Assembly: GCA_003453595.1 (NCBI GenBank)
Contig: DMOG01000026.1
Location: 6,567 to 70,566, forward strand
Length of the DNA: 64,000 nucleotides
From: Candidatus Uhrbacteria bacterium
Lineage (GTDB): Bacteria; Patescibacteriota; Patescibacteriia; UBA9934
Direction: 5' to 3'
In this document: in pieces, positions 1 to 64,000 of the stretch
Layout: each line of letters opens with the position of its first letter
Numbering within the stretch: position 1 is the stretch's first letter
Program-made: the position numbers and the translations under genes
Notes under the pieces: generated by a model
The model's database searches: none
What the model saw: only the letters and a program-made list of their open reading frames with translations
Told to the model about the DNA's origin: nothing

Positions 1-58
1 GATTGAACTGCCGACCTCTTCCTTACCATGGAAGCGCTCTGCCACTGAGCTACAACGG
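1..58 (-). tRNA. tRNA-Thr (anticodon GGU); 3' part (T-stem and acceptor end) is cut off by the window start
   Basis: The reverse complement reads GCCGTTG-TA-GCTC-AGTGGCA-GAGC-G-CTTCC-ATGGTAA-GGAAG-AGGTC-GGCAG-TTCAATC. This shows a canonical D-arm, an anticodon stem CTTCC/GGAAG and loop AUGGUAA, which gives anticodon GGU. Confidence 0.8.
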
Positions 59-74
59 CACTTGAAAAACGACC

Positions 75-249
75 CAAGTTCGGCCATCTTCGGCGTCGCT
101 TGCTCCGTTCGGCTTCACCGTACACTCAGGTACGCCTCAGCCATACTCGCTCGCTCCTTGAACCTGACCAAACTTAGTCATTTTTCATGATACAACATCC
201 ACTCGTTCGCCGATAAGATGTTCAAGTTCGGCCATCTTCGGCTTCGCCT
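75..249. repeat. Direct repeat CAAGTTCGGCCATCTTCGGC(G/T)TCGC in two copies (75-99 and 224-249) in the spacer between the two tRNA-Thr genes
   Basis: A 20-nt identical string plus a similar tail was seen twice by reading the spacer. Confidence 0.6.
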
Positions 250-275
250 ACTTGATAATATATTAAAGAAAAAGA

Positions 276-350
276 TGGAGCCGAAAGTGGGATTCGAACC
301 CACGACCTACGGTTTACAAAACCGTTGCTCTGCCGCTGAGCTATTTCGGC
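276..350 (-). tRNA. tRNA-Thr (anticodon UGU), 75 nt, CCA encoded
   Basis: The reverse complement reads GCCGAAA-TA-GCTC-AGCGGCA-GAGC-A-ACGGT-TTTGTAA-ACCGT-AGGTC-GTGGG-TTCGAAT-CCCAC-TTTCGGC-T-CCA. All four stems pair, the T-loop is TTCGAAT, and the anticodon loop gives UGU. Confidence 0.85.
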
Positions 351-455
351 GTATTTATCAAATATAACGCGTCCATATAATATCCAATCTAGGAGATTTT
401 GTAAAGAGCGCTATAGTTTGTAATTGTTAACAAATAGCCTTATACTCACCTCAAT

Positions 456-1481
456 ATGACTTCAAAAACTAGACAAGATACAATCTTATCTTTATTCCCA
501 GATCTGCAGAAGTTTCGACTGGATCAAATTCAAACAGCGCTGTTTGATACATCAATCCATAACTGGGAAAAGGTTTCTACACTTTCAAAAACAGTGCGGC
601 AGACTCTGGATGAAAAAGTACCGTGGACATCTTTGCGTTGTGCTAAGACCATCAAATCAAAGGATTATTCAACTCGCAAAGCGCTTTTGCAAACTGATGA
701 CATGTTGGCCATTGAAAGCGTGTTAATGAAAAACACCCGTGACCAATGGACGATTTGCGTTTCCACTCAGGTTGGTTGTGCTATGGGATGTGCGTTTTGT
801 GCCACTGGCAAACTTGGACTTTCACGAAATCTAAATGTTGACGAGATTGTTGACCAAGTTCGATTTTGGCAAAGTCAAATCAAGGATGACGAGCGTATCA
901 GTAATATCGTAGTCATGGGTATGGGCGAGCCACTGATGAACTATGATAATGTCCGTGACGCCATCAACCTTGTCCTTAAATACACTGACATTGGAAAAAC
1001 GCGCATCACTGTCTCAACAGTGGGTATCGTTCCTCGCATGCAACAAATTCTGACCGATCCTCTTTGGCCACACATCAGACTAGCTGTTTCTTTACACAGT
1101 GTTGACCCAATAACCCGCAAACGCTTAATGCCTTCATCAACACCCACATTCTTGGAAGACTTGGCAACCTGGGCAAAAGAATATTTAGAAACTTTTGGTA
1201 ATCGTCGTCATCATCTAACATTTGAATATCTACTTTTGGAAGGTGTGAATGACTCAGAGGAGGAAGCAAAGAAACTAGCCCGCTATGTGCAAAAAATCGG
1301 AAATGTAAAAGTGAACTTACTAATCTATAACAATACCGGTGATTTTAATGGACCGCGAACAGAGAAAGTTGTTGCCTTTGCAGAAATCCTTCAAAACGCA
1401 AACATCGATGTTACCCGACGCCGTTCCATGGGCCAAGACATCCTCGCTGCCTGCGGACAATTAGCTCAGAAGATCTCATAA
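456..1481 (+). CDS. rlmN: 23S rRNA (adenine2503-C2)-methyltransferase RlmN (radical SAM)
   Basis: Carries the radical-SAM CxxxCxxC within 'VSTQVGCAMGCAFCATGKLGLSRNL', the typical RlmN/Cfr context (GCxFCATG), and is of RlmN-like length and overall similarity. Confidence 0.85.
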   Translation: MTSKTRQDTILSLFPDLQKFRLDQIQTALFDTSIHNWEKVSTLSKTVRQTLDEKVPWTSLRCAKTIKSKDYSTRKALLQTDDMLAIESVLMKNTRDQWTICVSTQVGCAMGCAFCATGKLGLSRNLNVDEIVDQVRFWQSQIKDDERISNIVVMGMGEPLMNYDNVRDAINLVLKYTDIGKTRITVSTVGIVPRMQQILTDPLWPHIRLAVSLHSVDPITRKRLMPSSTPTFLEDLATWAKEYLETFGNRRHHLTFEYLLLEGVNDSEEEAKKLARYVQKIGNVKVNLLIYNNTGDFNGPRTEKVVAFAEILQNANIDVTRRRSMGQDILAACGQLAQKIS

Positions 1482-1766
1482 CTAGGGTCTGGTTATATAT
1501 ATCGAGACATTTCAAACAATTCCAGTCCGGTATCAAACAGCTAAGCTGAATCAGTCCGGACCAAAACAGCTAAGCTGTTTTGGCTAAGCTATACTCCTGA
1601 ACCTTCAGGTAGTCGGACATAAAACCGCTCAATGCATTTGCACGAGCGGTTTTATGTTTGTCAATCTCAAGGACGCATGCTTTTGTTAATACTTTTTACT
1701 TCGCGATTAACAAAATCTTATTATAAGCAAATTCTTTTTCGTCCATTATAAGATTCAAACAAACCT

Positions 1767-2408
1767 CTACATTATATCTAATATCTTTGAGCCATAAATG
1801 TACTCAATGTTGGTTAATCCAAACTTCGTCACCAGCTGGCCCTCGATTGGGTAAGTATGGCCGTGGAAAAGATATTTTGGTGACTTTTTCTCCACATACT
1901 CACGCAAGCCAATCAATCCGGCGTGAGTTGGATCGTCAGGTTCGTCATTTACTCCATATGGCGGTGCATGGCAGAGCATAATGTCAACATATGGAAAATC
2001 CTTTAAAAGCTCTGACGCCTGTTCTTGTGTATACATCTTGGCTGATGATTCTTTATATTTAACCGATCCTTCAAACCCACCAAAAATAATGCCATTTATC
2101 TCTTTTGTAGCTAGATGCATATTTTCGATCCCCAACTCAGCCATATACATTCCGGAACAGTGATTGCCATATACTCCCAACTTCGGAATATCATTAATGT
2201 CCTCAAGTTCACGAATTTGATGCATTTCTAAATCACCTAAAGTCACAATAACATCAACCGATTGTTTTAATAAAATCTCCTTTATTGACTCAAACGAAGG
2301 CCGATCAGCAATAGCAAGTATTCGCATAGAACTTGATTTTATTTTAAAAACTCGAAGTAGTTGCCGGTCATTGATCGGGACAAGGACCTGGGCAAAATTA
2401 TTTTCCAT
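1767..2408 (-). CDS. Calcineurin-like metallophosphoesterase (YfcE/MJ0936-like)
   Basis: Shows the metallophosphoesterase motifs: GDLE...(D), GNHC, LCHAPPYG, and GHTY (the GH motif). Confidence 0.7.
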   Translation of the reverse strand: MENNFAQVLVPINDRQLLRVFKIKSSSMRILAIADRPSFESIKEILLKQSVDVIVTLGDLEMHQIRELEDINDIPKLGVYGNHCSGMYMAELGIENMHLATKEINGIIFGGFEGSVKYKESSAKMYTQEQASELLKDFPYVDIMLCHAPPYGVNDEPDDPTHAGLIGLREYVEKKSPKYLFHGHTYPIEGQLVTKFGLTNIEYIYGSKILDIM

Positions 2409-2670
2409 TATTGAGAAATTGTCTCCCGATAAGAAATTGCACTAAACCAATCATTGATAGAACAGCAAAAAGTAAAATAAAGAATATATAGTAGGTGCCA
2501 GTATACCAACAGATTAAGATAATAATCAGGTCTCCAATGCCACAAGCGAGGAATATCCCCAAGCCACTAATCCTAGCATATTTTTTATATTCATTTGGAA
2601 TAGATTTTCCCTGTGCCCGTAATTCTTTTTGCTTACGCGCCTCAATAATCACATTTTCTCGAAATGTCAT
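2398..2670 (-). CDS. Small membrane protein with two predicted TM helices, hypothetical
   Basis: Has hydrophobic stretches LGIFLACGIGDLIIILICWY and YIFFILLFAVLSMIGLVQFLIG, and overlaps the downstream phosphoesterase gene by 11 nt, suggesting an operon. Confidence 0.45.
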   Translation of the reverse strand: MTFRENVIIEARKQKELRAQGKSIPNEYKKYARISGLGIFLACGIGDLIIILICWYTGTYYIFFILLFAVLSMIGLVQFLIGRQFLNNGK

Positions 2671-2744
2671 ATATTAGTTTTATCTGTAAATTTTAGCACG
2701 AATTAAAGATAAAAGCACAGACCACTCTTATTCGTCCAATCAAA

Positions 2745-2775
2745 AACCCCACCGATTCTGCACGGTGGGGTTTAA
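2745..2775. terminator. Bidirectional intrinsic-terminator-like hairpin AAAAACCCCACCG-attctgca-CGGTGGGGTTT
   Basis: An 8-bp GC-rich stem is flanked by an A-run and a T-run. Confidence 0.5.
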
Positions 2776-2795
2776 ATTTATATGATGAATGTGAG

Positions 2796-2841
2796 AAATC
2801 GCGTCACATTAGTGACGATCGTCACTAATGTGACGCGATTT
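2796..2841. promoter_or_regulatory. 46-bp perfect palindrome AAATCGCGTCACATTAGTGAC-GATC-GTCACTAATGTGACGCGATTT (candidate operator or long hairpin)
   Basis: Read directly from sequence: the arms are perfectly complementary around a central GATC, with a nested sub-palindrome GTCACATTAGTGAC. Confidence 0.7.
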
Positions 2842-2957
2842 AATTTTGTTTAAGTTGATAAACATGGATAGTTATTAGTACGCAAACGAAATACCGCCCA
2901 CTAAATCGAAGACAACGGGGCGGTCTTCGACGGGGCGGCTAGTTTTTTAGACGGATG

Positions 2958-3188
2958 TTAGCTTCCGTCTCTGATGGTGTAAGTGTAGGAGATGCTTCCC
3001 ACCGTCACTACATATTCATCCATCATCCCACCAAACATGACTGACCCGTCATCGGTGAGAAGTGGCATGTTCATGCCTTGAAATTGGTTTATTGTCCTAC
3101 CATTCTTGCGCCAGGTTAACGAGATCGGTGCTTCCACAGCCGACTCCTGACCTAGACCATTGATATATTTTGACAGCACCATTGGCAT
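2958..3188 (-). CDS. Hypothetical small protein (76 aa); weak call
   Basis: An open frame only, with no recognisable motif and no clear RBS. Confidence 0.25.
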   Translation of the reverse strand: MPMVLSKYINGLGQESAVEAPISLTWRKNGRTINQFQGMNMPLLTDDGSVMFGGMMDEYVVTVGSISYTYTIRDGS

Positions 3189-3260
3189 TTATTTATATAT
3201 TTATAGGAAATTATTGCAAATATAAGGAATTTATAGTATTATTTGCCTGCACAAAAAAAT

Positions 3261-3334
3261 AGGGGTGTAGTGAAATGGTATCACGAAGGTCTCCAAAACC
3301 TTTATTCTGGGTTCGAGCCCCAGCGCCCCTGCCA
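3261..3334 (+). tRNA. tRNA-Trp (anticodon CCA), CCA encoded, followed by a perfect palindromic hairpin CCACGTCGTTCGCGAACGACGTGG (3332-3355)
   Basis: Reads AGGGGTG-TA-GTGA-AATGGTA-TCAC-G-AAGGT-CTCCAAA-ACCTT-TATT-CTGGG-TTCGAGC-CCCAG-CGCCCCT-G-CCA. The acceptor stem has one G-U pair and the anticodon loop gives CCA. Confidence 0.85.
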
Positions 3335-3477
3335 CGTCGTTCGCGAACGACGTGGCCTGCCACTCAGATTTTATGCGGGCATTTAGTCTGCAGTTGAGAA
3401 TAGTGTAGGTCACGGTTCGTAACAATGTGATAGCAAAAGAGCGCCGAAAGGTGTTCTTTTGCTATAATGGAATTATT

Positions 3478-3738
3478 ATGTGGTATTTCTATATCCTACA
3501 AAGTCAGAAGGATTTAAATTATTTCTACAAAGGATCTACCGGCGATTTGCGAGCAAGATTCACACAACACAATGATGGCGAAGTTGAATCCACGAAACCG
3601 AGATGTCCTTGGCGGCTGGTTTACTATGAAGCTTATATCTCAGAAAAATCTGCAAGGTTGCGAGAAAAATCTGTAAAACAAAGTGGGTCAATCTCAATTC
3701 CGTTATTGAAGAGAGTAAAAGAAAGTTTGAATAATTAG
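3478..3738 (+). CDS. GIY-YIG nuclease superfamily protein (UPF0213/YhbQ-like); the ORF extends upstream to 3427
   Basis: Has 'YFYILQS...YKGSTGDLRARFTQHNDG...RPWRLVYYEAY...REK', which matches the GIY-YIG motifs (GIY...YIG, R, H-N, E). Confidence 0.75.
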   Translation: MWYFYILQSQKDLNYFYKGSTGDLRARFTQHNDGEVESTKPRCPWRLVYYEAYISEKSARLREKSVKQSGSISIPLLKRVKESLNN

Positions 3739-3800
3739 TGTTTACTGGGTCTTTTTCGTTGGTGGCTCGTAGACTGTGAACTTTATAGTATACTGAATAT

Positions 3801-4067
3801 ATGAAAAACTACTTATTGACTTTGTTTATAATGATACTAATGGGAGCTGGGTGTGCCGTAGTTGACGAAGATTTCCCAATAGTTAATAAGGAGGCCGAAC
3901 CTTTTGAAGATATTTATTATATCTGCACGAGTACGGAAACAGAGAATAGAATTTATGAAACTGTATTTTGCGGTGATGATTCTTGCTGGCTTTCCTTTTA
4001 TGATCAAAACGGAAACCTTATAGAAAAGACGCCTGAACTTGGACCCGGTGCTAGCAATATGAATTAA
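3801..4067 (+). CDS. Small lipoprotein, hypothetical
   Basis: The N-terminus MKNYLLTLFIMILMGAGCAV has a lipobox (LMGAG-C). Confidence 0.5.
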   Translation: MKNYLLTLFIMILMGAGCAVVDEDFPIVNKEAEPFEDIYYICTSTETENRIYETVFCGDDSCWLSFYDQNGNLIEKTPELGPGASNMN

Positions 4068-4312
4068 CCAGAAACTAAAGTTGAAGACTGTCAAAGAACT
4101 ACCGAGAATTATTTTATGAGTAAGATTGAAGAATAATAGTTCGCACCTCGCTCATGAGCCCCTGCCATGTAGAACGCTTCCTAGACGGGGAGCGTTTTGC
4201 TATTGAAGAAAACAGTAATTTTTGCGTAATACTAATAAAAAGCAAGACGCACCCGAGGACGGCGACGAGTACGTCTGCCGTCACGCGGGTGCGTGAGCGA
4301 GTGTGCCAGACC

Positions 4313-4906
4313 CTATCGGATCATGGCGTGGTTGTTCCAGAACTCCACCGAGGCGAGGTAGGCCTCGCGGTTGAGGGCGACGCCGCTGCCGCCCTCCTCC
4401 TTACCCAGTGCGTTGCGCATCATGGTGATGGGGGGCATGGGGTCCTCGGCGGGGTTGAGGCCGGCGTTGATGGAGACGATGCCCCACTCGGCGTCGGGTA
4501 CATCGCGCTCCATGTTCGGCGTCTGGTCGGCTTCCTCCTCCAGTGCCTCGCGGTTGTAGAGGATGATGTCGAGCCACTCCGCCTGCGGCGCCTTCAACCC
4601 CTCGAACCAGCGGGTCAGCACCGGCAGCTCACCCTCGCGCCGCGCCTCGTAGCCGGAGCGCAGCAGGTGTGCGTTGTCGGGGGTGATGGCCGCGATGGGG
4701 GCCGTGGTGGTTGTGGTGTTGCGGACGAAGAGGTGCTTGCAAAACGGCGCGTAGCCGTCCACCAGCATCTCGCCCGCCTCGAGCGCCGCATTGGCGATCT
4801 CGACGAGCTCCTCGGCGGTCATCCCAACGATGCGGGTGCCAGCGAAGTTCTTGTTGGCAAAGTGGCGGCCGAGGGCGAACTTGGTCATTCCGATGGTGTT
4901 GCGCAT
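4313..4906 (-). CDS. Hypothetical protein encoded in a high-GC island (about 62% GC); start assigned at MRNTIG with a GGAGG RBS
   Basis: A long ORF in a high-GC segment. A GGAGGCACC sequence sits directly upstream of ATG 4904-4906 on the minus strand. The overlapping plus-strand ORF 4154-4969 is judged a GC-induced shadow ORF. Confidence 0.55.
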   Translation of the reverse strand: MRNTIGMTKFALGRHFANKNFAGTRIVGMTAEELVEIANAALEAGEMLVDGYAPFCKHLFVRNTTTTTAPIAAITPDNAHLLRSGYEARREGELPVLTRWFEGLKAPQAEWLDIILYNREALEEEADQTPNMERDVPDAEWGIVSINAGLNPAEDPMPPITMMRNALGKEEGGSGVALNREAYLASVEFWNNHAMIR

Positions 4907-5180
4907 GGTGCCTCCATGAAGTTGGCCCGGATGCCTCCGGACGTGTCGACTTCGACACGATTCGGTTAGACGTTTGATACAATCTCGCGTCGCCTGCTTT
5001 ATAGGTTGGCACCTACAAATCAGGAAAAACGAGAAAAGCCAGTAACTGGATTCGTTCAAATAAAGAGAATAAGCGCAAATACCGGCGTTCTGTGGTTACC
5101 GTTACCCTTTGTGTGCTTGGATACCATAAATCTCAAGCATTAGGACAGCCCTGCTTGCAGGGTGTTTTTTTAATTATTTT

Positions 5181-6335
5181 TTACCATCGACCAGGACCGT
5201 TTGGATCATAGCCGTAGGCAACTTCTAACCCGTCGTTGTATCCGTCGTTGTCAGAGTCAGTGTCGAAACGATTTGTCCAGTGAATAGTCATCTCATTGTA
5301 ATCACTTAGACCATCACCATCAGAATCAAGTTTACCTTTTCCGTTTGGATTGTAACCATTAATCACTTCTGTTCCATCTTTATAACCATCGCCGTCAGTG
5401 TCAGCACTGAAGATATCAGTCTTCCAAATATTTGTCTCATCTTGGTTTGTTAAACCATCGCCGTCAGTGTCTAGGCTTGACTCAATACTATCAATACTAG
5501 ACATAACAAAATCTTCTGTCTGACGACTATCATAATTTTCAAATGACAATGCACTTTCTGGTACACGAATATTTGTTACTTTGTTAATACTATTTAACAA
5601 AACTGAGAAGCCGAACTTTGTATAAGCCACGCCCACAGGGTCACTGACAACATCCAAAGTAAACATTACTGGCATCATCTCCACTGTATCAATCCAGAAG
5701 TTACCACTAATCTTTAAGTTTTGCTCCTGCAGTGATTTCAGCTTAATAGCGTCGGTGTTAGAAATCTGTCTTTGCTCAATCAGATAATCGGCCAGCTTTT
5801 CACAATTGATTTCGTAATAATAACGAACAGCAAGTTTACCGCTAATATAATCAACTGTTTCCGCATGATATTCAATCACCCCATTTTTTAGCATTTCAGT
5901 AATTAATGTTTTTATTTGGTCCAAATCATTTTCTTCGTTTTCTGAAAATAATGAGATCTGGCCATCATTCATTTTAATAAAAAACCAATCATCTCCTGCT
6001 TGTGAGAAATATATTTTGTCGTGAGTTACAATCATTGATCCGTAAAAATCTTTGAATTGACTATCATAATCAGTCACTTGAAGGGCAAAATCAAAGGAAC
6101 CGTTTCCTTGTTCATCAATCACACCATCAAAGTCAGTATGGAGACTAAATGGATTATCCATTTTCTCGCTGTTTGTCTCAAAGTAAAAATCAGTATTAAA
6201 ATCTACTGACTTAATTTCAGATATATTATCAACTACCTCAGATGTAGGATCAGCTAGGAGCGTTGAGGCAAGCACTGAATTAAAAGGCATAATAATCAGC
6301 GCTATTAATGGCAAAATGAGTATTTTTCTAATCAT
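5181..6335 (-). CDS. Secreted protein with C-terminal thrombospondin type-3-like calcium-binding repeats
   Basis: Has a signal peptide MIRKILILPLIALIIMPFNSVLAS and repeated DTDGDGxxDxxE / DSDGDG / DTDSDNDG motifs. Confidence 0.6.
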   Translation of the reverse strand: MIRKILILPLIALIIMPFNSVLASTLLADPTSEVVDNISEIKSVDFNTDFYFETNSEKMDNPFSLHTDFDGVIDEQGNGSFDFALQVTDYDSQFKDFYGSMIVTHDKIYFSQAGDDWFFIKMNDGQISLFSENEENDLDQIKTLITEMLKNGVIEYHAETVDYISGKLAVRYYYEINCEKLADYLIEQRQISNTDAIKLKSLQEQNLKISGNFWIDTVEMMPVMFTLDVVSDPVGVAYTKFGFSVLLNSINKVTNIRVPESALSFENYDSRQTEDFVMSSIDSIESSLDTDGDGLTNQDETNIWKTDIFSADTDGDGYKDGTEVINGYNPNGKGKLDSDGDGLSDYNEMTIHWTNRFDTDSDNDGYNDGLEVAYGYDPNGPGRW

Positions 6336-6555
6336 AGAGATTTATTAATTAACGCGAAATAATAGCACAAAAACGCGGTTTTGTCAATCACAAAACCTAA
6401 TCTTTACTATAAATAATGTACTATAAATAATTGACAAAAAGCCTTATTTAGACTACACTTCTCGAGTTGTACTAAGGGATAGCCATGCGTTCCCCGACTA
6501 TTTTAAAAACTTAAGCCTGTACATCGAGTTATCACAACAGTGGAAGCCTCATAGC

Positions 6556-6596
6556 AACCACCCCCCACCCCTCCTTAGAAAAGGAGGGGAGTCGAG
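6556..6596. repeat. Copy of the dispersed palindromic repeat (AACCACCCCCCACCCCTCCTTAGAAAAGGAGGGGAGTCGAG) in the 5' leader of the DEAD-box helicase gene
   Basis: Matches the family consensus CCCCTCCTT-loop-AAGGAGGGG. Confidence 0.6.
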
Positions 6597-6636
6597 ATGT
6601 GATGCCACAGGGGTTTGAGTAATATACGGCACATGC

Positions 6637-8073
6637 TTGCCGTTCAAACCCTATTTTATGAAACAGGACTCACAAAAGAGCTCTTCGCTCTTTGCAAATC
6701 TTGGATTGTCTTCTGACTTTGTCCAAGTGTTAGATCGTCTTAACTTTAAGACCCCAACCCCTATTCAAGAAAAATCAATTCCAGAAACTTTGCAAGGCAA
6801 AGATGTAATTGGTATTGCCCAAACTGGAACAGGAAAAACTCTGGCCTTTTGTTTGCCGATGCTAGAAAAAATTAGAAAAGAAGGCGGATCAGGACTAATC
6901 GTTGTGCCGACCCGCGAACTTGCTGCTCAGGTTAGTGAAGAGATTGAAAAAGTTGGCGGACGCCTTGGTTTTAAAACCACTTTACTTGTTGGTGGTGCTG
7001 ACATTGGTCAACAAATTCGTTCACTTAGACGCGGGCCTCATGTCATTGTGGCCACTCCGGGTCGACTTAACGACCATCTTGAAAGACGCACAGCCGATCT
7101 TTCTCATGTCCACACACTAGTGCTTGACGAAGCTGATAGAATGTTAGACATGGGATTTGCGCCACAGATCAATCAAATTCTTCAGTCTGTACCAAACGAT
7201 CGTCAAACTTTGCTTTTTTCCGCAACCATTCCAGAAGGAGTTGCAAAAATCGCCCAAGGATACATGAATAATCCAATCACCATTAAAGTTGTCCCGACTG
7301 GAACTGACGCGAAAAGCATAAAACAAGGAATGTATTATGTTGATGCTTCCAGCAAATTCCCTCTTTTACAAGAACTTTTGGAAAGATACGAAAACGGACC
7401 AGTACTTGTTTTCTGCCGCACAAAACATGCTACTAAAAAAATGGCTCGTATTCTAAACACTCAAGGACATGTTACCGAAGAGCTTCATTCCAATCGAACA
7501 CTTAGCCAACGCCGTCGCGCTTTACAAAACTTCAAATCTGGAAAAAGTCGAATCTTGGTTGCTACCGATGTGGCTGCCCGAGGAATTGATGTAAAGGAAA
7601 TTGAGCTAGTCGTTAACTATGACATTCCTGACCAAAACGAAGATTACATTCACAGAATCGGCCGAACAGGACGAGCAGGACACACAGGATGCGCTTTGTC
7701 TTTTGTTTCACCAGATCAATATCGCGACATGAAAGCAATTGAGCGCCTTGTCGGTATCTCAATCCCGGTTTTGGAAGCGTCATGCACTCTAACTGCCAAG
7801 GACATGGAACGATACGCCTATAGCGGATCAAAACCATCGAGCCATGGACAAGGCGGACGAGGAGGACGCAATCAATCTCGAGGTCGAAGATCAAGCTCTC
7901 AACAAAGATCAACCGATCGTACGCCTGCATACCAAACAGTTAGAGCAGGAGAAAGTCAAAATGAAAATCGAGCTGGAAGACCAAAACGCCGTTCTGGTAA
8001 ATCTGGCGCATATCAACCAGAATTTGCCCGCGGTCGCCGACCAGGCTCTGCCCGGCAATCAAAAAAAGGATAA
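6637..8073 (+). CDS. DEAD-box ATP-dependent RNA helicase with an Arg/Gly-rich C-terminal tail
   Basis: Shows motif I AQTGTGKT, Ia PTRELA, II DEAD (VLDEADRM), III SAT, and VI HRIGRTGRAG. Confidence 0.9.
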   Translation: MPFKPYFMKQDSQKSSSLFANLGLSSDFVQVLDRLNFKTPTPIQEKSIPETLQGKDVIGIAQTGTGKTLAFCLPMLEKIRKEGGSGLIVVPTRELAAQVSEEIEKVGGRLGFKTTLLVGGADIGQQIRSLRRGPHVIVATPGRLNDHLERRTADLSHVHTLVLDEADRMLDMGFAPQINQILQSVPNDRQTLLFSATIPEGVAKIAQGYMNNPITIKVVPTGTDAKSIKQGMYYVDASSKFPLLQELLERYENGPVLVFCRTKHATKKMARILNTQGHVTEELHSNRTLSQRRRALQNFKSGKSRILVATDVAARGIDVKEIELVVNYDIPDQNEDYIHRIGRTGRAGHTGCALSFVSPDQYRDMKAIERLVGISIPVLEASCTLTAKDMERYAYSGSKPSSHGQGGRGGRNQSRGRRSSSQQRSTDRTPAYQTVRAGESQNENRAGRPKRRSGKSGAYQPEFARGRRPGSARQSKKG

Positions 8074-8173
8074 ACAAAAAAACCACTGACTTTAATAAGT
8101 TGGTGGTTTTTAACTAAATCAGGCACTAATCCCAGCTTTCTGATATACTAAAACTAAGCGAAATAACAAATCT

Positions 8174-8623
8174 ATGAAAAAAAATATTCTTCTTGTCTTT
8201 GCCTTGATTATTATCATTATCGCCTGCGGTTTGATATATACTCAGGAATCTACTTCTGATCTAACTGATGAAAATAATTATGAGCAATCATATACCAACA
8301 CAACAGCAGACGAAATTATTGTGGATTTTGAGCCAGGATCCACAATCACTTCCCCGTTGACAATTACCGGACAAGCCCGTGGAACTTGGTTTTTTGAAGC
8401 AACCGCACCATTTGTTTTAGTTGATTGGGATGGTTTAATAATCGCCCAAGGCTACATTCAAACTCAGGGCGACTGGATGACAGAGGAATTTGTTCCGTTT
8501 ATTGGCACTCTGGAATTCGTCAAACCAAGCTATGGCAACACTGGCGCATTGATCTTGCAAGCATCAAATCCATCTGACTTGCCCGAATATGATCGTGCAG
8601 TGGAAATTCCAGTAAAATTCTAA
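8174..8623 (+). CDS. Secreted or membrane-anchored hypothetical protein
   Basis: Has an N-terminal hydrophobic segment MKKNILLVFALIIIIIACGL. Confidence 0.45.
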   Translation: MKKNILLVFALIIIIIACGLIYTQESTSDLTDENNYEQSYTNTTADEIIVDFEPGSTITSPLTITGQARGTWFFEATAPFVLVDWDGLIIAQGYIQTQGDWMTEEFVPFIGTLEFVKPSYGNTGALILQASNPSDLPEYDRAVEIPVKF

Positions 8624-8638
8624 TGTCAATTTACAAAA

Positions 8639-8665
8639 AGAGTCTGCAACAGACTCTTTTGTGTT
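8639..8665 (+). terminator. Intrinsic terminator (AGAGTCTG-caa-CAGACTCT followed by TTTGTGTT)
   Basis: A hairpin plus a T-run immediately after the 8174-8623 stop codon. Confidence 0.6.
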
Positions 8666-8679
8666 AAAATATAAAAACT

Positions 8680-10131
8680 ATGAAACTGTCTTCATTTAAA
8701 AAGAAATGGCCAAACTCAAAAAATACTTCCAAGAAAAAATGGCCAAAAAAAGTGCCAGTGGCCCCGTTGCCAGTAAAGATGATAAAACAAAAGGAAAAAA
8801 TCACAAAATCAGCAAAAGAAATCTCAAGTATTGCTTCGGAAGTTCTTGGCATGAACATTAAGATCACGGAGGAATTTAAAAAAGCTTTTGATGCCATGGA
8901 AAACACCAATGAGCTAATTTTTCTCACTGGACGAGCTGGAACTGGCAAATCAACTCTTTTAAAATACTTTCGCAGCCAAACAAAAAAGAAACATGTCGTG
9001 TTGGCACCAACCGGAGTGGCAGCGCTAAATGTTAAAGGTCAAACAATTCATTCATTTTTCGGCTTTCATCCCAGAATAGAAAAAAGTCTGGTTCGCCGAG
9101 CATATCCAGACAATTTGGAATTTTTTGAAAAAATAGAAACAATCGTGATTGATGAAATTTCCATGGTCCGCGCTGACCTACTTGATTGCGTTGATAAAGC
9201 ACTGCGACTCAATCGCGGTTGTCCTGATCAGATTTTTGGTGGCGTGCAAATGATTTTTATTGGTGATCTTTTTCAGCTACCACCGGTTGTGACTAAAGAA
9301 GATCAATATAAGTTTGAGGGAGAATATACATCACCATATTTTTTCTCATCTGACTGCATGATGAATGCGTCAATAAATATCATCGAACTCCATACAGTAC
9401 ACAGGCAAAAAGAAAAAAACTTTGTTGAGCTTTTAAATAATGTTCGTTGTGGGGCAATAAAATCAGCTGATCGCGAAAAATGGAATAAATATCATGACCC
9501 GCACTTTGATCCAGCTAATACTTCTGACTATGTTGTGCATCTGACCACCACAAATAAAATGGCTAAAGAACGAAATGATTTTGAGTTAAAAAAACTAAAA
9601 GGCAAAGAATTCACACTCAAGGCTCAATCAATCGGCGAGCTTGGTGAACGAAAAATGCCTTCAGACGAGACTATAAAAATAAAAGAAGGCGCACGAGTAA
9701 TGTTTACCACAAACGACCCTGGAAAAAATTGGGTCAATGGCAGTTTGGGAATTGTTCGAAAAATAAAAAGTAAGGGCTTAAAAAAATATCCAATTCTGGA
9801 AGTAGAATTGGAAAATGGCCAGCGGGTTGAAGTGAGCCAACACAAATGGGAAATTTTTGAATATAAATTGCGTGGTAGTAGTTTTGAAGAAGAAACAATT
9901 GGTTCCTACTCACAATATCCCATTGCCCTTGCCTGGGCTGTCACAATTCACAAAGCACAGGGAAAAACTTTCGACAAAGTTTTAGTCGATGTCGGCTGGG
10001 GAGCATTTGCCCACGGCCAAATGTATGTTGCCCTAAGCCGCTGCACAAAACTAGCAGGAATCACCCTCCTAAAACCCTTCAAACCAAGCGATGTGATTGT
10101 AGACAAGGTGGTGTTGGATTTTATGAGTTAA
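8680..10131 (+). CDS. Pif1/RecD-like ATP-dependent DNA helicase with a Lys-rich N-terminal extension
   Basis: Has Walker A GRAGTGKST, 'LAPTGVAALN', Walker B 'VIDEISMV', 'GDLFQLPPV', and a C-terminal 'VTIHKAQGKTFDKV...YVALSRC' typical of the Pif1 family. Confidence 0.8.
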   Translation: MKLSSFKKKWPNSKNTSKKKWPKKVPVAPLPVKMIKQKEKITKSAKEISSIASEVLGMNIKITEEFKKAFDAMENTNELIFLTGRAGTGKSTLLKYFRSQTKKKHVVLAPTGVAALNVKGQTIHSFFGFHPRIEKSLVRRAYPDNLEFFEKIETIVIDEISMVRADLLDCVDKALRLNRGCPDQIFGGVQMIFIGDLFQLPPVVTKEDQYKFEGEYTSPYFFSSDCMMNASINIIELHTVHRQKEKNFVELLNNVRCGAIKSADREKWNKYHDPHFDPANTSDYVVHLTTTNKMAKERNDFELKKLKGKEFTLKAQSIGELGERKMPSDETIKIKEGARVMFTTNDPGKNWVNGSLGIVRKIKSKGLKKYPILEVELENGQRVEVSQHKWEIFEYKLRGSSFEEETIGSYSQYPIALAWAVTIHKAQGKTFDKVLVDVGWGAFAHGQMYVALSRCTKLAGITLLKPFKPSDVIVDKVVLDFMS

Positions 10132-11405
10132 TCTCCCCTTCCCACAACAAACTTATAAAACTTATCATTCTTCCGAACCACCCCTGGGACTTTTATTGTT
10201 ATTAGGTCTCCTTGAACGGCATGATCAACTTGCTTTTCGTCGATCGTGATGCCTTTGGCAACAAATCGCATCAACCCAGTTGATTTTCCGCTGATGACAC
10301 AATTATCATTGTCTTTAATGTCTGACGCATGGACTTTTATTTCAGCAACTCCAGCTTTTGGATAATAATGCTCAACAGTGCCGACTAGTTCTTTATGTTG
10401 AGTTGCCTGCGAATGTGAACCACCGCTCCAATAGCTAAAAGCTTTACCGCGATAAAAACCTTCACTCATCTTTCGGTTGTAAACAGTGCCAAGCCGTTTA
10501 TTCCATTGATCAATCTTTTCTTTGGTATAGCTTCCGTCTTTTATCGAATCAATCGCCTCGTGATAACAACGCACAACTTGATCAACATATTCTGGTGCGC
10601 GACCACGGCCTTCGATTTTTAATGACACAACTCCAGAATCAATAATCTCATCTAGCATTCCAATAGTGCACAGATCCTGAGTACTCATCACATATTCATT
10701 ATCAATATCCATCTGTTTACCAGTTAACTTGTCTGTCACAGTATATGCGCGTCGACACGGCTGACTACACTTTCCACAATTTGCTGAAGTATCATACATA
10801 TACAAGCTCATGCCACATCTGCCACTGACTGCTACGCACATGGCGCCATGAACAAAAACCTCGATTTGAATTAATTCGCCTTTTGGCCCACGAATATCTT
10901 GATGCTTAATTTCATCAACTATCTGCTTAATCTGTTCAAGAGTTAATTCCCGAGCCAAAACAACTCTGTCTGCCCACTGTGAAAAAAACTTCACAGCTTC
11001 AATGTTTGAGATCGAATGTTGAGTTGAGATATGAACTTCAACCCCGACTGATCGTGCATATGCAATGGCTGACATGTCAAAACTAATAATTGCATCAATA
11101 TCTGACTTAGCAACAGCGTTGATTGTTTTCTTCATGTCATCGATGCCTTGATCATAAACCAGAGTATTTAAAGCCAAATAACATTTCACATTATTCTGGT
11201 GACAAATCTGCGCAATCTCACGCAAATCATCAAGCGTGAAAGCAGCGGCCGTATTCTCACGCATATTCATTCCCTTGACCCCAAAATAAACCGCATCACA
11301 ACCAGCGTTTATAGCAGCACCAAGTGCCTCATAGGATCCGGCCGGAGCTAAAAGCTCCACATTATTGGTTTTTTCCATATTGACGAAACTATACGGCATT
11401 TTCAT
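10128..11405 (-). CDS. Peptidase U32 family protein (PrtC/YhbU-like)
   Basis: The N-terminus 'ELLAPAGSYEALGAAINAGCDAVYFG' and a conserved Cys cluster 'CGKCSQPC...C' are characteristic of U32. Confidence 0.75.
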   Translation of the reverse strand: MKMPYSFVNMEKTNNVELLAPAGSYEALGAAINAGCDAVYFGVKGMNMRENTAAAFTLDDLREIAQICHQNNVKCYLALNTLVYDQGIDDMKKTINAVAKSDIDAIISFDMSAIAYARSVGVEVHISTQHSISNIEAVKFFSQWADRVVLARELTLEQIKQIVDEIKHQDIRGPKGELIQIEVFVHGAMCVAVSGRCGMSLYMYDTSANCGKCSQPCRRAYTVTDKLTGKQMDIDNEYVMSTQDLCTIGMLDEIIDSGVVSLKIEGRGRAPEYVDQVVRCYHEAIDSIKDGSYTKEKIDQWNKRLGTVYNRKMSEGFYRGKAFSYWSGGSHSQATQHKELVGTVEHYYPKAGVAEIKVHASDIKDNDNCVISGKSTGLMRFVAKGITIDEKQVDHAVQGDLITIKVPGVVRKNDKFYKFVVGRGD

Positions 11406-11423
11406 GATCTTGAAAAGAATGTG

Positions 11424-11475
11424 CGGTCAGGCCTTTACCCGTTACTTTTTAACGGATAAAGGCCTGACCGCATTG
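11424..11475. terminator. Long hairpin (stem about 22 bp) GCGGTCAGGCCTTTACCCGTTA / TAACGGATAAAGGCCTGACCGC between two minus-strand genes
   Basis: An inverted repeat with one mismatch, seen in the sequence. Confidence 0.5.
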
Positions 11476-11493
11476 TAAAAACACAAACGCCAC

Positions 11494-12012
11494 CTAAGGA
11501 GTGGTGGCGTTGACGGAATTACGGCATTCGAATCGCTTGGTGGCAATACCATTAGATTCGAGGACGGCCGCACAATTATTGCAAAAAATGAATTTAATCT
11601 TTTTGTCACCCGCCTGCGCCAGGCGATTGCCAAACTGCAGCATCCATGGTTTGGCCGGATCGCGCACGCAGATTCCGTATTGCGCGCCAACACAGGTACT
11701 CAAACCAAGTGGATGCTGTCGAGACACTGGCGTCTCGGGCCTTGGTGAGTGCGAGATGATGGCTCTAGCGTCAGAGACAAACCTCTCAATGGCGCGAGCT
11801 CTTTCATCTTGAGTTTTACAAACTCGGCGCTGATGTTCCAAAGCAATTTCTTCCTGCAGAGCCCTTTCTTCTAGCTCCCGATATTCATGATCTCTTCTTG
11901 CCTGTTCTCCTGCCCGGGCCCTGGCAATAGACATACAAGTTGAAAAACGACGCCCAGGATGATGCAGACACCATCCATAGCTTCCCTCGGCACACATATC
12001 AAACTCGATCAT
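11494..12012 (-). CDS. Cysteine-rich hypothetical protein; local GC is elevated (about 52%)
   Basis: The ORF has a strong RBS GGAGGTAGCT directly before ATG (12010-12012) and no recognised family. Confidence 0.45.
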   Translation of the reverse strand: MIEFDMCAEGSYGWCLHHPGRRFSTCMSIARARAGEQARRDHEYRELEERALQEEIALEHQRRVCKTQDERARAIERFVSDARAIISHSPRPETPVSRQHPLGLSTCVGAQYGICVRDPAKPWMLQFGNRLAQAGDKKIKFIFCNNCAAVLESNGIATKRFECRNSVNATTP

Positions 12013-12070
12013 AGCTACCTCCAGTGAATGGACCATATAAAGTGCCTGAAAACAGGGGTTTTGTCAAGGA

Positions 12071-12099
12071 TTGACAATTCTGTGCAGTTTAGCTACACT
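12071..12099 (+). promoter_or_regulatory. Sigma70-like promoter for rpmG (TTGACA, 17-nt spacer, TACACT)
   Basis: Spacing and hexamers were read directly, and the element lies about 25 nt upstream of the rpmG ATG. Confidence 0.5.
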
Positions 12100-12124
12100 A
12101 AGCGCAGTTTTTACAGCTATACCT

Positions 12125-12280
12125 ATGTCACAAGACAACATGATCAAACTCGAGTGTAAGGAATGCAAAACAGTGAATTACCAATCTCACAAGAACAAAA
12201 AGAAGATCCAAGGACGATTGGAAATCAGCAAACATTGCAAGCATTGTGTAAAACACACTGCACACAAAGAGACAAAGTAA
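12125..12280 (+). CDS. rpmG: 50S ribosomal protein L33
   Basis: 'IKLECKECKTVNYQSHKNKKKIQGRLEISKHCKHCVKHTAHKETK' matches the L33 zinc-ribbon pattern (C-x2-C...C-x2-C, HKETK). The start is at MSQDNM; the ORF track frame extends upstream. Confidence 0.85.
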   Translation: MSQDNMIKLECKECKTVNYQSHKNKKKIQGRLEISKHCKHCVKHTAHKETK

Positions 12281-12282
12281 AA

Positions 12283-12306
12283 ACGCGCCCACGGGCGCGT
12301 TTTTCT
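12283..12306. terminator. Bidirectional intrinsic terminator ACGCGCCC-acg-GGCGCGT followed by TTTTT
   Basis: A GC hairpin flanked by A- and T-runs sits between the convergent rpmG and the TPR gene. Confidence 0.7.
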
Positions 12307-12310
12307 TATT

Positions 12311-13114
12311 TTATTTTTTTTTGTGTTTTTTCCTAATATCTTCAATTCGGACTTCAAAATTGTGTATTTTATTATTATCAGGATTAACCTCAATTAACTT
12401 ATCAAGAACATTCATAGCTGTATGAACATCTCCAGTTTCAATAACTGACTCCAGATAAAAATCCAAATACTTTGGATTTTTCGGACTCAATTCCACAGCT
12501 TTTTCAAAATACGCAACACAACCTTCCGTGTCTCCCAACTTTTCTGCTACCTCTCCCAAACTGGCAATAACGCTTGGATCATCTACTGACAACTTATTTA
12601 AATATTCAAATGTTTCTTTGGCTGATTCATAATCTTTGTTTGCCAAATAAACACGACCCAAATGCTCATAGGCATCTTTATTATGGGCATCCAAACTTAT
12701 TACTTGAATTAATTTCTTCTCAGCTAAATCCCAAATCTGTTCATCAATAAATTTATATGCTTCCTCTAGTAAAGTATCAACAATTCTAAGGTCACCTTCC
12801 AAAGCAGCTTTTTGGTGTTTCTGCTGTTGATAGCGACGCTCAGCCGCTGTTAGCTTTCCAGCAATAATACGAAAAATAGTTTGCAAACCACCACCCAAGG
12901 GTTTGATTACATCTTTTTGCGCCTTGATAGCATATTTTCTTCCGGTCCGCTCAATGCGTTGACGAATTAACTCCTGTTTCTTTTTCTTGTCAGCTGAAAC
13001 AGGGACAGATGCAGGATCTAAAAGTCTAAGCTCTGTCCATTTTTGATAAACAAGCCAAGCAATGCACACAACGCCGGCAATAAACAAGATTATAAATAAT
13101 ATAGTCCAAAACAT
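12311..13114 (-). CDS. Membrane-anchored tetratricopeptide-repeat protein
   Basis: Has an N-terminal TM helix and TPR-like repeats (AYEHLGRVYLANKDYESAKETFEYL; AYFEKAVELSPKNPKY). Confidence 0.6.
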   Translation of the reverse strand: MFWTILFIILFIAGVVCIAWLVYQKWTELRLLDPASVPVSADKKKKQELIRQRIERTGRKYAIKAQKDVIKPLGGGLQTIFRIIAGKLTAAERRYQQQKHQKAALEGDLRIVDTLLEEAYKFIDEQIWDLAEKKLIQVISLDAHNKDAYEHLGRVYLANKDYESAKETFEYLNKLSVDDPSVIASLGEVAEKLGDTEGCVAYFEKAVELSPKNPKYLDFYLESVIETGDVHTAMNVLDKLIEVNPDNNKIHNFEVRIEDIRKKHKKK

Positions 13115-13118
13115 AGAT

Positions 13119-13892
13119 TTATAACTCCTGAGCTAGCATTACCTCAGAAGCAGATTGCACGATACCTTCGAACTCACGAATTTTCAAGCTAGCGCCACCG
13201 ACAAGCACCCCGTCTACCTGCGCCTCTCGCAAAAATCCATATGCATTTTTCGCATCAACTGAACCTCCGTAAATAACATGAATTTTAGAATCCTGATGAT
13301 CCGTGATTGTTTTTGCCAGCGAACGAATCAATCCATGCATAAAAACCATATCTGCCACCAGCGCTGCCTGGCCCGATCCAATTGCCCAAACCGGCTCATA
13401 AGCAATAAACAGATCTTTTTGTTTGGGAATCTTTAAATCCTTAAGCGCACTATACAATTGTTCAGAAACATAACCTTCGGCATTGCCTGACTCACGCTCA
13501 CTGGCTGGCTCGCCAACACATAGAATCGGTGTTAGACGAGATTCCATGGCTGACTTTAATCTTTTTGCTACCAGTTCATTATCTTCGGCAAATAAAGTTC
13601 TTCGCTCACTGTGTCCAACCAAAACATAATCACAACCAACATCTTCGAGCATACCAATAGACACTTCACCAGTGAACGATCCTTTTTTCTCAATCGCACA
13701 ATTTTGTGCACCAAGTTTTACTCGTGATCGAGCCATTATCTTGCGCACATCATTTAAAACAGTAAATGAAGGAAAAATAGAAACAATCGGAGTTTTTTCT
13801 TCACCACGCAAAATACGCATCACTGCTCGCGAAAGCGCAATGCTTTCGCGAATTCCTAAATTCATTTTCCAGTTGGCAAAAATATACTTCAT
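13119..13892 (-). CDS. tpiA: Triosephosphate isomerase
   Basis: Shows the motifs ANWKMN, VGHSERR, YEPVWAIGSG, and YGGSV. Confidence 0.9.
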   Translation of the reverse strand: MKYIFANWKMNLGIRESIALSRAVMRILRGEEKTPIVSIFPSFTVLNDVRKIMARSRVKLGAQNCAIEKKGSFTGEVSIGMLEDVGCDYVLVGHSERRTLFAEDNELVAKRLKSAMESRLTPILCVGEPASERESGNAEGYVSEQLYSALKDLKIPKQKDLFIAYEPVWAIGSGQAALVADMVFMHGLIRSLAKTITDHQDSKIHVIYGGSVDAKNAYGFLREAQVDGVLVGGASLKIREFEGIVQSASEVMLAQEL

Positions 13893-13896
13893 ATTT

Positions 13897-15174
13897 CTAA
13901 ATATTAGGTATGCACTTTCTTAAATCAGCATCTGTTTTATACGGGCCAATAGCTGCCATTGATGCTTTTTCAAAACGCAAAATTTCATTGGCTACTCGTT
14001 TTATATCCGAGACTTTTACATCTTGGAATTCCTTTAATATTTGCTCAGGAGTTTTCATGTAACCCAAATGCAATTGTTGACTACCAAAGAAATTTGCCTG
14101 AGCTGATGAATCTTCCCAAATTAGCTTCATTGCGCCTTCGATGTGATCCTTTGTTTTTTGTAATTCTTTTCTATCAACGCCATTTTGTTTTATCTTTTTA
14201 ATTTCCTTAAAGATAATCTTCATCGCGTCTGACAATCTAGCATCATCAAGTCCAGCAAAAATCGTAAAGGCACCAACATCCTCAAAATTACTTACGGAAG
14301 AATGGATGCTATAACAAAGCCCTTTTCTCTCACGGACCTCAACGAATAATCGAGAACTCATCATTCCACCTAACAATGTGGATAAAAGATGAATCGCTGG
14401 CATATCCTTATGTTCACGACCTGGGGTTGGGAACCCAAGCGCAATTTGAATTTGTTTTAGATCTTTATATTTTCGCGTTAATCGGATTTGGTTCTGATCA
14501 GGAATTTCCGATACATGTTCACGAACGGCCAACTGAATTTTTTGTGCCTTGATAGATCCAAAAGTTTTTTCCAAAAGTTGTTTAGTATTTTTTGGAATTG
14601 CTCCGGCCACAACCACAATCATCTGCGAAGGCTGATAATAAGAATCGCGATAAGCCAAAATATCTGATCGTTTCATTTTAATAATTGACTTTGCATCGCC
14701 AGCAATATCTTTTCCCAAATTTGTGCCAGTGAACATTACCTGCTCAATCAAATCGCGAATATGTAAAATTTGATTTTCCTCATACATCTTTATTTCTTCC
14801 AAAATCACTTTTTTCTCACGGGCCAATTCTTTTGCATCAAACTTAGAATTAACTAGCATGTCATGCAATAAATCAACAGCCACCGGTGTTTTATCAGAAG
14901 CAATCTTTACATAATATCCAGTAAAATCTTTACCAGTAAATGCATTGTATTCTGCGCCATAGCGATCAAGTTCTTTGGAAATATCCAAATTACTTGGCCT
15001 CTTTTTGGTTCCCTTAAACATCATGTGCTCAATAAAGTGTGAAGCTCCCCATACTTTATCAGCTTCATAGCGTGAACCAACATTAGCAAGCACAAGCACG
15101 GTCACAGCTTGCGTGCCAGAAAAAGGAACAAGATGATAGTGCAAGCCATTCTTCAGCTGCTTCGCCTTCAACAT
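13897..15174 (-). CDS. M16 family zinc peptidase (pitrilysin-like)
   Basis: Has an inverted zinc motif HFIEH in 'GASHFIEHMMFKGT', and its length and architecture fit M16. Confidence 0.8.
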   Translation of the reverse strand: MLKAKQLKNGLHYHLVPFSGTQAVTVLVLANVGSRYEADKVWGASHFIEHMMFKGTKKRPSNLDISKELDRYGAEYNAFTGKDFTGYYVKIASDKTPVAVDLLHDMLVNSKFDAKELAREKKVILEEIKMYEENQILHIRDLIEQVMFTGTNLGKDIAGDAKSIIKMKRSDILAYRDSYYQPSQMIVVVAGAIPKNTKQLLEKTFGSIKAQKIQLAVREHVSEIPDQNQIRLTRKYKDLKQIQIALGFPTPGREHKDMPAIHLLSTLLGGMMSSRLFVEVRERKGLCYSIHSSVSNFEDVGAFTIFAGLDDARLSDAMKIIFKEIKKIKQNGVDRKELQKTKDHIEGAMKLIWEDSSAQANFFGSQQLHLGYMKTPEQILKEFQDVKVSDIKRVANEILRFEKASMAAIGPYKTDADLRKCIPNI

Positions 15175-15191
15175 AATATGTGAGTAAAATA

Positions 15192-16574
15192 TTAACTTAA
15201 CTTTTCCGCAAAATAAGTTTCTAAATCAGAAATCGCGATTCTTTCTTGCTTCATCGTGTCCCGATCGCGCACAGTAACAGCCTTATCTTCAAGTGAGTCA
15301 AAATCAACGGTTATGCAATATGGAGTTCCAATTTCGTCTTGTCGACGATAACGCTTACCAATTGATTGAGTGATATCAAAATCAACATTATAAATCTTTT
15401 TCAATCCCAACAAGATTTCACGCGCAGGTTCAATCAACTCATCCTTCTTTGATAATGGCAGTACAGCGATTTTGTATGGTGCTAGCTTTGGATGAAGCTT
15501 AAGAACAACTCGCGTGTCACCTTCAACTTCTTCTTCATTATAGGCCTCACACAAGACTGCTAACAAAGTTCGAGCCACTCCAGCAGAAGTCTCGACAACA
15601 TGAGGTACATACTTCTCATTCTTTTCCTGATCCATGTACTCCAACTTTTGCTTGGAATGTTCAGCATGTTGAGTCAAATCATAGTCACCACGAGCATGAA
15701 CACCCTCTAATTCTTTCCAGCCAAACGGATAATTATATTCAATGTCATAGGCTTCCTTAGCATAGAAAACAAGATTCTCATGTTTGTGCCACTGCAGATT
15801 TTCCGGCTTGATTCCAAGATCAACATAGAATTGCATTCTGCGTTCTTTCCACTGGTCATAATACTTCATGGCATCATCTGGATGAACAAAGTATTGCATT
15901 TCCATTTGCTCAAACTCGCGCGTACGAAAAATAAACTGACGAGCAGTAATCTCATTACGGAATGCTTTTCCAATCTGGGCAATACCAAATGGGACTTTTA
16001 CATGCATGGAATCAAGTACATTCTTATAGTTCACATAAATTCCTTGGCAGGTTTCACCACGCAAATAAACAGGTTCTTTTGTCCAATCGCCAGTGAAGTT
16101 GCCTAAGTTTGACTGTACTAGCAAATTAAACTTGCGTACCGGTGTAAAATCTTTTGCCTTACATTTTGGACATTCAAGTTTATCTAAATTTTCATCAAAA
16201 ATCTTTTGTACCTCCTCTTGGTTCATTTTTTCATCAGCAAAAACTCCCACTGCCTCTAACATATGATCAACCCGATGTCGGCTGTGGCATTTTTTACATT
16301 CAGTTAGTGGATCAGAAAACCCGCTAACATGTCCGCTTGCTTCCCAAACCTTGGGCAACATAAAAATCGCACTATCAAGTCCTACCACATCTTCCCGATC
16401 ATGGACCATAGTCTTCCACCAAGCTTGTTTGATGTTGTTCTCTAATTCGACACCAAGTGGTCCAAAATCATAAACCGCGGCAAAACCTCCGTAAATCTCA
16501 GACGATGGAAAAACGAAACCGCGTCGCTTACAAAGCGACACGATCTTTTCCATTAGATTTGCATCTTCTGACAT
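15192..16574 (-). CDS. glyQS: Glycine--tRNA ligase (single-chain, class II)
   Basis: The N-terminus 'RRGFVFPSSEIYGGFAAVYDFGPLG' and class II motifs are present, at about 460 aa. Confidence 0.85.
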   Translation of the reverse strand: MSEDANLMEKIVSLCKRRGFVFPSSEIYGGFAAVYDFGPLGVELENNIKQAWWKTMVHDREDVVGLDSAIFMLPKVWEASGHVSGFSDPLTECKKCHSRHRVDHMLEAVGVFADEKMNQEEVQKIFDENLDKLECPKCKAKDFTPVRKFNLLVQSNLGNFTGDWTKEPVYLRGETCQGIYVNYKNVLDSMHVKVPFGIAQIGKAFRNEITARQFIFRTREFEQMEMQYFVHPDDAMKYYDQWKERRMQFYVDLGIKPENLQWHKHENLVFYAKEAYDIEYNYPFGWKELEGVHARGDYDLTQHAEHSKQKLEYMDQEKNEKYVPHVVETSAGVARTLLAVLCEAYNEEEVEGDTRVVLKLHPKLAPYKIAVLPLSKKDELIEPAREILLGLKKIYNVDFDITQSIGKRYRRQDEIGTPYCITVDFDSLEDKAVTVRDRDTMKQERIAISDLETYFAEKLS

Positions 16575-16575
16575 A

Positions 16576-17109
16576 TTATATAGTTGTTATTTCATCTTCT
16601 TTTTTCTTTCCCATGGCATCAGCTTTTTCTACAAAACTTTTTATTTCCTTTTCCATTGCTTCAAGCTGTCCATGTTTTTCATCTTCACCGATACCCTCTT
16701 GTTTTTCAATTCCCTTTTTTACTTCCTCGCGCACTCGACGAATTGAAACCCGTGTATCTTCTGTTTTTTCCTTAACTTTTTTTACCATGTGCTGACGATT
16801 TTCATCAGTCATCATTGGCATCACCAAACGAATAACCTTCCCTTGCACATTTGGCATCATCCCCAAATCAGCTTCTGTTAATGCTACTTCAATTAACTTA
16901 ACAACTGAACTATCCCAAGGCTCGATTTGAATAGTTTTTGAATCAGGAGTTGAAATTGAAGCAACAGCTTTTAATGGTTGCTTTGACCCCCAAACTTCTA
17001 CAAATATTCCATCAACCAATTCTGGTGTTGAACGACCGGTACGAATGGTTTTAAGCTCTGCATCCAAATGCTCAATAATTTTCTGACAAGATGTTGATAT
17101 TTCACTCAT
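16576..17109 (-). CDS. frr: Ribosome recycling factor
   Basis: A 177-aa protein with 'RTGRSTPELVDGIFVEVWG...', the typical RRF length and pattern. Confidence 0.8.
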   Translation of the reverse strand: MSEISTSCQKIIEHLDAELKTIRTGRSTPELVDGIFVEVWGSKQPLKAVASISTPDSKTIQIEPWDSSVVKLIEVALTEADLGMMPNVQGKVIRLVMPMMTDENRQHMVKKVKEKTEDTRVSIRRVREEVKKGIEKQEGIGEDEKHGQLEAMEKEIKSFVEKADAMGKKKEDEITTI

Positions 17110-17146
17110 AATTGATGTTATTGCTTGAATCTTAGCTTTATTAGAC

Positions 17147-18205
17147 TTACTTGTCTATGGAACGAAAACCGACCAATACTCGACTCATATCATCTGGATT
17201 TACCACTATCACAAATGGAGTTCGAGCCGATGGCAAAGCCTCTGTTACCCATGATTGTCCGCCAGTGCTTGAGCTATAAAGTGTTGTGGCAGTTGTGTAA
17301 TAAACCGCACTAGCATTGTGTGGCGCAAAAGCAACATCCCAAATTCGAGCTTCGCCTGCGGCAGTAATTAATGGCAGAGCATTCCATGTTTCACCTTTAT
17401 CAATGGAAATTAGCAATCCATAGGTGGTATTCATAATAATCGATGTGCCATCTTCGGTTTGCGTAAATCCGTAAACTTCATCTGAATCTTCAAACTCTTT
17501 TCTTAATACATCTTCAAACTCCATCCAGCTAGCTCCGCTATCTGCGCTTCGATAAAATCCTTTTCGATCAGTTCCTACATAAATAATTCTACTATCAGCT
17601 CTGCTGACCTCTAAATCTGTAATATCATCCCCAAATCGCTCTACCACTGACCATGTTGCTCCCGAATCTAATGATTTAATAACTGCTCCTTGTTTATTTC
17701 CTAGCCACAAAATATTTGGGCTATACCAGTCAATGTCAAACGCTGTAATTGTTTCATCGGTTTGATCGATTTTATAAACATCAGTAAAGCTACGCATACA
17801 ATCTGTTGTTTTCATCACTGTACTTGCGGTTGCCACATAGATCGTACATACGCTAGCTGGATTTACTTCAATATCCAAGATAGATCCAGTCTGCGCCTCT
17901 TTAGCGTCTGGTCTTTGCCAAGTAAGTCCAGCGTCATAGGAGAAGAACATACCAGTAGCATCAGTTGCTAAGTAATAAACAGTGGCATCAGAAGGATCAA
18001 TCTCAATATCAGTAACATTAACGCCGGCAATTGAGCCAACGCCACTAGCTTGTGGCAAAGAAGCAAGTTGTGTCCAAGATTTTCCGCTATCTTGTGTTTG
18101 CCATAGGCCACCAGTGGTTGATGAACTCGAGCCCGACGAAAGACATCCAGCTCCAAGTAAAACTAAGGAGCAAATTAGTAAAGAAGATGATAAATAAGAT
18201 TTCAT
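17147..18205 (-). CDS. Lipoprotein with BNR/Asp-box repeats (beta-propeller, sialidase/Ycf48-like fold)
   Basis: Has a lipobox LLGAGC and repeated S-x-D-x-G-x-T/S-W motifs (SGKSWTQ, DAGLTWQ, DSGATWS, DSGASWM, DKGETWN, TGGQSWV). Confidence 0.7.
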   Translation of the reverse strand: MKSYLSSSLLICSLVLLGAGCLSSGSSSSTTGGLWQTQDSGKSWTQLASLPQASGVGSIAGVNVTDIEIDPSDATVYYLATDATGMFFSYDAGLTWQRPDAKEAQTGSILDIEVNPASVCTIYVATASTVMKTTDCMRSFTDVYKIDQTDETITAFDIDWYSPNILWLGNKQGAVIKSLDSGATWSVVERFGDDITDLEVSRADSRIIYVGTDRKGFYRSADSGASWMEFEDVLRKEFEDSDEVYGFTQTEDGTSIIMNTTYGLLISIDKGETWNALPLITAAGEARIWDVAFAPHNASAVYYTTATTLYSSSTGGQSWVTEALPSARTPFVIVVNPDDMSRVLVGFRSIDK

Positions 18206-18214
18206 AGAAAATTT

Positions 18215-19153
18215 TTAAAATGATGAAGCAAAAAATTGCAGTGAAAGTGCTAAATTAACATTATGGTCGATGGCACGCTGTGACTGATTTAATGCACAAA
18301 GAGCCTTACGCAAAGACTCAGCACTATGGCTTTTAGCCAGTGGAAGCACATATTTTGAGTCTCGCGCATCAATCAAAACGAGCAAAGCTTCATGCAACCA
18401 CATCCTCCATAATTCTATCATGGATTGTACTTTCTGTTCACGCCCATCTTTTTGCTTAGTAATTTTTTCTACTAAGACCATGCGTTTATATAAAGGACTT
18501 TGTAAAAACTCTAAGGCTTCGTTGGCATCAGTCTCAAGTTCTGTACAAGTTTGTTCATCAATGCAAGCAAAAGCAACACCAGGTCGACCCATGCTTAATT
18601 GAGCCAAAAAGTCAGCACGGTCTTGTGAAAGGGTGAGTCGATCCTTGAGTTCGCCGGCGATCTCAACAATTGGCAAAGAGTGAAAAGAAATAGTTGCTAC
18701 TCGCGAACGAATGGTTTCCAAAAGATTTTGCGGGTTGTGAGCAATTAAAATGATGACCGTATCTTTTGATGGTTCTTCCAAAGTTTTCAAAAGTGCATTT
18801 TGTGCTGACTTGGTCATAGCGTCAGCATTATCAATAATCGCAATTTTTCTACCACCGCCCAAAGTGGAAAGCGACAGGGTTGACCGCAATTCTCGAATCT
18901 CATCAACAGAGATTGATGACTCATCTTGATTATTTATTCCCTCACCAACAATTGTGACATTGGTTGAAGTGTGAAGCTTGCTTGGCTCAAGTCCCAAAAG
19001 TAAAGCAGAAAATTCCTTAGCAAGCGTAGCTTTACCCAAACCTTTCGTGCCCGTGAAGCAATAAGCCTGCCCACAATGACCAGAATCAAGGATCGACCGC
19101 AAATAAGCGATTTGCTTCTCATGACCCAAAATAGTCGAAAATCTCTGATCCAT
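18215..19153 (-). CDS. holB: DNA polymerase III delta' subunit
   Basis: Has an AAA+ P-loop-like 'GQAYCFTGTKGLGKATLA' and 'IDNAD' resembling the delta' sensor. Confidence 0.7.
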   Translation of the reverse strand: MDQRFSTILGHEKQIAYLRSILDSGHCGQAYCFTGTKGLGKATLAKEFSALLLGLEPSKLHTSTNVTIVGEGINNQDESSISVDEIRELRSTLSLSTLGGGRKIAIIDNADAMTKSAQNALLKTLEEPSKDTVIILIAHNPQNLLETIRSRVATISFHSLPIVEIAGELKDRLTLSQDRADFLAQLSMGRPGVAFACIDEQTCTELETDANEALEFLQSPLYKRMVLVEKITKQKDGREQKVQSMIELWRMWLHEALLVLIDARDSKYVLPLAKSHSAESLRKALCALNQSQRAIDHNVNLALSLQFFASSF

Positions 19154-19194
19154 AGTGGAGTTATTTTATCACAAAACGCAGACGGCAGATAAAC

Positions 19195-19365
19195 TCGGTC
19201 TCTCCCCCTTTTACAAGGGGGGAGTGGGCTGTGCCCTTCGTAGCCCAGAGGGCGAAAAAGGGAGGGGGTTAATATAGCTTCCGCCTTCCGGAATAACCAC
19301 CCCTAGCCCCTCCTTAAAAAGGAGGGGGAACCAAGTATTCCTAATCCCAATCTCCTCAATCCCCT
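19195..19365. repeat. Cluster of palindromic repeat elements (CTCTCCCCCTTTTACAAGGGGGGAG; GGGCTGTGCCCTTCGTAGCCCAGAGGGC; AGGGAGGGGGTTAATATAGCTTCC; AACCACCCCTAGCCCCTCCTTAAAAAGGAGGGGG) at the left edge of high-GC island B
   Basis: Several hairpin-forming units are shared with the clusters at 30690-30925 and 33230-33375. Confidence 0.65.
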
Positions 19366-19729
19366 CCCAACCTACTCCCCCAAAATTCCCCATTATTCGC
19401 CCAATTTTGTCGCTTTACACTTGACAAAATCGCTTTTTTATGTTATATTTCTCCGTTCGCATAAAGGCAGAAAGAGCCTAAAATGCGAGTTCTTTTCCAC
19501 TTTGTCATCCCCTGGCTTGACCCTCCTATGCCTGCAAGGCTACGGAAGGGCTAGCCAGAGGATCCACCGACAGAAAATTTGCTGGATTCCTGCTTTCGCA
19601 GGAATGACAAAAAAATCTAGTTCTACAAAGCCCCGCCGGGCGAGGTCAAGTTCGACCTTGTCTGGCATCTGTTCGAAAACACCGGCCCAAAAGGCCACCA
19701 ACGCCCTCAAAAAGGGCAAGGAGGCCGAA

Positions 19730-20452
19730 ATGGCCGAAGAGAAGAAAAACGGGAAGCGTCAGGGCCCAGCCCTGTTCCTCTATCGCGGTCGAAAGGAGTG
19801 CGAAGAGCACCCCCTGACCGCGGACGAGCAGACCCTGGCCGACGCCCTGCGCGCCATGGCCACCATGGCCAACCAGGATCCGGCCGTCATGGCCAAGGTC
19901 CTGGAGATCGCCAAGGCCGCCCGTGCCCAGACCGAGCAGGCCCAGCTCAGCTGGTTGCTCGAGAACAAGCCGGACCAACTGGTCTACAAGGCCAAGTACG
20001 ATGTCCGACGCTTCCTCCAGCCCACGGACATGGCCTGCCAGGCCGTACTCGAGGCGGCGGGCAAGTCCGGGATATACCGCAAGTGGCGCGAAGGCGACAC
20101 CTGGAAGGACTCCGGGACCTTCCCCTACCGGTACGAGCTGGACAAAAAGACTGGCATGATCCGGCTCTCGTCCAACCTCGTCGCGGCAGCCCGCGTGATG
20201 TACTTCATCGCGGGTAGTCAGAAGAAGGGCGTCCGCATGTCCTTCGCCGAGACCGGTGACCGGCTGGTCGCTCTGGGTGCCCTGACCCAGAAGCAGCTGG
20301 CGGACATCCGCAAGCAAGCCGGTCCGCTGGCCGTCAAGGCCGGTGGCTCGGAGCAGGAACTCGAATTCCGACCGACAGCCGGGCGCCAGTTGGCGCAGGC
20401 CAAGGGAGGTGGCCTCACCGCCACCATGGCCGAGATGGCCGGCAAGGGCTAG
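19730..20452 (+). CDS. Ala-rich hypothetical protein in high-GC island B (about 63% GC); start assigned at MAEEKK with an AAGGAGG RBS
   Basis: A strong SD lies 6 nt upstream of ATG 19730. The opposite-strand ORFs here are GC shadows. Confidence 0.55.
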   Translation: MAEEKKNGKRQGPALFLYRGRKECEEHPLTADEQTLADALRAMATMANQDPAVMAKVLEIAKAARAQTEQAQLSWLLENKPDQLVYKAKYDVRRFLQPTDMACQAVLEAAGKSGIYRKWREGDTWKDSGTFPYRYELDKKTGMIRLSSNLVAAARVMYFIAGSQKKGVRMSFAETGDRLVALGALTQKQLADIRKQAGPLAVKAGGSEQELEFRPTAGRQLAQAKGGGLTATMAEMAGKG

Positions 20453-20594
20453 ACCACTTCCCGCGTGCAGGACACAATCGTTGAGACCAACTACCCCAGA
20501 GTCTCCGATTGCCTGTACGCGGGTCACGCAGAGTTTATGATGCGAATCATCATAAGTTCTGAGTGACCTGAAAATTTGAGAGAGATTATTAAAA

Positions 20595-20635
20595 AACACT
20601 TTAGATTTGTTTATGGCAAATCTAAGGTGTTTTTA
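20595..20635 (+). terminator. Intrinsic terminator (15-bp stem AACACTTTAGATTTG / CAAATCTAAGGTGTT followed by TTTT)
   Basis: Read directly from the sequence. Confidence 0.6.
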
Positions 20636-20883
20636 CACAGCAACCTGGAGGTTGATGGATTTCTTCTGACAATCATTTAATGTTATCAGGAGGATTTGGA
20701 ACCTCAAGTTCTAGGACCTGGCCTTGGCTAGCTCCCAGTACACACCCGAGGTTCCTCGGGGCATATTTCTTCGGAAGTCACTGCCCCACATGTTCCTAGC
20801 TAGTCTAGGAGCTCTACATCACCTCCAGATTGCTGTGCCTAAAAAACACGCATTCCAAAAACCCGCACACCCAGGAGAGAAGA

Positions 20884-21467
20884 TGACGCAGTTTGTATCC
20901 GACCGGAACGGTCGCGTCGTGGTCGGGGCCTCCTGCCCCGACATCGGCGAGCTCGGCCTGGCCAACCTGTACGACGACGGAGACGAGGTTGCCCAGTCGT
21001 ACGACCCCCTGCGGCGGTGCAAGCCGCTCGTCGACGAAGTCGATGAGGACTGCCTCGCGCTCGAAGAGATCAACCTCGACGAGGCGCAAGCCCCGTGGTG
21101 GTATGACTTCTGCGATGAGCGCGAGGCGATCGAGCCCGACGAAGACGATGCCCCGACCGAGGCCACCCTGCCGGCCGACGCGGACAACGACGACGACCTC
21201 GACGAGCTCGACGCCATGGCCGAGCATGTCGCCAAGGGTTTCGACATGGAGATCCTGGAGGAACGCGCGTTGCGTGCCCACCTCCAGGACAGAGATCCCG
21301 GCCGCCAGCCGGCCAACAAGGGGGGGAGCTGGATCCATCGGCGCCCCCGGCAGTGGGTCGTGGCTCGTGGCCACGACTCCATCCTGCAGGCCACGCCCCG
21401 TCGGACGCCCAAGGCGTTCTGCGAGGCCGAGCGGCTCGCCGACATCCTCGCCGAGGCCACGGCCTAG
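20884..21467 (+). CDS. Acidic (Asp/Glu-rich) hypothetical protein in high-GC island B; start assigned at MTQFVS with an AGGAGAGAAG RBS
   Basis: The ORF has an SD and is followed by a 24-bp perfect palindrome CCCCCGACACAGCTGTGTCGGGGG at 21490-21513. Confidence 0.5.
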
Positions 21468-21529
21468 TCGCGGACTCGACCTACTATGCCCCCGACACAG
21501 CTGTGTCGGGGGCGTTGCGCGTTCTAAAT

Positions 21530-21594
21530 GGGGTCAGGTCTTTACTCGGAACACCTCATATCGATTTGGGTGTTCCGAGTAAAGACCTGACCCC
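21530..21594. repeat. Long-stem hairpin element, copy 1 (26-bp arms GGGGTCAGGTCTTTACTCGGAACACC / GGTGTTCCGAGTAAAGACCTGACCCC around a 13-nt loop)
   Basis: A perfect inverted repeat. The same arms recur at 49939-50003 with a different loop. Confidence 0.8.
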
Positions 21595-21598
21595 ATCT

Positions 21599-22372
21599 TT
21601 ATTCCTCCTGTCCTATTTTCGCCAGCCTCACTGCTTCATTCCAGGCTAGCTCTAGTGTTGCTCGGGCAGTGTCGGCTATTGTTTTGGATTGGATTTCGAC
21701 AGCGATAATCCCTTGAGTGTATGAGAATAAGACAAGTCTATCGCCACAGACTGTCATCTCCCCTTTGATATCAATCAAATCTGGATCAATAACCACATAT
21801 TCAAAATTATTTAGCAGATCCAAATGCGATACATCTTGTTTTGTGGCTATAATGGTTTTTACTTTTCTATCTTTCCTTTTGAGTTCCCTAGCATGCTCCT
21901 GCTCTTTGGCTGGATCATACAATTTCTTGAGCGTATCAAGCCCAACAATCTGAATCATATCCTCATCAAGCATCTCATACTCAGTCTGCATGGCTCGCAA
22001 GCCAGTCACCCGCTCAAAATATCGAATCTTTGGCTTGGCGCTGTCTTGATTATAAAAAACCTGCAGTCTAGTAATTACTTCATTTGCCCGCATTTGACGC
22101 TTTTGTAGTTCCCTTTGTTGCAACTCTAAAAGCGTCAAAATTGACCCTGGTGCTTCTGCTCTGTACTGTCGTTGATCCTCGGATGATACCAAAGTAATCA
22201 TTCCCTTTTTGCGCAAACTTTCTAAAACAGAATAGGTTGTGGCTCGATTGATATTTGCTTTAACTCCAATCTCGTTTGCACCAGTTGGCCCAAACTCCAA
22301 AGCCGTGACATAAATCACAGCTTCATTGTGCGTGAATCCCAGTTGTACTAAATCAATTATCAAATCTTGCAT
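21599..22372 (-). CDS. TrmB-family transcriptional regulator
   Basis: Has an N-terminal wHTH 'AVIYVTALEFGPTGANEIGVKANINRATTYSVLESLRKKGMI' and a TrmB-like C-terminal domain. Confidence 0.65.
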   Translation of the reverse strand: MQDLIIDLVQLGFTHNEAVIYVTALEFGPTGANEIGVKANINRATTYSVLESLRKKGMITLVSSEDQRQYRAEAPGSILTLLELQQRELQKRQMRANEVITRLQVFYNQDSAKPKIRYFERVTGLRAMQTEYEMLDEDMIQIVGLDTLKKLYDPAKEQEHARELKRKDRKVKTIIATKQDVSHLDLLNNFEYVVIDPDLIDIKGEMTVCGDRLVLFSYTQGIIAVEIQSKTIADTARATLELAWNEAVRLAKIGQEE

Positions 22373-23442
22373 ACATCCCTAATTGCTTTCCAAGTTTTCT
22401 GAGCTGTCTTTTCCCATGAAAAAAACTTAATTCTTTCATAGCCTTTTCTTATCAACAAAGCGCGCTGATCATCAGTCATTGCTTCCAAAGCATCAATCCA
22501 AGCATCAGCATCTGTTGGTGACGCAAATATGGCACTGTCTGCGCATACTTCGCGTAGAGCTGGAATGTCAGAGGCAATCACTGGCACACCAGCATCCATA
22601 GCTTCCAAAGCTGGTAAACCAAATCCTTCGTAGCTTGATGGAAATGTGTAAGCCCAGGCGCCAGAAAGTAAATCATTCATATCCTCAACATAACCTAAAA
22701 CCTCAATTCTATCTTTAAATTCTGATCCTTTAATACGCTCCATAATACGGTCAGCGCCATCGCCTGGCTTACCAGCAATCTTTAGCATCAGATCAGACTT
22801 TGGGTGTAAAGCACAATATGCATCAAAAACATCAATTAAAAACTCAATATTTTTCTTTGTCTCCACTCTGCCAATTGTTAGCAAATAATGAGGTAACCTG
22901 ACATTGGACTCGATTCCTATTCTTCGCATCCCAAGTCGAGTAATCCTTATGCGATTTACCGGAACTTTATAAACACTTACTAGGTCATCACAGGTTGTTT
23001 CTGACACACATAAAATTTTGTCAGCCACCCGCACAGCCCACCAAATTGCTAGCCGCTGACGGAGGCGAACAAAAAATGTATACACCTCTGGTACATGGAC
23101 AAAGGCAATGTCATGGATGGTGTTCACAATTGTTGTTCGCAAAGCTCCCAGCGGAATTTCATGAGCTGGAGAGAAAAATATATCCGGCGGATTTACCAAA
23201 AGTTCAAAGCTCAAACGCAGATGAGTCCAGCCTTTTTTGATCAATGGCAATTTTAAAATCTTCCATTCCCAACCGGTTGGCAAATCACCAAGACCTGCAA
23301 TAACTTCACTTGAATATAAAAACACCCGCTCGCTATCTCGGAGCGGTAGTTTTTTCATTTCACTAATTAACTCAAAAACATAATTTTCAACACCAGTGTA
23401 TTGAGTTCGGGCCAAGGCGTTTACTTCGATTCCCAAAATCAT
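22360..23442 (-). CDS. Glycosyltransferase family 4
   Basis: The GT4 C-terminal motif 'EGFGLPALEAMDAGVPVIASD' is present. The start is set at MILGIEV directly after the mreB stop; the ORF frame extends to 23514. Confidence 0.8.
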   Translation of the reverse strand: MILGIEVNALARTQYTGVENYVFELISEMKKLPLRDSERVFLYSSEVIAGLGDLPTGWEWKILKLPLIKKGWTHLRLSFELLVNPPDIFFSPAHEIPLGALRTTIVNTIHDIAFVHVPEVYTFFVRLRQRLAIWWAVRVADKILCVSETTCDDLVSVYKVPVNRIRITRLGMRRIGIESNVRLPHYLLTIGRVETKKNIEFLIDVFDAYCALHPKSDLMLKIAGKPGDGADRIMERIKGSEFKDRIEVLGYVEDMNDLLSGAWAYTFPSSYEGFGLPALEAMDAGVPVIASDIPALREVCADSAIFASPTDADAWIDALEAMTDDQRALLIRKGYERIKFFSWEKTAQKTWKAIRDVCKI

Positions 23443-23443
23443 A

Positions 23444-24448
23444 CTAACCAGTAAACACACTGCGTTTGTAAGCATCCAAATTATCCAAAGCAATTCCTGT
23501 GCCCTTAGCCACACAAAGCTGGGCCTCTTCTGCTAAATATGTCGGCACTCCAGTTGCCTCAGCAATGAGTCGATCAAAGTTTCGTAACTGAGCACTGCCA
23601 CCAGAAATAACAATTCCCTTATCCATAACATCAGCCGAAAGCTCTGGTGGGGTTTTATAAAGCACTTCTTTAATTGATCCTAAAATCCCTTCCAAAAGTG
23701 GTTGGATCGCCTCGGTAACATCATCAGAGGTGACAATCATAATCTTTGGCAATCCGGTAATCATGTCCCGTCCTTTTACTTCCATTTCTAGCTTATCTTC
23801 AAGATATAGTGCAGAACCAACGCGAATCTTAATGTCTTCAGCGGTCCGCTCTCCCACGGCTAGGTTATATTTTTTTCTTATATGGTCCATTAGCGCATGA
23901 TCAAACTTTACGCCACCAATGCGCACAGAATCTGATGTCACAATTCCACCAAGTGAGATTACCGCCACCTCGGTTGTTCCTCCGCCGATTTCAACAACCA
24001 TGTGACCGGACGGACTACCAATAGGGATATTGGCTCCAATAGCAGCTACAATTGGCTGACGGATAATATAGGCAGATTTTGCACCAGCCGAAAGTGCAGC
24101 ATCAATAACTGCCCGGCGTTCTGTTGAAGTAATCCCGCCAGGAACAGCAATCATCACTTCTGGACGGAAAAGCCGCATTCCTCCCAAAGCTTTGTTAATA
24201 AAATAACGAAGCATTGCTTCTGTTGTTTTATAGTCAGCAATGACTCCGTCTTTAAGCGGGCGTTGAGCAACAATTGTATCTGGCGTTCGGCCAAGCATGT
24301 CCTTGGCCTCTTTTCCCACGGCCAAAACCTTTCTGTCACTTTTAGAAACTGCCACAACTGATGGTTCATTGATAATAATTCCACGCTTTGGAATGTATAC
24401 CAGAACCGTGGTTGTACCAAGATCAATTCCAATTTTTTTGTCGAACAT
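23444..24448 (-). CDS. mreB: Rod shape-determining protein MreB
   Basis: Actin-fold motifs 'IGIDLGTTTVLVY' and 'EIGGGTTEVAVISLGG' are present. Confidence 0.9.
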   Translation of the reverse strand: MFDKKIGIDLGTTTVLVYIPKRGIIINEPSVVAVSKSDRKVLAVGKEAKDMLGRTPDTIVAQRPLKDGVIADYKTTEAMLRYFINKALGGMRLFRPEVMIAVPGGITSTERRAVIDAALSAGAKSAYIIRQPIVAAIGANIPIGSPSGHMVVEIGGGTTEVAVISLGGIVTSDSVRIGGVKFDHALMDHIRKKYNLAVGERTAEDIKIRVGSALYLEDKLEMEVKGRDMITGLPKIMIVTSDDVTEAIQPLLEGILGSIKEVLYKTPPELSADVMDKGIVISGGSAQLRNFDRLIAEATGVPTYLAEEAQLCVAKGTGIALDNLDAYKRSVFTG

Positions 24449-24492
24449 AGAAATAAACCTCCTGCTATCCTAACTCATTCTAGCGCAATTAT

Positions 24493-26490
24493 TTAAAACT
24501 GTACTAAGAACTCCAAGTCCTGAACTAAATCTGTGTTCAAGTAATATGAATTATCTCCATACCCTTCTGAGCTCTCCGATGGCTGTGCAGCTCTTAATTT
24601 TTTACCAAAATCAAGGTCTAAAGTCAACGGGGCCTGTTGAGAACCTATTTGCTTAAAAACAGTCAAATCATATGAATTCTTAGCAATCGCCTGATCAACA
24701 CTATCTGGTAGTCGATAATGAAATGATAGAGTTTTGTTTTCTCCTGGTTCAATCACAATATAAGCCCCAAATCTTTGCATGTCAGACTCTTTAGCAGAAG
24801 ATGCATCAGCACCATTTGTAGAAATAAGTTGGCTTCCAAGTGGGGCTATAACGCTTGTATAACTTTGATATCTGGTCGTACGCCAATTAAAATCTCCGTT
24901 ATGATGATAAGTGATATCAACATAGGCCTCATAATGATCATCGACTTTTTCAATAGCATATTCGATTTCCTTTGACATGGCATGATCAGTTTTCAATGCA
25001 CCCATATTTGCGTCCACTACCATTAAATAATCATCAGAGTCAGAAATGTCCATAATCGACGCCCAGCCAGCGTCTTCAAAAACAACCTGAGTCTGAGCAT
25101 CAAAGCTATAAAGCGCCATCTGCTTTTGGGTAAACATTGATGAGAAAACATTTATAAGCGCCGGCAATTGGGCAATTTGTGTATTCATCAATCGCGCCAT
25201 TATCTCATCCATTAAATCATTAATGATTTCTTTTCGATCCTCCCAGGCAACTCCTGACTCAACAAATCCATATTCAACTTCATACTCCAAAGTCTCAGTG
25301 AAGTTTTCACTGGTAAATGTAGTACCATCAACCGTGATATCGCCAACTATATTCAAAAGATTTTCAATTACTGTTGGGGTCAAGCCAATCACGCCGTGTA
25401 TCTCTGGAACTGGCAGACCGGCAAAAGCATACTCCTGTCGAAGAAGTTGAACTGATGTTTTTGAAGATTCTGCAAAATCAGGCGCCCAATTTGCATCCCT
25501 AAAGTACCAGGTATCCAAGCCTAAATAATCTGAAATTGCTTGTGGTGGCACAACATTATATGCATCGCTTTCAACTAATTCATCGATTGAATATGTATTA
25601 TCAGTTGAAATATCCAATATTTCACCATCACGAATCTGAAGAAGTCCATAGACTCCCATAAAACCACCTCCCGGACGCATTTCGGTGTTGTTTAAAAACA
25701 ACAATAGCCACTGTCTGTCACTACCAACCCCTGCTAACTCATCGATTGACTGAGCAAACGGAGTAATAAGCTCAACCGCCGCATAAATACTTGGCAAAAT
25801 TTCTTGCAGTTGATCAACCACTGTTTGCATTGAACCAATTAATTGTTCATCCTTAAGCTGGTTTAATTCTTCCTGAGCAAGTGTTACCTGAATTTTCGCC
25901 TGTGCCAAATCTGGTGCAATGGATTGGAGTGTTTGCAACATCTCGACCCGTACCTGAGCTGGCAATGTGTTAAATGTATATGACTTTTCCAGGCCAGGAA
26001 TTTCATCAAGCGTTTCCTGTATTTTTTCAAGCGAACTATAAACATCAGATGCAATTAAAAGCGCATCATCAATAACATTAACCAAGGCAACGCCTGTATC
26101 TACTAACACAACCAAGGCATGAACTTGATCGCCAACCCACGGTAAAACAGTCAGTGGCTTAGCAATCCAAAGACATGTTTGAGCTGTATGAAGGTCCATC
26201 TGCGCTTGCCAAACATCAATTTGAGCCTCATCAAATTCAAATGCCAATGCATGTTCCTGGGCACTTTCCAGCGCAGACTTGGCGTCAAGAGCTGAGGCGA
26301 CAAATCGTCCAATAAATAAAAGCGCGATCAAAACTAAAACAATAATAATTCCCAACACAGTCGCCACTCCAACTTTTTTTCTGCGAGATGGTAGCCTGGG
26401 CGGTTCATAGGAAACCAAAGGTTCAATTTCGCTGACCTCAGGCCCAGACAAAGCATCTGGTGTTTCCAAAAAATTTAATCCTCGATTCAT
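24493..26490 (-). CDS. Membrane-anchored DUF4012-like cell-envelope protein
   Basis: Has a single N-terminal TM helix, a 'PGGGFMGVYGLLQIRDGEI' motif recalled from DUF4012 proteins, and lies in a glycosylation locus. The ORF frame continues to 26574 into a repeat. Confidence 0.45.
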   Translation of the reverse strand: MNRGLNFLETPDALSGPEVSEIEPLVSYEPPRLPSRRKKVGVATVLGIIIVLVLIALLFIGRFVASALDAKSALESAQEHALAFEFDEAQIDVWQAQMDLHTAQTCLWIAKPLTVLPWVGDQVHALVVLVDTGVALVNVIDDALLIASDVYSSLEKIQETLDEIPGLEKSYTFNTLPAQVRVEMLQTLQSIAPDLAQAKIQVTLAQEELNQLKDEQLIGSMQTVVDQLQEILPSIYAAVELITPFAQSIDELAGVGSDRQWLLLFLNNTEMRPGGGFMGVYGLLQIRDGEILDISTDNTYSIDELVESDAYNVVPPQAISDYLGLDTWYFRDANWAPDFAESSKTSVQLLRQEYAFAGLPVPEIHGVIGLTPTVIENLLNIVGDITVDGTTFTSENFTETLEYEVEYGFVESGVAWEDRKEIINDLMDEIMARLMNTQIAQLPALINVFSSMFTQKQMALYSFDAQTQVVFEDAGWASIMDISDSDDYLMVVDANMGALKTDHAMSKEIEYAIEKVDDHYEAYVDITYHHNGDFNWRTTRYQSYTSVIAPLGSQLISTNGADASSAKESDMQRFGAYIVIEPGENKTLSFHYRLPDSVDQAIAKNSYDLTVFKQIGSQQAPLTLDLDFGKKLRAAQPSESSEGYGDNSYYLNTDLVQDLEFLVQF

Positions 26491-26507
26491 GAAAACATTA
26501 TAGCAGT

Positions 26508-26592
26508 TTCGCGAAACTAAGTCAGTTAGACTTAGACACAGAGACTTAGACATTTTGTCTAAGTCTCGAAGCACTTTAGCTTGATTTTATTG
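26508..26592. repeat. Left flanking repeat of the IS200-like element (two hairpins: CTAAGTC-agtta-GACTTAG and GACTTAGACA-ttt-TGTCTAAGTC, plus CGAAGCACTTTAGCTTGATTTTATTG)
   Basis: A near-identical copy lies at 27370-27449 in direct orientation. Confidence 0.75.
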
Positions 26593-26638
26593 ATTTTTTT
26601 TTATTTTGTATAATCCTTTTCAGCTATATTTCAATAGA

Positions 26639-27250
26639 CTAGATCTTCAATCCAAAATCAATATTCATAGGACAACCATATTTTATCCAATCGATTAAAA
26701 ACTTGTCATACTCTTCACTACAGTCAAATTCATCATAGATTGATTGGCTATTACAGACATTATTACATTTACTAAATAATCTTGGATAACTAGACCATTG
26801 ATAATTCTGTAAATATTTAATGGCTTCTTGCACATTATCGACACCCTTCACCTTCCAATCTGGAAATAAGTATTTTAATGGATTCAAATGGATATATCGT
26901 GATATATGCAATAAATATCCATCATTATCAATTTCCTTAACCTTATAAGGTCCTTCGAATATACACCCAGTTCTTCGACTTATATCGTTATATCTGACAG
27001 TCGAGCTTATCCCAATTTTTTGCATAAACTTAGATATTCCTCCGTCAATTTTCTGCCTTAATAACAAATGAAAATGGTTATCCATCAAACAATAACAAAC
27101 AATATCGACTAATTGTTTACTTTTATTAAACCTCTTAAGGTTATACAAGAAAAATTTTCGATCATAATCACTTTTAAACAGTGGCTGCTTATCAACGCTT
27201 CTATTATATATATGGTAAAAACCATCATTAACTAAATTTTCGCGACGCAT
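26639..27250 (-). CDS. IS200/IS605-family or REP-associated tyrosine (Y1 HUH) transposase-like protein
   Basis: Has 'HIYNRSV...CYCLMDNHFHLLL', which is the HUH motif (HFHLL), a downstream catalytic Tyr region, and a size typical of about 200 aa. Confidence 0.7.
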   Translation of the reverse strand: MRRENLVNDGFYHIYNRSVDKQPLFKSDYDRKFFLYNLKRFNKSKQLVDIVCYCLMDNHFHLLLRQKIDGGISKFMQKIGISSTVRYNDISRRTGCIFEGPYKVKEIDNDGYLLHISRYIHLNPLKYLFPDWKVKGVDNVQEAIKYLQNYQWSSYPRLFSKCNNVCNSQSIYDEFDCSEEYDKFLIDWIKYGCPMNIDFGLKI

Positions 27251-27369
27251 AATTAATTTGTTAAGAATAAAATAACCCCAGCTGTTTTATCAGCTTGGGA
27301 GTGTGTTTGCTTATCTATTGCACCAAAAATACATTCTAAAGTCAATATAAGTTGTGCATATCCAATCAA

Positions 27370-27449
27370 GTGTCTTAGTCAATTTGACTTAGACATAGAG
27401 ACTTAGACAAAATGTCTAAGTCTCGAAGCACTTTAGCTTGATTTTATTG
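27370..27449. repeat. Right flanking repeat of the IS200-like element (GACTTAGACA-aaa-TGTCTAAGTC hairpin; the loop is inverted relative to the left copy)
   Basis: A direct sequence match to 26508-26592. Confidence 0.75.
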
Positions 27450-27454
27450 GGTTT

Positions 27455-28285
27455 CTATTTTCGCGGAGATTCTTTGCTGCGGTATTTATAAAAAAACTTT
27501 ATGGCACTATTTATCTGAATCCAAGTAAATTTATTGAACATTTGTTGCAAAAGCCCGCCGTCAGCGCTAGCTCGGCGGTGGTAGTGAATCATGTGTGCAT
27601 TTGGATAATACACAACTTTGTGTCCGTGTTCCCAAAATCGGCGACACAAATCATTATCTTCGTAATACATGAAAAATCGCTCATCAAAACTGCCGACTTC
27701 ATCCAAGGCAGTTTTGCGCGTAAACAAGGCCGCGCCAATTAGTGAATCAACCTCCATCTGTTGATCATGGCTTTGATCCATCATCAAATAATCCTCAATC
27801 GCTTGCTTACCAACTCCAAACTTTCCTAAAAATGTTCGACGATATGCTGGCACCATTAAAGTTGGAGACCGATAACATGAATACTGCAAACTTCCGTCTG
27901 GATTACGCAATTGCGGACCACACATTCCCACCTCTGGATTTGCGTCCATAAACTCCAGCATTGTTTCCAACGACTCTGGCTGGATCACAATATCTGGATT
28001 AAAAATCAGTACATAACGCCCACGCGCCACATCTATCCCCCTATTCATAGCTGAGCCAAATCCAACATTACGCTCCAGCGGAATATGACGAACCTGTGGA
28101 AACTCAGCGCGCGCCATTTCTCCAAATCCAGCCCCTGGATTGTTATCAACCACAATAATTTCAAAACCAAGCTTTGGTGCAGCTCGTCGAATACTATCAA
28201 GCGTTTGGCGAATAAGATACTTTTCAAATGTATGGACAATGATAATCGACAAGTCCAGTTGTTGGGCCTTATCTGACATAGGCAC
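27455..28285 (-). CDS. Glycosyltransferase family 2
   Basis: Has 'IIVVDNNPGAGF...' and 'FNPDIV', the GT2 DxD-like region. Confidence 0.75.
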   Translation of the reverse strand: MPMSDKAQQLDLSIIIVHTFEKYLIRQTLDSIRRAAPKLGFEIIVVDNNPGAGFGEMARAEFPQVRHIPLERNVGFGSAMNRGIDVARGRYVLIFNPDIVIQPESLETMLEFMDANPEVGMCGPQLRNPDGSLQYSCYRSPTLMVPAYRRTFLGKFGVGKQAIEDYLMMDQSHDQQMEVDSLIGAALFTRKTALDEVGSFDERFFMYYEDNDLCRRFWEHGHKVVYYPNAHMIHYHRRASADGGLLQQMFNKFTWIQINSAIKFFYKYRSKESPRK

Positions 28286-29300
28286 GAATTTCTTTTTCTG
28301 GTTTTATTTGATGCTTGAGAATGAATTTACGCTTCTTTAACATTTTTGGCAAAAGCCAAACTATCTCCAACAAGCGCTTGCGAGTTTGTTTTTCAAATAA
28401 AAATCCATAGATTGCGCGAACAAACTCATGAAAAAAAATCCATGGTAATGACAAAATTGCATCGCCAACAGTCAGATTCTTGAGTAAAACCAAAAGCTGA
28501 TTGCGGGTTGAGTAAGCAGCGAAAAATGGATTTTGCGCCTGACGATTTTTCAATCGTTTCCACCAAGACTGAGTTTGCGCCCCATACATTCCGCGGTAAT
28601 GATAAGCAATCGCGCCTGGCACAAACACTGTTTTCCAGCCTCGCTTTTGCAATCTCCAGGCCAAATCACAATCCTCACGATAAGCAAAAAAATCACTATC
28701 AAAAAAATCGTTGCCAATCATTACATCAGCCACGACTTCAAGTGGGATCAAAAACATTGCGCCCCCAGGACCAAATAAATCTGTGCGTATATCAAACTGG
28801 CCTGTATCCATATCTCCTGCTCCTCGATCCTCCATCCGCCAAGACTTGGAAACAACCAACCCGGTGGTATCAATCACATCTGACTTAACCGTCTCCTCCA
28901 AATACTCATCTCCCACATTCTCGCCAAACGCCCGGTAGATCTTTGGCTGGACAGCTCCGATATTTTTACCAAGAGCTTTGACCATATTCTCAATCGCCTT
29001 TGGCTCAACCAACATATCAGCGTTTGCCAACAAAATCGCCGCCTGCTCACCCTCTGGCGCACGATCCAGAGTAAATCGAATCAACTGATTGTGACCCTCG
29101 GCAAAGCCAAGATTGCGCTTATTGCGAACTATCAAATTCTTTGGACAATGATGGGAAATATAATCATAGGTCTCATCAGTACTACCATTATCCAACAGCC
29201 GAATAGTAAAGTTTTTGTAAGTTTGTTGAGCCAAAGAATCCAAAAGAGCAGGCAAATAATCTCGCTCATTCCAGGCAATAATGTGCACATATACATGCAT
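28269..29300 (-). CDS. Glycosyltransferase family 2 (rhamnosyltransferase-like)
   Basis: Has 'IIAWNERDYLPALLDSLAQQTY...RLLDNGSTDET', the GT2 N-terminal signature. Confidence 0.75.
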   Translation of the reverse strand: MHVYVHIIAWNERDYLPALLDSLAQQTYKNFTIRLLDNGSTDETYDYISHHCPKNLIVRNKRNLGFAEGHNQLIRFTLDRAPEGEQAAILLANADMLVEPKAIENMVKALGKNIGAVQPKIYRAFGENVGDEYLEETVKSDVIDTTGLVVSKSWRMEDRGAGDMDTGQFDIRTDLFGPGGAMFLIPLEVVADVMIGNDFFDSDFFAYREDCDLAWRLQKRGWKTVFVPGAIAYHYRGMYGAQTQSWWKRLKNRQAQNPFFAAYSTRNQLLVLLKNLTVGDAILSLPWIFFHEFVRAIYGFLFEKQTRKRLLEIVWLLPKMLKKRKFILKHQIKPEKEIRAYVR

Positions 29301-29329
29301 AGTAAGTTTAGTTTACTTGGAAAAAGGGT

Positions 29330-29700
29330 GATTGTCGAGGAGGCCAACCCCCCACTTCTCAGTTCGATCAAATTCGAAAAGATCTCTCCCCTTCTTCACT
29401 AAAGTTACGAAGGGCCCATCGAAGTTTGATACGAAGTTGGGCTAGGCGTCGAGATGGAGAGACTTATTCCCCACTTCGAACGAAGAGAGAAGTCTTCTCG
29501 ATGAAATCTATCGTCGCTCTGCTCCTCGGGATGGGAAATAGAAGTCGAGATAGGACAAGACTCATTCCCCACTTCGAACGAAGAGAGAAGTCTTCTCGAG
29601 AAGATCTCTCGTCGCTCTGCTCCTCGAGATGGGGAAAAAGAAGTCGAGAGATGGGAAATGCACTCCTCGACTCCTCGCGTAAACGCTCGGTCGCTCGGAA
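29330..29700. repeat. Tandem repeat array with a period of about 96-99 bp, with units beginning at 29448, 29544 and 29643 (partial) plus degenerate upstream copies; each unit contains small palindromes (TTCGAACGAA, GAGAAGTCTTCTC)
   Basis: Unit alignment was seen directly, e.g. GTCGAGAT(G/A)G...TTCCCCACTTCGAACGAAGAGAGAAGTCTTCTCGA...CGTCGCTCTGCTCCTCG(G/A)GATGGG. Confidence 0.75.
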
Positions 29701-29802
29701 TGACGGCATATGGAATACAAATATATAAAAAGCCGTCAAAAGCGAACACCCCCATGACCGAAGTCTTGGGGGTGACGGAAGGGGGTTGAGAGAGGCCGCC
29801 GT

Positions 29803-30504
29803 CTACATGAAGTAGTACCAGGCGTCGCAGCCCTCCTCGGGGGTGGTGGCGGAGGTGCCGGTGCTCCAGCCGAGCGACTGGACGCCGGACAGGCCGTCGG
29901 TGGTGGTGTCGATGGTCTCGTCCGAGAAGTAGAACTGACCGGCCAGCCCGCAACTGGTCCCGTCCAGGTTCGACGAGGCGTACGAGTACGCACCGTCGTC
30001 CACCCGCTCGACGTTGAGCTTCAGCGAGTAGAACTCGCTGTCGCAGTCGAACTCGCCCTCGACCCACGCCGCGTTGGTCGCGGTGCCGACGGCGTTGCCG
30101 TTGCCCCAGGAGGAGCAGACAGCGTTGTCACCGGCGTCGTAGGCGATGACCCAGAGGGACATCGCGTCATGCGACTGGACACCCCAGTACCCGAGGTACC
30201 AAGTGTCGGCGTCGGCATCGGCGTCGGCATCGGCGTCGGCATCGGCGTCGGCATCGGCGTCCGCGTCCGCATCCGCATCGGCGTCGGCGTCCGCGTCCGC
30301 ATCGGCGTCCGCGTCGGCATCCGCGTCGGTGTCGCTGTCGGCATCGGCGTCGGTGTCCGCGTCCTCTTCCCCGTCGCCGGGGTTGAGGTCACGATCGCCG
30401 TCGTCGGCGACGTAGCCGGTGTCGACGTCGTCGCGGTCGCGGGGCTGGGACAGGTCGGTGCAGCCGACGAGGGCTGCGATCATGGTGATCAGGAAATACC
30501 GCAT
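29803..30504 (-). CDS. Lipoprotein with a (Asp-Ala)n low-complexity repeat, in high-GC island C
   Basis: Has a lipobox ALVGC-TDLS, a long DADADA... run encoded by the GCATCGGCGTCG hexamer microsatellite (about 30200-30345), and a Trp/Gly-rich C-terminal domain. GC is about 65%. Confidence 0.6.
   Translation of the reverse strand: MRYFLITMIAALVGCTDLSQPRDRDDVDTGYVADDGDRDLNPGDGEEDADTDADADSDTDADADADADADADADADADADADADADADADADADADADADTWYLGYWGVQSHDAMSLWVIAYDAGDNAVCSSWGNGNAVGTATNAAWVEGEFDCDSEFYSLKLNVERVDDGAYSYASSNLDGTSCGLAGQFYFSDETIDTTTDGLSGVQSLGWSTGTSATTPEEGCDAWYYFM
30200..30345. repeat. Hexanucleotide microsatellite (GCGTCGGCATCG)n inside the lipoprotein gene, encoding (DA)n
   Basis: Read directly. 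The shadow ORFs on the plus strand (SASASA..., GIGVGIGV...) are artefacts of this repeat. Confidence 0.8.
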
Positions 30505-30689
30505 TTTCTTTCTCCGATTTTGGCCCTTTCGAGCCGGGGGGTGGAAGGCCTTTCGGCCGTTTTTTGAAGGTGTGACAGTCGGGATTGAACCAACATGTCA
30601 ACAGAGCAGGATATCACAAAATAGGGGTTTTGTCAAGGGGTTGGGTTGTAAAATGCACTAAAACCAGCCATTTTTGGCTGGTTTTTGAG

Positions 30690-30925
30690 GTTTTGATAGG
30701 CAACCACCCCACACCCCTCCTTGGGAAGGAGGGGAATCGAGACTCGGTCTCTCCCCCTTAGTAAGGGGGTCTTTTGCACATCATCTATTGACAAATCTGG
30801 CAAAATGGGCTAAGGTTCAGCGTTCATTATCAAAGAAGCGGAAGCCTCAACAACCACCCCTCCTCCTTCGCACAAGGCTACGGAGGACTATCGCAATTCC
30901 TCCTTGGGAAAGGAGGGGAGCCTGA
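30690..30925. repeat. Two clusters of the palindromic repeat family between the divergent island-C lipoprotein genes (GATAGGCAACCACCCCACACCCCTCCTTGGGAAGGAGGGGAATCGAGACTCGGTCTCTCCCCCTTAGTAAGGGGG; ...CAAGGCTACGGAGG...TTCCTCCTTGGGAAAGGAGGGGAGC)
   Basis: Matches the family consensus and sub-units also found at 19195-19365 and 33230-33375. Confidence 0.7.
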
Positions 30926-31092
30926 GCCAAAAAGGAAAAAACTCGGCTTTTACAATATCTGCACAAAATCGTGAAGATATTATACAAGCCGAGTTCCGAT
31001 TCCCGAAACCGGCCCGTGCCCGTCCCTCAATCCCCTTTGCGGGGCGGAGCGGGCATCACCCCCAAAGGCGGAGACCCCGCCAAGGAGGCGCC

Positions 31093-31620
31093 ATGCGCAA
31101 CCTGATGTGTCTGATCACCATCCTGCTGGCCTCGGCCTGCACGGATCTGTCCGGAAACCAGAACGGCGAGGAGACCTACGTCCCGTCCATGTCGTCCGAC
31201 GACATGGACAGCGATGGCCTGGTCGACGGCTACGACTCCGACGAGATCGTCGGCCCCATCGCCAGCTACCCGACGGAGCTCTGGGTGAACGCTGGCGCCC
31301 TGTCCTTCCCCTGGATGGGTGAGGAGATGTCCTTCCAGTGCCGCGACCACAACGGCCGGGTGCTGGACTTCGCCTGGCAGTACTGGTACAACGGCGAGGC
31401 CACCCCCGCCAACACCTGGTTCGTCGCCTACATCGACGACCGGGCCGGCGAAGGAGACTGGCTCTGCGCCTTCACCCGCAACGACCGGTCGGTGCTCGAC
31501 ATCACCGTGTCCAACGACCCCCTGGTCTGGACGCACGGCGGCGTCTGCATCTACCAGGCCAACAACGGCGTCTACCAGGCGCCGGGCAACAACTCCTGCG
31601 ACGACATCCGAGGCCTCTAG
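31093..31620 (+). CDS. Lipoprotein, hypothetical, in high-GC island C; start assigned at MRNLMC with a CAAGGAGG RBS
   Basis: Has a lipobox LLASAC-TDLS, which is the same C-TDLS start as the divergent (DA)n lipoprotein. It contains Trp and Cys pairs, and GC is about 64%. Confidence 0.6.
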   Translation: MRNLMCLITILLASACTDLSGNQNGEETYVPSMSSDDMDSDGLVDGYDSDEIVGPIASYPTELWVNAGALSFPWMGEEMSFQCRDHNGRVLDFAWQYWYNGEATPANTWFVAYIDDRAGEGDWLCAFTRNDRSVLDITVSNDPLVWTHGGVCIYQANNGVYQAPGNNSCDDIRGL

Positions 31621-31699
31621 CCTCGACCGTCGCCCAATCCTTGAACCCCCGACAGCTCAGCTGAGTATCGGGGGTTCTGTGCGTTTAGGTTATAGAACT

Positions 31700-31812
31700 T
31701 GATAGGCAACCACCCCCCCCACCCCTCCTTGGGAAGGAGGGGAGACCGAGGTGCGGGGATCGCGTGATAGGCAACCACCCCTAACCCCTCCTTGGGAAGG
31801 AGGGGTGGTTAG
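31700..31812. repeat. Two tandem copies of GATAGGCAACCACCCC-N-CCCCTCCTTGGGAAGGAGGGG; the second copy overlaps and encodes the last about 10 codons of rfbD
   Basis: Sequence identity to the family was seen. The reverse complement of the repeat translates to ...NHPSFPRRG*, matching the rfbD ORF C-terminus. Confidence 0.75.
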
Positions 31813-32656
31813 ATAAGAACTCTGCTAGTGCTTCGGTGCGGGGGCGGAGTTTTGGGAACTTTGTGTTTGCTAGTGGCGAGTAGTGTGGACATTTTGCCAG
31901 TCGGGGAAAATCACTTCTTGGGCATGGTCGATAGTTTTCTGTGATTCCCATGGCTTCAAAAACTTCTTTGGCAAATCCGTAAACACTGACAGGCTCACCT
32001 TCGTTAACTAGGTGATAGATGCCAGGACAATAGTCTTTTTCCATTAACTCCAGTACGGCGCGAGCTGCGTCCAAAGCGTAGGTTGGTAAACCATATTCAT
32101 CGTCAGCGATCTTTAAGTCTGGCAAATCACGGTTTAAACGAAGCATGATGTCGATAAAGCCTTCTTTGCCACTCTCCCCTGTAGCCTGATTACCAAACAG
32201 TTTAACAACTCGACAAATAAAGGTTTTATCACAAGCTTGCAAAGCCAATCTTTCCCCTTCAAGCTTTGTTTCACCGTATTTTGAAATTGGATTTGGAGTG
32301 TCATCCTCTTGATAATAATCCCCTTTTTCCCCATCAAAAACATAGTCAGTACTAAAATGCACAAACCTAGCGTGGACAATCTGAGCGGCCTTGGCAAGAT
32401 TCTCTGGTCCTTTGGCATTGATCTTCATGGCCAACTCAAAGATCTCTGGCTCTTCAACTTTATCGACAAGATTGTAAGCAGCGGCATTGATAATCACCTC
32501 TGGTTTCTTGTCTTGAACAAAGCTCAAAACTGATTCTATGTCTGTGATATCAAGATCTTTTCGAGTAGCTGAAATAACCTTATGACCAGCAGATTCAAAA
32601 ACCTCAACCAAGTATTGGCCAAGCATTCCTTGTGAACCTGTGATCATTGTTTTCAT
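31781..32656 (-). CDS. rfbD: dTDP-4-dehydrorhamnose reductase
   Basis: Has a Rossmann motif 'MITGSQGMLG', and its position in a dTDP-rhamnose operon and a size of about 290 aa fit RmlD. Confidence 0.75.
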   Translation of the reverse strand: MKTMITGSQGMLGQYLVEVFESAGHKVISATRKDLDITDIESVLSFVQDKKPEVIINAAAYNLVDKVEEPEIFELAMKINAKGPENLAKAAQIVHARFVHFSTDYVFDGEKGDYYQEDDTPNPISKYGETKLEGERLALQACDKTFICRVVKLFGNQATGESGKEGFIDIMLRLNRDLPDLKIADDEYGLPTYALDAARAVLELMEKDYCPGIYHLVNEGEPVSVYGFAKEVFEAMGITENYRPCPRSDFPRLAKCPHYSPLANTKFPKLRPRTEALAEFLSNHPSFPRRG

Positions 32657-32681
32657 AAAAGTGGTAAAGGTTAGTGACCAT

Positions 32682-33227
32682 TTAGAACCTTTTTTTCAAA
32701 AACTCCGCCAAGGTCATGGCCTGTGAGTCGCGGGTTGATAAAATTGGATCGCCATCGAGGGGCCACTTAATATTTATTTCCGGATCATTCCAAGCAATGC
32801 CGGCATCGAGATCTGAGTTAAAAGTATTGGAAACTTTGTATTGAAGTTCGCAATCAGTAAATGCATAAAAGCCATGAGCAAAACCTTCTGGCACAAAAAT
32901 CATTTTTTTGTTTTCTTCAGAAAGCTCAAGTCCAAACCATTGTTTGTAAGTAGGTGAACCAGCTCGCAAATCTACAGCCACATCCCAAAGTCGTCCGCAA
33001 GTACAGCGAACAAGTTTGGCCATTGGCTTTGGATCTTGTTGAAAGTGAAGACCACGAAGAACACCTTTAGCTGATTTGGAATGATTGTCTTGAACAAAGA
33101 TTGTATTCAATCCCAACGCATCAAACTTATCCTTGTTATAAGACTCAAAGAAAAAACCCCGATCATCACCATGAACTTCTGGCTCAATGATTATTAAATC
33201 TGGAATTGTGGTTTTTATTGTTTTCAT
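32682..33227 (-). CDS. rfbC: dTDP-4-dehydrorhamnose 3,5-epimerase
   Basis: Has 'DDRGFFFESYNK', 'LRGLHFQ', and 'FVPEGFAHGF', the RmlC cupin motifs. Confidence 0.85.
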   Translation of the reverse strand: MKTIKTTIPDLIIIEPEVHGDDRGFFFESYNKDKFDALGLNTIFVQDNHSKSAKGVLRGLHFQQDPKPMAKLVRCTCGRLWDVAVDLRAGSPTYKQWFGLELSEENKKMIFVPEGFAHGFYAFTDCELQYKVSNTFNSDLDAGIAWNDPEINIKWPLDGDPILSTRDSQAMTLAEFLKKRF

Positions 33228-33229
33228 GG

Positions 33230-33375
33230 GGGGAAATAGATTAAGAAAGGAGGGAAAATCGAGACTCGGTCTCTCCCCCTTAGTAAGGGGGAGTAGGAGG
33301 GGGTTAATATAGCTTCCACTTTATAAAATAACCTCCCCTAACCCCTCCTTAAAAAGGAGGGGAACCGGGTTTGAG
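33230..33375. repeat. Cluster of palindromic repeat units between rfbC and rfbB (…ATCGAGACTCGGTCTCTCCCCCTTAGTAAGGGGGAG…GGGGTTAATATAGCTTCC…CCCCTAACCCCTCCTTAAAAAGGAGGGG)
   Basis: Shares sub-units with the clusters at 19195-19365 and 30690-30790. Confidence 0.7.
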
Positions 33376-33386
33376 ACAGTTTATTA

Positions 33387-34397
33387 TCAAGTCAATCTAC
33401 CAACATTTTCTTCGTACCATTTTCGGTAGCCTGAGCTTTGTTTGATTGGCTTCCACCATGACTCATTTTCCTGATACCAACGGATCATTTGCTCAAGACC
33501 TTGTTCAAAAGTAACTTGCGGCTTCCAGTTAAGCTCTGTGCTTATTTTAGAATAATTGATTGCATAACGACGGTCCTGCCCTGGTCGATCTTGGGTAAAC
33601 TTTAGCATTTCTTCGTGCGCGCCCATAGCTTTGATAACTGCCCTGGCAGTTTGGGCAATGCTAAGTTCAGCGTCTCCGCCCATCATGTATGTGTGACCAA
33701 TTTGACCTCGTTCAATAATAGCCAATATACCAAGCGCATGATCACGGGCAGTAATCCAGTCACGGATTTGTCGACCATCACCCTGCACACTGATTGGACG
33801 GTTTTCCATGAGGTTAGTAATAGCAATGGCCAAAAACTTCTCAGGATATAAATAGGGACCATAGTTATTGGTGCAGTTTGAGATTGTTCCGCGCAAAGCA
33901 TGAGAATGAACTGCGGCGCGCACAAGATGATCTGAAGCGGCTTTGGTGGCACTATATGGATTACGAGGATCGTAGGGAGTAGCTTCATGGAACTTTGGAT
34001 CATCTGGACCAAGCGAACCAAAAACTTCGTCAGTACTAACATGATGAAAACGCTTGCCGTGTCTTACACAAGCATCAATTAGTCTTTGTACTCCTAAAAT
34101 GTTGGTTAAAATAAAAGGCTCATTATCCATGAGCGATCGATCAACATGAGTTTCTGCCGCAAAGTTTATAACAGCATCAACCTCTGAAACTAAAGTATTT
34201 ACCAAATCTTTGTCTGTGATTGAACCGTAGACAAACCGGTATCGAGGATGAGTCTGGATATCCAAGGTATTTGCTAGATTACCAGCATAGGTAAGGGCAT
34301 CCAAATTGATAACTTGCCAATCAGGCCGTTCAGCAAAGATCACACGAATAAAGTGCGATCCAATAAATCCACACCCTCCTGTGACTAATACTTTCAT
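33387..34397 (-). CDS. rfbB: dTDP-glucose 4,6-dehydratase
   Basis: Has 'MKVLVTGGCGFIGSHF', a YxxxK-type SDR, and a size of about 336 aa. Confidence 0.85.
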   Translation of the reverse strand: MKVLVTGGCGFIGSHFIRVIFAERPDWQVINLDALTYAGNLANTLDIQTHPRYRFVYGSITDKDLVNTLVSEVDAVINFAAETHVDRSLMDNEPFILTNILGVQRLIDACVRHGKRFHHVSTDEVFGSLGPDDPKFHEATPYDPRNPYSATKAASDHLVRAAVHSHALRGTISNCTNNYGPYLYPEKFLAIAITNLMENRPISVQGDGRQIRDWITARDHALGILAIIERGQIGHTYMMGGDAELSIAQTARAVIKAMGAHEEMLKFTQDRPGQDRRYAINYSKISTELNWKPQVTFEQGLEQMIRWYQENESWWKPIKQSSGYRKWYEENVGRLT

Positions 34398-34421
34398 AGT
34401 ACCTTTTACTTTACATTCTTT

Positions 34422-34988
34422 TTACTTGAGATGCAATCCTTGCTCAATAATCTCCAAAACTCGAGGTTTTGCCAATTGCCAGCCGGCTAACATTGATCCA
34501 TCGGTTATTTCTCCTCCAGCCACCATATCTTCAAACATCTCAGCTGTACAAGAAAGTTGTTCAAACTCTTCGGTTGGATCTTTACGAGCAAATGTTGTGG
34601 CTAATCCATAGGCCACAAACACCCAAACAGTTTCCTGCACCCTACCATTGCTAGGATGGAAAAATCCAATCTTCTCCATGGTGCTTGCTTTCATTTGTGC
34701 TTCCTGAGCAAATTCTTCTGCAGCTGCCTGCTCTAAAGTTTGCCCTTCACCAACTCCACCGTTGGGAAACTCAAGGGTAAACTCATCACTCAAACATCGA
34801 TATTGCTTAACCATGGGCATACTGCCCTCTTCATCAATACCAATAATCACCACTGAGTCTGGAACTTTCAAAAAATAATAATCTGCTTGATTGCCATTTT
34901 GTAGATCAAACACAGCGTGTTCGTAACTTGACCATTTACTTTGCGCCACAGTCTCTTGCGAAACTTTCTTCCATCTTTCTAATGACAT
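34422..34988 (-). CDS. NUDIX hydrolase
   Basis: Has a Nudix-box-like 'GGVGEGQTLEQAAAEEFAQEAQ'. Confidence 0.6.
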   Translation of the reverse strand: MSLERWKKVSQETVAQSKWSSYEHAVFDLQNGNQADYYFLKVPDSVVIIGIDEEGSMPMVKQYRCLSDEFTLEFPNGGVGEGQTLEQAAAEEFAQEAQMKASTMEKIGFFHPSNGRVQETVWVFVAYGLATTFARKDPTEEFEQLSCTAEMFEDMVAGGEITDGSMLAGWQLAKPRVLEIIEQGLHLK

Positions 34989-34991
34989 ATT

Positions 34992-35396
34992 TTAAAGTTC
35001 TTGGCGAATTAATTGAGCCACTTGCGCCAACTCTTCTTGAGATGGTTTTTGTTTAATAAAAGTCCGGGCGTCACCTTCATAACGAGGCATGAAATGAAGA
35101 TGAGTATGAAACACATCCTGCCCGGCATCTTCTCCGTGGTTCATTCCTAAATTATAGCCTGTAGCTCCCAGCGCCTTTAGAATTGCTGGAGCGATCTGAT
35201 AAGTCGTGGTCATGATTGCTAGCGCGTCATCAAGCGATCCTGCTTGCATTATATCTGCATGTTGCTTTGGCACTATCAAAGTATGTCCTTTGCTAACTGG
35301 TCCAATGTCCAAAAAAGCAAAAGTCAAATTATCCTCATAAACCTTATGACAAGGAATCTCACCTTTGATAATTTTACAAAATAGACAATCATTCAT
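34992..35396 (-). CDS. HIT-family (histidine triad) protein
   Basis: Has 'HTLIVPKQH' and the triad 'HTHLHFMPR' (HxHxHxx). Confidence 0.85.
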   Translation of the reverse strand: MNDCLFCKIIKGEIPCHKVYEDNLTFAFLDIGPVSKGHTLIVPKQHADIMQAGSLDDALAIMTTTYQIAPAILKALGATGYNLGMNHGEDAGQDVFHTHLHFMPRYEGDARTFIKQKPSQEELAQVAQLIRQEL

Positions 35397-35414
35397 ATGA
35401 TTATATTAAGGTTA

Positions 35415-35470
35415 ATGGATCCGAGTTCACACTCCCCCTTCCCAAGGGGGAGGTAGAGGGGGTTGCCCAC
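35415..35470. repeat. Palindromic repeat copy (CACTCCCCCTTCCCAAGGGGGAGGTAGAGGGGGTTGCC)
   Basis: A variant of the family core. Confidence 0.55.
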
Positions 35471-35524
35471 TTATTGTAGCGCTTTTTTGACTTTATTCAA
35501 AACTGATTCCAAATCTTCATATAT

Positions 35525-35821
35525 CTAATTATTAATGAAGCGAAGTATTATTAAGCCTTGTTCCACAAAAAAATTATCTCTTATTCGGTCATGCAATTTT
35601 CCACTCTCTTGATAGTGCGAATCACCATCCACTTCGATAACCAATTTCTTCTCAGGGCAATAAAAATCGGCTATATATACTCCTATACCATGTTGCCGAC
35701 GGAACTTTACTCCTAATTGTGATCTGCTCAAATATCTCCAGAGAATCTGCTCTGCTTTTGAACAATCAGACCTTAATTGGCTTCGTTTACTTTTTTGAAT
35801 TCTCTGATTAAAAACTTTCAT
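35525..35821 (-). CDS. DUF559 / Vsr-like endonuclease-domain protein
   Basis: 'AEQILWRYLSRSQLGVKFRRQHGIGVYIADFYCPEKKLVIEVDGDSH' is the DUF559 pattern. The ATG start is at 35819-35821. The upstream GTG-start extension would be encoded by the repeat at 35822-35866. Confidence 0.7.
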   Translation of the reverse strand: MKVFNQRIQKSKRSQLRSDCSKAEQILWRYLSRSQLGVKFRRQHGIGVYIADFYCPEKKLVIEVDGDSHYQESGKLHDRIRDNFFVEQGLIILRFINN

Positions 35822-35866
35822 ATAATAGGCAACCACCCCTACCCCCTCCTTGGGAAGGAGGGGTGC
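35822..35866. repeat. Palindromic repeat copy (TAGGCAACCACCCCTACCCCCTCCTTGGGAAGGAGGGGTGCGC) abutting the DUF559 start
   Basis: Matches the family consensus. Confidence 0.7.
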
Positions 35867-35867
35867 G

Positions 35868-36200
35868 CTAATTATCGGCTTTTAATAAGACAAACGGCAG
35901 CGCAAGTCCGATCAAGGAAATAAAAATTCTGAAATCTCCAAATGTTGTTCCTTCGCGCCAGAGAATGATCATGAGCAATAGTCCGACAAAAATCTTAAAA
36001 ACAATCCACATCAAAGATCTACCCTTTCGCTCTATGGCAACCTGCGCCCACCAAATCCCAAAAACAATGGCTGGAATTAAAATCAAATGAACTGAAAATA
36101 CATAACTAACAAACCCAGGCCTAAGATACTCGCACAACAAAAAGAACCCATAACTAATTACGCTCACTAAAAATCCTGTTTTAGCAATTACATCTTTCAT
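35868..36200 (-). CDS. Small polytopic membrane protein, hypothetical
   Basis: Has three hydrophobic helices and overlaps the upstream gene by 4 nt, suggesting an operon. Confidence 0.45.
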   Translation of the reverse strand: MKDVIAKTGFLVSVISYGFFLLCEYLRPGFVSYVFSVHLILIPAIVFGIWWAQVAIERKGRSLMWIVFKIFVGLLLMIILWREGTTFGDFRIFISLIGLALPFVLLKADN

Positions 36201-37660
36201 AATCCAAACGGTAATAAATCTCTTAACCCAGACAAAATCTCGCGCCAGGTCATTGAATCTTTGAGGAACCTAACTGTGATTGAATGAACATCAACTTCCC
36301 CACCAAATTCGGACAACCCGGGAGTCGAAAGAGTGAACTTAACAGTATCATCGATCACAGCCAATGAACCAAGATCGAAACTTCCTAATGAAGCTAGCCA
36401 ATCTCCTGCTTGATTATTGAGGTTATAACTAGTGAGAATATAATCAACTCCCAATGAATTAATGTCAGAATATACATTTAACTCAACTGGATCTGGATTA
36501 AAAAACATACTTTGTGCAAAAGCAAACTTTCCGTCTCCACTAATTTTCAAGTCACCAACTGAGGAGTAACCATAAACAACTCCGGCGTTTTCAACTGTAT
36601 AAGTATATTTTTCATGACTTTGGGCAATGCCAATCATATCACCGTCAACTCGAACTGTTTGCACAGAATCAGCATGGGTTGTTTCAAACGCTAAATGTTT
36701 GGCATCAGTATAAAACTCTGTGGCTCGTGGATTTGATAAATATCCAATATCATCAGCGATGTAAATCTTGCCAACAAATGTCATGTATTGTTGAGTTGTT
36801 TCCAGTGAACGCCAGAAAATATCACTAGTTCCGGAAAGCTCGACTGAATAAACCCCCTCTGGCCAATTTGATTGACCGATTATGGCAGTGCCATCTGAAC
36901 TTATTTGATCTTCAATCGTGTCGCCATCGTCTTTGATAAAATATTCAAACATTACCTCATCTTCTTCATTTCTAACCCGAATAACAGCATCATCTGCCCC
37001 AGTTGTCCGATTCATGTCCATATAATCAACTGCGAGGTAAAAAGGCTCGTTTTTTAGATAGGTCAGATACTTATGATAACCACGCAAAGAAACACCGATT
37101 GTTTTAACTGTTTTTGATAACTGATAATTACTTATTCGATACGGCTCTTCAAAATCATAATGATAAGTTGCAATCTGGCTTTGATCTGGAAGATTCTCAA
37201 GAAATTCTTGGACTGAATCAAAATTGTGTTCATGTTGCAGGAGTCGAGTTTGACCGTCTGAAACCTCTGACCAACTTTGTTGTTCAAGCTCAGAATTGAA
37301 TAATGGCTCAAGCTGATAGCTTTCAGAATATATATCTGCCAGTCCTCCAAGTTCAACCACTGGCTGATCCTTTGGATCAAACACAAGCTCAACTTCAACC
37401 CTGTCAAAACTTGTATGAGGAAGCGCCACGCTAAAGTAAGTTGGTTCATCAATAATCGTGACATATGGATCTCCCGAGTCAGACGATTGGATTTCTGAAA
37501 CTCTTTGAGATGGTAGGAGATTGAAAACATAGGGTGAACTATCACCCATTTCAAAAGTAATTTCTTTGATTCCTGACGGACACAAATCAATCCAAAGCAA
37601 GACAATCAAAATTATAACTGGGGATAAAATGATGAATAATTGTATGATACGATTTCGCAT
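36197..37660 (-). CDS. Membrane-anchored extracytoplasmic hypothetical protein (487 aa)
   Basis: Has an N-terminal TM helix and no recognised domain. It sits in an operon with the GT-C and CDP-alcohol phosphatidyltransferase genes. Confidence 0.45.
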   Translation of the reverse strand: MRNRIIQLFIILSPVIILIVLLWIDLCPSGIKEITFEMGDSSPYVFNLLPSQRVSEIQSSDSGDPYVTIIDEPTYFSVALPHTSFDRVEVELVFDPKDQPVVELGGLADIYSESYQLEPLFNSELEQQSWSEVSDGQTRLLQHEHNFDSVQEFLENLPDQSQIATYHYDFEEPYRISNYQLSKTVKTIGVSLRGYHKYLTYLKNEPFYLAVDYMDMNRTTGADDAVIRVRNEEDEVMFEYFIKDDGDTIEDQISSDGTAIIGQSNWPEGVYSVELSGTSDIFWRSLETTQQYMTFVGKIYIADDIGYLSNPRATEFYTDAKHLAFETTHADSVQTVRVDGDMIGIAQSHEKYTYTVENAGVVYGYSSVGDLKISGDGKFAFAQSMFFNPDPVELNVYSDINSLGVDYILTSYNLNNQAGDWLASLGSFDLGSLAVIDDTVKFTLSTPGLSEFGGEVDVHSITVRFLKDSMTWREILSGLRDLLPFGL

Positions 37661-37669
37661 TTATATAAA

Positions 37670-39394
37670 TTAGTTTTTAATGATTGCGTACAAAGACTCA
37701 TCCCCAACGGTTGCAATCTTACGGAATTGAATATCGTTTTCCGCAAAAACCACTGATTGCAAATGTTCAATATCTGTCTTGGGAAGCGTAATTCCGAAGT
37801 AAAACATTGATGTTTGATCAAGTATCTCAGGAATGGCCTGATAGACATTTTCATCACGCAATGGAGTGATCACAGATCTATCTGGGAATATATACTTGTC
37901 AGCCATGTCAACAATAATTATGCAGTCTGGCGGTGTCTGTTCTAAAACGATCTGCTTTTTTTCAGTGAAAGATTCAAGATTATCATGAGTTTGAATAAAT
38001 CCATCATTTCCCCAGATCACTAACCGAACTGAAAAAAGAAAAACTAAAAAGATAATCAACCAAGGGCCAAAGTCAGCAAAAGGAAAATCCCTTCTTTTTA
38101 ACCATGCTCCGATCTTATCAACGGCAATGCCGGCAAATAATGAACCAAGAACAAATAATGGCAGCCAATAACGCACATAGGAGTTCCCTAAAGTCAAAAT
38201 TGAAGCATCAGGGTTGTCAGTGAATTTCCAGCTTCCATAAACAAATGCCAGCCAAATGCTAAGACCAAAAGTGATAATAAGCAAAGGTCGCCATCCTTTA
38301 TCCTTGAACACAAAAATTATTCCAAGAATTGAAAGTATGCTCATCCATGGATATAGCAGAAATCCATACTGCCAAACATTGCGCAAAATATTCATCTCAT
38401 GAATACCAAACGGGAATAGTACATTTAAAGGCGCAGGCCAAGATTTATCAATATTTGAGTCTTGATAGGCAACCACCCCCGACTCCTCCTTGGGAAGGAG
38501 GGGGGCTTCAGTCTGACTCTGATCTGCGACTGTATATCCAGTCTCTAGCATTGAACCGTATAAAACCTTATTCAATGCCAAAAATGGCAATAGAATCAAG
38601 ACTGCTGAAATTAGAAAAACAAAAACATTCTTTAAAACAAGCTCTTTTCGTTGCCAAAATAAAAATCCCACAACTAAAACTCCGACCCAAACAGCTTCTG
38701 ATGCTCGAAAAGAAATCGCCAACCCAAGCATCAGCCCTGCCAAAAACTCATCTAATATAACAGTTTTCTGCCAATTTGCTTTTATTGGCTGACAAACAAT
38801 GAAATACAAAGCTAGTAACAAAAGTGCAACAAAACCAACATTGTGCATCATTGTTCTGCCTGTGTAATACCAAAAAGCTGGATGAATCATGAGCAACAAT
38901 GCGCCAAAATCCGACAATCTTTCATTCTCAGTTAATCGATATAAAATTTGTTTCCAAGCAAATATTGCCAGAACAGCCAACAATGGAGTGACTAGCGAAA
39001 TACTCCAAGATCCAAAGATAAACGCAAATAAACCAGATAATACAGATAGTCCAAGGAAACTGACTGGAACTATGTATTGGATGCTATCTGTAACCACCCC
39101 CGCCCTTCGCTCTGCAGAGCTTCGGAGCGGCACAGCTAACCACTCCTTAAAAAAGGAGGGGAAACGAGACACAACAATCATGCTCCTTGGATGGACTAAA
39201 TTGGTCCATGAAATACCTTGATATTGTGATTGAATTGCTAAAGTTTGATCTTGAGCAAACTGTAAAGCAAAAACAGCGTTTGCATTCTCATCAGGAGAAT
39301 TAAAAATCATTTCAGATTGAGAATATGCAAAAAATGTAACAGAGAAAAAAAAGAGCAATAATGCCAAACTTCTTAAAACTGTTATTCTGCGCAT
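37670..39394 (-). CDS. GT-C fold glycosyltransferase (ArnT/PMT-like polytopic membrane protein) carrying two in-frame copies of the dispersed repeat
   Basis: Has about 12 TM helices and an N-terminal 'SPDENANAVFA' (DE-type first-loop motif). Repeat copies at 38463-38510 and 39091-39173 are read through in frame (…QTEAPLLPKEESGVVAYQD… and …SSAERRAGVVTD…). Confidence 0.6.
   Translation of the reverse strand: MRRITVLRSLALLLFFFSVTFFAYSQSEMIFNSPDENANAVFALQFAQDQTLAIQSQYQGISWTNLVHPRSMIVVSRFPSFFKEWLAVPLRSSAERRAGVVTDSIQYIVPVSFLGLSVLSGLFAFIFGSWSISLVTPLLAVLAIFAWKQILYRLTENERLSDFGALLLMIHPAFWYYTGRTMMHNVGFVALLLLALYFIVCQPIKANWQKTVILDEFLAGLMLGLAISFRASEAVWVGVLVVGFLFWQRKELVLKNVFVFLISAVLILLPFLALNKVLYGSMLETGYTVADQSQTEAPLLPKEESGVVAYQDSNIDKSWPAPLNVLFPFGIHEMNILRNVWQYGFLLYPWMSILSILGIIFVFKDKGWRPLLIITFGLSIWLAFVYGSWKFTDNPDASILTLGNSYVRYWLPLFVLGSLFAGIAVDKIGAWLKRRDFPFADFGPWLIIFLVFLFSVRLVIWGNDGFIQTHDNLESFTEKKQIVLEQTPPDCIIIVDMADKYIFPDRSVITPLRDENVYQAIPEILDQTSMFYFGITLPKTDIEHLQSVVFAENDIQFRKIATVGDESLYAIIKN
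38463..38510. repeat. Palindromic repeat copy inside the GT-C coding sequence (TGATAGGCAACCACCCCCGACTCCTCCTTGGGAAGGAGGGGGGC)
   Basis: A consensus match. The reading frame is preserved across the insertion. Confidence 0.75.
39091..39173. repeat. Palindromic repeat copy inside the GT-C coding sequence (GTAACCACCCCCGCCCTTCGCTCTGCAGAGCTTCGGAGCGGCACAGCTAACCACTCCTTAAAAAAGGAGGGG)
   Basis: A consensus match. The reading frame is preserved across the insertion. Confidence 0.7.
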
Positions 39395-39395
39395 A

Positions 39396-39965
39396 TCACA
39401 AACTATAAGTTAGCAAAGCAACTATGGCAAAAATCAGCCCAAGAATTAGGGTGCCGTATGAAATAGGGATAAACAAATCAAGTCCAAACCACAGCGCCAT
39501 TAATAGCATCATGATTCCAGCAAACTGTAATATCATCTTTATTTTTCCCCAAATATTTGCCTGCACTTTGTGTCCTTGTCGTCTCTTATACCAGCCTCCG
39601 ATAATCATCAAGCACTCAATCAAAACTATCATGTAACCCAGAATCGGATTAACATGTTGTAATAGGATTAATAAAATAACAGAACCAATAAGCAGTTTGT
39701 CAGCAACTGGATCATAAAAAGTGCCCCAATCTGTAATTTGCTGACGCCAACGCGCCAAGGAACCATCAATAGCATCTGTAAAAGCGACAAAGATAAAAAA
39801 TGGCACACCAATATCGTATTGTTCAAAAAATAGAAGTAAAAGAACCACCGGTGTCATTACCATGCGAGCAATGGTAAAATGGTTTGGTCTAAAAGCATCC
39901 GGAATCAGTTTAATGATTGGTTTCATTAAATAATCATGTGGATATAGCTTTTCAGGGTCACGCAT
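39396..39965 (-). CDS. CDP-alcohol phosphatidyltransferase family protein
   Basis: Has 'DAIDGSLARW...G...DPVADK' (D-G-x2-A-R...G-x3-D-x3-D) and a multi-TM architecture. Confidence 0.8.
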   Translation of the reverse strand: MRDPEKLYPHDYLMKPIIKLIPDAFRPNHFTIARMVMTPVVLLLLFFEQYDIGVPFFIFVAFTDAIDGSLARWRQQITDWGTFYDPVADKLLIGSVILLILLQHVNPILGYMIVLIECLMIIGGWYKRRQGHKVQANIWGKIKMILQFAGIMMLLMALWFGLDLFIPISYGTLILGLIFAIVALLTYSL

Positions 39966-40013
39966 AGATTTGATGCTATAATAATAGCGTAATAAGCGAA
40001 AATTCGCCAGAAT

Positions 40014-42071
40014 ATGACACCAATACGACCAACCATGCTAGGAATGACTTTTCTTATCCTTGCCTGGGCTAACTTAATTGCAACATCAAATCCGGTATTG
40101 GGAATAATTTGTGGAATTGGATTTCTCTGGGCAATTTCTCGACTTTTCGGATCAAGATTTTTTCCAACTGGTGACTCTGCGCAACAGCTAATAATTGGTT
40201 TATTAACCAGCTCGGCAATCCTGATGCTTGGCGGCAGTGCAATTTATTATTTTGGATCAGTAACCCAGTTAAACTTGGGTATATTACTTGTTATTATTTT
40301 GGCAATCGCTACCTTGGTCGCACGAAAACCAAGTTCGAAGTCTAAAGAATCTATCACAAAGTACGCAGTTATATTAATAGCTACTGTTCTTATTTGTTTG
40401 TTTGCTTGGTGGTCAACACTTTGGCCAATTGAAATTACTCAATCAATTCGCTCACCATGGCTGGTGGTTGACCCAAAAATCCTTCTACCTTTATTAATTG
40501 CAATTATTTCTGCAATTACACTGATTACAAAAACTGTTTCAAAAATCTCAACTTTTCTTCTGGTTTTAATTTTTGCCAGCTCTTTGACAATGGCTGTGAC
40601 CATTTATTCACTTGGATATGGATTTGATCCATTTATCCATCGAGCAACTGTTGAACACATTACCCAATTTGGGACAATCACACCAAAGCCGTTCTATTAC
40701 ATTGGACAATATGCTCTAGAACTAATTGGCATGCTAATTTTTGCACTACCACTAAAGCTCATGGATAGTTTGCTTGTTCCGATTGGGGCAGCCTTACTAA
40801 TTCCTTGGAGCGCCTATACCAGCATCAAAATACTAGGACAAAACTGGCGTCTACTACTTGTTTCATTACTATTGCTTCCCTTGGGGATTTTTATTAGCAC
40901 CACGCCCCAATCTATTGCTTATATTCTAGCCACTTGCTTAGTAATATTATCAATACCATTATTACTTAATAAAATAGAAGACAAAATTTATCTTGGATTC
41001 TTGGGTCTGCTAACCCTAGCAATTCTTATCACCCATCCTTTAGCAGGCATTCCATCTGGATTCTTTTTTGTACTTGTCTTTATTAGTCAAATAAGTATTA
41101 GTAAAACCACGGAAATAATTCTTTTATTAATCGCTTCAATTCTAGCTACTGTTTCCTTGCCAATAATTTTTGTTTGGCAATCACTTGGATCAAACTTAAA
41201 TATTGAATTCTCACTAACAAATCTTGCCTGGAACCAACTCCAACTTACCGGCTTCTTTAGCAATCAATACAATTCTTGGCTCGATGGCTTATATTTAGTA
41301 ATTGATAATTATCTTTGGATAATCATCGCACTTTCGATTGTTGGTATCATCTTTGCTGTAAAAGAAAAGCTACCGCGTGGAGTCTATGTTGGACTTTATG
41401 CTGCCATAGCATCGCTTATCAGCTATTTAATTTTGACTCTGACTTTGCAATTTGAATTTCTTATTGAATACGAACGAACAAACTATGCTGACCGATTGCT
41501 AACAATGGCTGTAATCTTTTTAATCCCTTATGTTGGCATTGCCCTTTGTGAGCTTTGGGCGCGACTGACAACAAAACCGCAAGCACTGCAATTAAGTTTT
41601 ATCTTGCTACTTTCTTTAATGGCCACTGCCCTGGTCTATGGAGCATATCCTAGACATGACAATTATGCTCGCTCCGCTGGATTTAATGTCAGTCAAGCTG
41701 ATGTTGACGCAATCTATGCAATTGAAAATTACGCTAAAGATACGCCTTACATCGTGCTTGCCAATCAAGCAACATCATCAGCTGCATTGGAGGCATTTGG
41801 TTTTGCTCATTACTATCATGATGATATTTTCTATTATCCAATCCCAACCGGTGGCGAACTATATAATCTATATCTGGAAATGACGGACAACGAACCAACA
41901 GCCGAAGTTATGAATGAAGCCATGGACTTAGCCGGAGTAAAACTTGGATTTTTTGCAATCAATAATTATTGGTGGGACTCAGAGCGAATTATCGAACACG
42001 CAAAAAACCAATCTATAGATTGGTTTGCGCTAGGAGATGGGGCTGTGACAGTGTTTGTTTTTGAAAGATAG
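40014..42071 (+). CDS. Large polytopic membrane protein (more than 15 TM helices), possibly a glycan polymerase or GT-C-like; hypothetical
   Basis: The assignment rests on hydrophobicity pattern and context only. Confidence 0.4.
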   Translation: MTPIRPTMLGMTFLILAWANLIATSNPVLGIICGIGFLWAISRLFGSRFFPTGDSAQQLIIGLLTSSAILMLGGSAIYYFGSVTQLNLGILLVIILAIATLVARKPSSKSKESITKYAVILIATVLICLFAWWSTLWPIEITQSIRSPWLVVDPKILLPLLIAIISAITLITKTVSKISTFLLVLIFASSLTMAVTIYSLGYGFDPFIHRATVEHITQFGTITPKPFYYIGQYALELIGMLIFALPLKLMDSLLVPIGAALLIPWSAYTSIKILGQNWRLLLVSLLLLPLGIFISTTPQSIAYILATCLVILSIPLLLNKIEDKIYLGFLGLLTLAILITHPLAGIPSGFFFVLVFISQISISKTTEIILLLIASILATVSLPIIFVWQSLGSNLNIEFSLTNLAWNQLQLTGFFSNQYNSWLDGLYLVIDNYLWIIIALSIVGIIFAVKEKLPRGVYVGLYAAIASLISYLILTLTLQFEFLIEYERTNYADRLLTMAVIFLIPYVGIALCELWARLTTKPQALQLSFILLLSLMATALVYGAYPRHDNYARSAGFNVSQADVDAIYAIENYAKDTPYIVLANQATSSAALEAFGFAHYYHDDIFYYPIPTGGELYNLYLEMTDNEPTAEVMNEAMDLAGVKLGFFAINNYWWDSERIIEHAKNQSIDWFALGDGAVTVFVFER

Positions 42072-42083
42072 CAGAACCCTGCC

Positions 42084-43286
42084 CTAACCCTCTTTGATCT
42101 CCCCAATCAACTCTAAAAGCTTGGCTGTATATGACTCTAAACTGTAAGGATCGATGGTTGCTTTAATTTCTTGCGCTCGCTTGCCAAATTCTTCTTTTTG
42201 CTCATTCATAAGCACTATTTTCTTAACTAAATCATCAGCATTGCCTGGCTCAAATAAGAATCCATTTTTCCCGTCATCCATCAACTCGCCAACTCCACCA
42301 ATATCTGAGGCTATCACTGGCACCCCTGCGCTTAATGCTTCGTAAATAACAGTTGGTGAATTTTCATAGCATAAAGAAGGAACAATAAGGGCGTCAGCTG
42401 ATTTTAAGCAATCAATTAATTGTTCCATGGAAACAAATCCTAAATCAGTGATTGGTTTATTCGCTTTTGCTTCTCGCTCAACATAGGCCCGCTCAGTTCC
42501 CTCTCCGGCAATGTTTAAGAACGCATCAAATTTAAGTTTTTTAAATGCTTTAATTAACAACCTTATTCCTTTATGTCTTTCCAATTGACCAACAAATAAT
42601 AATCTCAATGAACCGGGCATTCTTTCAGTACGAATTTCAACATTAAAAGTCGGAGCAGGATTTGGTATCACAATTGATTTTACTCCTTTTAAAAATTTAA
42701 ACTCCTGATATTTTTCCAGTAAAAATTTTGATGGAAAAATTACGCAATCTGGTTTTCCAAATGCTCGCCGAGTAAAAAACCGATAAACAGCATAAGCAGG
42801 TTTAAAAATGGCTGATTCATGTTCCTTGCCATGAATCAAAAGTCCTGAAGGATAAATAAGCTGAAGATCATGCATAACATGGATATGAGGAATACCCATA
42901 TATTGAATAAGTCGCGATGTCCGTAATCCTATACCCTTTAAATTATGGGTGATGACAGCGTTAGGCTTTTCACGAAAAAGAACCTTTTCAATCTCAGTTG
43001 TTTCAAAAGAAATAATTGTATCAATAATATGCCACAGTAAACGAACAAGCCAAATATTCTTGTAATCATATAATGTGAAATACAAATTACGAGGAGAAAA
43101 TCGATAGATTCTTTCTGTCGCGTCTGTGTCTTTTTCCAAGGTACCCCGCTGGCTAATGGGCTTTCCAGTAATAACAAAAATATCTTGCCCTTTATCCATG
43201 AGCGATTCAACTGTCCGCACAACTACATGCTCAGCGCCGCCACGCTGGTAGGGCGGATATAAATTTGAAATGATTCCAATCTTCAT
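42084..43286 (-). CDS. Glycosyltransferase family 4
   Basis: Has 'ENSPTVIYEALSAGVPVIASDIGGVGELM', the GT4 E-x7-E region. Confidence 0.8.
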   Translation of the reverse strand: MKIGIISNLYPPYQRGGAEHVVVRTVESLMDKGQDIFVITGKPISQRGTLEKDTDATERIYRFSPRNLYFTLYDYKNIWLVRLLWHIIDTIISFETTEIEKVLFREKPNAVITHNLKGIGLRTSRLIQYMGIPHIHVMHDLQLIYPSGLLIHGKEHESAIFKPAYAVYRFFTRRAFGKPDCVIFPSKFLLEKYQEFKFLKGVKSIVIPNPAPTFNVEIRTERMPGSLRLLFVGQLERHKGIRLLIKAFKKLKFDAFLNIAGEGTERAYVEREAKANKPITDLGFVSMEQLIDCLKSADALIVPSLCYENSPTVIYEALSAGVPVIASDIGGVGELMDDGKNGFLFEPGNADDLVKKIVLMNEQKEEFGKRAQEIKATIDPYSLESYTAKLLELIGEIKEG

Positions 43287-43287
43287 A

Positions 43288-44415
43288 TTATCTAATTATC
43301 CTAACGCTTTGGTAGATTTCTTTCAATTTTTTGTAAATCGCTGTTTTGGCAAATTGATTTTCTACTCTGAGACGAGCTGACCGTCCAAATTTAAATCTCA
43401 GGTTATCGTCTACTAATAATTTTGTAATTGCCCCAGATAAATCCTTTGCATTGGCTGGTTTAATAATAAATCCAGTCTCACCCAAAGAAACAAGAGTGCG
43501 AACGCCAGGCAAGTTGGAAACGATTGACGGCAGTCCTGACGAAGCTGCTTCCAATGTTACCAGTCCAAACGCTTCACAGCAATTAATTGCTGGCAAAATG
43601 TGAAAATCTGACGCCTGATAATATTTTGGAAGATCGTCATGACCAACCCGACCCACAAAGTGTGTTCTATCTTTGATGTTTTTTTTCGCAGCTAATTCTT
43701 GATATGCTTTCTTTTTATTTCCATCACCAATTATTATTAAATGCCAATCAACATCAGTTATCAGCCCGGAACATGATTCTATTAGCACATCAACGCCTTT
43801 AAAATAATGTGCGTCATCAAGTCCACCCACAAAAATAATAACCTTTGCCTGATGATCAATTCCAAGCTCCTGTCGAATATCTTGCCCATCACCTGGAACA
43901 AATCTATCTACATCAACTGAGAATGGCAGTTCAATTAATTTTTTTGATGTTAAATTAACAGAATCTGCATAATCTAAAGAACTCACACAGATCATTTTGG
44001 CCAAGGCAAAAATAATTGGTTCGGCCAATAATCGATAAATTCGAAATATCCATTCTTGCCAACCTGTGGCAACCGTTTTCATGTGATAAGTAATAATCAG
44101 TGGCTTTCTCCAAATCAAAGCAGCCAGCGCCACGCTTTCTGCTCCACCGTAAAAAGGATAATGTAAATGAATAAGATCAAATTTTCGCAATTTCCAAATC
44201 AATTGCGGAATAAACGCAGCATTTCCCCATTGATATAAAGGTGTGATGCGATTAAGTATCTGATTGTCTGAGCCGGCTTCATCTGCTTTATACTGTGGGG
44301 TAAAAACAGTCACATCGAAATGATCATGCACCAAAGCCTGCGCATATTCCTGCGCCACATTTCCGATTCCACCAATGCGCGGTGGATAGACTGGAGTAAC
44401 CTGTGCGATTTTCAT
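43288..44415 (-). CDS. Glycosyltransferase family 4
   Basis: Has 'EAFGLVTLEAASSGLPSIVSNLPG'. Confidence 0.8.
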   Translation of the reverse strand: MKIAQVTPVYPPRIGGIGNVAQEYAQALVHDHFDVTVFTPQYKADEAGSDNQILNRITPLYQWGNAAFIPQLIWKLRKFDLIHLHYPFYGGAESVALAALIWRKPLIITYHMKTVATGWQEWIFRIYRLLAEPIIFALAKMICVSSLDYADSVNLTSKKLIELPFSVDVDRFVPGDGQDIRQELGIDHQAKVIIFVGGLDDAHYFKGVDVLIESCSGLITDVDWHLIIIGDGNKKKAYQELAAKKNIKDRTHFVGRVGHDDLPKYYQASDFHILPAINCCEAFGLVTLEAASSGLPSIVSNLPGVRTLVSLGETGFIIKPANAKDLSGAITKLLVDDNLRFKFGRSARLRVENQFAKTAIYKKLKEIYQSVRIIR

Positions 44416-44416
44416 A

Positions 44417-45496
44417 TCACCACTTTATTATTGGTAATAATCTTTTCCAAATCCATGTTATAACTTGATTACCGATTCGGGTTGCCAATGAATCAACTTC
44501 TTGATCCGCAATTGAACTTGATAATAATTTCATCCAATCTTTATCTAAAATCACACGCAAATGATTTGATCGTCGACGAATCTTCCACATTAATTTCCAT
44601 GTTCTTGGTTTAAAAAATTCTAAATCAGCTTTAAACTTACTTTTTATCCATCCGCCTTTGAAAGCTAAAATCCAAACTCCACACTCAATTAAATTTAAAA
44701 TCGGTAACAGGATAAGAAAACTTTGCCATTTTAAATAAGAAAACAATACCACTGCCCGATATGTTTCCATCCATTGAAACTTTTTTGGATTTCGCGAAAA
44801 CGAATAATCATGAAAAACATTTGCTTTGGTGGCAATAACATTTTTATATCCGGCAAAACGCAATCGCAAGCCAAATTCTAGGTCTTCGTGATACATGAAA
44901 AAACCTTCTTCTAATAATCCAACTTTCTTAAATACGGAAACTCGATAAATCACAGCCGCACCAGAAGCATAAAATATCTCTGCTTTGTTTTGATAATTTA
45001 CTTGAGAAAATAATTTCCCATTATCTCGCGCGTAACCAAATCCAGCCACATGCATCATCCCACCAGTCACATTAACCTTCTCCGGCTCTTGCCAAAATCT
45101 TACAAAAGCTTGAGCCGAGCCGATATTTATATCTGACTCCATAACATTGACCAGCTCTTTAATAGCACAAGCATCAAGTTTTAAATCACCATTATTTAAA
45201 AACACATAATCACAGCCGTGATTAATTGCCCATTTAATTCCCAAATTATTACCCCCAGAAAAACCAAGATTAACACCATTATCAATTAACACGACTTCTG
45301 GAAGATCTTGCCCGGATCGCGGTAAAACCTTTGTTTTTATTAAATCCTGCACTCCGTCCTTTGCCCCATTTGGGATCATTATAATCGAAATCCTATCCTG
45401 TGGATAAGTCTGATTACTCCAAGATTCAACAACCTCAGGTACATACCTAAGATCATTGTGACATAAATATATTATGGCAACTTTTGGTTTATTCAT
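44417..45496 (-). CDS. Glycosyltransferase family 2
   Basis: Has an N-terminal 'VAIIYLCHNDLRYVPEVVESWSNQTY' and a GT2-A fold pattern. Confidence 0.7.
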   Translation of the reverse strand: MNKPKVAIIYLCHNDLRYVPEVVESWSNQTYPQDRISIIMIPNGAKDGVQDLIKTKVLPRSGQDLPEVVLIDNGVNLGFSGGNNLGIKWAINHGCDYVFLNNGDLKLDACAIKELVNVMESDINIGSAQAFVRFWQEPEKVNVTGGMMHVAGFGYARDNGKLFSQVNYQNKAEIFYASGAAVIYRVSVFKKVGLLEEGFFMYHEDLEFGLRLRFAGYKNVIATKANVFHDYSFSRNPKKFQWMETYRAVVLFSYLKWQSFLILLPILNLIECGVWILAFKGGWIKSKFKADLEFFKPRTWKLMWKIRRRSNHLRVILDKDWMKLLSSSIADQEVDSLATRIGNQVITWIWKRLLPIIKW

Positions 45497-45830
45497 GGTC
45501 TTTTGGTTTTTCTACTCGATTAATTCCCACCTGACGAACAACATCAGAAATTTCTTTTTGCACTTTTTCTAAACGAACTAACACCTTATACAATCCATAA
45601 GCCAAAACAACAATGGCTATGTAAACAAGGAGATCGGCCCCGCGCTGGACACCAACCAATTGCGCGACTGGATCAGTTGCTTGAGGCAAAAGCGCAACAG
45701 CGATCACTACTAACCACAAAATCGCCCAAACAATAAACCAATACAAACTAACTTTGCGTGCTCGATATTGGCGGAAAGTAATAGCCAACGCAAAGGCGGC
45801 AAAAGCAATAAGCAGAATTTGAAATATCAT
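45489..45830 (-). CDS. DUF2304-like small membrane protein (partner of polyprenyl-phosphate GT2)
   Basis: Has two TM helices plus a C-terminal amphipathic tail, and overlaps both neighbouring genes. Confidence 0.55.
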   Translation of the reverse strand: MIFQILLIAFAAFALAITFRQYRARKVSLYWFIVWAILWLVVIAVALLPQATDPVAQLVGVQRGADLLVYIAIVVLAYGLYKVLVRLEKVQKEISDVVRQVGINRVEKPKDHE

Positions 45831-46504
45831 ATGTCAAGAAATTTACTCTTTAACAAATCTTTTACAATTATAAACGCTCCCCAAGAAGACTGACCTTTGG
45901 CCAGCGACTCTTTTGAATATTTAATTTCAACTGCGCACTCAACAAAACGCATTTTTTTTACTTTGATCAAATCAAGAATTTCCGATGCGTGTGCCATGCG
46001 GTCGCGAGTAATTTTAATTTCACGCGCAGCTTTTCGGGAAAGCGCACGGAATCCACAGTGAGTGTCTGATAATTTGATTCCTGAAATTATCAAAGTAAAT
46101 ACAATTCCAAGTTTTAAAATTATTTTACGCGACAATGGCATCTGTAATTTTCCAGATAGAAATCTTGACCCTAAAACAACATCAGCTTGATTATCAAGAA
46201 TCGGTTTTATCATTTTAGGAATATCTTTTCCTTGCATTTGTCCGTCAGCGTCAAAATGAACAACTATGTCTGCATTTAGATTCTCCAGCGCATAATCCGT
46301 TCCTGTTTGCAGCGCTGCCCCTTGCCCTCGATTTATAATATGACGCAAAACAAAAGCGCCAGCTTTAAATGCTTGCTCGCTAGTTTTATCTGACGAGCAA
46401 TCGTCAATAACAACGGCATCATCCACAAAAAGCAAAGCATCGCGCACAGCTTCTGCTACGCGCGATCCTTCATTATATGCAGGAATAATGGCCACAATCT
46501 TCAT
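45827..46504 (-). CDS. GT2 polyprenyl-phosphate glycosyltransferase (DPM1/ArnC/GtrB-like)
   Basis: Has 'VAIIPAYNEGSRVAEAV...VIDDCSSDKT...DADGQ', the DPM1-like pattern. Confidence 0.8.
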   Translation of the reverse strand: MKIVAIIPAYNEGSRVAEAVRDALLFVDDAVVIDDCSSDKTSEQAFKAGAFVLRHIINRGQGAALQTGTDYALENLNADIVVHFDADGQMQGKDIPKMIKPILDNQADVVLGSRFLSGKLQMPLSRKIILKLGIVFTLIISGIKLSDTHCGFRALSRKAAREIKITRDRMAHASEILDLIKVKKMRFVECAVEIKYSKESLAKGQSSWGAFIIVKDLLKSKFLDI

Positions 46505-46513
46505 ATCTGCACT

Positions 46514-47536
46514 TTACATCTGCTCACCTTCCCCAGTCAATAAAATTTTATTTGCCCGAATGTACTCAATAGTTTTCTGCAACCCGTCCTCAAGTCTAAC
46601 GACCGGGAGCCAGCCAAGTTTTTCTTTTGCCAAACTTATATCCGGCAAACCAAGTTCAGACAAAAATGCGAGTTGCTCAGCAAAACTAATATGCGAAGTC
46701 GAGGATGTTAAATCAATTATTTTTTGGGCAACATTAACTAGTTTAAAATCTTGATCACTGCCAAAGTTCATTACTCGTTCTTCGCCGGCATAATCCATCA
46801 AGCGTCTTATGCCGTCAACAATGTCAGTGACATACACCAGTGATGTTTTAAATTCCTCTGTGCCATTGATAACAACATTTTCATTATTAAGCGCTTGCAA
46901 AACAAAATCAGGGATCTGTTGTCCATCAAACAACGGCATGCGTGGTCCATAAGTTCGAAAAATGCGCGCAATCTTGTAATCGATTTTGTGAACTTCGCCA
47001 TATGTGTAAAACATTGTTTCCGCAAAACGACGACCTTCATCATAACAAGCCCGTGGAGTGAGGTGATCAACGCATCCAATCTCGTTCTCTTTTAAAAATT
47101 TCATGTCATCTTTGCGTGGCCCGTAAACAACAGAACTTGAGGATAGTAAAATTTTTGCTTTGTACTTCACTGCCAGATCTAAAATGTTACGCGTACCAAC
47201 CGAACTTGTTAACAATGTTTTCTCTTTGAGTGTGTTGAAGTTTTTTATTGAAGTTGGCACTGCCAAATGATAAATCTCTTGAATGCCCTTAAAAGGTATC
47301 TTGAATGGTTCAAGCTCTGTAAATCTTTCCAGATCAAATGGTTCGTTGATATTCAAACGTAAAAACTGAAAATTTACATCTCTTAAAAATGGATCGATAT
47401 TATTAACACTTCCAGTAGCAAAATCATCAATACAAATAACTTTGTAATCTGACTTTAGAAGTTCGGCGCACAAAAATGATCCGATAAATCCAGCACCGCC
47501 AGTAACAATTGCAATCTTTTTTTCTTGATTAGGCAT
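46514..47536 (-). CDS. NAD-dependent epimerase/dehydratase (UDP-glucuronate decarboxylase / UXS-like SDR)
   Basis: Has 'IAIVTGGAGFIGSFLC' and 'IYHLAVPTS'. Confidence 0.7.
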   Translation of the reverse strand: MPNQEKKIAIVTGGAGFIGSFLCAELLKSDYKVICIDDFATGSVNNIDPFLRDVNFQFLRLNINEPFDLERFTELEPFKIPFKGIQEIYHLAVPTSIKNFNTLKEKTLLTSSVGTRNILDLAVKYKAKILLSSSSVVYGPRKDDMKFLKENEIGCVDHLTPRACYDEGRRFAETMFYTYGEVHKIDYKIARIFRTYGPRMPLFDGQQIPDFVLQALNNENVVINGTEEFKTSLVYVTDIVDGIRRLMDYAGEERVMNFGSDQDFKLVNVAQKIIDLTSSTSHISFAEQLAFLSELGLPDISLAKEKLGWLPVVRLEDGLQKTIEYIRANKILLTGEGEQM

Positions 47537-47596
47537 AGGGAATGTGATTAGAAGTTGTAGAGGTGATTAAGGGGAGTTGGAGGGGAACCGCATGTG

Positions 47597-49207
47597 TCAC
47601 TCTGCGAGTTCTGCCAACATCTGCCGTGTCTTCATCTGACTTGTATCTACTTCAAATACTTGATCGATTCGATCTCCTAGTTCAAACTTTGTAAAAAATG
47701 TTGGTTCTATGTCAATCACATAATCTGCCCAATCACTGCCAAACATTTCAGTAGCGATTTCTTCACTGTTTATTTTTCGCAAAACCGGAACAAGGTCATC
47801 ATCTCCGCTGGCTAACATATAAACACTGTTGTCAGATTGAATTTTTACCAGTGCAACTCCTGCTTTTGGTAACATAACTCCTCCCAAATCAAACTGGGCA
47901 AGCTCATCATCGTTCATGACTTTAATATCAGAGAACGAATTTGACCAAGTAAAATATGCATTTGAGTCTAAAAATACTCTTCGCTTTCCAGCTGAGTCAA
48001 TATAATAAACCGAGGAAAATGAATTGCTTTTTATCAAATCTCCTGACGCATACCCTTCCACTGGAATTGATACTGGCTGCAAATCTTGTTGTGCTTGTGC
48101 TGATGCATAACTAGCTGCCAGCACAATCGCTTGATTAACATTTAATCGACCAGCACCAAATTGGTTACGATATTTACCACTTAAACTCATGGGGTCAACT
48201 GAAAGCTTTAATATATTCCGAATATCAGTTGGACTTAATGTTGGATATTTGGCCAGAATCAAGGCAGCTGAGCCAGCCACAACCGGCGAGGCCACTGAGG
48301 TTCCAGACCAGTGATCACCATATAAAGTGCTATACCCTGCTGATGGTTCATAATAAAACAATCCATACATATCTTCCCCTGGCGCTGATAAATCTGCACA
48401 AGAACTGCCGTAATTTGAAAACAAAGAATGTTGATCTGACGCGTCTGAGGCTGCAACACCAATCACCCAATCCTCATCACCATCATTGTAGCAGGCAGGA
48501 TAAACTGGATTATTATTGATATTCACTCCTTCATTACCAAGCGCAGCAACTACAACTACTCCGTGATTAAAGGCATTCATCACAGCTTTGCGCAAAGCTG
48601 GATCATCAGTGCTTCCTGAAAAACTCAGATTAATAACATCAGCACCATTTTCCACTGCATAATTAATCGCCTCTCGAGCGTCCATTGAATTGCCTGATCC
48701 GGTTTTATCCAACATCCGCACTGCCATAATGCGCGCATCCCAAACAACACCAGTTAGACCTTCGTGATTATTTCCAACAGCAGCAATCAATCCTGAAATA
48801 ACTGTGCCATGTGATACAGCGTCAGGGTCTGACCCACGCGATGTGTCTGGAGTGGGATCATTGTCACTATCAATAAAATCCCAACCATAAACATCGTCCA
48901 CAAATCCATTATCATCGTCATCGATGTTATTATCAGCAATCTCACCTGTATTTACCCAAATATTGTCCATAAGATCTGGATGATCAAGATCAACGCCAGT
49001 GTCCAATACAGCAATCACAACCGAACCATCACCTGTTTTGATGTCCCATGCCTCTGGAGCATCAATCATATCCAAATACCATTGCTCGTCATACTCAGTA
49101 TCATTTGGCGTCCGAGCAAAAACAACCGCAGGAAGCATACATAAAAGCAATCCTGCGGAAATTATTGTTTTAATTGTTTGTTTCCTCCTATTCACACTAT
49201 TCTTCAA
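47597..49207 (-). CDS. Secreted S8 subtilisin-like serine protease with a C-terminal domain of about 110 aa shared with the giant surface protein
   Basis: Has the catalytic triad contexts 'VLDTGVD', 'HGTVISG', and 'GTSVASPVVAG', plus a signal peptide. Confidence 0.85.
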   Translation of the reverse strand: MKNSVNRRKQTIKTIISAGLLLCMLPAVVFARTPNDTEYDEQWYLDMIDAPEAWDIKTGDGSVVIAVLDTGVDLDHPDLMDNIWVNTGEIADNNIDDDDNGFVDDVYGWDFIDSDNDPTPDTSRGSDPDAVSHGTVISGLIAAVGNNHEGLTGVVWDARIMAVRMLDKTGSGNSMDAREAINYAVENGADVINLSFSGSTDDPALRKAVMNAFNHGVVVVAALGNEGVNINNNPVYPACYNDGDEDWVIGVAASDASDQHSLFSNYGSSCADLSAPGEDMYGLFYYEPSAGYSTLYGDHWSGTSVASPVVAGSAALILAKYPTLSPTDIRNILKLSVDPMSLSGKYRNQFGAGRLNVNQAIVLAASYASAQAQQDLQPVSIPVEGYASGDLIKSNSFSSVYYIDSAGKRRVFLDSNAYFTWSNSFSDIKVMNDDELAQFDLGGVMLPKAGVALVKIQSDNSVYMLASGDDDLVPVLRKINSEEIATEMFGSDWADYVIDIEPTFFTKFELGDRIDQVFEVDTSQMKTRQMLAELAE

Positions 49208-49877
49208 TACAAGTGTCTTCTACCACTTGCATATCTTGTTCAATTGACTCCACTGGTCCGCTTTCATTCTTAGCAAGAGTAAGAGCAACATTATAATGAT
49301 CCAATGACTTCTGACACTGACCATGATCTGCATAATATTCTCCCAATTGCACCATCACCCACTGAGTTTGTCCGATTGTATCAATATAATCAAGTAAAAG
49401 ATCTTCAACTTCTAAGCCGCGTGTTTCATCTCGCTCTATCACCTTTATTACATCCCGGTAAAACTCCTCCATTGGGGAAAGTTCAAGCGCAGTGCGAAAT
49501 GCTTCTTCTGCTTTATCCCAATCTTCCATCATGTAAACAATGTTTCCATAGGTATTCCAAGCAGCTGGATTGATTGAATTGTAAGTAAAGTATTCCTCAT
49601 AAATTTCCCGAGCCTGTACCAAATCGCCAAGATAATACGCGTCAGTTCCAGCAATCTCATAAAGATTAAGGTCAGGACGCTCATCAGCTTTTTTTGATGC
49701 AGTAATTGATGAAAGAGATTGTGCAAGCTGTTGTTGTAAAGTGGTAACAGTCTCCGGGTCTGATTGCACCTCCATGTGCGTTACAAGACCATAGTACGGA
49801 TTTGTAGATTGAAAGAGCCAATATCCTCCAGCAACAATTATCACAATTGCTGCCAAAATAAGTGGGAGTTTTTTCAT
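49197..49877 (-). CDS. Secreted or membrane-anchored TPR-like protein
   Basis: Has an N-terminal TM/signal segment and helical repeats with Y/W-rich TPR-like spacing. It overlaps the S8 gene start. Confidence 0.45.
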   Translation of the reverse strand: MKKLPLILAAIVIIVAGGYWLFQSTNPYYGLVTHMEVQSDPETVTTLQQQLAQSLSSITASKKADERPDLNLYEIAGTDAYYLGDLVQAREIYEEYFTYNSINPAAWNTYGNIVYMMEDWDKAEEAFRTALELSPMEEFYRDVIKVIERDETRGLEVEDLLLDYIDTIGQTQWVMVQLGEYYADHGQCQKSLDHYNVALTLAKNESGPVESIEQDMQVVEDTCIEE

Positions 49878-49938
49878 AAGTAGATATGTGATTTATGCCT
49901 ATATTTTATCGGATTATAGAAGATATGGCAACCAAGTT

Positions 49939-50003
49939 GGGGTCAGGTCTTTACTCGGAACACCCAAATTGATAAAAGGTGTTCCGAGTAAAGACCTGAC
50001 CCC
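49939..50003. repeat. Long-stem hairpin element, copy 2 (same 26-bp arms as 21530-21594, loop CAAATTGATAAAA)
   Basis: The arms are identical to copy 1. Confidence 0.8.
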
Positions 50004-50018
50004 ATTTGCGCAAAACCA

Positions 50019-50045
50019 AAACCCCGCCGAAGCGGGGTTTTGGTA
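50019..50045 (-). terminator. Intrinsic terminator for the giant surface protein gene (CCCCGC-cgaa-GCGGGG, T-run on the minus strand)
   Basis: A hairpin plus a run of Ts in the minus orientation lies about 40 nt after the stop. Confidence 0.7.
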
Positions 50046-50081
50046 CTTGATTGCTCAAGATTTGAGGATTTCTAATCGAGA

Positions 50082-53000
50082 TTAGAATTGGATTGCACCA
50101 CCAGAGATAGGCAAGCTATCAACTAGGTATGCGCCCCATCCTTGCTGAGCAGCTGTAAGTCCAGCTACTCCATCGTCTTCCCAATAGAATGAATCAGGTC
50201 GGCGAAGAATGTTTTGTGTAGTTACTGGCAATGTCATATTTCGTCCAAGGTAACCACGAACCAAGGTAACGGTTAGTGTGTCTACGCTTGTAACAAGTAC
50301 GATTTCCTCAGTTGCGTCACATGTTGTGTTAGCACCTGCAAGACATAGCTGATCACCTTCTGTAATTCCAGTTACAGCACTTAAGATAAGTGTGGTATCT
50401 GCAATTGTTATAGCTGGGTCATCGATTGTAACTGTTGGATTTACCCATGTTGAGAACTCGGTTGCTCCAACAAGGGAGAACTGAATAGTGTCATGGTTTG
50501 TTGAAGAAGCTCCCACTGAGTCAAAGTACAAAGCAAATGTGTATGTGGTTCCGGCTGGAACTACAAGTGCCTCTGCGTCTGTATCAAACTCCAACTGAAC
50601 ATAGTCAACCTTTGCATCTTGTGCAAGATCGATTGTTGTTGCGCCTTCTACGAATGTCCACTCGGCATCATCGTCAAGAGCAGTTCCTGTTCCGGTTGTT
50701 GTCAAGTTGTACAAGTCAAAGTCTGAAGTCTGGATATCATCTCCTGTTACTCCATCATCTGGATCCCATGTATTCCACAATGTTGTTTCGTTATCTGTTG
50801 AAGAGAGTTTCCATACAAAGTCATGGATAATCACATCTTCATTTGCAGATGCGGCAACATTAAAGCGGTAAACTTCTTGGTCACCAGGAACCTTTGTTCC
50901 AGATGGGCTTGATGAACTCAAGCTGATTGTTGGTGTTGTTTCCTTAACAATGAATGTTGCAATTCCGTCTGTTGAATGCAAGTCGTCTCCAACAGCACTT
51001 ACATCATCGTCATCTAATGTTGATCCTGAACCAACTCCGACAGCTCGGAAGTTATCATCATTGGTTGCATCAATAAAGAATCCCATACGAACCTTTTCGC
51101 CAGAAGTTGAAGAACCGCCAGCGTTTCGGTCAATAACAGGAACATTAACAAATACTTCAACTGTAGCTGGATCATCTGTAGTTACATAGATTGGAGCTGT
51201 TGACAAGCTAAACTTGGCTTCATTTCCGTTCATTGTAGCAGTCTTTGATCCAGTTGTGCCATTTTCAAGTGGGTACTCAATTGTAACCAATGAAATGTTG
51301 TTTGCGTAACCAGAGTCATTACATGTTGTTGTTAAACATGAACCTGGAGTGACATCGTCAACATTAACATCGTCGTCCTCACCCTGCTCTTCTGAAACAG
51401 TGAAGGTGCTGACCTGGAATGCTTCGTTTGTTGCTGTGATTCTGTATGTAGCTACATGACTATCTGTTGTGTTTGACAACAAGAAATCTGCGCTTGGTGT
51501 TCCAGAATCGGCAGTAACTGCGATTGATCCAGCTGGAGATACTGTTACGATAACAGCACTTGTTAATGTTGTTCCACCGTTTAGAGCGTCAGCAGCTGCG
51601 CCTCCGCTGGTAAGTGGGTCAACATCTGAACCTCCATCATCTTGGGCAACAATATCCTCTGAAGCATCAGCGATATCAAATGAGAAGTAATCGCTATCAG
51701 CATCAGATGGATTTGCAAAGTTACAGTAGAGCTGTACTTTTTGTGTTGCGCCAGCTGCGAGTGTCCAATTTACAGAACTAAATGTAATAGTCTGTCCATT
51801 GCTTGCTGGTGATTTTGGTCCGGCAAGAAGAGCATTGTTAATGTCGTAGATTGAACATGAACTTACGAAATCATTAACATCATATCCTGAAGCTCCACCG
51901 ATTGTGGATGTTTCAGAACCATCATCGTCTCCATAGGCAGAGAACGCGATGCTGGTAATTTCAACATCTCCAGAGTCTCCAGCAACAAGGTTGAAATCAA
52001 CAACATTCACATCTGTCATTCCATGAATAGTTGTGAAATCTGTTGGTGTTGAAGCCAAAGACATTGTTAATGAAGCACTTCGAGCTGTTTGTGCATAACC
52101 TGTAATATCAGCTGATGGCACAACATCAGTTGCGTTTGTAAGAGTGTCACCATTGGTGTCCTCAGCTACAAATCCTGAGATATCTAGAGTTGCTCCAAGA
52201 GCTGTTCCGGTTGTGATTGTGTCATCAACATCAACAACAACTTGGATATTCAATGTTTCACCAGCGCTCATTTCAAAGTCATCAGTGAAATCAATTGTTT
52301 GTGCACCATCGTTTGTTCCGTCAGCTCCACAGACAACAGTAATACAATCAAGTTCCAATGGACCCATGATTGTTGCTCCTGTATCTGCGTTAACAAGCTT
52401 GATGTCAGAAATGTTTCCTTCTGCACCAGTGTTAATAAGACCATCGCTATCATTTCCTGAATCATCGCCTGGAGTGAATGGATTATTATTTCCATCATCT
52501 TCAGCACCAACGATAATATCAAGATCTTTGATAGTGATATCCTGAACAGTTGTAAATGTAAACTCAAGAAGAACTTGGTCATTACTGTTTGTTCGGATAT
52601 CACCAGCACTTGGTCCAGATAGAGCAAATGTTACATCTCCACCTTGGATTGTTGAGTAGTTACACTCATCAGATCCTCCGCCAGCACATGTACCACCGTC
52701 ATATCCAGTGATAGTTGCTGCCATTGGGTAGAAATATTCTGCACCTTCTACTTGAACATCAATAGCATTGTCCATGTAAACCTTAGCAGTGTCAGCTGCT
52801 TCTCCTCCGATATCTGCTGTAACTGTAAAAGTCTTACTCTGACCCTTAGCGATATTGTAGTCCTCATCAAAATCAAAGACTACAAGCTTGCTTCCGATAT
52901 ATTCTCCTGTAGCAACCAAAGTTGTACCTGTGTACATCTTATAGTCACTATGATCAGCGCCGTTATCAACCTTCAATGTTAATGATTGAACATTTCCAGC

Positions 53001-54341
53001 TTCAGTTGCAGTTGTGATCTTGAAAGATCCAATTGTTGCATCGTTCTGGCCCAAAGATGGGTTGTCAATTGTTCCTGTATCAAGAATTGTTACAGTTCCA
53101 ACTGTTGTTCCAGAAACTGAGAATGTATTTCCGTCTAGTGGGAAGTTGCCTGCTACATCACCGGCTGATACAACATCTCCATCCTCGTACAAGCCAAATT
53201 GGATTTCATCACCTACGCTTGCAGAAATTGTTACGCGAACAGAAATTGTTCGTGTTTCATTTGCTGCCAATGCAAGGCCAAGACTTCCAAAAGTTGCCTT
53301 TCGAGTTGAAGAGTTTACTGAACGAGCTTCTGTCAAACGAGTGTTATCTTCGTAAAGATAAACATTGGAAACATCGGTTGATGAAGAAAGTCCAATCATC
53401 TTAACAGCGATCTGGCTAACTGTTGTTGCCTCAGATCCTGCTTTGATATCAAACTTCAAAACTTCAACTGTGTTTGCGTTTGTTGGAACTGAAGTTCCAG
53501 CTGGGTTTGAAGATGAAAGTTTTACTGTTACATCTCCTGTTGCGACTACATCGTCAACACCACCCTGTTGTGAACAGTCTGTAAGCTCTGAAACTTCAGA
53601 AGTGATATCACTTCCTGCTGTCAAAGCTGAGTCATCAATGCCAGTTCCGTTAAGGAACATAGCTGTTTGCATTTTGTTTGCAGTACGTCCAGCTGATGAA
53701 ACCATAAGCTTTTCGCCACCCCATGCAAGGTAATAGTCAGAGCCATCTTTGTACATCATTCCGTCGTATGCGGTTGCTGATGTTAGAGATACTCCTTCTG
53801 AATAATCTGACCAGAAAACATCGGCAACATCATGAATTTGTGTTGCCCAATCGCTTCCTGCTAGTGCTTCTGCAGTAGCAGCGTCTTCAATCCATAGGAT
53901 TGATCCGTCTGTTGAAACTGCGTAAACTTTAGGGTTAGATGTAATCTTAACCCAGTATGAACCTGGTCGGTAAACAATGTTTCCGCCAAGAGCGATATCA
54001 GCTAGAGCGCTGTCTGAGATTGTCTCGACACCACTGAAATCTGAATACCATGTGAAGTAAGTCTTCTCGTTAGGGAATGTGTAACGCATACCGTCTGGTG
54101 CGTAGTAGTAAACGGTTGAGAGAGACTCACTCTTTATAAGGTCACCTGCTGTTGCAGCACTAACTGTGCTTGGAGCAAGGACCGCACTCAAAGAACCAAG
54201 AACCATTGCAGCAATAGTTACCACTGCAAAGATTCGGTTTCGGAGTTGAAATGCATCGTGCATAATCAATTCTATCCTTTCTATTATTATGAGTAATGGC
54301 GTATTTTCGGCCATGCGGCCTCGACCTTTCGGAAAATACAC
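50082..54341 (-). CDS. Giant secreted cell-surface protein (about 1400 aa; probable start at MHDAFQ, 54263) rich in Thr/Ser/Asp/Gly beta-strand-like repeats; adhesin/S-layer-like
   Basis: Has a signal peptide 'IFAVVTIAAMVLGSLSAVLA', low-complexity Ig-like composition, and an N-terminal domain homologous to the S8 protease C-terminus. Confidence 0.6.
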   Translation of the reverse strand: MYFPKGRGRMAENTPLLIIIERIELIMHDAFQLRNRIFAVVTIAAMVLGSLSAVLAPSTVSAATAGDLIKSESLSTVYYYAPDGMRYTFPNEKTYFTWYSDFSGVETISDSALADIALGGNIVYRPGSYWVKITSNPKVYAVSTDGSILWIEDAATAEALAGSDWATQIHDVADVFWSDYSEGVSLTSATAYDGMMYKDGSDYYLAWGGEKLMVSSAGRTANKMQTAMFLNGTGIDDSALTAGSDITSEVSELTDCSQQGGVDDVVATGDVTVKLSSSNPAGTSVPTNANTVEVLKFDIKAGSEATTVSQIAVKMIGLSSSTDVSNVYLYEDNTRLTEARSVNSSTRKATFGSLGLALAANETRTISVRVTISASVGDEIQFGLYEDGDVVSAGDVAGNFPLDGNTFSVSGTTVGTVTILDTGTIDNPSLGQNDATIGSFKITTATEAGNVQSLTLKVDNGADHSDYKMYTGTTLVATGEYIGSKLVVFDFDEDYNIAKGQSKTFTVTADIGGEAADTAKVYMDNAIDVQVEGAEYFYPMAATITGYDGGTCAGGGSDECNYSTIQGGDVTFALSGPSAGDIRTNSNDQVLLEFTFTTVQDITIKDLDIIVGAEDDGNNNPFTPGDDSGNDSDGLINTGAEGNISDIKLVNADTGATIMGPLELDCITVVCGADGTNDGAQTIDFTDDFEMSAGETLNIQVVVDVDDTITTGTALGATLDISGFVAEDTNGDTLTNATDVVPSADITGYAQTARSASLTMSLASTPTDFTTIHGMTDVNVVDFNLVAGDSGDVEITSIAFSAYGDDDGSETSTIGGASGYDVNDFVSSCSIYDINNALLAGPKSPASNGQTITFSSVNWTLAAGATQKVQLYCNFANPSDADSDYFSFDIADASEDIVAQDDGGSDVDPLTSGGAAADALNGGTTLTSAVIVTVSPAGSIAVTADSGTPSADFLLSNTTDSHVATYRITATNEAFQVSTFTVSEEQGEDDDVNVDDVTPGSCLTTTCNDSGYANNISLVTIEYPLENGTTGSKTATMNGNEAKFSLSTAPIYVTTDDPATVEVFVNVPVIDRNAGGSSTSGEKVRMGFFIDATNDDNFRAVGVGSGSTLDDDDVSAVGDDLHSTDGIATFIVKETTPTISLSSSSPSGTKVPGDQEVYRFNVAASANEDVIIHDFVWKLSSTDNETTLWNTWDPDDGVTGDDIQTSDFDLYNLTTTGTGTALDDDAEWTFVEGATTIDLAQDAKVDYVQLEFDTDAEALVVPAGTTYTFALYFDSVGASSTNHDTIQFSLVGATEFSTWVNPTVTIDDPAITIADTTLILSAVTGITEGDQLCLAGANTTCDATEEIVLVTSVDTLTVTLVRGYLGRNMTLPVTTQNILRRPDSFYWEDDGVAGLTAAQQGWGAYLVDSLPISGGAIQF

Positions 54342-54431
54342 CGGGTTGAACCTTAGATGAAGAAACGCTTAAATGCGTTCCTATCAAGAGCCACCATCTT
54401 TGATTGATGACTCCTAGATAGAAAAACAAGT

Positions 54432-55544
54432 TTATTGTGTAATTTGTGGATCTGAACTTTCGTTTTCCTGATTCTCTTCTACAATTTCTACCTCCTCTAC
54501 CACTTCTTCCACTTTTTCTTCTACATCCTCTTGTAAATTAAGCACTGTCATCACCTGCTCTTCGATTGATGCCAGTCTTGCTTCGATACCAAGAAGAGTT
54601 GTGTCTGCATCGCGCAACATGTCAAAGGCACCACGATAGGCACCGGCCGCAAATGAATTCATAGCTTCGGCAACATCATCGGTAGCTTGATCTATTTCAA
54701 ACTGGAGTCTAAGGATATCGTCGCCTGACAAAATACCTTCTATTGCATTTTCATTTATAATTGCACTAATTGTTTGCACACGACCTGTGTCAAATGTTTG
54801 GCGTTCGCGTAGATCTGTGTATTCATTTTTAAATGATCGATTAAGCGCAACTCCTGATTCTTGAGTTTCGGTTTGCTCATGCACATCCATGATTGCGTCC
54901 ACTGCTGAGTTTGAAACTGCTGTGGTTGTTTCTGTGGCATCCTTGGCAGATTGATCGCCAATGGCATTAAGCTCGGCTTGCAATGTGCTGATTTTTTCAT
55001 CAAGAACACTGGCAACTGTGAGAGTATTTGCATCCTGATTATTCTTTAGCTGTGTTAGAGCGTCTCCGGCTTTTACCACCTCTGTTTCCAATGCATGCAC
55101 TGTTTCAGCAAGATAACGCTCTGAACGACCATCATCTATTTGTTGCAATGACTGAATTTCTACCATGCGACGCTGGGCAAATTGAGTATGCAATACAGCG
55201 CGTTGATCTTGTGGGGAGATAATTAATTGAGCTTGCTCAGTAATTAACTTCACATTATAAAGAGTGTCGCCAGGGATACTACCAACCGCAGCCTTTACTG
55301 TTGTGAACCAGCCACCAAATAAAAGCGCGAAAATAACAAGACCCACGCCGATTGGGCGTGTGGCAAAAGAAAAAGCATTCCATTTTATGTAAGCAACTTG
55401 TGCGTCACCAATGACTCGATCATCATGATGACCAATAGCAGTAAGTAATTGAGTCTTGGCCTGATTTTGCCCAACACCATCAACCCATCCAGCATCTGGA
55501 TGATTTTTGAGGGATTTGAGTTGTGCGATCACTTCGCGACTCAT
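54432..55544 (-). CDS. DUF5667-like membrane protein (putative anti-sigma factor partner)
   Basis: Has a single TM helix 'IGVGLVIFALLFGGWFTTV', a long coiled-coil C-terminal region, and lies immediately downstream of an ECF sigma gene. Confidence 0.5.
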   Translation of the reverse strand: MSREVIAQLKSLKNHPDAGWVDGVGQNQAKTQLLTAIGHHDDRVIGDAQVAYIKWNAFSFATRPIGVGLVIFALLFGGWFTTVKAAVGSIPGDTLYNVKLITEQAQLIISPQDQRAVLHTQFAQRRMVEIQSLQQIDDGRSERYLAETVHALETEVVKAGDALTQLKNNQDANTLTVASVLDEKISTLQAELNAIGDQSAKDATETTTAVSNSAVDAIMDVHEQTETQESGVALNRSFKNEYTDLRERQTFDTGRVQTISAIINENAIEGILSGDDILRLQFEIDQATDDVAEAMNSFAAGAYRGAFDMLRDADTTLLGIEARLASIEEQVMTVLNLQEDVEEKVEEVVEEVEIVEENQENESSDPQITQ

Positions 55545-55546
55545 AT

Positions 55547-56074
55547 TTATTTTTTAGCGCGCTCTTGAAGCGCTTTTTTTGCTCTATGCAATAGTACCCG
55601 GACACTGCCTGTTGTTTTTTCCAACGATTCAGCAATCTCACCAATACTCATCTCGTCTAAGAACCTCATGACAAGCACATCCCGATATTCCTCTCTTATT
55701 TCTCGTAAAAGCTTGATAAGAGCTTGCTGATCCTGCTGATCTGACAATTCTTCTGCCAAATCATGTTCATCTGTCTTATATTCTGCTTCTTCCACGCCAA
55801 CCTCGATTTTGCGCTTGCGATAGTAGTCAGCAATGACATTTCTTGCGATTCTGTAGAAAAGAGCGGCTGGATTATTGACTAGGGAGGATGTCGCATATTC
55901 CCAACCTCTAAGAAAGACTTCAGCTGCTAATTCATCTGCATCTTCCTTGCTAGGCACGCGGAATATAATGAAGCGACGAATGCGGGAAATATAAAAGTCA
56001 TACAGTTCTCCGTATGCTCCTGTATCTCGAAACCTAAAAACTCGAAATAGTAGAAATTTGTTTCGATGTCGCAT
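55547..56074 (-). CDS. ECF-type RNA polymerase sigma-70 factor
   Basis: Has region 2 'RNVIADYYRKRK' and region 4 'VLVMRFLDEMSIGEIAESLEKTTGSVRVLLHRAKKAL'. Confidence 0.8.
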   Translation of the reverse strand: MRHRNKFLLFRVFRFRDTGAYGELYDFYISRIRRFIIFRVPSKEDADELAAEVFLRGWEYATSSLVNNPAALFYRIARNVIADYYRKRKIEVGVEEAEYKTDEHDLAEELSDQQDQQALIKLLREIREEYRDVLVMRFLDEMSIGEIAESLEKTTGSVRVLLHRAKKALQERAKK

Positions 56075-56225
56075 TTCAATTAATAAGTCGTTAAAATTCC
56101 TTTTGCGTTACACATTGTCAAAAGGTCAGTAATCATAGCAAAAAAACCGCTTTTAATCAAGGGGAATTTGACAAAATGCCTATTTTTGTCTACTCTAGCG
56201 TAGACAAATCATCATTTATTCCCCT

Positions 56226-56522
56226 ATGACTGGCCAAAATACCCCTGTTCGCCTTTCTGTGTCTGAAGCTGCCAAAATCTTTGGCGTTAGCGCCAGAACC
56301 ATCAGACGAGCTATCACAGACAATGAAATCACCTATATCGTTGTTCAGGGTCGATATAAGATCAATTTTGAGTCTTTGCTAAAATGGTCACAATCAAGCA
56401 CTACTGTCCGCAATAAACGCGACAAAGCCGGAATTGGCCAATTTGTGGAAAAATGGAAAATCAAAAACACACTTTATTCTCCAAATCCTGATATAATTAA
56501 AAAAGATTCTGATGACTCTTGA
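56226..56522 (+). CDS. Small helix-turn-helix DNA-binding protein (excisionase/MerR-like HTH_17)
   Basis: 'VSEAAKIFGVSARTIRRAITDNEITYI' is a typical HTH. Confidence 0.55.
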   Translation: MTGQNTPVRLSVSEAAKIFGVSARTIRRAITDNEITYIVVQGRYKINFESLLKWSQSSTTVRNKRDKAGIGQFVEKWKIKNTLYSPNPDIIKKDSDDS

Positions 56523-56534
56523 GCTTTATAAAGT

Positions 56535-58511
56535 GTGAAAAAATCAATCCTTACAATCTTTGTCCTAGCACTAGTCCTGATCCCACTAGTTACTGTTTTG
56601 TCGCAAGAACCAAATGCCATCAAAACAGCGAACTATTTTCTATTGTCAGGTTCAACTCTTAATGACAGTCTAACCTTGGAAACACTATCTGCGTACGACC
56701 TACTGGTACTGCCGGCTGAAGCTCAAGTATACAATCCAAATTTTTCCAATGACATCCGGGCATTAAACCCGGATATTGTGTTACTTGCCTACATCCCGAC
56801 TGTTAGCTACAACTCAATTTGGCAAGACAGACTGCATAAGGAACTTTCCTCTGGAATACAAAGTGATTGGTGGTTAAAAAATAAAACCGGATCAACAGTC
56901 TCGATCTGGTCTGGAACCTATGCGTTGGATTTAACATCTGGCTGGAATAATTACCTAGCCGAATTTGTTGCTTATGAAGTTTTACACAATGATTATTGGG
57001 ACGGGGTTTTTTACGATGAAGTAAGCGACAGTATTAGTTGGGTCGGATCTGTCTCGCTTTCCAATGGATCGATAAGTATTGATAGCGCTTGGCAAAGTGC
57101 ATACACACAACTATTTGCAAAAACGCGATCGCTGGTTGGTTTGGGAAAAATCATAATCACCAACGGAAGCTCAAACCTGGCCTATACCCCGTATGTTAAT
57201 GGTCGAATGTTTGAGTCGTTCCCTACTCCTTGGGAAGGCAATGGATCATGGAACACAAACATTAGTAGTTATCTGACTCTGGAAAATTCAGTCGCTTATC
57301 AACCAATCATCTTAATAAACGGTGATACGAGCAACACGGGCAACTCAACTGATTACCAAAATGTTCGATTTGCACTTTCAAGTACGCTTTTGGGTGATGG
57401 ATTTTTCGGCTTTGATTATGGAACCCAGTCTCATGCTCAACTTTGGCGATATGATGAATATGATGCCTACATTGGATCTGCTAAGGGTGACGCAACCCAA
57501 GAGTCAACTGGAATTTGGACCCGTGAGTTTACCAATGGAAAAATTGTTGTAAATCCAACAACCTCTTCGCAAACAATCAAGCTCGATGGCGAGTTTGAAA
57601 AACTTCATGGTGAACAAGATCCAGATTTTAATGACGGATCAATTATTTCGCGTTTAACTCTCGACTCTAAAGACGGCGCAATCCTTGTGCGTCCGATTGC
57701 TGAAATTCTTGGTGGAGTATTTTTAAACGGTGCATTTGCCAGAGTTTTTGACGCACAAGGTGAAACCTATCGCACTGGATTTTTCTCATACAACGATGCC
57801 TATGAAGGCGGTACTCAAGTGATAACTGCTGATATTGATTTTGACATTAATGATGAAACAGTGGTCGCCAATGCTAATCAAGTTTTTATTTACAATGAGG
57901 ATGGTAGTTTGCATGCCAGCTTTTATCCATACACTGAAAATTATAAAGGTGGTGTTAATATTTCAATCGGTGATTTGGAAAGTGATGGTTCTGTAGAAAT
58001 TATAACCGGAACTGAAAATGGCGGTGGAGCCCAAGTTCGAATCTTTAATTCTGACGGAGTTCTTATTAATCCAGGTTTTTTCGCCTATGACAATGTGTAT
58101 CGCGGTGGAGTAAATGTGGCGGTTGGAGACTTAAATGGCGACGGAACCAGAGAAATTATTTGTGGAGCCGGAACCGAGGGCGGACCACATGTTCGCATTT
58201 TTAACAAAGACGGAAGATTAATAAACCCAGGATTTTTTGCTTATGACATCAACTTCCGTGGCGGAGTTAATGTAGCCACTGGTGACCTAAACGGCGACGG
58301 CATTGATGAAATTATTACTGGTCCAGGACTTGGCGGTGCTCCAGAGATCAAAGTCTGGAATAATAATCGAGAGCAACTTGGTTCTTCATTCTGGGGTTCT
58401 GACACCAATAGTTGGCGCGGAGTTGAAGTTTCAACCGCTGATCTTGATCATGACGGCACTGACGAAATTATCGCCTTTACCCAAGATGTATTCACATTTT
58501 CGAACTATTAG
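56535..58511 (+). CDS. Secreted protein with an N-terminal glycoside-hydrolase-like (GH114/GHL-type) domain and C-terminal FG-GAP repeats
   Basis: Has a signal peptide and repeated 'GDLNGDGxxEII' FG-GAP motifs. The N-terminal domain assignment is tentative. Confidence 0.55.
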   Translation: MKKSILTIFVLALVLIPLVTVLSQEPNAIKTANYFLLSGSTLNDSLTLETLSAYDLLVLPAEAQVYNPNFSNDIRALNPDIVLLAYIPTVSYNSIWQDRLHKELSSGIQSDWWLKNKTGSTVSIWSGTYALDLTSGWNNYLAEFVAYEVLHNDYWDGVFYDEVSDSISWVGSVSLSNGSISIDSAWQSAYTQLFAKTRSLVGLGKIIITNGSSNLAYTPYVNGRMFESFPTPWEGNGSWNTNISSYLTLENSVAYQPIILINGDTSNTGNSTDYQNVRFALSSTLLGDGFFGFDYGTQSHAQLWRYDEYDAYIGSAKGDATQESTGIWTREFTNGKIVVNPTTSSQTIKLDGEFEKLHGEQDPDFNDGSIISRLTLDSKDGAILVRPIAEILGGVFLNGAFARVFDAQGETYRTGFFSYNDAYEGGTQVITADIDFDINDETVVANANQVFIYNEDGSLHASFYPYTENYKGGVNISIGDLESDGSVEIITGTENGGGAQVRIFNSDGVLINPGFFAYDNVYRGGVNVAVGDLNGDGTREIICGAGTEGGPHVRIFNKDGRLINPGFFAYDINFRGGVNVATGDLNGDGIDEIITGPGLGGAPEIKVWNNNREQLGSSFWGSDTNSWRGVEVSTADLDHDGTDEIIAFTQDVFTFSNY

Positions 58512-58514
58512 CAT

Positions 58515-60365
58515 ATGAGCACACAGCCACCACAATTTTCATGCGACGATACAGTTGATCGAAAATCAAAAAAACATTTACTTGTTTGCTCAATGAATGT
58601 TAGGCGTCAAGCCGGTAAACATGTTTCCGAGCCGATTAAAATGATTTTAAAAGGCAATTATGTTCAAGAAAGGCCAAGACTTCATAAAATTCTTGATGTT
58701 CTAGCTCTAGTTGTCATTACAACAACACTTATTGCGCTTGGCTATTTGCTTTGGCCAAAAAACACACCAGACCTAATTATTATTGACGCGTCCATTGCCC
58801 CTGAACAAGTAATCACTGGCGATCTTTCAACTCTAACTTTTCGCTACGAAAATAATAGTGAAGAAACAATTTCTAATACGCGTTTAACAATTGACCTCCC
58901 AGAACATTTCGAACTTTCCAGCATTGATTCAACTGCCAAACATCTTGGATCACTTGTTTTTAACATTGGTGATATTGCACCAACAGATTATGGCTTTATT
59001 CATATTCAAGGAGCGATGTTCGGCGATGTTGATGGCGAACAAATTTTTACAACCACACTTTCATACACATACTCAACTGAAAAAATAACTGACACAAAAG
59101 TAAGGCAACATATTTTTAAACCTATCCAATCTGCCCTTGAACTTGAACTTTCTTTGCCTGAACATCTAATCGCCTATCAAAAAGTTACCGGTGAGATTCG
59201 CTATACAAACACTGGCTCGATTGCTTTTCCACACCTTATAATCAATCCAAAATGGCCAAATACTTTTGCACTAACAACAAGCTTGCCAGCAAAACAGTCT
59301 GATGGCTTTTTCCATATTGATGAAATAGAGCCAGGAGAAACAGGAATTATTACTTTTGCCGGCTATCTTGGTTCTGAACAAGACTCAACCTTTGTATTTG
59401 AACCATCATTCTCTTTTGATGAAACTAGTTATAAACAGAAAACTCTAACTGATGTGGTAGAAATTTTACCAACACCTTTACAAATCAGCCATTCAATTTT
59501 GGAATCAACCATTAATCCTGGATCAACAATTACGATTGATGCTACTTACAAAAATATCAGTGACTTTAAACTAACTGATATCAGTTTGAAAATTGCCAGC
59601 GACAATAATATTTTTGCCACCTCAGGAATTACTGGCGGGTCATACACCAACGGATATTATATTTTTTCTTCTGTAATTGATGAACTTGCGCCCCAAGAAA
59701 GTGGATCAATCCAAATGAAGCTACCGGTTAAGCAATCCCTTTCACGATCAGCTACAGATGTTTACGAAAATATCTCTATCTCAACTTCTAGCTCAGCAGA
59801 ATTCACATTTTCTCCAGATCAAGAACCAATCACAGTCCAAACAGTTGGATCGCGTTTTGATCTACCATTGACCTCACCAGTAACAATGAGTTCGTTTGGA
59901 AGATACTGGGCGCCAAGTGGTGATCAACTTGGACGAGGGCCTGTTCCGCCAATTGTGGGAGAAACAACCAAGTATTGGATATTCTGGAACATTGAAGAAA
60001 CAACAAATACTTTATCAAATTTAACGCTTGAAGCTGAGTTAGGAACAAATGTGACTATGACCGGACGACAAAGCGTATCAACCGGATCTTCAATTACGCA
60101 ATCACATGGCACTGTTTATTGGTCTATCCCCGAGCTTGACCCAACCCTTCCTCCGGGAAGCGCAGTTGTTGGCATTGCCTTTGAAGTGGCGATTACACCA
60201 AGCCAAGACCAAGTCGGTACTAAACCAACCTTACTTGGTCCAACATTTTTGCGAGCATCTGACAGATTTACTGGTGCTTCGCTCACGCGGACAACAGCAG
60301 GTGTGACAACGGCCATTCCTTATGATACAAAAGCAGCTTCATATGGCGGAATTGTCACAGAATAA
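58515..60365 (+). CDS. Membrane-anchored surface protein with beta-rich repeats, hypothetical
   Basis: Has one TM helix 'VLALVVITTTLIALGYLLW' followed by a long extracytoplasmic region. Confidence 0.45.
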   Translation: MSTQPPQFSCDDTVDRKSKKHLLVCSMNVRRQAGKHVSEPIKMILKGNYVQERPRLHKILDVLALVVITTTLIALGYLLWPKNTPDLIIIDASIAPEQVITGDLSTLTFRYENNSEETISNTRLTIDLPEHFELSSIDSTAKHLGSLVFNIGDIAPTDYGFIHIQGAMFGDVDGEQIFTTTLSYTYSTEKITDTKVRQHIFKPIQSALELELSLPEHLIAYQKVTGEIRYTNTGSIAFPHLIINPKWPNTFALTTSLPAKQSDGFFHIDEIEPGETGIITFAGYLGSEQDSTFVFEPSFSFDETSYKQKTLTDVVEILPTPLQISHSILESTINPGSTITIDATYKNISDFKLTDISLKIASDNNIFATSGITGGSYTNGYYIFSSVIDELAPQESGSIQMKLPVKQSLSRSATDVYENISISTSSSAEFTFSPDQEPITVQTVGSRFDLPLTSPVTMSSFGRYWAPSGDQLGRGPVPPIVGETTKYWIFWNIEETTNTLSNLTLEAELGTNVTMTGRQSVSTGSSITQSHGTVYWSIPELDPTLPPGSAVVGIAFEVAITPSQDQVGTKPTLLGPTFLRASDRFTGASLTRTTAGVTTAIPYDTKAASYGGIVTE

Positions 60366-61542
60366 ACTTGATAGCAAACTCTTTGATCGGTTTTGCCAAC
60401 TACCTGTTTTTTCATTTTCTAAACTAATCACCCCTGATCCTAACAATCTTGAAGAACAAAAACAGGAATTCTTGCGCACTCATAAGAATCCTGTTTTTTT
60501 ATATTCAAAGGCACAAGAGTTTGACGCGGTTGGATACTTGAAAGAAATCAAAGAGTGTCGAGCAGACCTTGAACTGATCAATTCTGATGATTGGATACGA
60601 GATATCTACTTAGCTAAACTAGACGAACTTAAAGCTCGTGCACTTTTTATCAAAGCCATGCAAGATAATAATGATGAAAAAGTTTCCGAGCTGGCAAAAA
60701 ATATCTTTGGAGCTCAGTCTGATGATCAATCAAAGCTTGAGCAAGAACTTAATGATATGCTAGCAACTAACTCAAAACTCCACGCTCATGCTAAAAAAAT
60801 AAATGCAGAAATATTTTCAAAAATGGTTCGCGCTGTGCTCGATGCTTATGGAATGCAAAAATGGAAAATAAAACTTTCCGAAGGATCAGCAATGAAACTT
60901 ACTCGAGGGCGCAAAAGCAAAAGTCTTGCAGTCCATATTCCCAAAAACTTTTCCGCGTCTCGCGCTCGGGCGCAAAGAATTTTAGTTCATGAAATTGAAG
61001 TTCATGCCCTGCGCACCCACAACGCCAAACAAAGCCCGCTAGAGATTTTGCAGGTTGGACTTGATCATTATTCCCAAACCGAGGAAGGACTGGCGCTTTA
61101 TTATCAACAAAAAATCGGCACTGCAAAAACTCCAGCCTTTTGGGAAAGTTATGCCTGTGCTCTTTCCATGGACATGAGTTTTTCAGAAATGTTCAACACA
61201 TTGATTTATGCGCGGACAAAAGTTGATAAGTATGTTGGTCATGACAAATTAGACAAAGAACGGGAAGAAAAAATCTGGAATCTCTGCGTCCGCGCCTATC
61301 GCGGCATTTCAAATCCAAACAAACCAGGACTAGGGACATGTAAGGATCACATTTATCGAACCGGGCTTGATCTGATCAATCAACTCGACATGAACAACAA
61401 ACAAACCCAGAAACTTTTATTTGCCGGTAATATCGGCGTGCAACATCTGTCAAAATTAAATGAGCTTAATGTAAACAATGTCCAAACCCCAATGCTCATC
61501 AGCAAACAAATAGCCAAACAAATCTACCGCGAAAATCGATAA
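60322..61542 (+). CDS. DUF1704-like protein (QEGLA-motif family, MATCAP-related HEXXXH metallopeptidase fold)
   Basis: Has 'LVHEIEVHALRTH' (H-E-x3-H) and a '…TEEGLALYY' QEGLA-like motif. Confidence 0.5.
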   Translation: MIQKQLHMAELSQNKLDSKLFDRFCQLPVFSFSKLITPDPNNLEEQKQEFLRTHKNPVFLYSKAQEFDAVGYLKEIKECRADLELINSDDWIRDIYLAKLDELKARALFIKAMQDNNDEKVSELAKNIFGAQSDDQSKLEQELNDMLATNSKLHAHAKKINAEIFSKMVRAVLDAYGMQKWKIKLSEGSAMKLTRGRKSKSLAVHIPKNFSASRARAQRILVHEIEVHALRTHNAKQSPLEILQVGLDHYSQTEEGLALYYQQKIGTAKTPAFWESYACALSMDMSFSEMFNTLIYARTKVDKYVGHDKLDKEREEKIWNLCVRAYRGISNPNKPGLGTCKDHIYRTGLDLINQLDMNNKQTQKLLFAGNIGVQHLSKLNELNVNNVQTPMLISKQIAKQIYRENR

Positions 61543-61676
61543 AACTCAGATCAGTCTTCCTCCTCCACCATCCCCTGCCAGACTTCAACAACCAGAGTTT
61601 AATATTTCAGTATATGCAATGTTTTGTGGAGTGAGAGTGTAAGGTGAATTCCATTCTTTAAAACTCCTTAGTCTTT

Positions 61677-62792
61677 CTAGGACATATTTTTAAACTGCTC
61701 ATAACTTCCAATTCTGGCAAAGTTTATTTCAAAGTTAACATTATCTATTTTATCAATTCTTACTGAGTCAATTCCCAAAATTTGCAATCTATCATAAGTC
61801 AAAAGTTCTTCTTCTTTGAGTTTTAAAACGTCTCTTAAAATCCATTGCCCTAACTCACGATTTGAATATGACATAAGAGCTTTTCCGCCATCTTGGCAAA
61901 CTTTTGATTGCATTGTATTTCCATTTGGTAGTTTTAAATCAAAAGGCGTTTCTCGATCAGGGAAAAAACTTGGAAAATTTTTGTGAATTTCCGCTGGAAT
62001 TGGGATATAAACTTCGTTAGCGTGTCTGTCTCTACCGCCTGCATTCCATTGATTTAAACCGCTTTTTTCAAAAACAATTTGATTCCTGCCATATAAAGGT
62101 AAATAAATTGTTTGTTTTATTTTTGATTCTTTTTCAAAATGTAAATCTGTTTTTTCAAGCAGTTCTCTCAATTCCAAAAGCGGATCTTCCAAAATATCAA
62201 CATTGAACTCATAAACAATCGGTTCGGTTATAAATCTTTTTGTGAGTGTACTTTTAGAAACTAAAAAAGAATAATCATGCTTGCCGTCATTAAAAACGAT
62301 TGAGCCTTTTCTTTCTGTTATGTTTTTGATGTTAAAAATATCAACTTTATCCATCACCTCCTCAAAAATCAAAAATTTTCCTTTATTTCTTACAACACAA
62401 TGATAAATTGAGTTTTTAAGAGCGTGGGCATTTTCTGTAAATTCAATTCTGGCGTTTCTTAGTTCTGAAACTTTTTTTATTAAGTCTTCAGGAGATAGGT
62501 TTTCATAAAGTCTTCTGTCATTATTAAATTCAGCAACTTTTTGAAAAGTTTTGTTGTTGTTTGCAAGGAAAGTTTTTAGCCCGATACCTAAAGCGTCTTT
62601 TTTAGCATCAGCCGAAACATCACTTCTTGATAAGTCCTCTGCACTAAAGGCACGACAGAAGACTTTTTCTGCAACTCGATAATATAAATATGGAATATCA
62701 GATTCAGAAAAAAGATTGGAAAGACAACCAGCAATTTTTAGAAAATGCTCGTATTCCTTTTTTAATTCGGGTTTTTGAGTTTGAAAAAACAT
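61677..62792 (-). CDS. Putative Type II restriction endonuclease, cognate to the adjacent m5C methyltransferase
   Basis: Co-oriented and separated by 3 nt from a C5-MTase, with no other recognisable family. The region is AT-rich (about 30% GC). Confidence 0.45.
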   Translation of the reverse strand: MFFQTQKPELKKEYEHFLKIAGCLSNLFSESDIPYLYYRVAEKVFCRAFSAEDLSRSDVSADAKKDALGIGLKTFLANNNKTFQKVAEFNNDRRLYENLSPEDLIKKVSELRNARIEFTENAHALKNSIYHCVVRNKGKFLIFEEVMDKVDIFNIKNITERKGSIVFNDGKHDYSFLVSKSTLTKRFITEPIVYEFNVDILEDPLLELRELLEKTDLHFEKESKIKQTIYLPLYGRNQIVFEKSGLNQWNAGGRDRHANEVYIPIPAEIHKNFPSFFPDRETPFDLKLPNGNTMQSKVCQDGGKALMSYSNRELGQWILRDVLKLKEEELLTYDRLQILGIDSVRIDKIDNVNFEINFARIGSYEQFKNMS

Positions 62793-62795
62793 AAT

Positions 62796-63755
62796 TTAAT
62801 TAGTTAAAGCCTTTCTCATATTTTCAGCTATTCTTTGAATAACTGGTATCGAAACGGAATTTCCAAATTGTTTGTACAAATGAGAATCGGCAATATTAGG
62901 AAGTTTATAATTCTTTGGGAATCCTTGAAAATTAGCACATTCTCTTGGTGTTAATTTTCTAATACCTTTTCCATTTAAAACTAATGGTACATTATGACCA
63001 CCCATTCCCATATTTGCCGTTAAAGTAGGACAGACATTGTTTTTATTTTCTCTGACATATTTTCTTCGCCATTGATAAACAGTGTCTCGTTTTTTGATAT
63101 CTTTTTTCAATACTTCATAAAGTGATTTATCGTTGTAATAATACTTATTATCAACATCTTTTTCTTCAAGACAATCGTGAATTGTTTTGGTAAGTTTTAC
63201 TTTTTCGGGAAATGAAAACTTATCATGTGCTTTTTTATCCAAAAAACCGACAATGTAAATTCTTTCTCTATTTTGCGGAAGATTGCCATATTCCATGGTA
63301 TTCAAAACTTTTACTTTAACAAAATAGCCAAGTTCTTTTTCAAGTTTTTCAAGGATAACTTTTAATGTATTTTCTTTATCATGTGTTTTTAGGTTCTTAA
63401 CATTTTCAAGTAAAAAAGCCTTTGGCTTTTTAGCTTTTAATATTCGTACAATATCAAAAAATAAATTTCCTCTATCTTTTTCATCATTAAACCCTTGCTT
63501 ATATCCTGCGATAGAAAAAGGCTGGCACGGAAAACCGCCACATAAAATATCAAAATCAGGAATTTTTGAAGCAGATATTTTTTGAATATCGCCAAGCACC
63601 ATTTGTTTTTCTGTTTCAAAAAGTTCAGAGAAATTAAGATCAAAAGTTATCTTTGCATTTTCATCAAAGTCATTGGAAAAAACACACTGAAATCCAGCGT
63701 TTTCAAAGCCTATTTTTATTCCGCCTATACCAGCAAATAAATCTATAAATTTCAT
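62796..63755 (-). CDS. DNA (cytosine-5)-methyltransferase
   Basis: Has motif I 'IDLFAGIGG', motif IV 'GFPCQPFS', and motif VI 'LLENVKNL'. Confidence 0.9.
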   Translation of the reverse strand: MKFIDLFAGIGGIKIGFENAGFQCVFSNDFDENAKITFDLNFSELFETEKQMVLGDIQKISASKIPDFDILCGGFPCQPFSIAGYKQGFNDEKDRGNLFFDIVRILKAKKPKAFLLENVKNLKTHDKENTLKVILEKLEKELGYFVKVKVLNTMEYGNLPQNRERIYIVGFLDKKAHDKFSFPEKVKLTKTIHDCLEEKDVDNKYYYNDKSLYEVLKKDIKKRDTVYQWRRKYVRENKNNVCPTLTANMGMGGHNVPLVLNGKGIRKLTPRECANFQGFPKNYKLPNIADSHLYKQFGNSVSIPVIQRIAENMRKALTN

Positions 63756-63937
63756 AGTTTAATTATACCTTTGTTTTAAATATAAATAAATCGTTTTTGA
63801 AGCGATAGCGGAGAAAACACCTTTTACCCCCTCTTTAAAAATTAAAAAAATCAAATTCCTAATTTTTTAAAGCACACCAAAAGCATTTTAAAAACAAATT
63901 TTTTAAAAATATATCGCCTAACTCTAATTTATCCGAA

Positions 63938-63978
63938 TAAAAAACCGCCTTTGCTATTCTCAAAAAGCGGTTTTTTAT
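63938..63978. terminator. Intrinsic terminator hairpin AAAAACCGCCTTTGC-tattctcaaaa-AGCGGTTTTTT
   Basis: A stem-loop with flanking A/T runs lies downstream of the R-M genes. Confidence 0.55.
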
Positions 63979-64000
63979 TAAACTTATTTGATTGTCATCG

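Follow-up and report, generated by a model that had tools for sequence, protein, structure and literature searches.

In-frame copies of a dispersed hairpin repeat in a membrane glycosyltransferase gene of Candidatus Uhrbacteria, and linkage of the repeat to DUF559 genes

A short GC-rich hairpin repeat scattered along the chromosome of a Candidatus Uhrbacteria bacterium lies, in frame, at two places inside an intact and constrained gene for a GT-C-fold membrane glycosyltransferase, both copies falling in predicted loops and one of them being a clear insertion relative to close orthologs. The core of the same repeat recurs in many bacterial phyla, where it is tightly linked to genes of the DUF559 nuclease family. 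We consider it highly probable that the repeat is a selfish element whose coding copies survive where they happen to lie in phase in permissive loops; that a DUF559 cassette mobilises it is the part of this explanation that we infer.

The repeat family in the window

The features discussed below all lie within the window, by which we mean the whole 64,000-nucleotide stretch analysed. Each is given with its strand and, in brackets, the evidence for it.

6551-6599, +, intergenic copy 5' of a DEAD-box helicase gene (repeat search, HMM E 2.4e-11)
19191-19338, unstranded, intergenic inverted pair or compound copy, 88% identical to the unit at 33296-33362 (HMM E 0.014 and 3.3e-12)
30693-30769, +, intergenic compound copy in which a second hairpin follows a canonical unit (repeat search, HMM E 4.7e-15)
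30843-30936, +, intergenic long-form (two-hairpin) copy, collinear with insert 1 (HMM 30898-30924, E 2.7e-4)
31698-31752, +, intergenic copy directly beside the rmlD-tail copy (repeat search, HMM E 1.1e-13)
31761-31813, +, copy giving rmlD its last nine codons and TAG stop (HMM E 4.4e-16)
33264-33372, unstranded, intergenic inverted pair with a short spacer, located in the gap that separates rmlC from the next epimerase gene (HMM E 1.2e-5 and 1.7e-12)
35428-35469, -, left inverted copy of the DUF559 cassette, with stem variant CCCCCTT/AAGGGGG (84% complementary, HMM E 3.1e-10)
35525-35821, -, DUF559 gene, 98 aa, Vsr-like PD-(D/E)XK endonuclease (Pfam PF04480, E 1.7e-24)
35823-35873, +, right inverted copy of the DUF559 cassette, abutting the DUF559 start codon (HMM E 6e-16)
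37670-39394, -, host gene, 574-aa GT-C-fold membrane glycosyltransferase (ORF, homologs, AF2, Foldseek, dN/dS)
38462-38512 (from 38459 by the wider bounds), +, insert 2, canonical copy, antisense to the GT-C gene (repeat search, nhmmer)
39074-39160, element sequence to about 39176, +, insert 1, 87-nt (29-codon) degenerate two-hairpin long-form copy (ortholog alignment, nhmmer, collinearity)

A repeat search of the window groups eight or nine copies as one family, and an HMM built from nine of them, insert 2 included, recovers all nine (E 3e-10 to 4e-16). The element is a GC-rich hairpin with a core of ~40-50 nt, of which 40 nt read AACCACCCC-NNN-CCCCTCCTT-loop-AAGGAGGGGA, and it has a long form of 85-90 nt; in copies of the window genome the core is preceded by TTGATAGGC. 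Within the window GGCAACCACCCC occurs six times against 0.15 expected, and CTCCTTNNNNAAGGAG three times against 0.08. The hairpin bears a Shine-Dalgarno-like AAGGAGG that is masked by an anti-SD-like CCUCCUU. Double-hairpin forms elsewhere (loci L029, L070, L093 and L115) carry AACCACCCC at both ends, unlike the single-hairpin copies that prevail in the window. Folding of single copies as DNA gave unremarkable z-scores (-0.3 to -2.4), that is, thermodynamics does not single out so short a hairpin. Rfam at gathering thresholds returned tRNAs only over the whole window, and a scan of 30500-39500 at permissive E-values yielded chance microRNA and snoRNA matches only, the repeat corresponding to no curated RNA family. 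A full-text literature search with the sequence words of the element met unrelated primers only, and we found no description of the hairpin element in the literature on CPR palindromic repeats or on DUF559.

Seven of the 11 copies in the window are intergenic, though ~89% of the window is ORF (~11% non-ORF). Only three of the six frames of the element are free of stops, and every coding copy that we found has a length that is a multiple of three nucleotides. For these reasons the suggestion of an earlier note, made from the sequence alone, that element length and phase are under selection seems to us well taken. The same note had seen a repeat copy at the end of rfbD (rmlD); indeed the rmlD ORF, 31781-32656(-), terminates in ...EFLSNHPSFPRRG (tail NHPSFPRRG) within the element, the TAG of the element itself serving as stop, and an rmlD ortholog terminates in ...EFLQKLGEI*.

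The GT-C gene and its two inserts

The 574-aa product of the host gene is 100% identical to UU40_C0003G0049 of Candidatus Uhrbacteria GW2011_GWD2_41_121, the source genome of the window. A Pfam search of the protein matched no domain; NCBIfam gave a weak match to the LA_3751/LA_3752 putative glycosyltransferase family, and PF13231 (PMT_2) is precomputed in several homologs. Its AlphaFold (AF2) model (mean pLDDT 83.8, pTM 0.85) was submitted to Foldseek, where the top 34 matches are all GT-C enzymes (ArnT 5f15 at E 2.7e-7, TM ~0.51-0.54); ArnT, STT3, PglB, AglB, ALG9 and PMT are the top fold matches, with ArnT and STT3 the nearest solved structures. In the predicted structure a multi-TM GT-C fold is joined by a soluble domain at the C terminus, in agreement with the GT-C assignment of the earlier note. 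Within the first loop beyond TM1, the acidic motif S33-P34-D35-E36 is invariant in 25 of 25 aligned sequences and, by analogy, may have a catalytic role.

Metagenome assemblies are classically prone to error at dispersed repeats, and a dead gene might also stay open by chance; both concerns had been raised earlier for this locus. The identical ORF, however, is found on at least 24 contigs, and the DNA of the gene matches at 1725 of 1725 nt in two independent assemblies (NCBI GCA_003489995.1 and ENA ERZ27254745). On either side of each insert the coding sequence keeps its frame and can be aligned with that of orthologs, and related in-frame copies occupy the same loops in other genomes. The gene has a dN/dS of 0.11 against the orthologs P0002 and P0003 and its product retains all 59 invariant columns of the family alignment, from which we take the gene to be under purifying selection and the enzyme to be functional, a pseudogene being unlikely. 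Altogether, we regard an artefact or a dead gene as a vanishingly small possibility. No empty-site allele of the window insertions was seen, the filled sites being identical in every assembly.

The ORF runs open through both copies, neither of which brings a stop or a frameshift, as had been claimed, and because it is intact and constrained both inserts are presumably translated. In the GT-C model, long stretches of pLDDT below 50 occur only at residues 79-103 and 292-317; these coincide with the two inserts, which bears out the expectation that they would lie in predicted loops. Junction peptides predicted across the inserts include EESGVVAYQDSNIDK, and predicted tryptic peptides would span ...SSAER/RAGVVTDSIQYIVPVSF....

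Insert 2 is a full-length canonical copy (nhmmer E 7.5e-15 with the profile from the nine window copies, to which it contributed) with 91% identity to the reference copy at 30690-30734. Read in element frame -1 it gives TEAPLLPKEESGVVAYQ, residues 295-311, within the second of the low-pLDDT segments, in a loop of hypervariable length across the aligned homologs. Insert 1, in the first loop after TM1, is less easily recognised. It is an 87-nt insertion relative to P0002 and P0003, which are 82% identical to the window gene, and it is missing in 23 of 24 aligned homologs, these two included; its translation, PSFFKEWLAVPLRSSAERRAGVVTDSIQY, forms residues 79-107 and lies, within the first low-pLDDT segment, at the turn between strands 72-75 and 107-110. 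In nhmmer the score comes from its right hairpin arm alone (39136-39164, E 0.013), so that, judged by itself, its sequence is weakly recognisable as that of a family member; this degenerate, composite insert is collinear with the intergenic long-form copy at 30843-30936.

The two inserts differ in their distribution among orthologs, and the earlier reading needs correction for insert 2. In the loop of insert 2 the element is present in the same frame in the window gene, P0007, P0004 and P0073/75/76, and a decay series can be laid out, with the window gene and P0007 near the consensus and remnants in P0005 and P0003. Judging from the alignment, loop 2 holds element sequence or its remnants throughout one ortholog clade, and insert 2 is not private to the window genome. 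Hairpin stems are perfect in loop 2 of the window gene and P0007, despite saturated dS (>2) between their clades. Most orthologs, among them P0002 and P0003, which are 95% identical to each other, have in-frame indels at the insert loops or lack the element. Insert 1 recurs, no more than three codons apart, in the window gene and P0004, which belong to non-sister taxa; an ancestral origin was considered and rejected on the ortholog tree, which needs two gains on the one hand or one gain and at least five losses on the other. An intein reading of the inserts was likewise rejected: they are 17 and 29 aa long (against at least about 130 aa), derive from the repeat, and carry neither a Pfam domain nor splicing blocks.

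Distribution of the repeat and its linkage to DUF559

The 40-nt core is conserved across many bacterial phyla, at 119 loci or more, and in 133 of 160 core matches the downstream bases, which had not been specified, complete the hairpin. In-frame copies are also found elsewhere: in a GT4 gene of L127, the window ortholog of which has none, in a cyanobacterial gene of the MmeI family, in an amine oxidase gene and in Prevotella UxuA. Some inverted pairs enclose a short spacer and no gene; these lie at 33264-33372 and 19191-19338 and at Hymenobacter loci. Viral contigs matched at 15 loci only, and phages are not an obvious reservoir of the element. No target-site duplication was evident in three comparisons of filled with empty sites (the empty counterpart was P0002 for insert 1, L002 for the DUF559 cassette and the window for GT4 in L127), the orthologs being too diverged for certainty at the level of single bases.

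In the window, the DUF559 gene sits between two inverted copies of the repeat. The earlier remark that a copy adjoins and could extend its start is correct: the right copy is directly adjacent to the ATG at 35821, and an alternative GTG at 35836 would add VVAYY. The product matches PDB 3hrl (E 2.4e-15); the gene is shortened by an in-frame TAG relative to its homologs, and this particular copy is probably inactive. DUF559 has been classed with Vsr and the homing endonuclease I-Bth0305I (PMC3424549). The cassette, which lies between a gene for a 110-aa protein and a HIT gene, is present in the window and on the contig of P0008 (P0008 from the gene list) and missing from four syntenic loci (L002, L003, L126 and L127); it thus couples a nuclease class that has proven homing members with presence/absence polymorphism at one site.

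The linkage extends well beyond this locus. The element loci, 870 kb in total, contain eight DUF559 genes, each with an element motif within 400 nt; seven have a complete hairpin (on both sides in six) and one (L091) has the arm motif only. When metagenomic DUF559 loci were picked by protein similarity alone, in a search built on four closer DUF559 sequences, 69 of 74 had the hairpin core within 250 nt, 44 of the 69 on both sides. Both cassette geometries occur. Across the 119 loci DUF559 is the sole gene family that recurrently adjoins the element: all-vs-all clustering of 313 neighbouring ORFs gave no other recurrent real family, neither RAYTs nor any other transposases recur as a family next to the element, no RAYT lies near the repeats in the 64-kb window, and no IS or transposase associated with the element was found at the element loci. 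The other small clusters of neighbouring ORFs are mostly translations of the repeat, or unrelated genes common to just two loci. The 40-nt element is better conserved across phyla than the DUF559 protein that it flanks (40-60% identity), which implies strong sequence-specific recognition. Near-universal flanking by the hairpin of one DUF559 subfamily supplies a candidate nuclease for the element and suggests what a large domain of unknown function may do. To judge from the sequences compared, what is new is the presence of the core in many phyla, its link with DUF559, and the in-frame copies in other genes and phyla.

A proposed explanation, its rivals and known relatives

Our preferred scenario runs as follows. 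A selfish GC-rich hairpin repeat would spread through the chromosome and usually be purged from coding DNA; to survive within a gene, a copy would need a length that is a multiple of three, one of the three stop-free frames, and a structurally permissive surface loop, and it would then be read as a disordered extension of that loop. Insert 2 would in this way have become PLLPKEESGVVAYQ in a variable loop of the GT-C protein, and insert 1 would have lengthened a beta-hairpin turn, in the first loop beyond TM1, by 29 residues, with the enzyme remaining functional. Copies might later decay by substitutions and in-frame deletions, or be replaced by fresh ones. The autonomous form would be a hairpin-DUF559-hairpin cassette, whose Vsr-like endonuclease might make the DNA breaks that copy both the cassette and its gene-less derivatives, in formal analogy to RAYTs and REPs with a PD-(D/E)XK nuclease in place of the RAYT. 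Against the scenario count the uniformly filled sites of all assemblies, which give no direct sign of recent mobility in this population, the absence of a visible target-site duplication in the three comparisons, the probable inactivity of the DUF559 gene in the window, and the weak resemblance of insert 1 to the family. In a broader version, which we hold tentatively and would not yet favour, repeat and DUF559 make up a pan-bacterial mobile system that has not been described before, in which a Vsr-like cassette is bounded by ~40-nt hairpins and gene-less derivatives multiply like REPs and, having half of their frames stop-free and encoding a flexible Pro/Gly/Ser-rich peptide, colonise coding regions from CPR to Bacteroidota and Cyanobacteria. 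If so, such hairpins would supply loop insertions to bacterial proteins in general.

The linkage to DUF559 is equally compatible with DUF559 being the enzyme that moves the repeat and with its being a homing gene that targets the repeat. Perhaps, then, some other enzyme (RAYT/IS200-like or a DDE transposase) or recombination spreads the repeat, and DUF559 is a free-standing homing gene nested between two copies because the repeat is its target site. The DUF559 ORF does fill the entire gap between two inward-facing arms, as a homing gene in its recognition site would, inverted pairs that lack the gene are known, both geometries of the cassette are found, and there are true homing endonucleases among Vsr-like enzymes (PMC2677866, PMC3239194, PMC3424549). 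However, no candidate for the other enzyme recurs among the 119 loci, and solo single-hairpin copies far outnumber pairs, so that pure homing leaves their spread unexplained; we rate this alternative as unlikely while giving it serious weight. It is also conceivable that intragenic copies are kept because they are useful, as variable exposed loops of a glycosyltransferase at the cell surface or through a role of the hairpin in mRNA or DNA (pausing, attenuation, recombination). The shared frame of the loop 2 element in the several orthologs named above, its perfect stems in two saturated clades, and the recurrence of insert 1 in non-sister taxa would fit such a role. Most orthologs, though, even the close P0002/P0003 pair, have in-frame indels at these loops or are without the element, decay is plain in P0005 and P0003, and the stems could owe their conservation to re-insertion or gene conversion by genomic copies; recurrence at the same loops follows from the scarcity of permissive loops, of which this otherwise transmembrane, conserved protein offers only two or three. 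Usefulness of the copies therefore seems to us improbable.

The closest known case is that of the Rickettsia palindromic elements (RPEs). As described (Ogata et al. 2000, reviewed in PMC10969869), these are ~100-150 bp long, occur between genes and in frame in unrelated functional genes, are translated as an extra peptide at fold-compatible positions, and are described with no associated enzyme gene. The window element resembles them as a dispersed palindrome that is found in frame in functional genes and adds peptide at fold-compatible loop positions; unlike them it has a core of ~40-50 nt, a CPR host, a core that recurs across phyla and a tight linkage to DUF559. Because both length (~45 nt against 100-150 bp) and host differ, we compare the two by description and do not file the element as an RPE. 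The earlier note had called in-frame tolerance of such elements unusual, but the RPEs are a precedent. In-frame selfish DNA is thus not confined to Rickettsia and extends to a minimal-genome CPR bacterium and to Prevotella, cyanobacterial and other genes, and some lineage-specific loop insertions in bacterial proteins have a simple origin at the DNA level, with consequences for annotation, for homology modelling and for phylogenies built on indels.

Like REPs and REPINs, the window element is a short imperfect palindrome in many, mostly extragenic, copies, with inverted pairs and a small nuclease gene flanked by inverted copies. The flanked gene, however, is a Vsr-like PD-(D/E)XK DUF559 and not an HUH tyrosine transposase; the GT(A/G)G (GTAG) head of REPs is replaced by the conserved head AACCACCCC, in the window genome GGCAACCACCCC; and copies are tolerated within coding DNA. 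REPs are lineage-specific, whereas here one core is common to several phyla. The bacterial MITEs Correia, ERIC, BOX and Nezha are small mobile repeats sometimes fused in frame with ORFs (PMC10969869); the window element shares with them its small size, its non-coding and mobile character, and its in-frame fusions and gene ends (the rmlD tail), but its single-hairpin copies, which prevail in the window, have no terminal inverted repeats beyond the hairpin, and no transposase-encoding IS from which it might derive was found at the element loci. The known Vsr-like homing endonucleases of the I-Bth0305I family are encoded within group I introns or inteins and home to a single specific gene (PMC2677866, PMC3239194). 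DUF559 is of the same Vsr-like PD-(D/E)XK class and is likewise a small selfish gene of patchy occurrence at identical genomic sites; here, in contrast, it stands free between copies of a multicopy hairpin repeat. Lastly, the GC clusters of yeast mitochondria are GC-rich, palindromic and mobile in an AT-rich genome, one of them lying in frame in var1; they share these traits with the window element, together with the ability to sit in frame, and differ in being organellar, of unrelated sequence and without a DUF559 gene.

The GT-C gene and its two inserts

The 574-aa ORF at 37670-39394 (-), in which a Pfam search found no domain, is 100% identical to UU40_C0003G0049, a hypothetical protein of Candidatus Uhrbacteria bacterium GW2011_GWD2_41_121, a genome of the Candidate Phyla Radiation (CPR, Patescibacteria). 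Its AlphaFold2 model, computed with 25 homologs as input, is confident (mean pLDDT 83.8, pTM 0.85), and every top fold match among solved structures is a GT-C enzyme: ArnT (5f15, E 2.7e-7), STT3, PglB, AglB, ALG9 and PMT. The gene belongs to a conserved block of a 685-aa membrane protein, a CDP-alcohol phosphatidyltransferase, GT-C, a 487-aa protein, a 110-aa protein, HIT, NUDIX and rml genes. The in-frame repeats that the earlier note had reported here might have reflected misassembly or a pseudogene. Both readings are rejected, because at least 24 contigs carry the identical ORF, its sequence agrees at 1725/1725 nt between two independent assemblies, dN/dS against the orthologs P0002, P0003 and P0004 is 0.11, and 59/59 family-invariant columns are retained.

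Element copies and associated gene
39074-39160: insert 1, an exact 29-codon insertion relative to P0002 and P0003 (PSFFKEW...GVVTDSIQY, aa 79-107)
38462-38512: insert 2, full-length canonical copy (E 7.5e-15), 91% identical to the copy at 30690
31761-31813: copy at the rmlD end
35525-35821 (-): DUF559 gene, 98 aa (PF04480, E 1.7e-24)
35428-35469 and 35823-35873: inverted copies bracketing the DUF559 gene

The copy claimed near 38463-38510 is thus a canonical family member, read in element frame -1 as TEAPLLPKEESGVVAYQ (aa 295-311). Its host loop varies in length across all 25 aligned homologs. In P0002 (82% identical) the GGGGTGGTTGCCTATCAA arm is shared but is joined to a GC-rich double hairpin of another kind, and only GTGTTTGCCTATCAA is left in P0003. 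In the sister clade, the P0007 copy, read in the same frame, is close to consensus (PLLTKEGVGEVA, E 1.1e-10), P0004 has a compound copy (E 2.6e-5) and P0005 a decayed remnant; in a distant clade (35% identity), P0073, P0075 and P0076 read PLLPEEGLGVV. The loop has therefore long held element DNA, has gained it repeatedly, or both. At the nucleotide level, the loops of P0002 (L001 4860-4960) and P0003 (L002), two orthologs of 95% identity, are separated by an in-frame indel of 57 nt, which consists of that other double hairpin (TCCGGCGAAGCCGGA, TCCGGCTCCGCCGGA) joined to the shared arm, so the repeat seems to be built of modules, a constant arm and hairpins that can be exchanged.

The other copy, placed by the note near 39091-39173, is a true 29-codon insertion, lacking in P0002 and P0003 and replacing a 3-residue turn found in every other homolog. 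It is a degenerate member of the family, the right hairpin alone scoring (E 0.013), and is collinear with the long, two-hairpin form that lies between genes at 30843-30936. No more than three codons from this site, P0004 (61% identical) carries a clean single-hairpin copy of 51 nt (E 6e-9), with orientation and frame unchanged. In the ortholog tree the window protein groups with P0002 and P0003, and P0004 falls within P0005 to P0008, which all lack the insert; two gains are more parsimonious than a single gain followed by five or more losses.

In the structural model, pLDDT falls below 50 over at least three residues only at 79-103, 292-317 and 393-395; the first two segments match the inserts. 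Insert 1 lengthens the turn that joins strands 72-75 and 107-110, within the first loop after TM1, which also contains the invariant SPDE motif and, by analogy with GT-C enzymes of solved structure, is presumably extracytoplasmic. Both inserts thus occupy permissive loops.

The repeat family in the window

A repeat search places eight to nine window copies in one family, with core consensus TTGATAGGCAACCACCCC-TAA-CCCCTCCTT-GGG-AAGGAGGGG. The family is real: GGCAACCACCCC is present 6 times where 0.15 would be expected and the hairpin pattern 3 times where 0.08 would be, and an nhmmer profile built from nine copies, insert 2 included, recovered these nine (E 3e-10 to 4e-16) together with further weaker or compound ones. 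Long ORFs cover ~89% of the window, and the gaps hold 7/11 copies, as is usual when a repeat is purged from coding DNA. Three of the six consensus frames are stop-free, reading DRQPPLTPPWEGG, SPPSQGGVRGG and PLLPKEGLGVV; surviving coding copies are therefore necessarily filtered by length and phase, which bears out the selection proposed in the earlier note. As also proposed there, a copy forms the rmlD C-terminus, supplying the final nine codons and TAG in frame -2, that of the element's own stop (...EFLSNHPSFPRRG, against ...EFLQKLGEI in an ortholog).

In the stem of all copies, the anti-Shine-Dalgarno-like CCCCTCCTT pairs with a perfect Shine-Dalgarno-like AAGGAGGGG, so that intragenic copies put a masked strong Shine-Dalgarno-like sequence into mRNA. 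Rfam has no family for the element, and our open-access literature search found no description of it.

DUF559 association and spread across phyla

The DUF559 ATG at 35821 adjoins the copy at 35823-35873, and a GTG at 35836 could extend the protein by VVAYY, in agreement with the note. The whole cassette, ~440 nt, is missing from the syntenic loci L002 (a 35-nt spacer), L003, L126 and L127; the P0008 contig has a DUF559 gene in the same spacer. An in-frame TAG terminates the gene (FINN*), and beyond it the conserved C-terminus IYEDLESVLNKVKKALQ continues in the same frame to ~35470, an indication that a selfish gene, probably decaying, has recently acquired a nonsense mutation.

Within 870 kb of cross-phylum loci, the element motif lies within 400 nt of 8/8 DUF559 genes, with a complete hairpin beside seven (both sides in six) and the arm motif only at L091; DUF559 is the only gene family recurring beside the element among the matches listed. 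Conversely, among 74 metagenomic DUF559 loci selected by protein similarity alone, the hairpin (CCCCTCCTT-N2-8-AAGGAGGGG, at most one mismatch per arm, within 250 nt) lies beside 69, and on both sides in 44. Full arms occur on both sides in 20, 18 of them arranged as in the window, hairpin-GGGGTGGTT-[gene]-AACCACCCC-hairpin. The DUF559 protein belongs to the Vsr-like PD-(D/E)XK nucleases (PDB 3hrl, E 2.4e-15) and is classed with the homing endonuclease I-Bth0305I (PMC3424549), and a published screen found inverted-repeat-bracketed genes enriched in DUF559 (PMC9881135).

GTDB species representatives, scanned for the left arm and 5' stem alone (17 specified bases), gave at least 119 loci. The matches listed include Bacteroidota, Gammaproteobacteria (Thiomargarita, Permianibacter), Desulfuromonadales, Acidobacteriota, Nitrospinota, Armatimonadota, Cyanobacteria, Ignavibacteria and Patescibacteria; in 133/160 of them unspecified downstream bases complete the hairpin, so chance matches are excluded. 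Viral contigs carry few copies. In Thiomargarita (L031) seven copies lie within 8 kb, accompanied by a 41-nt tandem array, and Pedobacter fastidiosus (L084) has four with identical 22-nt left flanks; these are lineage-specific expansions and tandem arrays of this core element, with a genome-particular conserved extension left of AACCACCCC.

In-frame insertion is a general phenomenon. The related Uhrbacteria locus L127 has a copy in a GT4 glycosyltransferase (E 1.4e-11, ATPPSQGRAGGGYQ) where the window ortholog, 43291-44415 (-), shows a 10-residue gap; among the matches listed, Prevotella UxuA (SPLLSKEGLGVV) and an amine oxidase gene also carry copies. In an uncultured cyanobacterium (OY969811.1; L032, 278-3700, -), a 1140-aa MmeI-family restriction-modification ORF has five, including SPPSKEGLGVV and SPSPSLEGGGQ, and its methyltransferase domain is split by a complete in-frame DUF559 domain (aa 522-629); here an entire endonuclease cassette would be read through within its host gene. 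A Bacteroidetes MAG (L025, 976-2076, -) has a DUF559 domain and adjoining element fused in frame ahead of the latter half of the specificity domain of a Type ISP restriction enzyme, which looks like another read-through insertion in a restriction gene.

Interpretation and other repeats of the window

We consider a selfish hairpin repeat, whose coding copies are rare survivors of selection on length, frame and loop position, the best-supported reading. Functionally the same situation, repeat copies within coding genes, has been described for Rickettsia palindromic elements (PMC10969869); the present element differs in host lineage, small size, cross-phylum core conservation and DUF559 association. 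That association formally parallels REP-RAYT, extragenic palindromes with their tyrosine transposases, although the nuclease class differs. DUF559 may move the repeat or merely home into it, and we keep both readings; filled/empty comparisons (insert 1 vs P0002, cassette vs L002, GT4), in which the orthologs have diverged, gave no clear target-site duplication. A mostly transmembrane protein offers few permissive sites, which can account for the reuse of the same two loops; target preference or a selected function may contribute instead.

Three GC-rich islands (4001-5000, 19000-22000, 29000-31800; GC 0.51-0.62 vs ~0.39 elsewhere) have ORFs that Pfam does not match or that contain Asp-rich bacterial TSP3 repeats, a GTCGGCATCGGC array of 12-nt period (30169-30415), and element copies at or near their borders (19191-19338, 30693-30936, 31698-31813). 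A second, unrelated palindromic family (TGGGGTCAGGTCTTTACTCGGAACACC, 13 nt, reverse complement of TGGGGTCAGGTCTTTACTCGGAACACC) lies entirely in inter-ORF gaps.

Other repeats
21526-21599, 49934-50007, 11422-11472: second palindromic family, two copies 95-100% identical, the third diverged
26517-26602 and 27374-27459: direct repeats, 86 nt, 87% identity, containing palindrome GAGACTTAGACAnnnnTGTCTAAGTCTC
29460-29538 and 29558-29636: direct repeats, 79-nt unit, 91% identity, 98 nt apart

Follow-up and report, generated by a model that had tools for sequence, protein, structure and literature searches.

A terminal domain common to a giant surface protein and a secreted protease of Uhrbacteria, a candidate cell-wall anchoring module

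What does a secreted protease share with a giant surface protein encoded nearby, and what is the shared part for? The question is raised by a locus in a Candidatus Uhrbacteria contig (DMOG01000026.1), of which a stretch of 64,000 nucleotides, referred to here as the window, was analyzed. The original prediction, made from the DNA sequence, proposed that the protease at its C-terminus and the giant protein at its N-terminus carry one common domain that serves in surface anchoring or docking. Hardly any molecular work exists on the cell envelope of CPR/Patescibacteria, whose large surface proteins mostly go by the annotation "hypothetical".

Two copies of one domain in the window

The giant protein is encoded on the minus strand (50082..54263), with the probable true start at an ATG at 54263 that is preceded by AAAGGA; the mechanical open reading frame (50082-54341, minus strand, 1419 aa) begins at a GTG at 54341. 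A signal peptide predicted by reading the sequence (MHDAFQLRNRIFAVVTIAAMVLGSLSAVLAPSTVSA, 54156..54263, minus strand) would be cleaved before ATAGDLIK, leaving the first copy of the domain (53775..54155, minus strand; aa ~63-189 in ORF numbering) as the mature N-terminus. The protein is very acidic, with a high content of Thr, Asp, Ala, Gly and Ser, and has no Pfam or NCBIfam match; nearly all of its homologues (n = 159) come from Uhrbacteria or Patescibacteria. Its size, its composition, a terminator of its own and an SLH-bearing homologue described below are circumstantial evidence that make it a candidate S-layer or major surface protein. The rho-independent terminator after the gene (AAACCCCGCTTCGGCGGGGTTTTGGTTTTG, 50011..50040, minus strand) was found by reading the sequence. 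A consensus scan returned promoter-like sites at the shuffled level and 14 terminator-like sites against 6.2 expected, about twice the shuffled level, none of them usefully placed.

The giant and protease genes are separated by that of a small membrane-tethered TPR protein (49197..49877, minus strand), whose position is conserved in many loci; its end overlaps the start of the protease gene by 11 nt. With this gene in between and a clear rho-independent terminator after the giant gene, the earlier description of the two as belonging to adjacent operons is a fair one. The protease (47597..49207, minus strand, 536 aa) is a secreted subtilase with a signal-like N-terminal segment in its translation and a Peptidase_S8 domain (PF00082) at aa 62-353 (E 8.5e-53; 180 bits versus a cut-off of 21.8). 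Its best NCBIfam match is mycosin, at 183.6 bits against a cut-off of 278.75, and the enzyme was therefore not assigned to that equivalog. The second copy of the domain occupies its C-terminus (47648..48055, minus strand; aa ~385-520) and is followed by a short helical tail (47600-47647, minus strand).

Composition-adjusted BLASTP aligns the two termini with 45 of 129 residues identical (35%) and 54% positives (E 1e-22). When all six-frame ORFs of the window were searched by phmmer, these were the only two copies, finding each other at E 2e-18 and 1e-19. The common domain is as predicted, except that the unit measures 125-130 aa rather than the ~110 aa first proposed. The two proteins are alike in being strongly acidic and in their abundance of Ser, Thr and Asp, and both copies have a pI of ~4.1, which could invite the suspicion of a chance or compositional likeness between two acidic secreted proteins. 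That explanation, to which we assign a negligible probability, is ruled out by the composition-adjusted E value, by the size of the family, in whose thousands of members certain Tyr, Trp and Phe positions are invariant, and by the confident compact models obtained for both copies. The conserved aromatics and the models (pLDDT ~90 and 93) likewise set the similarity apart from a match of low-complexity sequence.

The first reading had not recognized a named domain, and the databases agree. Scans of the whole proteins and of the isolated domain (18 domain sequences in the Pfam check, E ≤ 10) gave the domain no consistent match in Pfam-A or NCBIfam up to E 10; NYN, NdhS and AstE_AspA appeared as scattered chance matches that were not consistent across family members. 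At E ≤ 10, SLH (PF00395) matched none of the window proteins and none of the 18 domain sequences, and no CWB2 (PF04122), LysM, SH3b, PG_binding_1 or other named wall-binding family was found for the domain. PKD, Big_1 and similar Ig-like adhesin profiles do not match it either, in keeping with its mixed β/α models; Big_1 is a neighboring domain in some members, not part of the shared unit, and PG_binding_1 is a separate partner in one. The domain profile matches neither PF05108 (EccB) nor PDB sequences: a PDB search with the full-length alignment returned only cupredoxins, due to a partner domain, and the domain-only profile returned nothing meaningful. No description of the domain was found in literature on Uhrbacteria S-layers, DUF5667, PlyCB in Patescibacteria, or CPR giant and S-layer proteins. 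Judged by these searches, the family appears to be so far unnamed, and it merits a Pfam or InterPro entry whichever ligand it binds.

Predicted fold and distribution of the family

Two independent AlphaFold2 models show the copies as compact folds of mixed β/α structure, with pLDDT ~90 over residues 1-130 for the first and pLDDT 93.4 (pTM 0.81) for the second. The models suggest two tandem small sub-modules, each consisting roughly of three strands, helix, strand, helix and strand. In an hhalign comparison the N- and C-terminal halves align weakly and over 20 columns only (E 0.0015, probability 17%), so the two-sub-module description rests mainly on predicted secondary structure. A possible third, partial sub-module (MYKDGSDYYLAWGGEKLMVSS..., 53682..53756, minus strand) occurs in giant proteins only; its strands (model residues 135-153) are predicted at lower confidence (pLDDT 59-73), and the segment is conserved in the giant orthologues P0001-P0003.

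Foldseek found no PDB match below E 1e-3. The best structural matches, weak but reproducible, are the EccB repeats, PlyCB and the wall-binding domains of enterococcal endolysins, the closest folds including those of the phage endolysins LysIME-EF1 and Lys170. The module of the PlyCB-like/EccB-repeat fold comprises ~55 residues, which form a sheet of four strands together with two helices, a plan that the new domain may share. EccB repeats R1-R4 of ESX/type VII secretion (PF05108) belong to this closest-fold group and show no sequence match to the domain; EccB also possesses a central domain and an N-terminal membrane anchor, both of which the proteins described here lack, and the locus shows no ESX genes. 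Peptidoglycan binding by EccB repeats is itself a proposal of the literature (PMC4769845).

A profile search retrieved 5,491 cluster representatives at E ≤ 1e-3, 2,408 of them at E ≤ 1e-30, and all named sources were Uhrbacteria or Patescibacteria. A scan of GTDB species genomes gave 561 stretches with the domain; among the best 80 of these loci, every informative title referred to Uhrbacteria, Parcubacteria or Patescibacteria MAGs. The family is large and was met here only in ultra-small bacteria of the Uhrbacteria type. In the 150 best matches the domain is N-terminal in 108, C-terminal in 25 and present at both ends in 12, and in 109 of 122 N-terminal members a signal-peptide-like hydrophobic stretch ends 4-19 aa before it. 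Whether other secreted proteins of the genome carry the domain had been asked at the outset; across the family, many different ones do. Its partners are all of extracellular types: cupredoxin (the commonest small fusion partner), Big_1/invasin, S8, trypsin, GH44, chagasin-type inhibitor, ice-binding-like, DUF3048, PG_binding_1, cohesin and fn3. Some members stand alone, with nothing besides the domain and a signal peptide, and the genes around them follow no pattern. A basic anchor on an acidic body is not a clear-cut feature, both window copies being acidic; across the family the domain is merely somewhat less acidic than the remainder of the protein (median pI 5.5 versus 4.5), which provides no electrostatic signature of anionic-polymer binding. 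With its thousands of members, the family provides a marker for those proteins of one major CPR lineage that are exported and probably kept at the surface.

A conserved cassette and the exchange with SLH motifs

Upstream of the giant gene lie genes for a DUF5667 protein (54432-55544, minus strand) and an ECF-type sigma factor (55547-56074, minus strand), both of which occur in ~70 of 80 related loci. Downstream of the protease follows a glycan cluster (42084..47536, minus strand) encoding an NAD-dependent epimerase/dehydratase, a 225-aa GT2, a DUF2304 protein (113 aa), a 359-aa GT2 and two GT4 enzymes. The full order, sigma-DUF5667-giant-TPR-S8 and then epimerase-GT2-DUF2304-GT2-GT4-GT4, is kept in three further loci from divergent genomes (L082, L083 and L084), sigma factor and DUF5667 genes included, although the giant proteins are only 32-59% identical. 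The 225-aa GT2 resembles polyprenyl-phosphate sugar synthases of the PpgS/GacI kind (PpgS match E 1.2e-53, below the equivalog cut-off), and the GacJ-like DUF2304 gene (E 2.7e-23) follows it directly. This arrangement, a GT2 polyprenyl-phosphate sugar synthase with a small DUF2304 membrane protein encoded next in line, is that of a GacI/GacJ-type (PpgS/Rv3632-type) pair for lipid-linked sugar synthesis; the pairing of polyprenyl-phosphate sugar GT2 enzymes with DUF2304 has been described (bioRxiv 10.1101/180810, PMC8327497), and GacJ was identified as DUF2304 in the former (bioRxiv 10.1101/180810). The cluster is a candidate for one source of the ligand of the domain, or may instead glycosylate the giant protein, and the locus offers a testable link between the domain and a conserved wall-glycan cluster. 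This link is not universal, as ~10 loci without the TPR gene have no epimerase homologue in the ~1 kb of sequence covered downstream of S8. FG-GAP repeats, not the new domain, form the end of the S8 protease in two divergent Uhrbacteria loci.

A giant homologue from Ca. Gracilibacteria (P0386) matches the window protein from aa 269 on (34% identity over 944 aa, E 2e-125). Ahead of the shared body it carries a signal peptide and three SLH motifs in place of the new domain, the only SLH-bearing homologue among 120 listed. The third gene of the Gracilibacteria locus also ends in SLH and does not encode an S8 protease, whereas an S8 protease that ends in the new domain is encoded by the third gene of the window locus and of no fewer than 14 related loci. 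The Gracilibacteria locus contained no copy of the new domain, and phmmer with two Gracilibacteria SLH regions found no SLH in the window, nor in the other loci retrieved (~0.92 Mb). The type of anchor co-varies within the locus: SLH in Gracilibacteria, the new domain in the window and its relatives. Between the Uhrbacteria and Gracilibacteria loci, the TPR proteins show hardly any similarity (E 0.023), and their orthology is not demonstrable at that value. The sequence comparison makes this a candidate S-layer protein family common to Uhrbacteria and Gracilibacteria, in which the anchors may be interchangeable.

SLH is a wall-polymer-binding anchor, not a lattice contact; it recognizes pyruvylated secondary cell-wall polymer in dependence on CsaB and forms a three-pronged helical spindle. 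With the new domain it has in common a terminal position and its presence both on a very large surface protein and on accessory exoproteins encoded in the same locus, and the replacement of one by the other makes the two candidates for functional analogues. The new domain follows the signal peptide directly in the giant protein, in the slot held by the three SLH motifs of P0386, and is C-terminal in the accessory protein; the two are unrelated in sequence and differ in fold, the new domain being a predicted tandem β/α module.

A wall anchor and its alternatives

We consider it fairly probable (roughly 0.6) that the domain is a non-covalent cell-wall anchoring module for the probable S-layer protein and the surface proteins associated with it, in line with the anchoring or docking role first proposed. 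The evidence is indirect: mobility among secreted proteins, folds resembling wall-binding domains, the SLH replacement, and a glycan cluster that stays next to the cassette in three divergent genomes. From it we infer wall binding for a domain that is real, folded, widespread and modular and that lies next to signal peptides or at the C-terminus. In the envelope of the monoderm, ultra-small Uhrbacteria, the giant acidic protein would be exported by Sec and lose its signal peptide, whereupon its new N-terminus, the domain, would bind peptidoglycan or a glycopolymer linked to the wall. Through the domain at one or both ends, the S8 protease and many other exported proteins (cupredoxins, Ig-like proteins, hydrolases and protease inhibitors) would be retained on the same layer.

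Such an arrangement would work like SLH in the S-layers of Bacillus and Clostridia, or CWB2 in Clostridioides difficile. In C. difficile, SlpA and its maturation protease Cwp84 both carry the CWB2 (PF04122) wall-binding module, and the surface-protein locus adjoins wall-glycan synthesis genes. The likeness lies in a main surface protein and a secreted protease with one common module, next to glycan genes; the differences are that the protease here is a serine S8 enzyme, Cwp84 being a cysteine protease, and that PF04122 does not match.

Alternatively, the domain would be an oligomerization or protein-protein docking module, with the S-layer lattice or another copy of itself as its target in place of a wall polymer: accessory proteins would dock onto the giant protein, which would self-assemble through its own copy. 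The nearest structural relatives are indeed oligomeric or assembly elements, PlyCB being an octameric ring and the EccB repeats building the periplasmic assembly of ESX systems, and the copies at each end in 12 of the 150 best matches would suit cross-linking; the giant protein, too, carries the domain. We nevertheless regard this as unlikely, since SLH motifs hold the same slot in the homologous Gracilibacteria protein and since some loci encode a stand-alone form or a small cupredoxin fusion with no giant gene close by. Equally improbable in our estimate is a carbohydrate-binding module directed at foreign surfaces, such as the wall of a host bacterium, in episymbiotic attachment, or an environmental polysaccharide. 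Many Patescibacteria are epibionts, the lysin domains that the new domain resembles recognize the wall of a target cell, and the hydrolase and protease partners could act on a host or substrate. However, the commonest small partner, cupredoxin, is a redox protein that is sensible only on the producer's own surface, the SLH replacement in the giant-protein family points to self-anchoring, and genes by which the organism makes its own glycans are linked to the cassette. A role tied to proteolysis, as a pro-domain, an inhibitor or an exosite targeting S8 to the giant protein for maturation, is very improbable: most domain-bearing proteins are not proteases, some S8 orthologues in the same cassette are without the domain, and the similarity to potempin is no better than to many unrelated small β folds.

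If the domain is indeed a wall anchor specific to this lineage, it would provide a ready-made specific probe, for instance a fluorescent one, for labeling, sorting and microscopy of uncultivated Uhrbacteria cells. A more far-reaching version of the anchoring proposal, which we hold to be possible but doubtful, is an anchoring system of the Uhrbacteria's own: the PlyCB/EccB-like tandem module would recognize a lineage-specific wall glycopolymer that the linked GacI/GacJ-like cluster makes or decorates, define the whole non-covalent surface proteome, and replace the SLH of related CPR classes. The surface proteome so defined would comprise the S-layer protein, a maturation protease, blue-copper redox proteins, hydrolases and inhibitors.

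The shared segment and the genes that carry it

The S8 protease of the window is encoded on the minus strand (47597-49207) as a 536-aa ORF with a Peptidase_S8 domain at aa 62-353 (E 8.5e-53). The giant protein, a candidate S-layer protein, is a 1419-aa ORF on the same strand (50082-54341, minus) that has no match in Pfam or NCBIfam. Between them lies a 226-aa ORF (49197-49877, minus strand) for a small TPR protein that has a hydrophobic segment at its N-terminus. A rho-independent terminator of textbook form (50011-50040) is located 3′ of the giant gene, which therefore constitutes a transcription unit distinct from the TPR-S8 genes, in line with the adjacent operons of the original prediction. 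The ATG at 54263, with AAAGGA in front, is the most likely start codon of the giant gene. This start yields a predicted 36-aa signal peptide with VSA at its end and would thus place the shared domain (ATAGDLIK...) at the extreme N-terminus of the mature protein.

The C-terminus of the protease and the N-terminus of the giant protein display 35% identity over 129 residues (BLASTP, E 1e-22), and the motifs first cited as common to the two proteins are present in both. A phmmer search of all six-frame ORFs in the window retrieved the two copies reciprocally (E 2e-18 and 1e-19) and no third one. The shared unit, initially put at about 110 aa, holds up, with an actual size that is slightly longer (125-130 aa). 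Chance or compositional similarity is excluded, and the segment is not of low complexity: the family alignment contains invariant Tyr-Tyr, Phe, Trp, Phe, Gly, Ala, and Trp positions. The earlier impression that it is no named domain was borne out, as whole-protein scans and 18 isolated domain sequences returned no consistent Pfam family up to E 10, NCBIfam gave no match, and profile searches of PDB sequences yielded only cupredoxins, via the partner domain, or nothing. Homologues are annotated at source as "hypothetical protein" throughout.

Structural models of giant protein aa 62-240 (pLDDT about 90 over the first 130 residues) and protease aa 380-536 (mean pLDDT 93.4, pTM 0.81) share one order of elements (three strands, helix, strand, helix, strand) that occurs twice in tandem, and the domain is thus predicted to be a tandem of two ~58-residue sub-modules. 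The duplication is weak in sequence (hhalign E 0.0015 over 20 columns), and the giant proteins possess a third partial unit modeled with lower confidence. Fold matches comprised EccB1 (scores of 5.4 and 5.2), the S. mutans domain 3l9a (3.6 and 4.0), the wall-binding domain of the endolysin LysIME-EF1 (3.5 and 4.0), PlyCB (2.6 and 3.4), and the Lys170 wall-binding domain (2.7 and 3.0), and the top ten Foldseek hits were all EccB proteins (E 3e-3 to 0.2). The models look like a tandem of PlyCB/EccB-repeat modules, of which the domain would be a putative member; no relationship to them was found at the sequence level.

Mycosin, a type VII secretion protease, is the best NCBIfam match of the S8 protease (183.6 bits, under the 278.75 cut-off). 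The best fold match of the attached domain is EccB, another type VII component, which touches mycosin in ESX complexes. No other ESX genes were seen in the window locus, and this double resemblance may be fortuitous or a remote echo of evolution.

Proposed anchor types in Uhrbacteria and Gracilibacteria

There are 159 homologues of the giant protein's body (aa 261-1419), and nearly all of them are ~1,250-1,450 aa long and come from Uhrbacteria or Patescibacteria. One that differs is P0386, a Candidatus Gracilibacteria protein whose homology begins at residue 269 of the giant protein (34% identity over 944 aa, E 2e-125). Ahead of this body it displays a signal peptide and, in place of the shared domain, three SLH motifs between aa 31 and about 200. 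Its locus runs from the giant gene through a small TPR-like lipoprotein gene to the gene of a 489-aa protein ending in SLH, and the two SLH regions match one another (E about 1e-11 to 1e-12). Both lineages thus have a common layout of a big N-anchored protein, a small TPR protein, and a C-anchored accessory protein; within each lineage the big and accessory proteins bear the same anchor type, which is all that differs in the layout between lineages. No copy of the shared domain was detected in the Gracilibacteria locus, and neither the window nor the other loci covered (~0.92 Mb) gave any SLH match.

SLH domains are non-covalent wall anchors of S-layer and S-layer-associated proteins. That P0386 carries them where the shared domain would be is the strongest reason to think that the new domain performs the same job, and likewise to regard the giant protein as an S-layer or major surface protein. 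This argument draws on one SLH-bearing homologue (n = 1), and the third genes of the two lineages are not orthologous; the TPR proteins of the two loci are barely similar (E 0.023). The composition of the giant protein (pI about 4; Thr, Asp, Ala, Gly, and Ser making up about half of residues; few Cys and Met) also fits an S-layer or major surface role. Its extreme C-terminal tail (50082-50200), SFYWEDDG...W..YLVDSL.....F-stop, has the counterpart SFIWSDNS...W..FLVDNL.....F-stop in P0386, possibly a conserved terminal motif.

Family range, architecture, and proposed function

An initial search retrieved 37 relatives, mostly ~260-aa proteins in which the domain lies between a signal peptide and a C-terminal cupredoxin; in two of the 37, Big_1/invasin precedes the domain. 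Scoring a domain-only profile on 1.84 billion cluster representatives returned 5,491 proteins at E ≤ 1e-3, of which 2,408 reached E ≤ 1e-30, and a pattern scan in which each GTDB species was represented by a single genome located 561 encoding stretches. Among the best 80 of these 561 loci, all informative titles name Candidatus Uhrbacteria or Patescibacteria/Parcubacteria groups. Numerous others of the 80 (L003, L009, L011, L014, etc.) are titled "uncultured Gammaproteobacteria bacterium" yet contain the Uhrbacteria-type cassette, one such record being a ~1.0-Mb chromosome; labels of this kind are evidently placeholders or taxonomically wrong.

In the best 150 of the 5,491 representatives, the domain is N-terminal in 108, C-terminal in 25, and at both ends in 12. 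A signal-peptide-like hydrophobic stretch ends 4-19 residues (median 11) ahead of it in 109 of 122 N-terminal cases. Partner domains are all of extracellular types, including cupredoxin, Big_1/invasin, Big_5/7, fn3, S8, trypsin, GH44, chagasin-type inhibitor, ice-binding-like, DUF3048, CarboxypepD_reg, PG_binding_1, cohesin, and β-propellers, and stand-alone forms (181-196 aa) comprise only a signal peptide and the domain. In these architectures the domain behaves as a targeting or retention module would, and unlike a catalytic domain or a sorting signal at a protein terminus. Three loci (L060, L066, and L069, at about 4200-6700 in each) display tandem arrays of three ~280-aa proteins with signal peptide and domain, the cupredoxin having been seen in the related proteins checked. 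Such arrays suggest wall-tethered blue-copper redox proteins in Uhrbacteria.

Of the cell-surface anchoring or docking role originally proposed, anchoring is the leading reading here. With a probability of roughly 0.6, we consider the domain a lineage-specific, non-covalent cell-envelope anchoring module holding the probable S-layer protein, the S8 protease, and many exoproteins, which would be exported by Sec and then anchored on the wall of monoderm cells. As would be expected of a protein-protein docking or oligomerization module, the domain's structural relatives act in assembly and some proteins have copies at both ends, but such a module is unlikely given the SLH displacement in the giant-protein homologue and the small domain fusions that sit far from any giant gene. 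Binding of foreign walls or substrates, for example in host attachment, would suit the lysin-like fold and an epibiotic lifestyle; the cupredoxin fusions and, again, the SLH displacement make it improbable. It is very doubtful that the domain is a protease pro-domain or exosite, as the majority of its carriers are not proteases.

An anchoring function would resemble that of SLH or CWB2: the main surface protein shares its anchor with accessory proteins, among them a protease, and wall-glycan genes lie next door. By profile, the domain belongs to neither family. What is new would be a large, lineage-restricted family of putative wall-anchoring modules, not a principle. It offers a concrete, testable way into the envelope, otherwise uncharacterized, of one major lineage of CPR bacteria, and it points to a candidate family of S-layer proteins whose anchors are interchangeable.

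Gene neighborhood and other features of the window

The giant gene has genes for an ECF-type sigma factor and for a DUF5667 protein upstream of it in about 70 of the 80 related loci, a linkage that suggests dedicated regulation of the surface protein; in the window these two genes occupy 54432-56074, likewise upstream. DUF5667 was not mentioned in the literature searched. Many related loci have the TPR gene and S8 protease downstream. The next large ORF carries the domain C-terminally in 17 loci, with an S8 catalytic domain score in at least 14, and the remaining loci contain tandem arrays of two to three small cupredoxin-type proteins with the domain on each.

Glycan genes follow the cassette in the same order (epimerase/dehydratase, GT2, DUF2304, GT2, GT4, GT4) in the window and in three loci examined with wider flanks (L082, L083, and L084), whose giant proteins share 59%, 46%, and 32% identity with that of the window across the three genomes. 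The 225-aa GT2 is closest to PpgS, a polyprenyl-phosphate GalNAc synthase (E 1.2e-53, under the equivalog cut-off). Its DUF2304 partner is the counterpart of GacJ and Rv3632, small membrane proteins that activate GacI/PpgS for side-chain attachment to wall polysaccharides (bioRxiv 10.1101/180810; PMC8327497). This conserved synteny supports the suggested link to the neighboring glycosylation locus and is compatible with a glycan that would serve either as the domain's ligand or as a modification of the Ser/Thr-rich giant protein. No epimerase homologue occurs within ~1 kb 3′ of S8 in about ten loci that have no TPR gene. Two of the three wider loci encode an S8 protease with C-terminal FG-GAP repeats in place of the domain (L082, 16152-18248; L084, 15517-17544). 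A GHL15 glycosyl-hydrolase-like protein beside the window cassette (56535-58511) also has FG-GAP repeats, and these may be a second surface module of the interchangeable kind.

Two islands of 60-69% GC (~19400-21600 and ~29700-31700) stand out from the 38-42% GC of the rest of the window. Their ORFs include lipoprotein-like proteins (MRYFLITMIAALVGC..., MRNLMCLITILLASAC...) and one with a long (Asp-Ala)n run from a 12-nt tandem repeat (30169-30415). The islands, which have no Rfam match, may be foreign or mobile DNA or unusually composed genes. A 41-nt element with the terminal hairpin CCCCTCCTT-GGGAAGGAGGGG flanks them in four copies (19287, 30694, 31702, and 31765). An identical 65-nt palindromic element, with 26-bp perfect arms (GGGGTCAGGTCTTTACTCGGAACACC) and a 13-nt loop, for which chance expectation is none, lies just past the giant gene's terminator (49939-50003) and at the edge of the first island (21530-21594). 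Further repeats are an 86-nt element at 26517 and 27374 and a 79-nt tandem at 29460 and 29558.
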